Under the pieces are notes generated by a model. It did no database searches and was not told the origin of the DNA. It worked only from the letters and a program-made list of their open reading frames with translations. A stretch of 24,449 nucleotides of DNA from Fidelibacterota bacterium (GTDB taxonomy: Bacteria; Fidelibacterota; Fidelibacteria; Fidelibacterales; Fidelibacteraceae). The stretch covers positions 92,782 to 117,230 of the forward strand of contig JAOZRH010000001.1 of assembly GCA_029931905.1 (NCBI GenBank). The letters are read 5' to 3'. The translations under genes were made by a program, and so were the position numbers. Below are positions 1-24,449 of the stretch, one piece after another. Every line of letters starts with the position of its first letter. The first letter of the stretch is position 1.

Positions 1-1
1 G

Positions 2-2701
2 CAGGATATTAAACAAATTGATGTATTAATAGGATGGAATAGCATAACATTTGATACTTTGTATATGTATACAAGATGTCAGAAGTTGGGCTTGTCCAGA
101 TATTTTACACTTTCATTTGGTCAGATGTTCAAGACTCTCAATGTTGTGGAAAGTAAACAGGGTATGGTGGTTGATACATATTATACAACCAAAATTCTAT
201 CATTTGATTATATTATGTTAATCAAATTCTTTTCTGTAAAAAATTATCCATCTGTGTCATTGGATTATATGGCACAAGAAGTTTTAAAAGATGATGATGG
301 TGGATTGAACGCCAAGGTAAAGGTTCCTAATCTAAATAAGGAATATTTCACTGATCTTCCAAATTTTGCTCTGTATAATGTAAATGATGTCATTTTGAAT
401 GATAGAATTGATGGTAAATTACAATTTGTCACATTATTATTTAAAATGAAAATGATGACCCGTGGTTTTACTGCTTCTCTCATGTCAATCAATAACATAC
501 TGGACTCTTATATTGCCCTTAAAGCGCAAGAGAATGGTTTGGCATGTGTGAGTAAGATCAAAGCTGGAACGTATTATAAAAATAAGATTTGGTATATTTA
601 CAGACGTGTTAATCACCTTACCAATGAACGTCTTAAAGTTATTAATGAAATCAGAGAAGATAATAAAGGATTTTCAATATTTGTTGCTGCCGATGAACTT
701 ATAAATGAAGATACTGGAATAGTTGAAGAAACATATGACAATGAAGTACCAGCGAATATTAGGTTGACTAAAACCCAAATCCCATTTGCATGGAATGATG
801 ATAAATATCCCGGTGCCTATGTTAAGGTTCCCCGCAAAGGAATTTATTTGAATGTTGTGGATTTTGATGCGACGAGTATGTATCCCACGAGTATTTATAC
901 CACAAACAATAGTATTGATACTTGGATATATCAGGTTCCTGAAAATGTAGCATTGAAATATATTTATGAAAGACCATCCCTTATAGAGTATATTGAAAAT
1001 AATCCATTTAAAATGGAAGTATATGATGTAAGAGAAAATGAATTTAAATCATTTGATGGTGCTGAAACATTGGCACTATTTGATACGATGTTTGAAAAAG
1101 AACTTGTACTTACGGAATCAGGTGCTGTATTTATCCCTGCTCATATTAAAGAAGGATTTTTCCGTAAACTTATTGCTGAACCTATTTCAAATAGACAGGC
1201 AACCAAGAGGGAAATGAAAATTCTCCAAAAGGAAAACGCATTGACTGCAGATCATCCAGATATGATCAATTTAAATGTAACTCAGTTAGTGTTTAAAATT
1301 GTGGCAAATTGTTTTTCTCCTGATACCGAAGTTATTACAATTGATGGTATTAAAAATATTAAAGATATTAGGGTTGGAGATTTTGTTTATAATCAGAACC
1401 CCGAAACAAATATGCTTGAAATTGATGAAGTAATTGATACTCAGGAATTTGATTACGATGATGACATGTATAAGTTTAAAAATATTCAAAATGTTGACCA
1501 ACTTGTTACGGATCACCATAGATTTCGTGTATATGATAGAAATGGTAATAAATCGTGGGAACACGCGGAAGATATTTATGTGAATCACGGATATTCTGTT
1601 CCTAAAATGGATGGCATCAATATAGATTTTGACGATGATGATGATATTGAAATATGTATGTATGAATATGTCAAAAGATGTAGTGGTGATTATGGATTTA
1701 ATTATGATCTTTTTATAAAATCAGATAAACATTTAACTACATTTAAATCCACATTAAGTGTAGATTTACGAAATAAAATCGACAAATATGGTAAGTATAA
1801 TGGTAATAACAAAAATTATATTTTACCGGTTAAGGTTGTTAATGAGCGCGATATATATGAATTAAATGATAAATGTTCAGAATTTTATGTATATAGACAT
1901 TTTAATGGTGGGGGCAAAGCAACCAAATTACCATTATTTATGAATAAGTCACATTTAGCAAAGTTGGTGGGGTGGTATGTTGCTAATGGGTCATTATATA
2001 TTAGGAGATATGACGATGATAGTATTATGTTTATGCGAACAGAAATAACTAAATGTGATGATTCATTTAAGAAAAAAATAATTGATATATGTAATTTATT
2101 AAAAATTCAAACATCAAAATGTGATAACACAGTATATATTATTAATGATATTTTGTTCACTTATTTTGAAATTGAATGTGGTAAAGGTTCATATAATAAA
2201 TGTATACCACAGTGGATTTTAAAGACTAATACTACTAATAAAACTTTATTTTTTGATTCATATTATGAATGTGATGGTAATAAAAATATTAGAAGATGTA
2301 ATACTGTAAGTCAAACGCTTAGGAATGATTTAATTTTATTACTTACTTCACTTGGCTATTATACAAAATCTACACAAGATAAAATCGTATATCAGATTGT
2401 TTGGTTTGATAAAAATATTAAACTCGATGGTCGAATTATAAAAGAAAAAGTTAAATATAAGGGTAAAGTTCATTGTGTTACGACTAAGAAGAATAAATGT
2501 GTTATTGCTGGTAGAAATAAAAAGTTTATGTTGATTGGACAAAGTGTATATGGATATCTTGGTTATAGAAAATCAAGACTATTTAATATTATACTTGCCA
2601 CAACAATTACAATCAACTGCCAGTTCATGATTCGGTATGTTGCATATAATTGTAGAGAAATCATTGCCGAAGTACAAACAAAACAACTCAAATCTGAATA
2701 A
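2..2701 (+). CDS. Family B DNA polymerase, 5'-partial, intein-interrupted; ORF stops 52 codons after motif B
   Basis: Frame is open from the window edge. ExoII-like GWNSITFD, ExoIII-like YNVNDV, and motif A DFDATSMYPTSI are present. Motif B is rebuilt across the intein as KIVAN|SVYGYLG. TAA stop at 2699-2701. No YGDTDS (motif C) lies before the stop. Confidence 0.9.
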   Translation, partial: QDIKQIDVLIGWNSITFDTLYMYTRCQKLGLSRYFTLSFGQMFKTLNVVESKQGMVVDTYYTTKILSFDYIMLIKFFSVKNYPSVSLDYMAQEVLKDDDGGLNAKVKVPNLNKEYFTDLPNFALYNVNDVILNDRIDGKLQFVTLLFKMKMMTRGFTASLMSINNILDSYIALKAQENGLACVSKIKAGTYYKNKIWYIYRRVNHLTNERLKVINEIREDNKGFSIFVAADELINEDTGIVEETYDNEVPANIRLTKTQIPFAWNDDKYPGAYVKVPRKGIYLNVVDFDATSMYPTSIYTTNNSIDTWIYQVPENVALKYIYERPSLIEYIENNPFKMEVYDVRENEFKSFDGAETLALFDTMFEKELVLTESGAVFIPAHIKEGFFRKLIAEPISNRQATKREMKILQKENALTADHPDMINLNVTQLVFKIVANCFSPDTEVITIDGIKNIKDIRVGDFVYNQNPETNMLEIDEVIDTQEFDYDDDMYKFKNIQNVDQLVTDHHRFRVYDRNGNKSWEHAEDIYVNHGYSVPKMDGINIDFDDDDDIEICMYEYVKRCSGDYGFNYDLFIKSDKHLTTFKSTLSVDLRNKIDKYGKYNGNNKNYILPVKVVNERDIYELNDKCSEFYVYRHFNGGGKATKLPLFMNKSHLAKLVGWYVANGSLYIRRYDDDSIMFMRTEITKCDDSFKKKIIDICNLLKIQTSKCDNTVYIINDILFTYFEIECGKGSYNKCIPQWILKTNTTNKTLFFDSYYECDGNKNIRRCNTVSQTLRNDLILLLTSLGYYTKSTQDKIVYQIVWFDKNIKLDGRIIKEKVKYKGKVHCVTTKKNKCVIAGRNKKFMLIGQSVYGYLGYRKSRLFNIILATTITINCQFMIRYVAYNCREIIAEVQTKQLKSE
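1310..2542 (+). mobile_element. Intein (411 aa) with LAGLIDADG homing-endonuclease domain, inserted in PolB motif B (the pol-b site used by archaeal PolB inteins)
   Basis: Begins CFSPDTEVITIDG directly after KIVAN. LAGLIDADG-like blocks LAKLVGWYVANGS and FFDSYYECDGN are present. C-terminal block is VHCVTTKKNKCVIAGRNKKFMLIGQ followed by Ser (+1). The last residue is Gln and the penultimate is Gly, instead of the usual His-Asn. Confidence 0.85.
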
Positions 2702-2712
2702 GGAAAGTTTCT

Positions 2713-3012
2713 ATGGCTGAAAATGTGATCGGTACTATTATTAGAATTAACATTGATGATACATATAAGATTTATGTTCATAAAGAAAAGCAGGATGTTA
2801 AGAAATTAATCAGAGCATTCGTAGAAGAATATAAGTTTGAAAAGATTAAGATAAAACAGGAAGACGGATGTGAATATTTTACAGTGTGTGGATTTGCTAA
2901 ATATACACAAGATGTCACGTCCGATGTCACAACCAAGTTCTTATATTGGTTGCAGAAATTTAAATGGAGAGATTTATTAAAGAACATTAACGTTGTAACG
3001 TTTGAGGAATAA
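2713..3012 (+). CDS. Hypothetical 99-aa protein; N-terminus weakly resembles the PolB motif C region
   Basis: ATG lies 12 nt after the PolB stop. IIRINIDDTYKIYV can be aligned with the xxYGDTDSxYV region of B-family polymerases, but the second Asp is replaced. TAA stop. Confidence 0.6.
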   Translation: MAENVIGTIIRINIDDTYKIYVHKEKQDVKKLIRAFVEEYKFEKIKIKQEDGCEYFTVCGFAKYTQDVTSDVTTKFLYWLQKFKWRDLLKNINVVTFEE

Positions 3013-3015
3013 TAT

Positions 3016-3420
3016 ATGATTGATTTATCAATTGCTAATCCAGATAATATTTCCATGGTGGAGTTGAATCGGAAATTAATTGCAGAAAAAAATTTAAATG
3101 TTCTGACTATAAAAAAGATACAGAAACTGCATTTTTTAAAAAATAAATTTATTAAAAAAATGGAACTTACTGATAATAATAGATTATTATATATCTTAGG
3201 GCAGATAATTACGACAATAGAATTTAAACTTCAAGCATTGTGGGGATTCGATTTGGATATAAGTTATCATAAATTTTTTACTTTACCAAAATGTAAGTGT
3301 CCGAAATTAGATAACTTTGATAATGTGGGTGTAAAAAATGCACAAATATTTGCAACAAATTGCCCTGTTCATTTTTTACAAGACGAAACAAAGAAAAATT
3401 GTATTAATAAATTACTATGA
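3016..3420 (+). CDS. Hypothetical protein (134 aa), Cys-containing C-terminal half
   Basis: Intact ORF tightly packed after the previous gene. TGA stop. No family recognised. Confidence 0.55.
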   Translation: MIDLSIANPDNISMVELNRKLIAEKNLNVLTIKKIQKLHFLKNKFIKKMELTDNNRLLYILGQIITTIEFKLQALWGFDLDISYHKFFTLPKCKCPKLDNFDNVGVKNAQIFATNCPVHFLQDETKKNCINKLL

Positions 3421-3470
3421 TACACAAATATGGCAAAAGTATGATATAATAATTACTGGTTAGTCAAAAA

Positions 3471-3501
3471 AAGGTGTCATTATCAATTTATATGACACCT
3501 T
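3471..3501 (+). terminator. 10-bp perfect hairpin (AAGGTGTCAT / ATGACACCTT) between the operon end and nrdG
   Basis: Perfect inverted repeat with an 11-nt loop, an A-run upstream and a T-rich tail. An extended -10-like TGATATAAT sits at 3442-3450. Confidence 0.5.
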
Positions 3502-3536
3502 ATTTGTCTAATTTAATAGAGAATAGGTAATGGTGA

Positions 3537-4052
3537 ATGTTGAAGTTAGCAATTGATTTTCAGATCTCATTTATAGATTATCCAATATTGAGTGAATGGT
3601 GCACAAGTTTATATACAGTAGGATGTCCACATAATTGTCCCGGTTGTCACAATGAACCACTTAAAGACAAAGATTATCCACATGTAATGGAAATGTGTGT
3701 TTCCGAATGGTTAATAGCCATGTCAGAGTTTTCAGAATATAATAAGTCTGATAACTTTGTGATAGTGGGCGGTGAACCACTCGCACCATGGAATATAGAT
3801 TCTATTAGAGAGCTGCTAATGCTAAATACTAAGTATAATATATGTTTATATACTGGATATGATGTAGAATATGTTAAATCTCATAATATAAAAGGGTTCA
3901 AATTTTTGAAAACTGGTAAATATGATAAAAATACACATAATGATCTTCCTTTAGATCAAAATACTGTATTCAATTTGGGATCAAGTAATCAAAAACTATG
4001 GGACTCACAATTCAATTTAATAAGTAATAATGGAATATTTAAAGGTAAATAA
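3537..4052 (+). CDS. nrdG: Anaerobic ribonucleoside-triphosphate reductase activating protein (radical SAM)
   Basis: CPHNCPGCHN matches the CxxxCxxC radical-SAM cluster motif in the context typical of NrdG. The gene lies 3 nt upstream of nrdD. Confidence 0.85.
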   Translation: MLKLAIDFQISFIDYPILSEWCTSLYTVGCPHNCPGCHNEPLKDKDYPHVMEMCVSEWLIAMSEFSEYNKSDNFVIVGGEPLAPWNIDSIRELLMLNTKYNICLYTGYDVEYVKSHNIKGFKFLKTGKYDKNTHNDLPLDQNTVFNLGSSNQKLWDSQFNLISNNGIFKGK

Positions 4053-4055
4053 TTA

Positions 4056-7000
4056 ATGAATATAGTTGATAATTTTAGTAGCACATTTCATAATAGTGCA
4101 GATACAGAATATACACGAAAACAAATGGCAAAGGCTCTGACATTTAATATTAAACGTAAATATAAGAGCTTGTCAGACGAAGAAGTGGTGGATAAAAGTG
4201 AGATAATTATGAAGACTCATGGTCTTTCGAAGGATAACTTCAATGGGCTTAAAGTTGTTCAGGCATTGATTGCCAATAATATAAATGATGTGTCTATAGA
4301 TGATAATTCTAATAAGAACGAGAAAACAATTGCTGGATTATTTTCCGAAGCAAATACATCAGTTAAAAAGATTGCTGGATATGACTTACTTTATCGTGTA
4401 ATGAAAGAAATGTATGGTAAGATTAGGGCAAAGAGATTAACCGGTGAGATGCTTGATTATTCATTAGGGTTGTCTGATTCTGGGAATATATTAATTCCAT
4501 ATTGTATGTATGGGAATACTCCAATTTATGTAAGGTATAATGGTGTAGTAAAAATAATTACATTTAAAAAATTATATAAATTATTTGAAGATTTTCATAC
4601 TGATAAAGGTACATATACAGAAGTTAGTTTTAAGGACTTATATAAACCAGTTGATATAAAAACTGCGGTATATGCAAAAAATGTAGGAAATAGTGCTACA
4701 TCTAAAAATACATCAGTTCTTAAAACTCCTCCACATGAAAAACAAACATTAGAGATATGGGACAATACAAATGGGTGGGTGAATGTTAGTCGTATTACAC
4801 GGCGTAATAATCATGATGAGTTTGTTTTATATCAAATTGATGATGGGGATTTTGCATTAGTTACCACTGACCATTTAGTGTATATGGGTGATGGTAGTGA
4901 AAAGTGTGCAGGGGAGTTACAGATTGGTGAAACTATATTAAAAGAATCTGATTTCAAATTACCTGATGTTCATGAGTATATTAATGTAAATACTGATCTT
5001 GCATATTTATTAGGTTTTATATTAGGTGATGGTAATGCTATGTCTGGTGATATTAATAATTCTGTTAGAACATTAGGATTTTCATCAAAAGAATTTAATA
5101 TGTTAAATATGGAATACTTTGGATGTTCATTTAAAGAGAATTCATTTACTAAAACATTACCCGTGAATTTTTTAAATTGGGAAAAGGACTCCAAATTGGC
5201 ATTTATTGCAGGATTGATTGATGCTGATGGCTGTATCCATAAACCACAATATAATTTGGTTAATATAAGGATGATGTCGTATGCTACTGTGAATATATTA
5301 AGTGATATCATGAAAACATTTGATGGTATTCATGGGGTGAAAAAACGTATTGATGGAAATAGTATTAAAACTTGTATGTATGAGGTCAAATTTAAAGTTA
5401 CTAAAGATTCGGGATTATTGAAGTATTGTAATAAACTTAAAAATGCATATAATGATGCCCCTGATCAGTTTGATAATTATAATGAAAATTTGAGTCATGG
5501 TAAAACTGGAAATTCTATTTGTAAAATTATAAGATTTTATAAGGATGATATCGAAGATACAAGATTTCTTAGTGATGAAGTTAAATATGTATATGATATT
5601 ACAACTGATACCAGTAGATTTTATGCAAATGGAATGGTACAGCATAATTGTTATGCTATAAATGCATCTCAGTTAAATTTGATTGGTAGAGATTTTGGGA
5701 TTCTTCCATCAAAACCATGTAAAAGAATCGGTAGTTACGTTTCATCACTATGTGAAACTATTCATCAAATGAGTAGTCATGTTGCCGGTGCCATTGCAAT
5801 TGGAACACTTTTCTTTGATATTGCACACCTTGCAATTTTAAAAATGGATATCCCACTTGATAACTTGAAAGATAATGTCAAAACCAGAAAGCATTTTGAA
5901 AATGAGTTACAGCAATTTGTTCATTGTGTAACAGAAGATACTGAAGTTCTTACCCCAACTGGATTTAAAACATATAATGAATTACATATTGGTGACCCAA
6001 TTTATACATGGAAAGATGGGCATTTAAATACTCAACAAATCGATGCACTTAATGTAGATACGTATAATGGTGAAATGCATCGGTATAGTGGTAGATGTAT
6101 TGAACAAGTTGTTACCCCTGAACATAGGGTACTTTATCATGATAGAAAGCATTATATTAAAAAATCAAGTGAACTTATTGATAAAAATAGTAGATTAAAT
6201 ATACCAATAAATGCTATAAATGATAATAATGTTGATATTGATTTATCAGATGATTTAATTTCTTTACTTGCAATTATTTTGACTGATGGTTCATTAATGT
6301 ATAACCGTAAAAAATTGCAAAATATTATCATTAAAAAATCATATAATAGATTTGGTATAGATTTTATTAAAGATACTTTAGACAATTTAAATTATACATA
6401 TTCCTATAAAGATACAATTGTAGATTCTTTTGTTAATTGTAATGATGTTGAATATGATCAAATAAAAATGAAAAATTATATAATTTCAAAAAATGATTCT
6501 GAAAAAATATTTGCAATATTAAATAATACACGTGAAGAAATTCCAAAAATTTTGACTGAAATGAGCAATAGACAGTGTAAGCTATTTACTGATATATGGT
6601 CAAAGTTTAGTGGTTACTATAAGTTTGAAACTGGTCAGAATATGAGGATGCAATGTGATAATGAAAATGTTGCAAATACATTACAGCACATTTTATTTTT
6701 AGCTGGATATGGTAGTAGGATTACATATCGTGATCTTGGTAACGATAAAGATACATTATACGTTATTCCATACCACACTAATACTAAAACTGTAACAAAT
6801 AAAGAAAAGTTCACTTATGATGGTGTTATTTGGTGTCCAACCACAAAAGATGGTGTTGTTGTTTTTAGAAAAAATGGTAAAATTTTTATTTCTGGCAATT
6901 CTGTGAATCATTTATCCCGGAATTCTAATGAGTGTGTTACAGAAGACACTGAGGTATTGACACCATCTGGATTCAAATCATACAACGAATTACATGTTGG

Positions 7001-10000
7001 TGATCCAATTTATACATGGAAAGATGGTAATATGGAAATTCAACCAACTCAACGTGTAAACGTGAATGAGTATGATGGAATTATGCATCAGTATGAAGGT
7101 CGAGATTATAACCAAGTTGTTACACCAAATCATAATGTTTTGAGAAAAAAATATAATTCTCATTTATATGAACTAATACCATCATCAGAAATCTTTAATA
7201 ATGAGATGTCAGAATCTATGCCAGTTGCATTTAATGTAACAAATGAAGTAGATTTCAATATTTCAGATGATATGTTAAAGCTTTGTACCATTGTATTATG
7301 TGATGAAACATATGGAGAGTACGAAGTAAATGATTATAGTTTGGATGTAGAAAATTCTAAAGAGATTTCTACATTACTTGATGGTAAGAAAACGGAGTTG
7401 CCAAGTTGGTTTACTAAACTAAGTCAACGTCAAGCTAATATCGTGATTGATACTTGGAAACGGTTTGATGGACATTGTGAGGATGATAAAACAAAATTAC
7501 AATGTGATAATCATGTAATAGCAGATCAGTTGCAACATTTAGTGGTATTAGCAGGATATGGTTCTATTATTAATGAACGAATTATTGGTAAAAATAAAAC
7601 TGCTACAATTTATGTAAATATATACCAACGTAAAAATAAGCAAGCTACTAATAAAAATATTGTTCATTATAAAGGAAAAGTTTGGTGTCCCACTACAGAA
7701 AATGGCATTGTTGTATATAGGAAAGATGGTAGAATTTTTATTTCTGGAAATTCACCATTTACAAATATTTCAATCTTTGGTAGAGGTAAAATTAAATATA
7801 TCCTTGAGAATGATTTTGATTGGTATTTTACGAAACCCGAAGACTCTAAACTTACTGATACACAGTGGGTAGATTATTGCACTGAATACATTTATGAATT
7901 GCAGAAACTATTCGTTGATTTTTTTGATAAAGGTGATCCCCTTAATAATGGACTTCCATATAGATTTCCCATTGTAACCATTAACTTTTCTAAGAAAAAA
8001 TCAGATGGTGAATGGAAAATTGTAGATGATCAGTTATTGTCAGATATTCTTGAGAAAGATATTTATCGGTACAATATATTTACAAGTGAAGGATCTAAAG
8101 TTGCAAGTTGTTGTTTTGATGCAAACCAAAATGTTCTGTATAGAAGTTCGGATGGTATTGGATTAGTAGATTTTAAAACATTTATTAATGATATTCCAAA
8201 TAATTCGAACACTAAAATTTTTCATAATGGATTTTGGAAATCTTTTAAAAAAGTAAAAATTGATTATGAAGATAAATTATATAAAATTGTTACTGAGAAT
8301 GGAAAATGTATTACAGTAACCGGTGATCATGAATTTCCAACACTTTTAGGTGATAAACGTGTGGAAGATTTAACAAAAGATGATCATTTAATGTCTAATA
8401 CTAAGCAATTGGCACCGATTCAAAAATTACAAAATAAATTAACATATGAGCAGGGATATTTAATTGGTTATATTCTTGGTGATGGAAGTTTTCATACCAA
8501 CATGACAGGTATTACATTATCATTAAATGAAGATTGTGTTGCTGAAACTGTACAAAATATAAAAATTGCTTTAAATGATTTTGGAATTGAGTATGATCCA
8601 ATAGTAAAGAGTGAAAATAATGTTATATATGTTCATATAAACAATACTAAATTTGTAAAAATGATTATGGAATATGTTCCATCTAATACTGCAGAAAATA
8701 AACAATTTAATATAAAAATACTTGATAATACTATTGAATGTAGACGTGGTATTCTCAGTGGTTGGTATGCGACAAGTGGTGATACTTCTAATAAATGTTA
8801 TACAGCATCCAAAATACTTATAGATCAAATGGATACACTATGTACAACCCTCGGTATTCAAACTATTAGAAATGAATCATATGATAAAAATCATGTATTA
8901 TATTGTTTAATGCAATGTGATGTATCAAATGAATCATCTGAAATGTTTTATAAATGGCATAATAATTCAATTTATTTTAAAATAAAATCCATTGAATTGG
9001 TTAATAATACAGATGATAGTGTATATTGTGTTGAAATTAAAGATGATAGTCCACATTTTACATTACCAAATGGTATTATTACACATAATTGTCGTATGAT
9101 TAATGATGAAGAAATGCTTGAAATGGCAGGTCAATCTAATTCATTTGGTGCTGGTGCACTTGCATCATTGGGTTCACATAGAGTTGTTACTATCAATTAT
9201 AATAGAATTGCACTTGAGGCTGAGTCAGTTGATGATTTCTGGCGTGTTTATAAGTATCGAATAGAAGCATCCCGTGATATTTTGAAAGCTCATAAACAGC
9301 TTATTAAAGTCCTTAGAGATGCAGGTCTACAATCATTCATTGAGAATGGTTGGATCAATATGCAACGTTTGTTTTCTACAATTGGAATATTGGGTATATA
9401 TGAATGTGGATTGACTATGCAAGAAAAATTTGGTATCAATCCAGATACATTTAAGGAAGAAATTCTATCATTCTTAAATAAGCGCGTTAAACGATATACC
9501 CGCGAAGAACCAAATAACATTTTTAATGTTGAACAAATTCCGGCAGAAAGTTTTGCAGTAAGATTAGCAAAAACTGATGCTATCTTGTATGGTGAGAAAC
9601 TTGTACCCCATAAACTATATGCGAATCAGTTTGTTCCATTGTGGCATGAAGCAAATGTATTTGAAAGATTGAGTGAAGATGGTAAATATAATCAGCTTCT
9701 TACTGGTGGTGGAATCGTTCATGCTACAATTGGTGAAAGGGTTGCACCATCACAGGCAAGAAAGATCATCGAATATGCAGTTAAAGTAGGCTCTGAACAT
9801 TTTGCATTAAATGCAATTTATTCAAATTGTGAGAATAATCATATGCATTTTGGGGATCATGATACATGTCCTGAATGTGGAGCAAATATTGAAGATAAGC
9901 TCCAGCGTGTGGTTGGTTTTTTTACTCCCGTAAAATCTTGGAATCCTATCCGCAGGGATTGGGAGTTCCCAAGACGTACTAAAATCAATCTTAGTACGGT

Positions 10001-10019
10001 TGATTCATATAATGAATAA
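4056..10019 (+). CDS. nrdD: Anaerobic (class III) ribonucleoside-triphosphate reductase carrying four inteins (1987 codons, ~681-aa extein)
   Basis: Extein junctions reconstitute conserved NrdD segments: ILIPY|CYAINAS, QQFVH|SVNHLSRNSNE|SPFTNISIF and KVASC|CRMINDEE. A C-terminal Zn ribbon (CPECG) and the glycyl-radical region RVVGFFTPVKSWNPIRRDW are present. No in-frame TAG. Confidence 0.95.
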   Translation: MNIVDNFSSTFHNSADTEYTRKQMAKALTFNIKRKYKSLSDEEVVDKSEIIMKTHGLSKDNFNGLKVVQALIANNINDVSIDDNSNKNEKTIAGLFSEANTSVKKIAGYDLLYRVMKEMYGKIRAKRLTGEMLDYSLGLSDSGNILIPYCMYGNTPIYVRYNGVVKIITFKKLYKLFEDFHTDKGTYTEVSFKDLYKPVDIKTAVYAKNVGNSATSKNTSVLKTPPHEKQTLEIWDNTNGWVNVSRITRRNNHDEFVLYQIDDGDFALVTTDHLVYMGDGSEKCAGELQIGETILKESDFKLPDVHEYINVNTDLAYLLGFILGDGNAMSGDINNSVRTLGFSSKEFNMLNMEYFGCSFKENSFTKTLPVNFLNWEKDSKLAFIAGLIDADGCIHKPQYNLVNIRMMSYATVNILSDIMKTFDGIHGVKKRIDGNSIKTCMYEVKFKVTKDSGLLKYCNKLKNAYNDAPDQFDNYNENLSHGKTGNSICKIIRFYKDDIEDTRFLSDEVKYVYDITTDTSRFYANGMVQHNCYAINASQLNLIGRDFGILPSKPCKRIGSYVSSLCETIHQMSSHVAGAIAIGTLFFDIAHLAILKMDIPLDNLKDNVKTRKHFENELQQFVHCVTEDTEVLTPTGFKTYNELHIGDPIYTWKDGHLNTQQIDALNVDTYNGEMHRYSGRCIEQVVTPEHRVLYHDRKHYIKKSSELIDKNSRLNIPINAINDNNVDIDLSDDLISLLAIILTDGSLMYNRKKLQNIIIKKSYNRFGIDFIKDTLDNLNYTYSYKDTIVDSFVNCNDVEYDQIKMKNYIISKNDSEKIFAILNNTREEIPKILTEMSNRQCKLFTDIWSKFSGYYKFETGQNMRMQCDNENVANTLQHILFLAGYGSRITYRDLGNDKDTLYVIPYHTNTKTVTNKEKFTYDGVIWCPTTKDGVVVFRKNGKIFISGNSVNHLSRNSNECVTEDTEVLTPSGFKSYNELHVGDPIYTWKDGNMEIQPTQRVNVNEYDGIMHQYEGRDYNQVVTPNHNVLRKKYNSHLYELIPSSEIFNNEMSESMPVAFNVTNEVDFNISDDMLKLCTIVLCDETYGEYEVNDYSLDVENSKEISTLLDGKKTELPSWFTKLSQRQANIVIDTWKRFDGHCEDDKTKLQCDNHVIADQLQHLVVLAGYGSIINERIIGKNKTATIYVNIYQRKNKQATNKNIVHYKGKVWCPTTENGIVVYRKDGRIFISGNSPFTNISIFGRGKIKYILENDFDWYFTKPEDSKLTDTQWVDYCTEYIYELQKLFVDFFDKGDPLNNGLPYRFPIVTINFSKKKSDGEWKIVDDQLLSDILEKDIYRYNIFTSEGSKVASCCFDANQNVLYRSSDGIGLVDFKTFINDIPNNSNTKIFHNGFWKSFKKVKIDYEDKLYKIVTENGKCITVTGDHEFPTLLGDKRVEDLTKDDHLMSNTKQLAPIQKLQNKLTYEQGYLIGYILGDGSFHTNMTGITLSLNEDCVAETVQNIKIALNDFGIEYDPIVKSENNVIYVHINNTKFVKMIMEYVPSNTAENKQFNIKILDNTIECRRGILSGWYATSGDTSNKCYTASKILIDQMDTLCTTLGIQTIRNESYDKNHVLYCLMQCDVSNESSEMFYKWHNNSIYFKIKSIELVNNTDDSVYCVEIKDDSPHFTLPNGIITHNCRMINDEEMLEMAGQSNSFGAGALASLGSHRVVTINYNRIALEAESVDDFWRVYKYRIEASRDILKAHKQLIKVLRDAGLQSFIENGWINMQRLFSTIGILGIYECGLTMQEKFGINPDTFKEEILSFLNKRVKRYTREEPNNIFNVEQIPAESFAVRLAKTDAILYGEKLVPHKLYANQFVPLWHEANVFERLSEDGKYNQLLTGGGIVHATIGERVAPSQARKIIEYAVKVGSEHFALNAIYSNCENNHMHFGDHDTCPECGANIEDKLQRVVGFFTPVKSWNPIRRDWEFPRRTKINLSTVDSYNE
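4503..5648 (+). mobile_element. NrdD intein 1 (382 aa), LAGLIDADG type
   Basis: Starts with Cys (CMYGNTPIYV) and ends VQHN followed by Cys (+1). Contains LAYLLGFILGDGNA and LAFIAGLIDADGC. Confidence 0.85.
5925..6899 (+). mobile_element. NrdD intein 2 (325 aa)
   Basis: Starts CVTEDTEVLTPTGFKTYNELHIGDPIYTWKDG and ends VVFRKNGKIFISGN followed by Ser (+1). Has the endonuclease-like block LISLLAIILTDGS. Paralogous to intein 3. Confidence 0.8.
6933..7751 (+). mobile_element. NrdD intein 3 (273 aa), paralogue of intein 2
   Basis: Starts CVTEDTEVLTPSGFKSYNELHVGDPIYTWKDG and ends VVYRKDGRIFISGN followed by Ser (+1). Only 11 extein codons (SVNHLSRNSNE) separate it from intein 2. Confidence 0.78.
8112..9089 (+). 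mobile_element. NrdD intein 4 (326 aa), LAGLIDADG type
   Basis: Starts CFDANQNVLY after KVASC and ends GIITHN followed by Cys (+1) of CRMIND. Contains YLIGYILGDGSF and ILSGWYATSGD. Confidence 0.85.
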
Positions 10020-10112
10020 AATAATAAAAATTTAATAGGTTTAAAAAATTTTATAACGATAATAATTTGAGTTATAGGGTTTTAATTTAAATCTTAATAA
10101 TTGTAGTAAAAA

Positions 10113-10144
10113 ATGGTTAACAGAAATGTTGACCATTTTTTTTT
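10113..10144 (+). terminator. Rho-independent terminator after nrdD
   Basis: ATGGTTAAC / GTTGACCAT stem (9 bp, one G-U) with a 6-nt loop, followed by a run of T residues. Confidence 0.75.
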
Positions 10145-10165
10145 GTTGAATTAATTAAATAAAAC

Positions 10166-10576
10166 ATGGGTTTTAGTATGGCAGTTTATTTTAAAAATAA
10201 TACATCTGGTGAATTTTTCATGGATTGTTTGGGCTTTGATTTCCGAGCAAAATCAGGGGAATTATATCGCATTGATGAAGAATTTGATTATGAAGATGAA
10301 CTTCTTAATAATAGTGGTTTAATTGATTTAGTAAAACGAGAAGACATTACCATTGTAATAAATAATAGGGAGTTGACTGTTATAGAAGGCATTGATTATC
10401 TTACACAGAAATCATATTTAAAAGATTCTGAGAACGAAAGATGGTTATATCCAGAAGATAGTGTAAATCAGGTAGAGCGATTTACACAATTGAGAATTGT
10501 TGGAAGACCATTAATAGTTGAAGCTGCCGGTTTATTGGAATTAGCAGAAGGTGCAGATATAATTATAGAAAATTGA
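10166..10576 (+). CDS. Hypothetical protein (136 aa), first gene of the fibre operon
   Basis: Intact ORF with a TGA stop 10 nt before the fibre gene start. No family recognised. The start could instead be the ATG at 10178. Confidence 0.55.
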   Translation: MGFSMAVYFKNNTSGEFFMDCLGFDFRAKSGELYRIDEEFDYEDELLNNSGLIDLVKREDITIVINNRELTVIEGIDYLTQKSYLKDSENERWLYPEDSVNQVERFTQLRIVGRPLIVEAAGLLELAEGADIIIEN

Positions 10577-10586
10577 GGTATATAGT

Positions 10587-13500
10587 ATGACAATAGCAAG
10601 TAGATTAGTATTAGTTGCAGGTGAGAGTTCGGGTCCAGCACCAGAAGGAAAGTATTATATCTATGCACGCAATGATGGTGTTGTGATGCGAGTTGACGAT
10701 GTTGGTGAAGAAGTCATTATTGGGCGTGATGGTTCCCAAATTCCTTCATTAGGGGAGTTGACAAATGTAGATACTACCAATGTAGAAATTGGTTAGTTTC
10801 TTACAAAAACTACAGAGAATGGATTTACATTTACACCACCAGTTCCCGGTCCACAAGGAGAACAAGGTATTCAGGGTATTCAGGGTATCCAAGGTTTAAA
10901 AGGTGATAAACCTGATCATGAATAGATTGATACCAGTATCAGATTTCAAAAACCAGATGGTACTTGGGGTACACTGATACAATTAAAAGGTAATACTGGT
11001 GATCAGGGAATTCAAGGAGAACGTGGTGAGAAAGGTGATACCGGAGATCAAGGAATACAAGGTATTCGGGGTGAACAAGGAATACAGGGTGTAAAAGGTG
11101 ATAAAGGTGATAAGGGTGAACGTGGTGAGAAAGGTGATAGGGGAGAACAAGGTGTAAAAGGTGATAAAGGTGATAAGGGTATTCAGGGTGAACAAGGTAT
11201 AACGGGTGATACTGGTGCACAGGGACTTCAAGGTATTCAGGGTGTTCAGGGTATTCAAGGTGAAGGATTTCATATTGATGGTAATGGAAATTTTTCAGAA
11301 GCTACCATCATGGATATAGAACAGAGTTCTGGTGCTACACCAAGTAATAAATATCTATATTTAATTGAAGATGATAATAGATCTGATAAAACCACACCAA
11401 TAAATAATCCAGATTTGTCTGGATATTTGGTATCATATGATGGTTCTGTTTGGTATAGCTATGGTAAAATTACAGGAGTTAAAGGTGAACAGGGTGTTCA
11501 GGGCATCCAAGGTATTCAGGGAGAAAAGGGTGATAAGGGTGATACCGGAGATCAAGGAATACAGGGTGAACAGGGCATCCAAGGAATACAAGGTGAACGT
11601 GGTGAGAAAGGTGATACCGGAGATCAAGGAATACAGGGTGAACAGGGTGAACAAGGTATTCAGGGTAATACTGGTGATCAGGGAATTCAAGGAGAACGTG
11701 GTGAGAAAGGGGATGCCGGACAAACTGGTGAACAAGGACTTAAGGGTGATAAAGGTGATAAAGGTGATCAGGGAATTCAAGGTGTAACTGGTGATCAGGG
11801 AATTCAAGGTGAACAGGGTATTCAGGGTGAGCAAGGTGATCAAGGGATAAAAGGTGATACTGGAGATCAAGGAATACAGGGAGAACGTGGTGAGAAAGGT
11901 GATACTGGACAGAAAGGTGATACTGGAGATCAAGGAATACAAGGAATCAAAGGTGACAAAGGTGATACTGGAGATCAAGGAATACAAGGTATTCAGGGTG
12001 TTCAAGGTATTCGGGGTATACAGGGACCAAGAGGAGAAGGATTCCACGTTGATGCGATTGGTGATTTTGATGAATCAACTGTTACTGCAATTGAAACAAA
12101 TTCAGATGCAACCACCACGGATAAATACCTTTATTTAATAGAGGATGATAATCGAGTTGATAAAACATTACCATTAAATGTTATAGATTTATCTGGTCAT
12201 TTGGTATCTTATGATGGTGTTCAATGGTATAATTATGGTCAGATGGGTGGTATTCAAGGTCCAGCAGGATCAGATGGTAGGGATGGTAGAGCATCACAAG
12301 ATTAGCATCATGGCTCAGGTGTACCTGTTCCAAATTCTTCATATGCAGAAGGAGATTATTATTTAAATATCGATGATGGTAAAATTTATAAATATACTGC
12401 AGGTACATGCCAAGGTCAACTTGAGTTGGTGCATGAAACATCTAATATTATGTTTGGTGATGCTATTAAGTTTGTTAAAGATGATATAGAGATCATAATC
12501 AATGATGCAGATGCAAGATATTCTGGATTTGGTATATTCTATGGTAATTCATTTGATACAGCATATATGGGATCATGTAGATACACTTATTATAATGGGG
12601 CAACTGCACAATGGAAATTTGCATTACCAGAATCTGGTGATTGGGAAATCTTCATGTAGTACCCAACACATAATAGGGCAACAAGTGGTGCCAATTGTAA
12701 ATTCTTATCAGACAATGGTGAAGAATCATTTACTGTTAATCAGAGAAATAATTCGAATCAATGGAATTCACTTGGAACATATACATTTTCACTTGGTTCT
12801 TTTGAATTTATTGGTAATATTCGTGGTGAGAAAGGTGACACAGGTGAGAAGGGTGACACTGGCGATGTGGGACCAAAGGGAGATAAAGGTGATAAAGGTG
12901 ATACTGGTCAAACTGGTGAACAAGGAATACAGGGGATTCAGGGTTTACGGGGTGAACAGGGGATTAGGGGTTTACAGGGTGAACAAGGTCTTCAAGGTAT
13001 TACCGGTGATCAGGGTGTTCAAGGTGATGTCGGTGAACGTGGTCCTAAAGGTGATACTGGAGATCAAGGAATACAAGGAATCAAAGGTGATACTGGAGAT
13101 CAAGGAATACAAGGAGAACGTGGAATACAAGGAGAACGTGGTGAGAAGGGTGATAGGGGTGAAAAGGGAGACACTGGCGCTGATGGAATATGTACATGTA
13201 GTGGTGGTATGATTGGTATGTTTAATGCCATAAATATGACATATCAATCTCACAATAATCAAGCTACTTTAAATATTCTATAGGATTCTGTTAAACGTAA
13301 TACCAATGGAGCATTTCAACATTCAACCATAAGCTCACCAGAAGAAATCATTGTCAAGTTTAATGGTTGGGTTGAGATTTCATTTAAACTGTCAATGATA
13401 TGCAATCATAATAATAGAATTATAACAATGGCATATGCTACTAAAAATTAGGATTAGATAGATGAATCAATTTCATATTCGTATACAAGAAATCATAGTT

Positions 13501-13670
13501 CTGCAAAATATGGATCTTGTGTTACTCCATCAATTTGGGTACCAGTTGAAGTCAATGATATAATTCGTATTCATACAAGAATGACAGATGATGGTTCTTT
13601 TGGTGATACAGATGATATCAGTACTTTATATGGTGAAAGTGTGGTAACCCTCAAAGGTTATATTGATTAA
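10587..13670 (+). CDS. Collagen-like tail fibre / receptor-binding protein (~1027 codons) with 7 in-frame TAG codons
   Basis: ORFs 10587-10796, 11310-12305, 12426-12659 and 12867-13283 and the gaps between them are all in one frame. The only interruptions are TAG at 10794, 10923, 12303, 12657, 13281, 13449 and 13455. The frame ends in a tandem TAA TAA at 13668-13673. GAGG RBS lies before the ATG. Four Gly-X-Y tracts are present. The N-terminal segment LGELTNVDTTNVEIG*FL is tail-fibre-like. The segment WEIFM*YPTHNRAT...VNQRNNSNQWNSLGTYTF resembles golvesin-C-like modules. Confidence 0.85.
10989..11267 (+). repeat. Collagen Gly-X-Y tract 2 (93 triplets' worth of GGT-rich 9-nt periodic repeats)
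   Basis: Uninterrupted G-X-Y translation (GNTGDQGIQGERGEKGDT...GIQGEG). A short 7-triplet tract also lies at 10848-10910. Confidence 0.9.
11475..12041 (+). repeat. Collagen Gly-X-Y tract 3 (189 triplets)
   Basis: Uninterrupted G-X-Y translation built from recurring GDQGIQGEQ / GERGEKGDT units. Confidence 0.9.
12825..13187 (+). repeat. Collagen Gly-X-Y tract 4 (121 triplets)
   Basis: GEKGDTGEKGDTGDVGPKGDKGDKGDT...GEKGDTGADG in the fibre reading frame. Confidence 0.9.
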
Positions 13671-13692
13671 TAAAATAAAATTGGGAAAAATA

Positions 13693-14235
13693 ATGATTAA
13701 ATTTAATATATTAAATAGTATTAATAAATTGGTACCGGGAGCAAGATTTAAAGGTGCAATCAAATTGCATACAGAAGAAGAATATAATGATCTTGAATAG
13801 TTAGACCCAAGAGTCAAGCCAGCATAGAGTGAAATATTTTCTCAGACATTAAAAAATATGCGTCGGGACATTATGAGTGCTATCAATTATAAAACTGATC
13901 AGATTATTGAATGGGATATGGTGTTTGATGATGGTACCAATGTGGTTCCATGTCATTTTGGAATTGAAGAACAAATTAATTTAGATACAATGGATAGATT
14001 AAGGGAAGATTTGGTGAGTATGGGCATGTTAGTATTTCCATATAAACTAAAAGTATCTGATAATGAAAATGGTGAAGGTAATTACATAAGGTTAATGAAT
14101 GCTGATCATTTACATCAATTCTTCCTTATGGGAATGTTGCATAAGAATAATGCAATTGAAACTGGACGACATATGAAAGATAACTTAAGTGGATTAAATA
14201 AGACACAATTAGAAGAATAGTTTGACACAAGGTAA
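13693..14235 (+). CDS. Fibre-associated protein (XkdW/DUF4376-like, tentative) with 3 in-frame TAG codons
   Basis: ATG at 13693 is in the same frame as ORF 13858-14220. TAG at 13798, 13825 and 14218. True stop is TAA at 14233-14235, followed 15 nt later by a strong terminator. The segment EEEYNDLE*LDPRVKPA*SEI resembles the N-terminal part of XkdW-type proteins. Confidence 0.65.
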
Positions 14236-14250
14236 AAATATACATAATAA

Positions 14251-14294
14251 AATCAACACTTTATAAAATAATTGAAATAAAGTGTTGATTTTAC
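14251..14294 (+). terminator. Rho-independent terminator ending the structural operon
   Basis: 13-bp perfect stem AATCAACACTTTA / TAAAGTGTTGATT with a 14-nt loop, followed by TTTT. Confidence 0.75.
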
Positions 14295-14311
14295 CATATT
14301 TATGATATATT
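14285..14311 (+). promoter_or_regulatory. Sigma70-like promoter with extended -10 (TTGATT ... TGATATATT)
   Basis: The same TATGATATA(T/A)T element recurs at 3440 and 19439. It sits ahead of a non-coding stretch plus tRNA-Gly. Confidence 0.45.
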
Positions 14312-14389
14312 GTATCTCAAATGTTTACAATTAATATTACATAACGAAAAAAAAACTTTTAGGAAAATATATTCAATGATTATTTACAT

Positions 14390-14610
14390 ACATACACAGA
14401 GAGACAACACCATGAAGGTTCAACCAGAACCGACAGGAACTGGTACGTGTGTATCCATGCACCAACCAAAACAAGGTGGCATGAGCTAAAAGTAAAGGAA
14501 TTAATTCGTTCCCTTACTTCTAAAGGGTGCGAATCAAAACAATCATAATCGATTCAGATTCAAAATCCTCAAAAAGTAAAGTAACGAATAACACAATTTG
14601 AACTTTGGTA
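14390..14610 (+). ncRNA. GC-enriched, hairpin-rich non-coding leader upstream of tRNA-Gly (unclassified)
   Basis: There is no long ORF. Local hairpins include CCATGCACC...GGTGGCATG and CCCTT-N7-AAGGG. Composition is clearly less AT-rich than the flanks. I recognised no tRNA cloverleaf. Confidence 0.3.
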
Positions 14611-14615
14611 TATCA

Positions 14616-14690
14616 GCAGGTTTGGCATATTTGGTTGTGCGCTTGGCTTCCACCCAAGTTAAACGGGTTCGATTCCTGTAACCTGCTCCA
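14616..14690 (+). tRNA. tRNA-Gly (UCC)
   Basis: Acceptor GCAGGTT/AACCTGC, D arm GCAT..GTGC, anticodon stem CTTGG/CCAAG with loop CTTCCAC, T arm ACGGG-TTCGATT-CCTGT, encoded CCA. Confidence 0.88.
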
Positions 14691-14722
14691 TTATTGATCT
14701 TTGAAAATTTGTATATCTTTAC

Positions 14723-14751
14723 TTGACAAACTTAGTTTAGTTTAGTATAAT
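14723..14751 (+). promoter_or_regulatory. Promoter, TTGACAAA family (TTGACA-17 nt-TATAAT)
   Basis: Perfect -35 and -10 hexamers at 17-nt spacing. Member of the recurring cTTGACAAAt...TAGT motif. Confidence 0.65.
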
Positions 14752-14840
14752 TACCATGAAGGTAGAATAAATATTAAACTAAACTAAGGGGTCAATTGTG
14801 AAAACTTTAATGGATGAGGGGTATTTATAGATAAAAATAT

Positions 14841-14913
14841 CGGGAATACAGCATGGTGCGGTCTGCCTTTTGGATGGGTGGATTGGTGATGTCGATAATC
14901 ACATTCCCGACCA
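14841..14913 (+). ncRNA. tRNA-like element, possibly a degenerate or atypical tRNA-Pro (UGG)
   Basis: 7-bp acceptor CGGGAAT/ATTCCCG followed by A + CCA. C1-G72 and A73 are as in bacterial tRNA-Pro. T arm is perfect (GTGAT-GTCGATA-ATCAC). The only anticodon arm I can draw (TGCCT-TTTGGAT-GGGTG) has 3 G-U pairs, and the D arm is reduced. Confidence 0.35.
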
Positions 14914-15020
14914 ACAAATTTACACAAATTAATTAAAAATATTAAAAGGAAATTAAATGGTCGAAGTAAAATATAAAAAGAAAAAGATTTATTACGCGCA
15001 TCAGAATATAGGGTAATACA

Positions 15021-15545
15021 ATGGCAAAAATAAAAAATTATGTAGATAGAATATTTGTAAATGGTCCACAGTCAATTTCAATGGGAAGCGTTTGTGCATT
15101 TGATGGTATTAGATCTATTCAATTAAATGATCATAAAACATTTTTAGAATTTGGTGACTGTAGACGTAAAATACGATTACAGTGGCAATTTACAGAAGCG
15201 CCAGCACAGTATATTAATAAGATAGCATTATTGAACAAACAGCTTATATCATTTACGGAACATTTAAAAAAGTATTCACGATCTAAACCAGAAAAGTGGT
15301 ATGTTAATAGAATATGGTTAAATCCATTAAATAGTGATAGAACTGATTCGTTTTACGCATTTGATGGCTATCATGAGTTGTTTAAACCAAACAAACGTAG
15401 AATATTTATGGAAATTGCAGATTGTAATACAAAAATAAGATTTCATAAAGTACATGATGATAAAGTTGATGATGTCATATTAAAAAATGATAAAATAATA
15501 ATACTAATTAAAAACTTTATTGAACATCTTAAAAAAAATACTTGA
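15021..15545 (+). CDS. Hypothetical protein (174 aa) made of two homologous halves
   Basis: The halves share YV(D/N)RI..N, AFDG, DC..KIR and F.EHLKK. The TGA stop is embedded in the next promoter's TTGACA. Confidence 0.6.
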   Translation: MAKIKNYVDRIFVNGPQSISMGSVCAFDGIRSIQLNDHKTFLEFGDCRRKIRLQWQFTEAPAQYINKIALLNKQLISFTEHLKKYSRSKPEKWYVNRIWLNPLNSDRTDSFYAFDGYHELFKPNKRRIFMEIADCNTKIRFHKVHDDKVDDVILKNDKIIILIKNFIEHLKKNT

Positions 15546-15570
15546 CAAATAGTTTAAGTTAGTGTAAATT
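15542..15570 (+). promoter_or_regulatory. Promoter, TTGACAAA family (TTGACA-17 nt-TAAATT, preceded by TGTG-like extension)
   Basis: cTTGACAAATAGTTTAAGTTAGTGTAAATT lies about 18 nt upstream of tRNA-Met. Confidence 0.6.
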
Positions 15571-15587
15571 ATAAATATAAAAATTGG

Positions 15588-15663
15588 CGCAGGGTAGAGC
15601 AGTTGGTAGCTCATGAGGTTCATATTCTCAAGGTCGCAGGTTCAAGTCCTGCCCCTGCATCCA
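15588..15663 (+). tRNA. tRNA-Met (CAU) with initiator-like C1/A72 mismatch
   Basis: CGCAGGG/CCCTGCA acceptor with position 1:72 unpaired (C/A). D arm GAGC-AGTTGGTA-GCTC, anticodon loop TTCATAT, T arm GCAGG-TTCAAGT-CCTGC, encoded CCA. It lacks the three G-C pairs of canonical initiator anticodon stems. Confidence 0.85.
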
Positions 15664-15669
15664 AAATAT

Positions 15670-15745
15670 AGATCCTTAACTCAGTTGGGAGAGTAACTGA
15701 CTTTTAATCAGTATGTCATCGGTTCAAACCAGATAGGATCTACCA
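15670..15745 (+). tRNA. tRNA-Lys (UUU)
   Basis: Acceptor AGATCCT/AGGATCT, D arm ACTC..GAGT, anticodon stem ACTGA/TCAGT with loop CTTTTAA, T loop TTCAAAC, encoded CCA. Confidence 0.88.
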
Positions 15746-15769
15746 ACAATTTAACGGGGAGTATTCAAA

Positions 15770-16192
15770 ATGATAAGTGTAAATTTGGAATTCCTATCAA
15801 TGCCATTTACACATATAGATCCAATGATAGAAGGGCAACGAATTCATATTGCACAATATATATGTTCCGAATTATCAAAACAGAAGCGTATTGTATATTC
15901 CCCCATTATTCACTTTGTTCCAATTGCTAAAAAATTTGGTATGCTAACAGATTGGAAATATTGGGAAGAATTATGTAAGTCAATGGTAGTTCGTTGTTCG
16001 CAAGTTACTTTATTAAAATTCGATGGATGGGATCAATCCGTTGGTGTTGCGGGTGAACTTGAAGTCGCAAGAGTATATGAAAAGAAAGTAGAACAAATTG
16101 ATCCCGAACAATATATAATTGCCCTTAAAGCACTTGAACTTGAATATGATTATTGGGTAAAAGGTATAAGGTTTGTAGATGTATATAGATAA
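15770..16192 (+). CDS. DUF1937-like (nucleoside 2-deoxyribosyltransferase-fold) protein
   Basis: GGGGAG RBS. The pattern IVYSPIIHFVPIA...DGWDQSVGVAGELEVA matches the SP..H....W...DGW..S.G...E signature I associate with DUF1937. Confidence 0.55.
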   Translation: MISVNLEFLSMPFTHIDPMIEGQRIHIAQYICSELSKQKRIVYSPIIHFVPIAKKFGMLTDWKYWEELCKSMVVRCSQVTLLKFDGWDQSVGVAGELEVARVYEKKVEQIDPEQYIIALKALELEYDYWVKGIRFVDVYR

Positions 16193-16199
16193 ATTATAT

Positions 16200-16274
16200 A
16201 CTCTGGTCGTCTAATGGTCAGGACACAAGACTTTCAATCTTGTAACGTGGGGTCAGTACCCATCCAGAGTACCA
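16200..16274 (+). tRNA. tRNA-Glu (UUC)
   Basis: Aligns with bacterial tRNA-Glu: ACTCTGG TC GTCT..GGAC, anticodon loop CTTTCAA, acceptor 3' strand CCAGAGT, A + CCA. The T loop GTCAGTA is non-canonical. Confidence 0.85.
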
Positions 16275-16306
16275 ATTATGTACAGTCAAATATATTAATA
16301 GTGGTT

Positions 16307-16398
16307 TTAATGGTCGAATAGCCAGAGGTAAACCATTAATAAAGACCCGTAAGAGACAAATTAATCGAACAAGAATGTGATTAGTCAGAACCTTACGG
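16307..16398 (+). ncRNA. Two-hairpin structured spacer between tRNA-Glu and tRNA-Thr (unclassified)
   Basis: 8-bp stem TTAATGGT/ACCATTAA (16307-14 / 16332-39) and 7-bp stem CCGTAAG/CTTACGG (16347-53 / 16392-98). No ORF. Confidence 0.3.
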
Positions 16399-16412
16399 TT
16401 AATTATCGAATT

Positions 16413-16486
16413 GCCGAATTAGCTGAGTGGTTCAGCCTTGGATTTGTAACCCAATAACATCAGTTCGATTCTGATATTCGGCTCCA
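16413..16486 (+). tRNA. tRNA-Thr (UGU)
   Basis: Acceptor GCCGAAT/ATTCGGC, D arm GCTG-AGTGGTT-CAGC, anticodon loop TTTGTAA (stem has one A/C mismatch at 31:39), T arm ATCAG-TTCGATT-CTGAT, encoded CCA. Confidence 0.85.
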
Positions 16487-16493
16487 AAAAAAT

Positions 16494-16769
16494 ATGATAC
16501 ATATTTCGACTAATACACTTGGCTATAATCAATCACAATAGATTAAACGTTAGAAGAATGGTGACGAAGATGGTATATGTGGAACAACGCAAACATCTAC
16601 CCACATCAAACGTAATCCATATACAGATGGGGTTCCAATAGAATTACATCATGAAGATGGAGATATTAGGAACAATACATCAGACAATCTTAAGATACTT
16701 TACCCTAATTGTCATTCATTGACACCAACATTTAGAGCATTAAATAAGAAATCTGAAAGGAAACGATAA
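16494..16769 (+). CDS. Small HNH endonuclease with 2 in-frame TAG codons
   Basis: ATG lies 7 nt after tRNA-Thr. TAG at 16539 and 16551. C-terminal ELHHEDGDIRNNTSDNLKILYPNCHS is a classic HNH motif. The TAA stop overlaps the next ATG (TAATG). Confidence 0.65.
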
Positions 16770-17011
16770 TGATTTCACGTATAATGAAATTGCCAAAGCA
16801 CGATAATGTTATTGTTGGTAGGGATCTATCAAATGCATTTGAAGCTGGTGCAGTATATGATGTTAAAAAAATACAAGATCAAATAATTATTACTAAGATT
16901 GGTATGACCCGACTTTCTAAAAGTAGATTTGATGAACCAAATGAAAATAGTGACATTTCATCTATATTATTATCTGGAAAATATTTATTAACTGAAAATG
17001 ACGTACTATAA
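16769..17011 (+). CDS. Hypothetical protein (80 aa)
   Basis: Intact ORF, translationally coupled to the HNH gene. TAA stop. Confidence 0.55.
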   Translation: MISRIMKLPKHDNVIVGRDLSNAFEAGAVYDVKKIQDQIIITKIGMTRLSKSRFDEPNENSDISSILLSGKYLLTENDVL

Positions 17012-17023
17012 AAGGATATTATA

Positions 17024-17368
17024 ATGATACATCACTTTATGACATTCGAAGCAATTGTTCAACATATGAAAGAAAATTTTCAGGTTGTAAATACTTCTAA
17101 TGCAGATGATTCAGTTGATGGATTTGATAGATCATTTAAATGTGAAATCAAAGAGTATGAGATTAAGTTGATATGGGCAAAGAATTATATATCATCAATA
17201 AAACCAGAAAATGAAATTGAAACAACGACAGAACTTTATTTACATGGTGATAAGATTCTTACTTATACAACCGATTCATATACAACCACATTTAATTCTG
17301 ATGATCATAAAATGTATTTAATTTATGAAGCATTAGGAAAACCAAAATTAAAAATAGATTATACTTGA
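17024..17368 (+). CDS. Hypothetical protein (114 aa)
   Basis: AAGGA RBS. The TGA stop is embedded in the following TTGACA -35 box. Confidence 0.55.
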   Translation: MIHHFMTFEAIVQHMKENFQVVNTSNADDSVDGFDRSFKCEIKEYEIKLIWAKNYISSIKPENEIETTTELYLHGDKILTYTTDSYTTTFNSDDHKMYLIYEALGKPKLKIDYT

Positions 17369-17393
17369 CAAATGATCTATAATAGTGTAAGTT
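17365..17393 (+). promoter_or_regulatory. Promoter, TTGACAAA family (TTGACA-17 nt-TAAGTT with TGTG extension)
   Basis: cTTGACAAATGATCTATAATAGTGTAAGTT lies upstream of a structured leader and tRNA-Gln. Confidence 0.6.
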
Positions 17394-17413
17394 AGTATAA
17401 AAATTAAACAGTT

Positions 17414-17543
17414 TTATATATCTCTGCTGATTGATCACCAGATGGGCATTAGATAGCTCGACTTAGCGGTTGATTGATGGTTGTGTGACTTGAACTCATA
17501 TGACTGCTAATGTTTGACCTGAATGACAGGTACGGATATATAA
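17414..17543 (+). ncRNA. Structured ~130-nt leader between promoter and tRNA-Gln (unclassified)
   Basis: 9-bp closing helix TTATATATC/GATATATAA, long-range GCATTAG/CTAATGT pairing, and local hairpin ACCTG-AATGA-CAGGT. GC-enriched. No ORF. Confidence 0.3.
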
Positions 17544-17556
17544 CTTAAATAATTGA

Positions 17557-17633
17557 TGGGGTTTAGTTCAGTTTGGTAGAACAGCAGGTTTTGATCCTGT
17601 ACGTCATCCGTTCAAATCGGATAACCCCTTCCA
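17557..17633 (+). tRNA. tRNA-Gln (UUG)
   Basis: Acceptor TGGGGTT/AACCCCT (1:72 U/U unpaired), D arm GTTC-AGTTTGGTA-GAAC, anticodon stem GCAGG/CCTGT with loop TTTTGAT, T arm ATCCG-TTCAAAT-CGGAT, encoded CCA. Confidence 0.85.
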
Positions 17634-17652
17634 CTAACTTACAGGAGTTGTC

Positions 17653-18084
17653 ATGCCACGTAAATGCAAATGTTCAAGTTGGAAAGAGAATTTTCCTATA
17701 ATCAATGCGCCATTTCAAGAACCACATTCCAATTATGCACCATATGAGGCATTACCATTCAGTCACTGCCCTTGGTGTTCTAAAATGTTATTTGAATATG
17801 AAGAAGCACCAGAGAGACTTAGGGTAGAATCAACAACCATTAATGACATGCATCATATTAGATTATATGAAGATGATAAAGTTATTGATGAAATGGTATG
17901 TGAATTTAAAATTGACATCAATTATTGTCGTATGACTATGTTAAGATGGTATGATAAAATGGGTGGCACTTCAAAAATGGCATCTTCTGCCCGTGATAGA
18001 CTCAAAGGTGGCAAGTATAATTCTACTCCAAGAGGTAGAGTTTGGACACAGACACAATGGGAACGAAGGGGAAAAACAAATTGA
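17653..18084 (+). CDS. Hypothetical Cys-rich protein (143 aa); possibly extended to 18184 by a frame change
   Basis: AGGAG RBS. CKCSSW...HCPWC suggests a zinc-binding N-terminus. TGA stop at 18082. The +1 frame stays open and protein-like up to 18184. Confidence 0.6.
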   Translation: MPRKCKCSSWKENFPIINAPFQEPHSNYAPYEALPFSHCPWCSKMLFEYEEAPERLRVESTTINDMHHIRLYEDDKVIDEMVCEFKIDINYCRMTMLRWYDKMGGTSKMASSARDRLKGGKYNSTPRGRVWTQTQWERRGKTN

Positions 18085-18189
18085 AACACTTGAAAAACTG
18101 TTTAATCATAGGGAACAGGAAGTGATAGATAAAACAAAAGAACGTTCTGATGCACGTAAAAGACTTATAAAATTGAAAAAATGATTTAT

Positions 18190-18279
18190 GGTGGCTGTGG
18201 TGAAATTGGTAGACACGCAGGGTTGTGATCCCTGTGCCTTTAAGTAGGCGTGAGGGTTCAAGTCCCTTCGGTCACCCCA
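18190..18279 (+). tRNA. tRNA-His (GUG) with G-1/C73 but a class II-like long variable arm
   Basis: G(-1) + GTGGCTG...CGGTCAC + C73 + CCA and anticodon loop TTGTGAT, as in E. coli tRNA-His. The D arm GTGAAATTGGTAGACAC is tRNA-Leu-like. The 17-nt variable region has a GCCT/AGGC stem. Total 89 nt. Confidence 0.7.
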
Positions 18280-18295
18280 TATTAAAAGGATATAT

Positions 18296-18544
18296 ATGAA
18301 ATACCCTGTTACTTGTTCAATACTTGGATTTTTTGGCATTGCTGGAATTGTTCTTACTATATATTTTAATGTTACATTCAAACGGATTGACATCCCAAAA
18401 GGTAGCATTGGTATCGTATGGCAAGAAGATAAGCACCTAACAATTGAATCAATTCATAAATCAGGAATTTTATTCATTCAACATAGCTCAACCGTTAATA
18501 TTTATCCAGACTTTGATACTGGTGCAATAAAGGAAACATTATAA
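18296..18544 (+). CDS. Small membrane protein (82 aa)
   Basis: AAAGGA RBS. N-terminal hydrophobic segment VTCSILGFFGIAGIVLTIYF. Confidence 0.55.
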   Translation: MKYPVTCSILGFFGIAGIVLTIYFNVTFKRIDIPKGSIGIVWQEDKHLTIESIHKSGILFIQHSSTVNIYPDFDTGAIKETL

Positions 18545-19111
18545 ATGAAACAACTTATTGGTTTAAATAATTTCGTCAGAAGACAGGTTGAAGGTTCAAG
18601 ATTTTCATACTTTTATGGTTCATGGCAAAGATTACTTAATCTATGCAATGATACAATCAATGAAACCAATACAATTAAAGGACAGGATGGCGTAGTACTT
18701 CTTAAGGTTGATCCAAAAGATTTCTATACTGGTTTGGTCCAAGTATCAGAGTTGGACAATATTGTAGCAAAATTGATCAAGCGTCAAGAAAATGAAGCAC
18801 CTTTTATTAATGTGACGGTTCTTAGTGCACAACAACCTGCTAAATTTGTTGAAATTGTACTGTATTCATATGATAGACTCAGGTTGAACAATGAACAAAG
18901 TACAGAATGTGATTGGGAGATCATTTGTATTAATGCATACCCCACATCAGAAGCATCACCAATGACCCCTTTGACTATGGCAAGAAATTATCTTGATCTT
19001 GAAGGTGGAACAAAGTCAGTTTATACTGCCGAAGAATTTGCCAAATCCATTGTTTATTGGTCAACCCATGCAATGGTAGATCCAGTAGAACCATTTGAAA
19101 AAAAAGTTTAA
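18545..19111 (+). CDS. Hypothetical protein (188 aa)
   Basis: The ATG immediately follows the previous TAA stop (TAAATG, 18542-18547). Intact ORF, TAA stop. No family recognised with confidence. Confidence 0.6.
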   Translation: MKQLIGLNNFVRRQVEGSRFSYFYGSWQRLLNLCNDTINETNTIKGQDGVVLLKVDPKDFYTGLVQVSELDNIVAKLIKRQENEAPFINVTVLSAQQPAKFVEIVLYSYDRLRLNNEQSTECDWEIICINAYPTSEASPMTPLTMARNYLDLEGGTKSVYTAEEFAKSIVYWSTHAMVDPVEPFEKKV

Positions 19112-19114
19112 TGT

Positions 19115-19190
19115 ACCGATATAGCTCAGTTGGTAGAGCACCTGCTTCATACGTAGGTTGTCACCGGTTCAAGTCCAGTTATCTGTACCA
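19115..19190 (+). tRNA. tRNA with CAU anticodon (elongator Met or Ile2/lysidine type)
   Basis: Acceptor ACCGATA/TATCTGT (one C/U mismatch), D arm GCTC-AGTTGGTA-GAGC, anticodon stem CCTGC/GTAGG with loop TTCATAC, T loop TTCAAGT, A73 + CCA. Confidence 0.8.
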
Positions 19191-19353
19191 TGTATTATAA
19201 ATAACAGATATAAAATAATACAATTAATTATATATTAACGCACTTAAACAGAGTTTCTTGTCAGTGATTTGAATATATATAGTTATGGCTCAACAATAAA
19301 TATATTAGAAAGAACAGGTATATTGATTCCGCCCAATATATTAATTTAACATT

Positions 19354-19391
19354 TGTATGGATTTGTACAAAGGCTTGTATGAATCCATACA
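19354..19391 (+). terminator. 10-bp hairpin (TGTATGGATT/AATCCATACA) with T-rich tail
   Basis: Perfect inverted repeat with an 18-nt loop, followed by TAAATTTTATTT. Lies between the last tRNA and the next promoter. Confidence 0.5.
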
Positions 19392-19422
19392 TAAATTTTA
19401 TTTAAAATATACAAATTTTCTC

Positions 19423-19451
19423 TTGACTTAACTGAATTTATGATATATATT
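19423..19451 (+). promoter_or_regulatory. Promoter (TTGACT ... TGATATATAT extended -10) ahead of the RNA-repeat array
   Basis: -35 TTGACT at 19423-28. The TG-n-TATATA / TATATT element lies 15-17 nt downstream. Confidence 0.55.
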
Positions 19452-19506
19452 GTTTTACATTAAATGGAGCAATGATCTTTTAAAACTTATTACCGCAAAT
19501 TTATAC

Positions 19507-19594
19507 AGTGGCTATAAATATTCATACTTCTATTTTATTATATAAAGACGAACCGGACTTGATCCGGCACTTAATTGAATATTTTCTTACCATT
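19507..19594 (+). ncRNA. Structured RNA repeat unit 1 (novel motif)
   Basis: P1 AGTGG/CCATT, core GGCTA-TAAATATTC-ATACTTCTA, P3 CCGGA-CTTGA-TCCGG, P2 partner GAATATTT(T). Confidence 0.6.
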
Positions 19595-19604
19595 ACTTTA
19601 AATC

Positions 19605-19673
19605 GGGGCTATGAGAATACATACTTCTATATAATTAAATTGAAATTAACTAAAATGTATTCTTAATTACCTC
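19605..19673 (+). ncRNA. Structured RNA repeat unit 2
   Basis: P1 GGGG/CCTC, core GGCTA-TGAGAATAC-ATACTTCTA, P3 TAATT-AAATTGA-AATTA, P2 partner GTATTCTTA. Confidence 0.55.
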
Positions 19674-19677
19674 CACA

Positions 19678-19776
19678 TTTTACACTAATAAGTGGCTATA
19701 AAGTAACATACTTCTAATTCTGTCCCTTATGGGACTCAGCATTTGATTGAATTCGGTTATTTTAATTACCACTTAC
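19678..19776 (+). repeat. 99-bp perfect direct repeat, copy A
   Basis: Identical by eye to 19856-19954. Contains RNA unit 3. Confidence 0.85.
19690..19774 (+). ncRNA. Structured RNA repeat unit 3
   Basis: P1 AAGTGG/CCACTT, core GGCTA-TAAAGTAAC-ATACTTCTA, P3 GTCCC-TTAT-GGGAC, P2 partner GTTATTTTA. Confidence 0.6.
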
Positions 19777-19859
19777 AAAAGGCTATAATGGTTCATACTT
19801 CTAAAAACCCAACTCTGCCTTGAAAGCAGACCATATTAACGAATTATTAATTACCTTTT
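19777..19859 (+). ncRNA. Structured RNA repeat unit 4
   Basis: P1 AAAAGG/CCTTTT, core GGCTA-TAATGGTTC-ATACTTCTA, P3 CTGC-CTTGAAA-GCAG, P2 partner GAATTATTA (two G-U pairs). Confidence 0.6.
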
Positions 19860-19954
19860 ACACTAATAAGTGGCTATAAAGTAACATACTTCTAATTCTG
19901 TCCCTTATGGGACTCAGCATTTGATTGAATTCGGTTATTTTAATTACCACTTAC
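19856..19954 (+). repeat. 99-bp perfect direct repeat, copy B
   Basis: Identical by eye to 19678-19776. Contains RNA unit 5. Confidence 0.85.
19868..19952 (+). ncRNA. Structured RNA repeat unit 5 (identical to unit 3)
   Basis: Same sequence as unit 3. Ends 23 nt before the ATG of the 693-aa gene, with the AGGAG RBS in between. Confidence 0.6.
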
Positions 19955-19975
19955 TTTTAACAGGAGAATATCATA

Positions 19976-22057
19976 ATGAAAGACCTCAAATTGAACCTAT
20001 CTGTTATAGGACTCACTAAGCTCAAATCTGTATTCATTGAAACACCCGATAACACCGTAGTTCATAGTAATACACACCTTGTTATTTCCGTAGCTCATGA
20101 ATTTATGAACCTTGGTTATATAATGTCAGGTGAATTATATAACAAACTTTGCACATTGCAAGATAATGAGATTGTTGGTATTGCCAAACGTACTCTTAAA
20201 GGTTTGAGAGTTATGAAAGGTGCCCACGTTGAACATAATCCAATGTATCCCAATTTTCCTCAACAAGTTATTGATATGTCATTGGCAGAATCTTTGATTA
20301 ACCAATTGATCCATTATTGGTCTGCTGGAACATTACTTCCTTCATATGAAAAAGAAAGACGGTCATATGGATTGGAAAAAGGTGTAAAGTATCAGATGAT
20401 TGGAGTTTGTTCACGTGAAGATATTTTTGGTGTATTTACCAGATTATTGAGTTCAAATGATTCCATTAAATCAACTGATAAAGAGATTATAGAGTATTTC
20501 ATTGAGAATTATAACCCTTCTGAATTGCCATATCCAGCATCAATTCCTTATAAAGAGAATGTATGTATTGTTGGTGGTATGTTTATTACTGCTGGTAAAG
20601 ATATTAATGGGTTGGTTAAGAATGCAACCGATGTATTACGTATTGCTACATATTTGAGTGGTGGTGATATTTCTCTTGTAACTAACACCAAATTTAAATC
20701 ATTTCCAAGATCTATTAGACGTGTATTTGCAAATGCACTTGAAAATGTAATTAAAGAAGAAGATATCAAACGACATCAGAATAAGTGGATAAAATTATTC
20801 CATTCACTTCATATTGGTGAATATTCTAAAAAGGTTGCTGATATTGCACGTAAAGCAAGAGAAGGAAAGGCATTATATTCTGTTGCCGGTGATATTGTTG
20901 CTAACCTGAATAAAGGTCAGATCAAAGATGTTGTGAAATTATTACAGCATAGAGCAGGTGACTATGCACGTATGTTAGATGAATTACTTAGAAAGAATCC
21001 TGAGTCATCTGATATGATAGTCCACTATTTCTCCGGTGTTGCAGATAAGGTATCAACCCGTGTATTATTGCAGGTATATTCACATTTTATGAATAGAAAG
21101 TCTTTTATAAAAAGAAAACGTGTAATTTTTCCAAAGGGTAGTGTTCAGTCTGCATTGATCTTACCAGATTATACAACTGAAATCAATGATTATGTGATTG
21201 AAAATATAATCGATGTTGTTGATGAAACGCTTCTTGAAAGATTTGGTAAATTGGAAGATATGAATAAGGTGTTTATTGATGAAAGACTTGTTAATTGCCC
21301 ATTACCTACACAGTTACGTTCTGCATCTGAAAGCGTTAGTACGGTTGCCAGAGGAACACGTATGCCAATTGGAGATGATTCAACCCTTAGATTTTTTGTA
21401 TATTGGAAAGGTGAGGATATTGATTTATCTGCAACCTTACATGATGAAAAATTTGAACAGATTGGTTATTGTTCATATACAATGCAGAAGAATTCTGAAT
21501 ATAAAGCATATCATTCTGGTGATATGACACATGCACCATATGGTGCAACTGAATTCATTGATATTGAAATTGAAGGTGCATTAAAATCCGGTGCAAGATA
21601 TATTATAATGAACCTTTATGTATATGCTGGTCCAAATTTTAATAAACATGAGGTATGCTTTGCTGGTTGGATGACCCGAAGTGAACCAAAATCAAATGAA
21701 ATATTTGAACCTAAGACAGTTGTGAATAAGTTTGATATTGTTTCTGCTTCAAGAAATGCAATTCCGGTTGTATTCGATCTCCAAACCCGTGAAGCAATTT
21801 GGTGTGACCTTACAACTCCCGGCAAACAGCATTGGGGTGGAAATAATGTTGAGAGTAATAAGGCATCAACTGAACAGGTACTTGATGCAATTGTACATGT
21901 TAATAAGTTTAATTTATATGATTTATTCTTACTCCATGCCAATGCCAGAAATGCAGAATTTGTGGATACAAGTGAAGATGCAGATTATGTATTCGGGTTA
22001 TATGACGGAATCAATCCAACTAATATAGATATTATTAATTCCGAGTTCATAGTATAA
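19976..22057 (+). CDS. 693-aa protein with alpha-rich N-terminal region and TerD-like C-terminal beta-sandwich domain
   Basis: AGGAG RBS. The C-terminal FFVYWKGEDIDLSATL...YHSGDMTHAPYGATEFIDIEI...ARYIIMNLYVY...FAGWMTR...AIPVVFDL...AIW follows the TerD pattern (W-G-DLD-S, H-SGD, E-I-I-L, hydrophobic strand, F). No in-frame TAG. Confidence 0.7.
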   Translation: MKDLKLNLSVIGLTKLKSVFIETPDNTVVHSNTHLVISVAHEFMNLGYIMSGELYNKLCTLQDNEIVGIAKRTLKGLRVMKGAHVEHNPMYPNFPQQVIDMSLAESLINQLIHYWSAGTLLPSYEKERRSYGLEKGVKYQMIGVCSREDIFGVFTRLLSSNDSIKSTDKEIIEYFIENYNPSELPYPASIPYKENVCIVGGMFITAGKDINGLVKNATDVLRIATYLSGGDISLVTNTKFKSFPRSIRRVFANALENVIKEEDIKRHQNKWIKLFHSLHIGEYSKKVADIARKAREGKALYSVAGDIVANLNKGQIKDVVKLLQHRAGDYARMLDELLRKNPESSDMIVHYFSGVADKVSTRVLLQVYSHFMNRKSFIKRKRVIFPKGSVQSALILPDYTTEINDYVIENIIDVVDETLLERFGKLEDMNKVFIDERLVNCPLPTQLRSASESVSTVARGTRMPIGDDSTLRFFVYWKGEDIDLSATLHDEKFEQIGYCSYTMQKNSEYKAYHSGDMTHAPYGATEFIDIEIEGALKSGARYIIMNLYVYAGPNFNKHEVCFAGWMTRSEPKSNEIFEPKTVVNKFDIVSASRNAIPVVFDLQTREAIWCDLTTPGKQHWGGNNVESNKASTEQVLDAIVHVNKFNLYDLFLLHANARNAEFVDTSEDADYVFGLYDGINPTNIDIINSEFIV

Positions 22058-22121
22058 TAATTTAATATAGGACATTATCATTATTAATGAATGTGCATGA
22101 TTTAATTGGATAATTTATGAA

Positions 22122-22160
22122 AAGGGTGGACTTTAATTAGTCTGCCTTTTTTATTTTTTT
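22122..22160 (+). terminator. Rho-independent terminator
   Basis: AAGGGTGGAC / GTCTGCCTTT stem (10 bp including G-U pairs) with an 8-nt loop, then a TTTTTTATTTTTTT tail. Confidence 0.65.
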
Positions 22161-22161
22161 A

Positions 22162-22191
22162 TTGACAAAATTTAGTGAATAGGGTTATAAA
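22162..22191 (+). promoter_or_regulatory. Promoter (TTGACAAAA ... TTATAAA)
   Basis: TTGACA at 22162-67. The -10-like TTATAA/TATAAA element lies 17-18 nt downstream. Confidence 0.55.
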
Positions 22192-22210
22192 ATCAATACA
22201 AAAATACAAT

Positions 22211-22507
22211 ATGAGAAATCATAAAGCACACCACCTATCATATTTAACATTTAAAGGGCAAATTCCTTCCGATATGGTTGTTTGCCACGAATGTGATGTG
22301 AGACATTGCGTTAATCCAGAATATCTATTTTTGGGTACACAACAAGAGAATATGAAGGATGTGATTGAGAAAGGTCGAGTAGCAACCGGTAATTGGTTTG
22401 ATAAGAGTAATCCTTCTAAAAGTAAACCCATAATTGTACATGGTAAAATATTTGACTCCGGGAAAGTAGTAAGTGATGTATTAGATATAAATTATATATT
22501 TGTTTAA
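22211..22507 (+). CDS. HNH homing endonuclease (HNH_3-like)
   Basis: KAHHLSYLTFKGQIPSDMVVCHECDVRHCVNPEYLFLGTQQENMKDVIEKGR matches the H-R...G.IP....V.H.CDN..CVNP.HL.LGT...N..D pattern. I prefer the ATG at 22211 over the GTG at 22175, because the GTG lies inside the promoter. Confidence 0.8.
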   Translation: MRNHKAHHLSYLTFKGQIPSDMVVCHECDVRHCVNPEYLFLGTQQENMKDVIEKGRVATGNWFDKSNPSKSKPIIVHGKIFDSGKVVSDVLDINYIFV

Positions 22508-22515
22508 TATTTTAC

Positions 22516-22544
22516 TTGACAAATAGTATAAATGTGTGTAGGTT
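22516..22544 (+). promoter_or_regulatory. Promoter, TTGACAAA family (TTGACA-17 nt-TAGGTT with TGTG extension)
   Basis: cTTGACAAATAGTATAAATGTGTGTAGGTT. Confidence 0.6.
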
Positions 22545-22586
22545 AGTATAGTTTTTAACAATGACAAATTTTAAAGGAAATGAATT

Positions 22587-22922
22587 ATGTTGAATTGGAA
22601 AAAGAAATTAGAGCAGGGAAAAAGACGGCTATCACAGGGACTTGATGTAGCAATGGATGCTGCAAGTGGTGCCAAGGATCAAATTGAAAAGGTATCTGAT
22701 AAGGTTGTTGCTGGTGCCAAAGATCTCAAAGAATCTACATCTGACAAATTTAATGAATTGAAATCTGGTGCAGTAAATGAATATAAAATCTTCAAAGGTT
22801 CAATTTCAGAATGTGAAGAAGTCTTGAATGCACTTGAAGCTGCTGATGATGATTTCGAAGTTGTTGGTACTTGCTCCATTGGTGCTGATGATATGGCAGT
22901 TACTATTAAATTGAAAGGTTAA
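22587..22922 (+). CDS. Hypothetical protein (111 aa)
   Basis: AAGGAAA RBS. Intact ORF, TAA stop. Confidence 0.55.
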   Translation: MLNWKKKLEQGKRRLSQGLDVAMDAASGAKDQIEKVSDKVVAGAKDLKESTSDKFNELKSGAVNEYKIFKGSISECEEVLNALEAADDDFEVVGTCSIGADDMAVTIKLKG

Positions 22923-22946
22923 TTAACCAACCTATAGGAATTTATC

Positions 22947-23150
22947 ATGGCTAAAAAAGTTCTTAATATTACATGCAATTTGTGTGATGACACAAAAGAA
23001 TTAATTATATATGAAGAAGACTATCAACGGTTTCAGGCGGGGACTAAGGTACAACTTGCATTCCCATATCTATCTGCTGATGATAGAGAATTATTAATAT
23101 CGGGCACGTGTGGTGAATGTTTTGATAAACTTTTTGGAGAAAAAGGGTAA
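22947..23150 (+). CDS. Small Cys4 zinc-binding-like protein (67 aa)
   Basis: CNLC...CGEC pairs. TAGGAA RBS. TAA stop. Confidence 0.55.
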   Translation: MAKKVLNITCNLCDDTKELIIYEEDYQRFQAGTKVQLAFPYLSADDRELLISGTCGECFDKLFGEKG

Positions 23151-23155
23151 TTACT

Positions 23156-23572
23156 ATGGGTTGGTAGATATTTGGTAAGAAAAAAAAAGTAGAACCTAAG
23201 TATTATAAAATAAGTGAAGAAAAAGTAACCAATATTATTGATAAGTCATTTGGTAGAATTGTTAATAAGTTTATAATAGATGGTGAATATATAGCATTGA
23301 CCGAATTGGAAATGAAAAATATGTTATATAAAGATAAAACAAATTTAAATAAATATATTAAAGATTTTTATGACTGCGACGATTTTGCATTTGATTTAAT
23401 GAAAGTATTTCAAAAGTATGCCTTTGGTGTTGCATTCATAATGAATAAAGATGGGGGCAGACATGCGGTTAATGTTTAGATCGATCCCATTAATGGAATT
23501 GCAAGATTAATTGAACCACAAACCGATGGTTGGTTTACAGATTATAAATTTGTTTATTTCATTTTAATATAA
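23156..23572 (+). CDS. Cys/His (papain- or transglutaminase-like) fold protein with 2 in-frame TAG codons
   Basis: ATG at 23156 is in frame with ORF 23297-23479. TAG at 23165 (codon 4) and 23477. TAA stop at 23570. DCDDFAFDL ... GGRHAVNV*IDP ... IEPQTDGW resembles the Cys...His...Asp arrangement of BTLCP-like peptidases. Confidence 0.6.
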
Positions 23573-23585
23573 GGAGATTCATAAA

Positions 23586-23990
23586 TTGGATTCAAAACAA
23601 GTAATTTTAGTACGAACAGATTTAAATATGCCAGTTGGTAAGATTGCTGCACAAGTTGCACATGCATCAATGTTAATTCTTCTTAATAAGATGGATAATG
23701 AACGTAAATCTGGATTAATCACACGTACATTATATCTTCATGATAATACACCAATGGAACATTGGATTCAAGGTGGTTCGTTCACTAAAATTGTATTAGC
23801 GGTTCCTACAGAAGATGAAATGATGAACCTTCATTATAAAGCAAAAACATCTGATGTCCCAACCTGCGTTATTACAGACGAAGGACGAACATGCTTTAAT
23901 GACAGAGCAACCAATACATGTGTTGCTATTGGACCTTCTCGGATAGATATCATTGATAAATTAACTGGACATTTAAAATTATTAAAATAA
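23586..23990 (+). CDS. Peptidyl-tRNA hydrolase, PTH2 family
   Basis: AAGGAG RBS 8 nt before a TTG start. KQVILVRTDLNMPVGKIAAQVAHAS...KIVLAV...ITDEGRTCF...TCVAIGP...GHLKLL matches the PTH2 signature. Confidence 0.8.
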   Translation: MDSKQVILVRTDLNMPVGKIAAQVAHASMLILLNKMDNERKSGLITRTLYLHDNTPMEHWIQGGSFTKIVLAVPTEDEMMNLHYKAKTSDVPTCVITDEGRTCFNDRATNTCVAIGPSRIDIIDKLTGHLKLLK

Positions 23991-23993
23991 CAT

Positions 23994-24022
23994 TTGATAA
24001 ATAGTATAACTTAGTTTATATT
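23994..24022 (+). promoter_or_regulatory. Promoter, TTGACAAA family variant (TTGATA-17 nt-TATATT)
   Basis: tTTGATAAATAGTATAACTTAGTTTATATT. Confidence 0.5.
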
Positions 24023-24070
24023 AATCGTCCATATCGAATAAACAATTTTTAACAAAAAGGAAGTAGATTT

Positions 24071-24449
24071 ATGAAACGTATTAATTGGAATGTATCAGCA
24101 CTCATAATGTTTGTATTGGCACTGTTTATGTTTACACCGGCATTTGCTGGCGATGCAACGGTTGCAACTGGGGGTAAAGGTGGATTTTACCATAATGGAC
24201 TCTTTAATTATTTCAGTGCAGCAGTAAATCGTGTAAGTGACGGTGATCTTGAACTTGAACGGTCCCATGATAAAGGTACTGATGGCACCATTCATAATGT
24301 TAAACTGGTTGCCAAAGGATCTGATAATGATGGTGCAGACCTTGCATTTATTCAGTTGGGTGGATATGTCCTGAATCCAGATGATAACATTGAGGTGCTT
24401 GGTACCGTTATGTGGGAACTTGGTCACCTTGTGGCACCTAAAGGTTCTC
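24071..24449 (+). CDS. Secreted protein, 3'-partial; N-terminus resembles TAXI/TRAP-type periplasmic solute-binding proteins
   Basis: AAAGGAAG RBS. Signal-peptide-like MKRINWNVSALIMFVLALFMFTPAFA. The segment TGGKGGFYHNG...KGSDNDGADLAFIQ resembles the TGG.GG.Y...G...G..DLAF.Q pattern of TAXI proteins. The frame is open to the window end. Confidence 0.6.
   Translation, partial: MKRINWNVSALIMFVLALFMFTPAFAGDATVATGGKGGFYHNGLFNYFSAAVNRVSDGDLELERSHDKGTDGTIHNVKLVAKGSDNDGADLAFIQLGGYVLNPDDNIEVLGTVMWELGHLVAPKGS

What the first reader, a model, noticed from the sequence alone, without database searches (positions are those of the whole stretch)
10587..14235. In-frame TAG codons join fragmented ORFs into long genes: amber stop-codon reassignment
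Four separate ORFs in the track (10587-10796, 11310-12305, 12426-12659, 12867-13283) and all the sequence between them share one reading frame. The only interruptions are TAG at 10794, 10923, 12303, 12657, 13281, 13449 and 13455. Gly-X-Y collagen periodicity and protein-like sequence run straight through these positions. The frame finally ends in a tandem TAA TAA at 13668. The next gene (13693-14235) needs TAG read-through at 13798, 13825 and 14218, then ends in TAA just before a strong terminator. Two further genes behave the same way: the HNH gene at 16494-16769 (TAG at 16539 and 16551) and the gene at 23156-23572 (TAG at 23165 and 23477). No convincing gene in the window uses TAG as its real stop; all use TAA or TGA. 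This is the pattern of TAG-recoded phages, where TAG->Gln (translation table 15) is the established precedent. Standard-code gene calling mis-annotates the whole structural block.
Basis: partly seen in the sequence, partly recalled or inferred. Interest (0 to 1): 0.85.

Follow-up and report, generated by a model that had tools for sequence, protein, structure and literature searches.

The report
Phage reads TAG as tryptophan
In this roughly 270-kb phage, four genes, including a collagen-like tail-fibre gene, carry in-frame TAG "stop" codons that are read as an amino acid, and three kinds of evidence point to tryptophan rather than the glutamine known from other TAG-recoded phages.

Summary
All 14 TAG positions, the four fragmented ORFs, the TAA TAA end at 13668 and the absence of any TAG-terminated gene (18 TAA, 5 TGA) are as described.

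TAG is a sense codon. Homologues align across the TAGs, a 90%-identical relative keeps all 14, and dN/dS stays at 0.1-0.6 downstream of them.

The proposed meaning, TAG->Gln (table 15), is not supported. TAG aligns with conserved Trp in:
- 43 of 62 and 42 of 71 homologues at two g13693 sites;
- all 7 Golvesin_C domain copies;
- four cultured Vibrio/Pseudoalteromonas phage fibre proteins;
- two cultured-phage HNH proteins.

In close relatives TAG swaps with TGG. TGG is the most depleted codon class in TAG-bearing genes. Log-odds over the window's columns: W 16.5, Y 4.0, Q below -5.

Use is gene-specific. The four TAG genes use 14 TAG and 11 TGG. The other 19 genes, including DNA polymerase and NrdD, use 0 TAG and 65 TGG (p = 5e-10).

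No tRNA(CUA) or tRNA-Trp was found in the 18-26% of the related genomes I could reach, so the mechanism is inferred. In the literature searched, phage TAG recoding is always to Gln. UAG->Trp appears only for Balanophoraceae plastids.

The parts
10587..13673 (+). Collagen-like tail-fibre gene of 1027 codons, with 7 in-frame TAG and 8 TGG, ending in TAA TAA. It has an N-terminal domain, three Gly-X-Y blocks, two repeated spacer domains, a Golvesin_C-like domain and a C-terminal domain.
   Evidence: open frame. (Collagen, Golvesin_C, PHROG tail-fibre families). (homologues align across the TAGs). (dN/dS 0.09-0.64 downstream of the TAGs).
10794..10796 (+). Sense TAG, fibre codon 70.
   Evidence: Conserved as TAG in L001. 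Aligned residues are uninformative: D, D and L.
10923..10925 (+). Sense TAG, fibre codon 113, in the motif PDHE-TAG-IDTSIRF.
   Evidence: Aligns with W in four cultured phages (pYD6-A, henriette 12B8, VBP47, 1.097.O), for example PDHEWIDTSLRF. The aligned repeat copy of P0009 also has W. On reading the P0009 sequence, the other copies of the motif carry W as well.
12303..12305 (+). Sense TAG, fibre codon 573.
   Evidence: Aligns with W of P0010: SIWHNGNGAP against SQD-TAG-HHGSGVP.
12657..12659 (+). Sense TAG, fibre codon 691, inside the Golvesin_C-like domain.
   Evidence: Aligns with W in all 7 Golvesin_C domain copies of P0010, P0011 and P0012 (MWW/LWW motif). The Pfam Golvesin_C match spans it.
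13281..13283 (+). Sense TAG, fibre codon 899.
   Evidence: TAG at the same column in L001 and in the distant IMG/VR relative, which is 41% identical in protein.
13449..13451 (+). Sense TAG, fibre codon 955.
   Evidence: Conserved in L001. Aligns with D in the IMG/VR relative, in a variable loop.
13455..13457 (+). Sense TAG, fibre codon 957.
   Evidence: Conserved in L001. Aligns with K in the IMG/VR relative.
13693..14235 (+). Gene of 180 codons directly after the fibre gene, with 3 TAG and 1 TGG, ending in TAA. It belongs to a widespread family of unknown function (371 representatives at E <= 0.001).
13798..13800 (+). Sense TAG, codon 36.
   Evidence: Family column: W 43 of 62, Q 5, I 4, Y 0. 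TAG at this column in L001 and the IMG/VR relative.
13825..13827 (+). Sense TAG, codon 45.
   Evidence: Family column: W 42 of 71, Y 14, F 6, Q 2.
14218..14220 (+). Sense TAG, codon 176, five codons before the TAA.
   Evidence: Family column is aromatic: F 38, W 19, Y 18, I 10 of 90. Homologues continue with the same F/W/Y-x-D-x-R tail.
14248..14293 (+). 17-bp perfect hairpin after the gene, a terminator candidate.
   Evidence: -18.2 kcal/mol, z = -6.0. Not detected by the consensus scan.
16494..16769 (+). HNH endonuclease gene of 91 codons, with 2 TAG and 0 TGG, ending in TAA. It lies between tRNA-Thr and the next ORF.
   Evidence: HNH_3, phrog_14736. (196 phage records match).
16539..16541 (+). 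Sense TAG, HNH codon 16.
   Evidence: Aligns with Y in Xanthomonas phage XbC2. Conserved in L001.
16551..16553 (+). Sense TAG, HNH codon 20.
   Evidence: Aligns with W in Xanthomonas phage XbC2 (INRWLNGDELG) and in Enterococcus phage iF6 (IERWKNGLEDG).
23156..23572 (+). Gene of 138 codons with weak similarity to Lectin_C_term / Agglutinin_C, with 2 TAG and 2 TGG, ending in TAA.
   Evidence: Called as a 138-aa product in the ENA record.
23165..23167 (+). Sense TAG, codon 4.
   Evidence: In frame after the ATG at 23156. No informative homologue.
23477..23479 (+). Sense TAG, codon 108.
   Evidence: The domain alignment to fungal agglutinin 2iho runs across it, with T aligned in a variable position.

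Best explanation
The window comes from a huge phage. It is 99.9% identical to a 271-kb ENA scaffold. In this phage TAG is not a stop codon but a second tryptophan codon, used only in a subset of genes. Shown: the four genes are intact, conserved, selected reading frames that run through 14 TAG codons. No gene ends in TAG. TAG sits where homologues have Trp. TAG and TGG interchange between close relatives. TGG is depleted in the genes that use TAG. The replication and nucleotide-metabolism genes use TGG only. Inferred: by analogy with TAG->Gln and TGA->Trp phages, the host reads TAG as stop. During infection the phage supplies or creates a UAG decoder, most simply a tRNA with anticodon CUA charged by tryptophanyl-tRNA synthetase. 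Genes containing TAG (tail fibre, its neighbour, homing endonucleases and others) would then be translated in full only once that decoder is present. The decoder itself was not found in the parts of the genomes I could reach.
For: 1. The frames are real. P(no TAA/TGA in 1027 codons) is about 8e-31. All 14 TAGs are kept in L001 at about 90% nucleotide identity. dN/dS is 0.09-0.64 in segments downstream of TAGs, against 0.12 upstream of the first TAG.
2. TAG aligns with Trp.
- g13693 columns: W 43/62 and W 42/71; the third column is F 38, W 19, Y 18.
- Fibre 10923: W in four cultured phages.
- Fibre 12303: W in P0010. Fibre 12657: W in 7/7 Golvesin_C copies.
- HNH 16551: W in two cultured phages.
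- Column-weighted BLOSUM62 log-odds, window columns only: W 16.5, Y 4.0, F 1.9, Q below -5. With relatives' columns added: W 21.7, Y 14.2, Q -8.3.
3. L001 has three extra fibre TAGs. Two align with window TGG, one of them the conserved Golvesin W. One aligns with TAT.
4. Trp(TGG) is the most depleted amino acid in genes with at least 2 TAGs: 0.24% against 0.78% in the IMG/VR relative (p = 0.003) and 0.43% against 1.49% in L001 (p = 0.0006). In L001, adding TAG restores it to exactly 1.49%. Tyr, Phe and Gln are not comparably depleted.
5. Use is gene-specific: 14 TAG and 11 TGG in the four genes, against 0 TAG and 65 TGG in the other 19 (Fisher p = 5e-10).
6. The TAG sites share no sequence context or local structure, which argues for codon-level rather than site-specific recoding.
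Against: No tRNA(CUA) and no tRNA-Trp was found in any of the following:
- the window;
- 50 kb of the ENA scaffold (18% of 271 kb), which holds about 29 other tRNA genes;
- 61 kb of the 233-kb IMG/VR relative (26%);
- 20 kb of the NCBI relative.

No release-factor or TrpRS domain appears in the Pfam lists for the 50 kb.

Several TAG columns align with Tyr or Phe instead of Trp: 16539 with Y, 14218 mostly with F, and four columns in relatives with Y. Tyr is therefore not excluded.

Five window TAGs have no informative homologue. The timing of expression ('late') is inferred from gene function only. TAG-bearing genes in relatives also include ATP-grasp-like and membrane proteins.
Confidence: 0.65

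Rival explanations
1. TAG is read as tyrosine, through a supF-like tRNA-Tyr whose anticodon changed from GUA to CUA.
For: Tyr is the second-best fit. TAG aligns with Y at 16539, with Y in 14 of 71 sequences at 13825, and in four columns of relatives. TAG is one transversion from TAT or TAC. The ENA scaffold encodes a tRNA-Tyr(GUA) that could have been duplicated.
Against: Column 13798 has W in 43 of 62 sequences and Y in none. 10923, 12657 and 16551 are invariant W in every homologue aligned there, and 12303 aligns with W in its one confident homologue. Tyr codons are not depleted in TAG-bearing genes, whereas TGG is. Two of the three TAG/non-TAG differences with L001 are TGG. The excess of Tyr at TAG columns is expected if TAG = Trp, because TAG opens a one-step path between Tyr and Trp.
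Confidence: 0.1
2. TAG is read as glutamine (translation table 15), as in crAss-like, Lak and other recoded phages.
For: It is the only TAG reassignment described for phages in the papers read. Gln appears in 5 of 62 sequences at column 13798. The window and its relatives encode tRNA-Gln(UUG).
Against: Gln scores below -5 in log-odds, against 16.5 for Trp. Gln appears in none of the fibre, Golvesin_C or HNH columns. Gln codons are not depleted in TAG-bearing genes. Between relatives TAG interchanges with TGG and TAT, never with CAG or CAA.
Confidence: 0.03
3. The host itself reads TAG as Trp, so the phage merely follows its host's code and no phage-driven switch exists.
For: No phage suppressor tRNA was found in the sequence examined.
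Against: The 19 other genes of the window, with 65 Trp codons, never use TAG (p = 5e-10). The same holds for large early genes in both relatives. In a TAG = Trp host there would be no reason for that exclusion. Distant relatives that sit in Kangiellaceae and Methylococcaceae assemblies show no run-through TAG pattern.
Confidence: 0.05
4. The mRNA is edited from UAG to UIG/UGG by an adenosine deaminase, so ordinary tRNA-Trp(CCA) reads the site. The precedent is the amber/W site of hepatitis delta virus (from my own knowledge, not checked here).
For: It would give Trp specifically and would need no tRNA(CUA), which fits the failure to find one.
Against: The 14 sites share no sequence context or hairpin of the kind that site-specific editing enzymes need. 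Mean local folding energy is no stronger than at TGG codons: -4.2 against -5.2 kcal/mol. No deaminase domain appears in the Pfam lists for the 50 kb. At least 35 sites in the relative would have to be edited.
Confidence: 0.03
5. The TAGs are real stops: pseudogenes, assembly errors, or short products with occasional read-through.
For: Standard-code callers produce only the short ORFs.
Against: The same TAGs occur in independent assemblies from ENA, NCBI, JGI and Logan. Purifying selection acts downstream of them. Homologues align across them. TAA and TGA are absent over 1027 codons.
Confidence: 0.01

Closest known systems
TAG->Gln recoded phages (translation table 15: crAss-like, Lak, Phassvirus and others)
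   Same: In-frame TAG in otherwise intact genes. TAG is absent as a terminator. TAG is concentrated in a subset of genes and missing from replication genes. These are large, tRNA-rich genomes. Standard-code calling fragments the genes.
   Different: The amino acid differs: the alignments here give Trp, not Gln. No Sup-CTA tRNA has been seen so far, although published surveys also find one in only about 40-52% of TAG-recoded phages.
TGA->Trp recoded phages (table 4: Jade, Agate and some crAss-like phages)
   Same: A stop codon one transition from TGG becomes a second Trp codon in lytic or late genes. In those phages the decoder is a suppressor tRNA, sometimes with a phage TrpRS and a release factor.
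   Different: The codon here is TAG. TGA is a genuine stop here, ending 5 of 23 genes.
Balanophoraceae plastid code (translation table 32, UAG->Trp)
   Same: The same codon-to-amino-acid assignment, in an extremely AT-rich genome where G-to-A pressure turns TGG into TAG. It was the only UAG->Trp case returned by the literature search. The table number is from my own knowledge.
   Different: That is a plastid-wide reassignment in a eukaryotic organelle. It is not a gene-subset code in a virus of bacteria.
Pyrrolysine decoding of UAG
   Same: UAG is read as sense in a subset of genes while other stop codons are kept.
   Different: The aligned columns are Trp or aromatic, not Lys-like. No pyl genes appear in the Pfam lists for the 50 kb examined.

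Membership tests
Stop-codon-recoded phage (generic) | Long conserved reading frames interrupted only by one kind of stop codon. | tested here: met
   There are 14 TAG and no TAA or TGA in four frames. For the fibre alone, P is about 8e-31.
Stop-codon-recoded phage (generic) | The recoded codon is not used as a terminator. | tested here: met
   18 genes end in TAA, 5 in TGA, none in TAG.
Stop-codon-recoded phage (generic) | Homologues align across the codon, and the frame downstream is under purifying selection. | tested here: met
   (alignments). (dN/dS 0.09-0.64).
Stop-codon-recoded phage (generic) | The recoded codon is enriched in a subset of genes (late, structural or lytic) and avoided in early genes. 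| tested here: met
   14 TAG/11 TGG against 0 TAG/65 TGG, p = 5e-10. The expression timing itself was not measured.
Stop-codon-recoded phage (generic) | A phage-encoded suppressor tRNA matching the codon. | tested here: inconclusive
   None was found in the window, 50 kb of the 271-kb scaffold, 61 kb of the 233-kb relative or 20 kb of L001. Most of each genome could not be reached.
Translation table 15 (TAG->Gln) | TAG aligns with Gln in homologues. | tested here: not met
   Gln log-odds are below -5 against 16.5 for Trp. Gln appears in 5/62, 2/71 and 0/90 sequences at the three deep columns.
Translation table 4 (TGA->Trp) | In-frame TGA read as Trp, and TGA not used as a stop. | tested here: not met
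   No gene needs TGA read-through, and 5 genes end in TGA.
UAG->Trp code (as in table 32) | TAG aligns with conserved Trp. | tested here: met
   Six of the 14 window TAGs lie on Trp columns: 10923, 12303, 12657, 13798, 13825 and 16551. 14218 lies on an aromatic column.
UAG->Trp code (as in table 32) | TAG and TGG behave as synonyms: they interchange between relatives and compensate in codon usage. | tested here: met
   two TGG/TAG interchanges against L001. TGG is depleted to about 0.3 of the TAG-free level in TAG-bearing genes, and W+TAG is restored to 1.49% in L001.
UAG->Trp code (as in table 32) | Trp demonstrated in the protein at UAG. | not testable with these tools
   Needs mass spectrometry.
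Programmed read-through or site-specific editing | A shared downstream context or RNA structure at the recoded sites. | tested here: not met
   no conserved flanking bases, and no stronger folding than at TGG codons.

The most novel reading that the evidence does not exclude
A clade of 230-270-kb phages uses UAG as a second tryptophan codon in a subset of genes. Relatives are found near marine Gammaproteobacteria. This would be a genetic code not described for any virus or bacterium, and otherwise reported only in Balanophoraceae plastids. Its decoder is still unidentified. It could be a Trp-accepting tRNA(CUA), or something less conventional such as anticodon editing of tRNA-Trp.
Probability: 0.7. 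Interest if true: 0.85.

Novelty: new variant of a known kind. Interest (0 to 1): 0.75.

Why it matters
Phage stop-codon recoding is currently described as TAG->Gln or TGA->Trp (or TGA->Gly with code-25 hosts). One survey states that only those two are seen in phages that differ from their host.

A TAG->Trp phage code would have several consequences:
- It would add a third route.
- It would show that TrpRS, or another system, can be recruited to a CUA anticodon in nature.
- It would explain why some 'TAG to X' huge-phage genomes could not be resolved.
- It would mean that annotating such genomes with table 15 puts Gln at every conserved Trp of tail fibres and other proteins.
- It would offer a natural Trp-specific amber-suppression system for genetic-code engineering.

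Tried and rejected
- Megablast of the window and tblastn of two TAG-bearing proteins against 50,697 phage records gave no match.
- A chimeric query of all TAG-bearing segments found only 4 proteins. They were still useful.
I searched with a profile of the g13693 family instead.
- The hunt for tRNA(CUA) failed. I walked along the ENA scaffold through exact-protein look-ups and along IMGVR_UViG_3300039008_000120. One scan was wasted because it returned the same stored block.
- I sampled 13 loci of more distant relatives and used both genome and both metagenome scans. No CUA anticodon turned up.
- ARAGORN at very low thresholds gave one 'Pyl(cta)' call, inside a coding gene among hundreds of false calls. 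I rejected it.
- A relaxed Rfam scan of the tRNA region found nothing extra.
- The crude coding-density comparison between codes was too noisy to classify the distant relatives.
- PDB alignments for the Golvesin-like and lectin-like domains placed TAG on variable positions (M and T) and were uninformative. The ATP-grasp-like protein of the relative had no usable PDB match.
- I looked for a repeated motif that could fetch many blocks of the 233-kb contig in one scan. None exists.
Full report
OBSERVATION

Reading the frame of 10587, the only interruptions before TAA TAA at 13668/13671 are TAG at 10794, 10923, 12303, 12657, 13281, 13449 and 13455. The other three genes are also as described:
- 13693-14235, with TAG at 13798, 13825 and 14218;
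- 16494-16769, with TAG at 16539 and 16551;
- 23156-23572, with TAG at 23165 and 23477.

All of them end in TAA. With TAG treated as sense, these are the only real genes of the window that contain TAG. The 23 genes I could delimit end in TAA (18) or TGA (5), and none ends in TAG. TAA and TGA make up 6.5% of trinucleotides, so a 1027-codon frame without either has a probability of about 8e-31. The hairpin after 14235 is real: a 17-bp stem, -18.2 kcal/mol, z = -6.0. It is not a canonical terminator by the consensus scan.

WHAT THE WINDOW IS

The window is 99.9% identical to part of a 271,481-bp ENA metagenome scaffold. The exception is a swapped cassette at 16415-18443. It has two useful relatives:
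- L001, from a 129,771-bp NCBI contig, at about 90-97% nucleotide identity;
- IMGVR_UViG_3300039008_000120, a 232,818-bp IMG/VR contig, at 35-60% protein identity.

The window encodes:
- the C-terminal part of a family-B DNA polymerase;
- NrdG;
- a 1987-aa NrdD with inteins;
- the collagen-like fibre gene and its 180-codon neighbour;
- eight tRNA genes interspersed with small ORFs, including an HNH endonuclease;
- a 693-aa protein of unknown function;
- a PTH2-type peptidyl-tRNA hydrolase.

So this is not a structural block. Only the fibre gene and its neighbour look virion-related.

TAG IS SENSE

- All 14 TAGs are retained in L001, although the fibre region is only about 90% identical.
- dN/dS between the window and L001 is 0.09-0.64 in six fibre and g13693 segments that lie downstream of a TAG. 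It is 0.12 in the fibre segment before the first TAG.
- Homologues from unrelated sources align straight across the TAGs.
- The gene calls held for the ENA scaffold already read through TAG, giving 1027-, 180- and 138-aa products. The calls for the NCBI, JGI and Logan relatives are fragments.

WHICH AMINO ACID

Three independent lines point to Trp instead.

(a) Alignment columns.
- A profile search of 1.84 billion representatives with the g13693 family returned 371 relatives. Aligning the best 150 to the profile gives:
  - TAG 13798: W 43 of 62, Q 5, Y 0;
  - TAG 13825: W 42 of 71, Y 14, F 6;
  - TAG 14218: F 38, W 19, Y 18 of 90.
- Fibre TAG 10923 lies in the motif PDHE-x-IDTSIRF...DGTWG. The x is W in four cultured Vibrio and Pseudoalteromonas phages. 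It is also W in the P0009 repeat copy that aligns there.
- TAG 12303 aligns with W of P0010.
- TAG 12657 aligns with W in all seven Golvesin_C copies of P0010-P0012.
- HNH TAG 16551 aligns with W in Xanthomonas phage XbC2 and Enterococcus phage iF6. TAG 16539 aligns with Y in XbC2.
- A column-weighted BLOSUM62 log-odds over the window's 12 informative columns gives W 16.5, Y 4.0, F 1.9, and Q below -5. With the relatives' columns but without the later HNH data, the values are W 21.7, Y 14.2, Q -8.3.

(b) Interchange between relatives. L001 has three more TAGs in the fibre gene. Two align with window TGG; one of these is the conserved W of the Golvesin motif QWNxLG. The third aligns with TAT.

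(c) Codon usage.
- In genes with at least two TAGs, Trp(TGG) is the single most depleted amino acid. The figures are 0.24% against 0.78% in the IMG/VR relative (p = 0.003) and 0.43% against 1.49% in L001 (p = 0.0006).
- Adding TAG brings L001 back to exactly 1.49%.
- Tyr and Gln are not depleted in either relative. Phe is unchanged in the IMG/VR relative and only mildly lower in L001 (ratio 0.69, against 0.28 for Trp).
- Several TAG-bearing genes of the relative have no TGG at all, for example a 336-aa protein with 5 TAG.

The residual Tyr and Phe at some TAG columns is what one expects for an aromatic position. TAG is also one step from the Tyr codons, so a TAG = Trp code opens a direct Tyr-Trp path. 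I therefore rate Trp about 0.8, Tyr about 0.1 and Gln a few per cent.

WHERE TAG IS USED

- In the window, the four TAG genes use 14 TAG and 11 TGG.
- The other 19 genes use 0 TAG and 65 TGG (Fisher p = 5e-10).
- DNA polymerase, the UvrD-like helicase, NrdD, NrdG and the 693-aa protein are TAG-free in all three lineages.
- TAG-bearing genes include the fibre gene and its neighbour, HNH and NUMOD3 homing endonucleases, a 734-aa protein upstream of the helicase, ATP-grasp-like proteins, and small membrane proteins with tandem TAG-TAG after a hydrophobic helix.
- The TAG sites share no flanking context or local structure.

MECHANISM

The exclusion of TAG from the replication genes argues that TAG is a stop when infection starts. 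That is the logic proposed for other recoded phages. The simplest decoder is a phage tRNA(CUA) accepted by TrpRS. I could not find one.
- The window has eight tRNAs, none with anticodon CUA or CCA.
- The 50 kb of the ENA scaffold I could assemble holds about 29 tRNAs for 17 amino acids. There is no Trp tRNA and no suppressor.
- The 61 kb of the IMG/VR relative holds only tRNA-Leu and tRNA-Gln.
- These stretches cover 18% and 26% of the two genomes, so absence is not shown.
- Published surveys find a Sup-CTA tRNA in only 40-52% of TAG-recoded phages.
- No release factor, TrpRS or deaminase domain appears in the Pfam lists for the 50 kb.

The decoder step is therefore inference.

COMPARISON WITH WHAT IS KNOWN

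The behaviour matches stop-codon-recoded phages in every respect I could test except the amino acid.
- The papers read describe phage TAG recoding as Gln, or as unresolved 'X' in the huge-phage survey. They describe Trp only for TGA.
- Phrase searches for TAG or UAG to tryptophan returned only work on Balanophoraceae plastids.
- Further searches found no phage case.
- The library lacks most subscription journals, so prior description elsewhere cannot be excluded.

I file this as a new variant of a known kind.

HOST HINTS (WEAK)

Distant homologues of the 693-aa protein lie on a scaffold of an Aliikangiella coralliicola isolate assembly and in Methylococcaceae and Kangiellaceae MAGs. The fibre motif is shared with Vibrio and Pseudoalteromonas phages.

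Noticed in passing
window 18191-18279 (also L001 15052-15140, L002 6438-6526, L005 5617-5703): A tRNA with anticodon GUG (His), a G at -1 and discriminator C, but also a long, type-II-like variable arm. It is 87-89 nt long with a 6-bp anticodon stem. This is unusual for tRNA-His. Rfam scores it 48.7 bits. It is conserved in the relatives.
   Followed up: partly
L005 16101-16192 (= L013 6587-6678): A 92-nt tRNA with anticodon GUU (Asn) and a long variable arm. This is a second type-II-like tRNA with an anticodon that normally belongs to a short-arm tRNA.
   Followed up: no
window 4056-10019: The NrdD anaerobic ribonucleotide reductase is 1987 aa, with Intein_splicing and LAGLIDADG hits. The L001 orthologue is 1298 aa and the IMG/VR relative's is about 690 aa. 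The window copy therefore probably carries two inteins and L001 one.
   Followed up: partly
window 59-2701 (full gene in L008 6609-9989): The family-B DNA polymerase is 1126 aa in the ENA scaffold. In the IMG/VR contig (L014) it is one 877-codon frame. In L003, a 99.98%-identical copy from another sample, it was called as two genes of 588 and 252 aa. An insertion (intein or similar) or a split is possible.
   Followed up: no
window 16415-18443: This 2-kb stretch is replaced in the otherwise 99.9%-identical ENA scaffold. The window version holds tRNA-Thr, the HNH gene, three small ORFs and tRNA-Gln. The ENA version holds a T5orf172/MUG113 gene and another tRNA-Met. It looks like a cassette swap driven by homing endonucleases inside the tRNA region.
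   Followed up: partly
window 23586-23990: A PTH2-family peptidyl-tRNA hydrolase gene, according to the Pfam hit on the identical product in L006 and L013. It is one of several translation-related phage genes, alongside an RNA ligase and a CTP_transf_like protein further downstream in L013.
   Followed up: no
L016 13640-14449 and 14450-15025: Two adjacent small membrane-protein genes of the IMG/VR relative each have tandem TAG-TAG just after an N-terminal hydrophobic helix (…STAS-TAG-TAG-LMC…, …VIRG-TAG-TAG-YPK…). Under the proposed code these would read as WW.
   Followed up: no
window 19191-19975: A 785-nt stretch without a convincing ORF. It is the only part of the window with negative GC skew. 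L001 carries about 1.5 kb of extra sequence at this point, including a 328-codon gene with 4 TAG.
   Followed up: no
L005 13544-14932: A TnpB / IS605 OrfB (Cas12f-like) gene sits immediately upstream of a nine-tRNA array in the ENA scaffold.
   Followed up: no
L017 (NZ_ML660173.1, Aliikangiella coralliicola M105 Scaffold14, 122,976 bp): An isolate genome assembly contains a 123-kb scaffold with a 49%-identical homologue of the window's 693-aa protein, next to other large phage-like ORFs. It may be a related phage or prophage, which would hint at the host range. TAG appears to act as a stop there.
   Followed up: partly
window tRNA genes 14616-19190: All eight tRNA genes encode their 3' CCA end.
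   Followed up: no

What the first reader, a model, noticed from the sequence alone, without database searches (positions are those of the whole stretch)
19507..19952. Five tandem copies of an unclassified structured RNA motif with compensatory base changes, just upstream of the TerD-like gene
Between a promoter (19423-19451) and the RBS of the 693-aa gene lie five units (19507-19594, 19605-19673, 19690-19774, 19777-19859, 19868-19952). All share one architecture: P1(5')-GG | CUA | P2(5', 9 nt) | AUACUUCUA | variable linker + hairpin P3 | linker | P2(3') | AUUA (CUUA in unit 1) | CC-P1(3'). The single-stranded blocks are conserved, while the helices differ in sequence but keep pairing. P2 pairs are UAAAUAUUC/GAAUAUUUU, UGAGAAUAC/GUAUUCUUA, UAAAGUAAC/GUUAUUUUA and UAAUGGUUC/GAAUUAUUA. 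P1 pairs are AGUGG/CCAUU, GGGG/CCUC, AAGUGG/CCACUU and AAAAGG/CCUUUU. P3 pairs are CCGGA/UCCGG, UAAUU/AAUUA, GUCCC/GGGAC and CUGC/GCAG. Several pairs are G-U, which would be C/A mismatches on the other strand, so the functional molecule should be a + strand RNA. I cannot match this to tRNA, a CRISPR repeat, a known riboswitch or a retron msr/msd. Possibilities include a family of processed small RNAs, a multi-site protein-binding leader, or RNA partners of the downstream protein.
Basis: seen in the sequence. Interest (0 to 1): 0.9.

Follow-up and report, generated by a model that had tools for sequence, protein, structure and literature searches.

The report
New RNA family partnering TerD-domain protein
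The five repeats are real, folded RNA units of a widespread and apparently undescribed RNA family that almost always sits beside one conserved ~690-residue protein of unknown function in bacteria and phages, which looks like a new RNA-protein partnership resembling the Ro60/Y-RNA system.

Summary
Five units lie at 19504-19954 (+); units 3 and 5 are a 99% duplicate. All share GGCUAU-P2-AUACUUCUA...P2'-AUUA-CC inside a closing stem P1, and each folds that way on its own.

The units belong to a large family. A covariance model built from 69 units found 343 matches (E<=1e-3) in 155 of 160 loci that encode a homologue of the downstream 693-aa protein. All matches are on the gene's strand and none lies inside the gene. 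Units abut the start codon (99 loci), the stop codon (33 loci) or both (23 loci). P1 and P2 covary strongly: 89-90% of cells are paired against 56-58% after shuffling.

No Rfam 15 family covers the units. A minority of units in relatives carry a permuted tRNA-like module (T arm, closed acceptor stem, D arm). That module gives only sub-threshold matches to YrlA, the bacterial Y RNA.

The protein is not Ro60. It has a C-terminal TerD-like sandwich and an N-terminal helical domain with no known match. No other neighbouring gene is conserved.

Best reading (confidence about 0.6): these are co-transcribed partner RNAs of this protein, Y-RNA-like in design. Binding and function are inferred, not shown.

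The parts
19354..19391 (+). Terminator-like hairpin with a T-run, which closes the upstream tRNA-rich transcription unit
   Evidence: 17-pair stem followed by TAAATTTTAT; inverted repeat I1. It accounts for the spurious microRNA matches.
19423..19451 (+). Sigma-70-type promoter-like site (TTGACT, 17 nt, TATATT)
   Evidence: 10 of 12 matches, the best + strand site near the array. It is a consensus match only; transcription was not shown.
19487..19494 (+). UUAUUACC, in register with the 3' ends (AUUACC) of the units. Possibly the remnant of a sixth unit.
   Evidence: family D3: 19487-19543 aligns with 19584-19640 at 72%. No matching 5' half was found (up to 3 mismatches). Weak evidence.
19504..19597 (+). 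Unit 1. P1 is 19507-19511 with 19590-19594. GGCUA is 19510-19514. P2 is 19515-19523 with 19577-19585. The conserved loop AUACUUCUA is 19524-19532. P3 is 19553-19557 with 19563-19567.
   Evidence: R1 covariance model, 43.2 bits, E 2e-9. MFE fold z -2.8. Sequence read.
19601..19677 (+). Unit 2. The GGCUAU core starts at 19607. P2 is UGAGAAUAC with GUAUUCUUA. The apical part is short and A/U-rich.
   Evidence: R1, 46.2 bits. MFE fold z -2.8.
19688..19776 (+). Unit 3. The core starts at 19694. P1 is AAGUGG with CCACUU. P3 is GUCCC with GGGAC.
   Evidence: R1, 48.9 bits. MFE fold z -3.8.
19777..19859 (+). Unit 4. The core starts at 19781. P1 is AAAAGG with CCUUUU. P3 is CUGC with GCAG.
   Evidence: R1, 36.4 bits. 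MFE fold equals the centroid, z -2.2.
19866..19954 (+). Unit 5, a 99% duplicate of unit 3 (a 178-nt tandem duplication that spans units 3-4)
   Evidence: family D2. R1, 48.9 bits.
19962..19967 (+). Shine-Dalgarno-like AGGAGA. The last unit ends 21 nt before the ATG.
   Evidence: Sequence. The same tight spacing is seen across the family: a median of 29 nt from the last unit to the predicted start in 122 loci.
19976..22057 (+). Gene for the 693-aa partner protein: an N-terminal helical domain of about 460 aa with no known relative, followed by a C-terminal TerD-like beta-sandwich
   Evidence: ORF. AF2 model with pLDDT 90.7. Foldseek matches TerD for the C-terminal domain only. No Pfam match. 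phrog_33734. Family of 3585 50%-identity clusters.
22117..22154 (+). Terminator-like hairpin with a T-run that ends the unit-array-plus-gene transcription unit

Best explanation
The five units are copies of a modular structured non-coding RNA that is the dedicated partner of the ~690-aa TerD-domain protein encoded next to it.

Architecture. Each unit is closed by a stem made from its own 5' and 3' ends (P1, ending in two G-C pairs). A small conserved pyrimidine-rich internal loop follows (C-Y-A opposite N-U-U-U), and then a 10-bp stem, P2. At the top of P2 sits an invariant single-stranded U-C/A-C-U-U-C-U-A. This constant part is proposed to be the handle that the protein recognises. The part above it is free to vary. 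In the window it is a short hairpin (P3). In relatives it can be a complete permuted tRNA mimic, so it would be the effector or adaptor end, as in Y RNAs.

Expression. The array and the gene are made as one transcript, from a promoter-like site at 19423-19451 to a terminator-like site at 22117-22154. The units are then either cut out or remain as a multi-site 5' extension.

What is shown: the fold, the covariation, the strand, the gene linkage and the tRNA-like inserts in relatives.

What is inferred: protein binding, processing, and the Y-RNA-like adaptor role.
For: 1. The structure is real. On 69 seed units, 90.2% of cells are paired against 56.1% after shuffling and 42-50% after sliding the partner. 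Fifteen of 18 pairs show changes on both sides. On 150 model-aligned units the figure is 89.2% against 57.5%. In an all-against-all mutual-information scan, the top 12 column pairs are exactly the P1 and P2 pairs.
2. A test anchored on sequence only agrees. A unit's own arms reach at least 15 of 16 pairs in 34% of cases, against 0.9% for arms taken from another unit.
3. The gene linkage is near-universal. There are 343 matches at E<=1e-3 in 155 of 160 loci with a homologue of the protein, down to about 25% identity. All are on the gene's strand and none is inside the gene. Cultured phages XacN1, Weasels2 and LpeD and an Aliikangiella chromosome also have units in unannotated gaps beside the gene.
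4. The reverse test holds. A 16-nt RNA pattern scanned over 2.9 million viral contigs gave 33 stretches, and 24 carry the gene alongside on the same strand. Several of the rest have the motif close to an end of the held stretch.
5. No other gene is conserved nearby: at most 8 of 160 loci share any neighbour. The conserved module is therefore RNA plus this protein.
6. Units occur only downstream of the gene in 33 loci and on both sides in 23. This fits co-expression better than 5' regulation.
7. The design resembles a Y RNA: a terminal stem, a large loop and a variable module. Sixteen of 296 distinct units have a T arm, a closed acceptor stem and a D arm in the YrlA order. These give YrlA matches of 38-44 bits.
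8. Many arginine, lysine and histidine residues are invariant in the N-terminal domain.
Against: No experiment or RNA-seq shows transcription, processing or binding. The protein has no recognisable RNA-binding domain, and its N-terminal domain matches nothing. The last upstream unit usually ends only 8-30 nt from the start codon, which also fits a cis-acting translational operator. Only about 5% of units carry the tRNA-like module and none in this window does, so the adaptor idea may not apply here. Both the seed units and the model matches were selected partly for pairing; the controls reduce this bias but do not remove it.
Confidence: 0.6

Rival explanations
1. The units are cis-acting autoregulatory operators. 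They work only within the mRNA: the protein, or another factor, binds the unit next to the ribosome-binding site (or in the 3' UTR) to control translation or stability of its own message. They have no role as free RNAs.
For: The last upstream unit ends a median of 29 nt before the predicted start codon, and 21 nt in the window. No terminator lies between the array and the gene. Units are strictly on the gene's strand.
Against: Thirty-three loci have units only after the stop codon, and 23 have them on both sides. Arrays reach 6 CM matches (E<=1e-3) per locus, and 8 core motifs in L006/L051, each unit with a different helix sequence. Some units sit 2-4 kb from the gene (L125, L138, L051, L112). 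Elaborate tRNA-like inserts are not needed for an operator.
Confidence: 0.2
2. The units are tandem riboswitch aptamers. The conserved loops bind a small ligand, for instance a nucleoside-like Ter-system metabolite, and control the downstream gene.
For: The single-stranded nucleotides in internal loops are invariant. The units lie in front of the gene in most loci. Tandem aptamers are known in other systems (own knowledge).
Against: Units lie only downstream of the gene in 33 loci. No expression platform was found: there is no terminator in the window and the apical region is variable. The apical position tolerates inserts of 10-90 nt, including tRNA mimics. No Rfam riboswitch matches.
Confidence: 0.05
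3. The system is a type III toxin-antitoxin-like pair. The tandem RNA repeats are cut by the adjacent protein and neutralise it, and the protein is a toxic or abortive-infection effector.
For: The layout of promoter, tandem RNA repeats and protein gene resembles toxIN (own knowledge of Fineran et al. 2009). The module is a self-contained two-part unit. It occurs in phages and in bacteria.
Against: The repeats are not near-identical 34-45-nt units. They are 49-150 nt long with diverged, covarying helices. A single unit per locus is common in bacteria, and units can follow the gene. The protein matches no PADLOC defence model and no ToxN-like family.
Confidence: 0.07
4. The units are decayed tRNA genes or tRNA-derived repeats in a phage tRNA cluster, with no function of their own.
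For: The array lies just after eight tRNA genes at 14616-19190. Relatives contain tRNA-like arms.
Against: The window units have no T or D arm and are not called by ARAGORN or by the Rfam tRNA model. The conserved core GGCYAU...UCCUUCU...UUUCC is not a tRNA feature. It is maintained, with covariation, across phyla and beside one specific gene.
Confidence: 0.03
5. The repeats act at the DNA level, for example as iterons or protein-binding sites, or are a CRISPR-like or TIGR-like guide array.
For: The repeats are tandem, with alternating conserved and variable segments.
Against: Abundant G-U pairs would be A-C mismatches on the other strand; for example, 77 U-G pairs occur at one position. The variable segments are complementary to each other within a unit, unlike spacers. 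All 343 matches lie on the gene's strand. No Cas or Nop domain is present. The only CRISPR-repeat matches are noise at E 8.4.
Confidence: 0.02

Closest known systems
YrlA-type bacterial Y RNAs with Ro60/Rsr (Rfam RF02553; Chen et al. 2014, PMC4201824)
   Same: Both are RNAs of about 60-150 nt encoded next to, and on the same strand as, their protein partner's gene, often in several copies, in bacteria and in phages. In both, a stem is formed by the 5' and 3' ends, followed by a large loop and a variable module. In a subset of units that module is a permuted tRNA mimic (T arm, closed acceptor stem, D arm) which aligns to positions 23-85 of the YrlA model.
   Different: The partner protein is not Ro60. 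There is no TROVE or vWA domain by Pfam, PDB profile search or Foldseek. The Rsr recognition motif GNCGAAN0-1G is replaced by an invariant GGCYA plus UCCUUCU. No unit reaches the YrlA gathering score. The window units have no tRNA-like part at all. No RtcB or PNPase linkage was seen.
Type III toxin-antitoxin loci (ToxI/ToxN)
   Same: A tandem array of RNA units is co-transcribed with, and lies immediately upstream of, a single protein gene. The module is self-contained and has two parts.
   Different: The units are longer, their helices differ in sequence, they can lie downstream of the gene, and they are often single. The protein is unrelated to ToxN, AbiQ or CptN and matches no defence model.
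TerD-family proteins of the tellurite-resistance (Ter) operons
   Same: The C-terminal domain has the TerD beta-sandwich fold (2KXT, 3IBZ and 2QZ7; Foldseek probability 1.0) and a G-x-D-I-D-L-S-A motif.
   Different: Classical TerD proteins are about 190 aa, stand alone, and sit in ter operons with TerC, TerB and TelA. This protein has an extra N-terminal domain of about 460 aa, has no ter neighbours, and does not reach Pfam TerD by sequence. No RNA partner is known for TerD.
NCBIfam NF041916, the MXAN_6230/SCO0854 family of RING domain-containing proteins
   Same: It shares the second half of the helical domain and the TerD-like domain (E 4e-107 over residues 300-669).
   Different: The score is below the family cut-off (360 against 600 bits) and there is no RING N-terminus. 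It is a paralogous relative. Whether it also has the RNA was not tested.

Membership tests
Y RNA / YrlA (Rfam RF02553, RF00019) | Reaches the Rfam gathering score | tested here: not met
   The window gives no match even at E<=10. In relatives, YrlA scores 37.9-44.3 bits against a gathering score of 69. Four of the six matches cover only model positions 23-85, the tRNA-like module.
Y RNA / YrlA (Rfam RF02553, RF00019) | Encoded next to a Ro60/Rsr (TROVE-domain) gene | tested here: not met
   The adjacent protein shows no TROVE match in 31 family members at E<=1. A PDB profile search finds nothing. No Ro60 appears in the 50 listed Foldseek PDB matches.
Y RNA / YrlA (Rfam RF02553, RF00019) | Ro60-binding motif GNCGAAN0-1G (GGUCCGA in animals) near the 5' end (PMC4201824) | tested here: not met
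   The corresponding position is G-G-C-[U/C]-A-[U], invariant at G, G, C and A, and never has G at the fourth place.
Y RNA / YrlA (Rfam RF02553, RF00019) | Stem formed by the 5' and 3' ends plus a large internal loop; 80-130 nt | tested here: met
   P1 and P2 enclose a loop or variable module. Units are 49-150 nt with a median of 74.
Y RNA / YrlA (Rfam RF02553, RF00019) | tRNA-like module (T arm, closed acceptor stem, D arm) | tested here: not met
   None of the five window units has it. It is present in 16 of 296 distinct units in relatives and in the first unit of the closest relative, L207.
Riboswitch / 5' cis-regulatory leader | Confined to the 5' UTR of the regulated gene and equipped with an expression platform | tested here: not met
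   Thirty-three loci have units only downstream of the gene and 23 have units on both sides. No terminator lies between the array and the gene in the window. Occlusion of the ribosome-binding site by the last unit cannot be excluded.
Type III TA antitoxin RNA (ToxI-like) | Near-identical short direct repeats upstream of a ToxN/AbiQ-family endoribonuclease | tested here: not met
   The units differ in helix sequence; only units 3 and 5 are identical. The protein has no Pfam or PADLOC match.
tRNA | Cloverleaf recognised by ARAGORN or Rfam RF00005 | tested here: not met
   Eight tRNAs are called in the window, none within 19200-20100.
TerD-domain proteins (for the downstream gene) | TerD beta-sandwich fold | tested here: met
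   Foldseek against PDB matches 2KXT (E 5.7e-7), 3IBZ, 2QNG and 2QZ7, with TM-scores of 0.61-0.69 normalised to the target. The model has pLDDT 90.7.
TerD-domain proteins (for the downstream gene) | Sequence match to Pfam TerD | tested here: not met
   No TerD match at E<=1 in any of 31 members.
CRISPR or TIGR guide arrays | Identical repeats separated by unrelated spacers, with an associated Cas or Nop-domain protein | tested here: not met
   The variable segments pair with each other within a unit. No Cas or Nop domain is present. The description of TIGR arrays rests on my own knowledge.

The most novel reading that the evidence does not exclude
The locus represents a previously unrecognised, widespread ribonucleoprotein of bacteria, archaea-associated lineages and phages. 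In it, a ~690-aa protein (a novel helical domain plus a TerD-like domain) is loaded with modular Y-like RNAs encoded in cis. The RNAs have a constant handle (GGCYA / UCCUUCU). Their exchangeable heads include tRNA mimics that would connect the protein to the tRNA or translation machinery. This would be a second system, evolved independently, that is built like Ro60/Y RNA, and it would give the first functional lead for this TerD-domain protein family.
Probability: 0.45. Interest if true: 0.9.

Novelty: new variant of a known kind. Interest (0 to 1): 0.85.

Why it matters
First, it defines a new, strongly covarying RNA family that is absent from Rfam 15. The family has hundreds of instances in the roughly 160 loci sampled here. 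Its partner protein family comprises 3585 clusters at 50% identity and occurs in at least 508 representative bacterial genomes.

Second, it attaches a concrete and testable hypothesis, RNA binding, to a large protein family of unknown function and to the poorly understood TerD fold.

Third, tRNA-mimicking modules of the YrlA type turn up on a different RNA chassis with a different protein. This suggests that 'handle plus tRNA mimic' is a recurrent design. The open question of what the tRNA-like domain of Y RNAs does could therefore be approached in a second system.

Fourth, cultured and tractable carriers exist: Xanthomonas phage XacN1, Rhodococcus phage Weasels2, Lactobacillus phage LpeD, and Niallia, Brevibacillus and Paenibacillus strains.

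Fifth, in phages the module sits inside tRNA clusters, so it may bear on how large phages manage or protect translation.

Tried and rejected
- blastn (word 11) of the array against 50,697 GenBank phage records found no match. The DNA itself is not conserved; only the motif and fold are.
- Rfam was run four ways: at gathering threshold on the whole window, at E<=10 on the region, at gathering threshold on 14 related loci, and at E<=1e-3 on 7 viral loci. The results were tRNA, tmRNA, noise and sub-threshold YrlA only.
- An exact scan for the window-type core in viral contigs gave 6 hits. Five were chance matches with no arms and no protein gene nearby, and only L006 was real. The common family core differs: UCCUUCU rather than UACUUCU.
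- AlphaFold on the single sequence was unusable (pLDDT 37.7). It was repeated with a 91-sequence alignment.
- Ro60/TROVE homology of the protein was rejected.
- No match was found to any PADLOC defence-system model.
- No conserved neighbouring gene was found. All-against-all BLAST of 2522 flanking ORFs gave at most 8 of 160 loci for any cluster. The clusters included a CCA-adding enzyme, HNH and GIY-YIG endonucleases and a Nudix protein.
- I considered whether UCCUUCU is an anti-Shine-Dalgarno mimic or pairs with the gene's ribosome-binding site. In the window only 4 bp can form, and the motif is unchanged in Bacteroidota-type loci, where the units lie downstream of the gene. I did not pursue it.
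- Co-variation between the core variant (A or C at the third loop position) and protein clade gave mixed results. The closest relative (62% identity) shares the A variant, but the variant also occurs scattered and mixed within arrays.
- Literature searches linking TerD, SCO0854 or MXAN_6230, Y RNA, tRNA-like RNAs, or the motif sequence itself found nothing relevant.
Full report
**1. The observation**

Between 19504 and 19954 on the + strand lie five units. All share the exact core GGCTAT-N7-CATACTTCTA, which starts at 19510, 19607, 19694, 19781 and 19872. About 0.29 such matches are expected by chance in the window, and none of 100 shuffles reached five. The units are spaced 87-97 nt apart. 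Units 3 and 5 belong to a 99% identical 102-nt duplication (19675-19776 and 19853-19954), so there are four independent sequences.

Folding each unit on its own gives P1 enclosing P2 enclosing P3 as the minimum-energy structure, with z-scores of -2.2 to -3.8 against dinucleotide shuffles.

A terminator-like hairpin (19354-19391) closes the upstream tRNA region. The best promoter-like site (19423-19451, 10 of 12) follows it. There is no terminator-like site between the units and the gene, and one follows the gene at 22117-22154. The last unit ends 21 nt before the ATG at 19976, with AGGAGA in between.

Rfam finds eight tRNAs in the window but nothing in this region, even at E<=10.

**2. The motif is a large family tied to one gene**

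The 693-aa product has no Pfam match. It does have more than 1000 close-length homologues in the 90%-clustered protein collection. An exhaustive profile search finds 3585 clusters at 50% identity with E<=1e-3, and 2051 with E<=1e-30. I fetched 80 viral and 80 bacterial loci that encode homologues with 25-54% identity. In the species-representative genome set, 508 stretches encode a relative.

The first lead was viral contig L006. There a 31%-identical homologue is preceded by eight copies of the TACTTCTA core motif, right after tRNA genes.

From strictly defined units I aligned 69, four of them from the window (A3), and built covariance model R1 with P1 (8 bp) and P2 (10 bp). In the window, R1 finds exactly the five units at 36-49 bits, and the next best match scores 10 bits.

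In the 160 loci, R1 finds 343 matches at E<=1e-3. Every one is on the strand of the protein gene and none is inside the gene. In all, 155 of 160 loci have at least one match: 77 of 80 viral and 78 of 80 bacterial. One of the five loci without a match has no upstream sequence.

Bacteria mostly have one or two units. Viral contigs have two or three, and up to six.

Cultured phages carry units in unannotated gaps next to the homologue. XacN1 has three upstream of ORF396, Weasels2 has three downstream of gp266, and LpeD has two upstream of orf166. An Aliikangiella chromosome also has units.

The reverse test also holds. Scanning 2.9 million viral contigs for the 16 specified bases GGCTAT-N8-CTTCCTTCTA gave 33 stretches. 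Of these, 24 have the gene alongside on the same strand. Several of the rest have the motif close to an end of the held stretch.

**3. Structure and conserved nucleotides**

On A3, 90.2% of cells form standard pairs. The figure is 56.1% when 3' partners are shuffled and 42-50% when the partner is slid by 1-3 columns. Fifteen of 18 pairs show changes on both sides, and the covariation score is 0.867 against 0.198. On 150 model-aligned matches (A4), the values are 89.2% against 57.5%, and 0.813 against 0.192.

The seeds were chosen partly for pairing, so I ran two further controls.

- In an all-against-all mutual-information scan of A3, the top 12 column pairs are exactly the P1 and P2 pairs.
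- In a test anchored only on the 5' sequence core (285 distinct cores), a unit's own arms found a downstream partner with at least 15 of 16 pairs in 34% of cases. Arms borrowed from another unit did so in 0.9% of cases. For at least 14 of 16 pairs, the figures are 64% against 8.9%.

G-U and U-G pairs are frequent; for example, 77 U-G pairs occur at the base of P2. This fits an RNA read from the gene's strand.

In the 69-unit seed alignment, the following are invariant:

- the two G-C pairs that close P1;
- C and A of the 5' junction (G-G-C-Y-A-U);
- U-x-C-U-U-C-U at the top of P2, which is followed by A in three quarters of units.

Nearly invariant are the C-G and U-A pairs at the top of P2, and the 3' junction N-U-U-U before C-C. 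My reading is that the junction is a small pyrimidine-rich internal loop: C and Y opposite U and U, a possible A-U pair, and one bulged base. This is inference.

The window's loop has U-A-C-U-U-C-U instead of the common U-C-C-U-U-C-U. Of 296 distinct units, 262 have the common form and 22 have the window's form. The closest relative of the window protein (62% identity, L207) has four units, all with the window's variant. A 51% relative (L208) has four units with the common form.

**4. The variable module and the link to Y RNAs**

The segment above the conserved loop varies from about 10 to 90 nt. In the window it is a short hairpin.

In 16 of 296 distinct units, from both viral and bacterial loci, it is a complete permuted tRNA-like module. 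This consists of a stem, then a T arm with GGTTCGAATCC-type loop, then an acceptor-like stem closed by a loop, and then a D arm of the TAGCTCAGTTGGTAGAGC type. The first unit of L207 is of this kind. One unit in L007 instead contains an unpermuted tRNA-like insert, which Rfam calls tRNA.

The permuted arrangement is that of YrlA, the bacterial Y RNA that partners Ro60/Rsr. In Chen et al. 2014 (PMC4201824), YrlA RNAs are encoded next to Rsr on the same strand, carry T and D arms and an acceptor-like stem, and bear a GNCGAAN0-1G motif near the 5' end that is thought to contact Rsr.

The Rfam YrlA model matches these units at 37.9-44.3 bits, below its gathering score of 69. Four of the six matches cover only model positions 23-85, the tRNA-like part. 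The Rsr-binding part is therefore not shared.

**5. The protein**

With a 91-sequence alignment, AlphaFold2 gives a confident model (pLDDT 90.7, pTM 0.88). It has a mainly helical N-terminal region of about 460 residues, a beta-sandwich at about 465-625, and two C-terminal helices.

Foldseek against the PDB matches only the sandwich, to TerD proteins: 2KXT at E 5.7e-7, plus 3IBZ, 2QNG and 2QZ7. No Ro60 structure is among the 50 listed matches.

A profile search of PDB sequences finds nothing. Pfam finds neither TROVE nor TerD in any of 31 members at E<=1. NCBIfam gives a sub-threshold relation to the RING-containing MXAN_6230/SCO0854 family over the C-terminal half. PADLOC gives nothing.

BFVD holds full-length structural relatives in Lactobacillus phage LpeD and Campylobacter phages. 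Many invariant residues of the N-terminal region are Arg, Lys or His. That would suit nucleic-acid binding, but it proves nothing.

**6. Gene arrangement**

All-against-all comparison of 2522 flanking ORFs found no neighbour shared by more than 8 of 160 loci. The recurrent ones in phages are homing endonucleases, a CCA-adding enzyme and a Nudix/cytidylyltransferase protein. The conserved module is thus the RNA plus this protein.

Units are upstream only in 99 loci, downstream only in 33, and on both sides in 23. Neighbouring units are a median of 9 nt apart. The last upstream unit ends a median of 29 nt before the predicted start codon. The first downstream unit begins a median of 24 nt after the stop codon, and often only 1-7 nt after it.

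This points to co-transcription of RNA and mRNA. In phages, the module usually lies within tRNA clusters.

**7. Most likely mechanism and rivals**

My preferred reading (confidence about 0.6) is that the units are partner RNAs of the adjacent protein.

- The constant P1, junction, P2 and loop form the protein's binding handle.
- The variable head is an adaptor or decoy end.
- The array is transcribed together with the gene.

This follows from three points: the exclusive and orientation-specific genomic coupling, the absence of any other conserved gene, and the Y-RNA-like modular design. Binding, processing and function are all inferred.

The main rival (0.2) is a purely cis-acting operator for autoregulation. 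The tight spacing to the ribosome-binding site favours it. Against it stand the downstream-only loci, the multi-unit arrays, the distant copies and the tRNA mimics.

The other rivals are a riboswitch (0.05), a type III toxin-antitoxin-like pair (0.07), decayed tRNAs (0.03), and DNA-level or guide arrays (0.02). Each fails specific tests, which are listed in the membership table.

**8. Comparison and novelty**

The system resembles the Ro60/Y-RNA pair in layout and, in part of the family, in the tRNA-mimic module. It is not a member, for three reasons. The partner is not a TROVE protein. The Ro60 recognition motif is absent. No unit reaches the YrlA threshold.

No Rfam 15 family covers the units. 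Seven full-text searches found no paper that links this protein family or this motif to an RNA. That library does not include most subscription journals, so prior description cannot be fully excluded.

I rate it a new variant of a known kind: a protein-partnered, Y-like modular RNA. The RNA chassis and the protein partner are both new.

**9. Limits**

- All evidence is computational.
- The loci were selected through the protein, so the frequency of units far from the gene is unknown, apart from the partial reverse test.
- E-values from R1 are rough because the calibration was short.
- The predicted start codons come from a simple heuristic.
- The window itself comes from a 271-kb metagenomic scaffold that looks like a large phage, with no host or expression data.

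Noticed in passing
window 14616-19190 (+): There is a cluster of eight tRNA genes (Gly, Met, Lys, Glu, Thr, Gln, His, Met) interspersed with small ORFs, directly upstream of the RNA array. The tRNA-His call is unusually long (18191-18279, 89 nt).
   Followed up: partly
window 4056-10019 (+): A 1987-aa ORF encodes an anaerobic ribonucleotide reductase (NrdD). It is interrupted by intein sequences: Intein_splicing, a LAGLIDADG homing endonuclease, and a second weak Hint match near residue 960.
   Followed up: no
window 19487-19494 (+): UUAUUACC lies just before unit 1 and is in register with the 3' ends of the units (repeat family D3). It may be the remnant of a sixth unit whose 5' half has been lost. 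It lies downstream of the promoter-like site.
   Followed up: partly
window 22175-22507 (+) and 23631-23990 (+): An HNH homing endonuclease gene lies right after the terminator of the TerD-domain gene. A PTH2-type peptidyl-tRNA hydrolase lies about 1.5 kb further on. An IS605 OrfB/TnpB-like gene lies about 4 kb beyond the window on the parent scaffold (L167 16155-17543).
   Followed up: no
L007 3391-3525: One unit carries an ordinary, unpermuted tRNA-like insert, which Rfam calls tRNA at 3424-3494 (47 bits). Other units carry the permuted YrlA-like form. Two different ways of mounting a tRNA mimic therefore exist on the same chassis.
   Followed up: partly
L012 9164-9509 and 3554-3639; L007 2512-2595: Phage contigs that carry the module also encode a tmRNA (156 bits) and tRNA-Sec-like genes near the array.
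   Followed up: no
L023 1716-3005 and five other viral loci: A CCA-adding enzyme or poly(A) polymerase family gene (PolyA_pol head plus RNA-binding domain) recurs near the module in six viral loci. This is of interest because YrlA can receive CCA.
   Followed up: partly
L125, L130, L131, L138, L140, L148, L152 (Brevibacillus), about 1.9 kb upstream of the gene: Brevibacillus genomes keep a second, well-conserved unit about 1.9 kb upstream of the gene, separated from it by other ORFs, in addition to the unit at the start codon. This argues that units can act away from the mRNA leader.
   Followed up: partly
window 11310-12305 (+): A collagen-like repeat protein matches many phage tail-fibre families (phrog_6320 and others). 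A family B DNA polymerase lies at 59-2701. Both support a phage origin for the window.
   Followed up: no
window 18545-19111 (+): A DUF3228-family protein (E 2e-14) is encoded between the tRNA genes, just before the last tRNA-Met. Its function is unknown.
   Followed up: no
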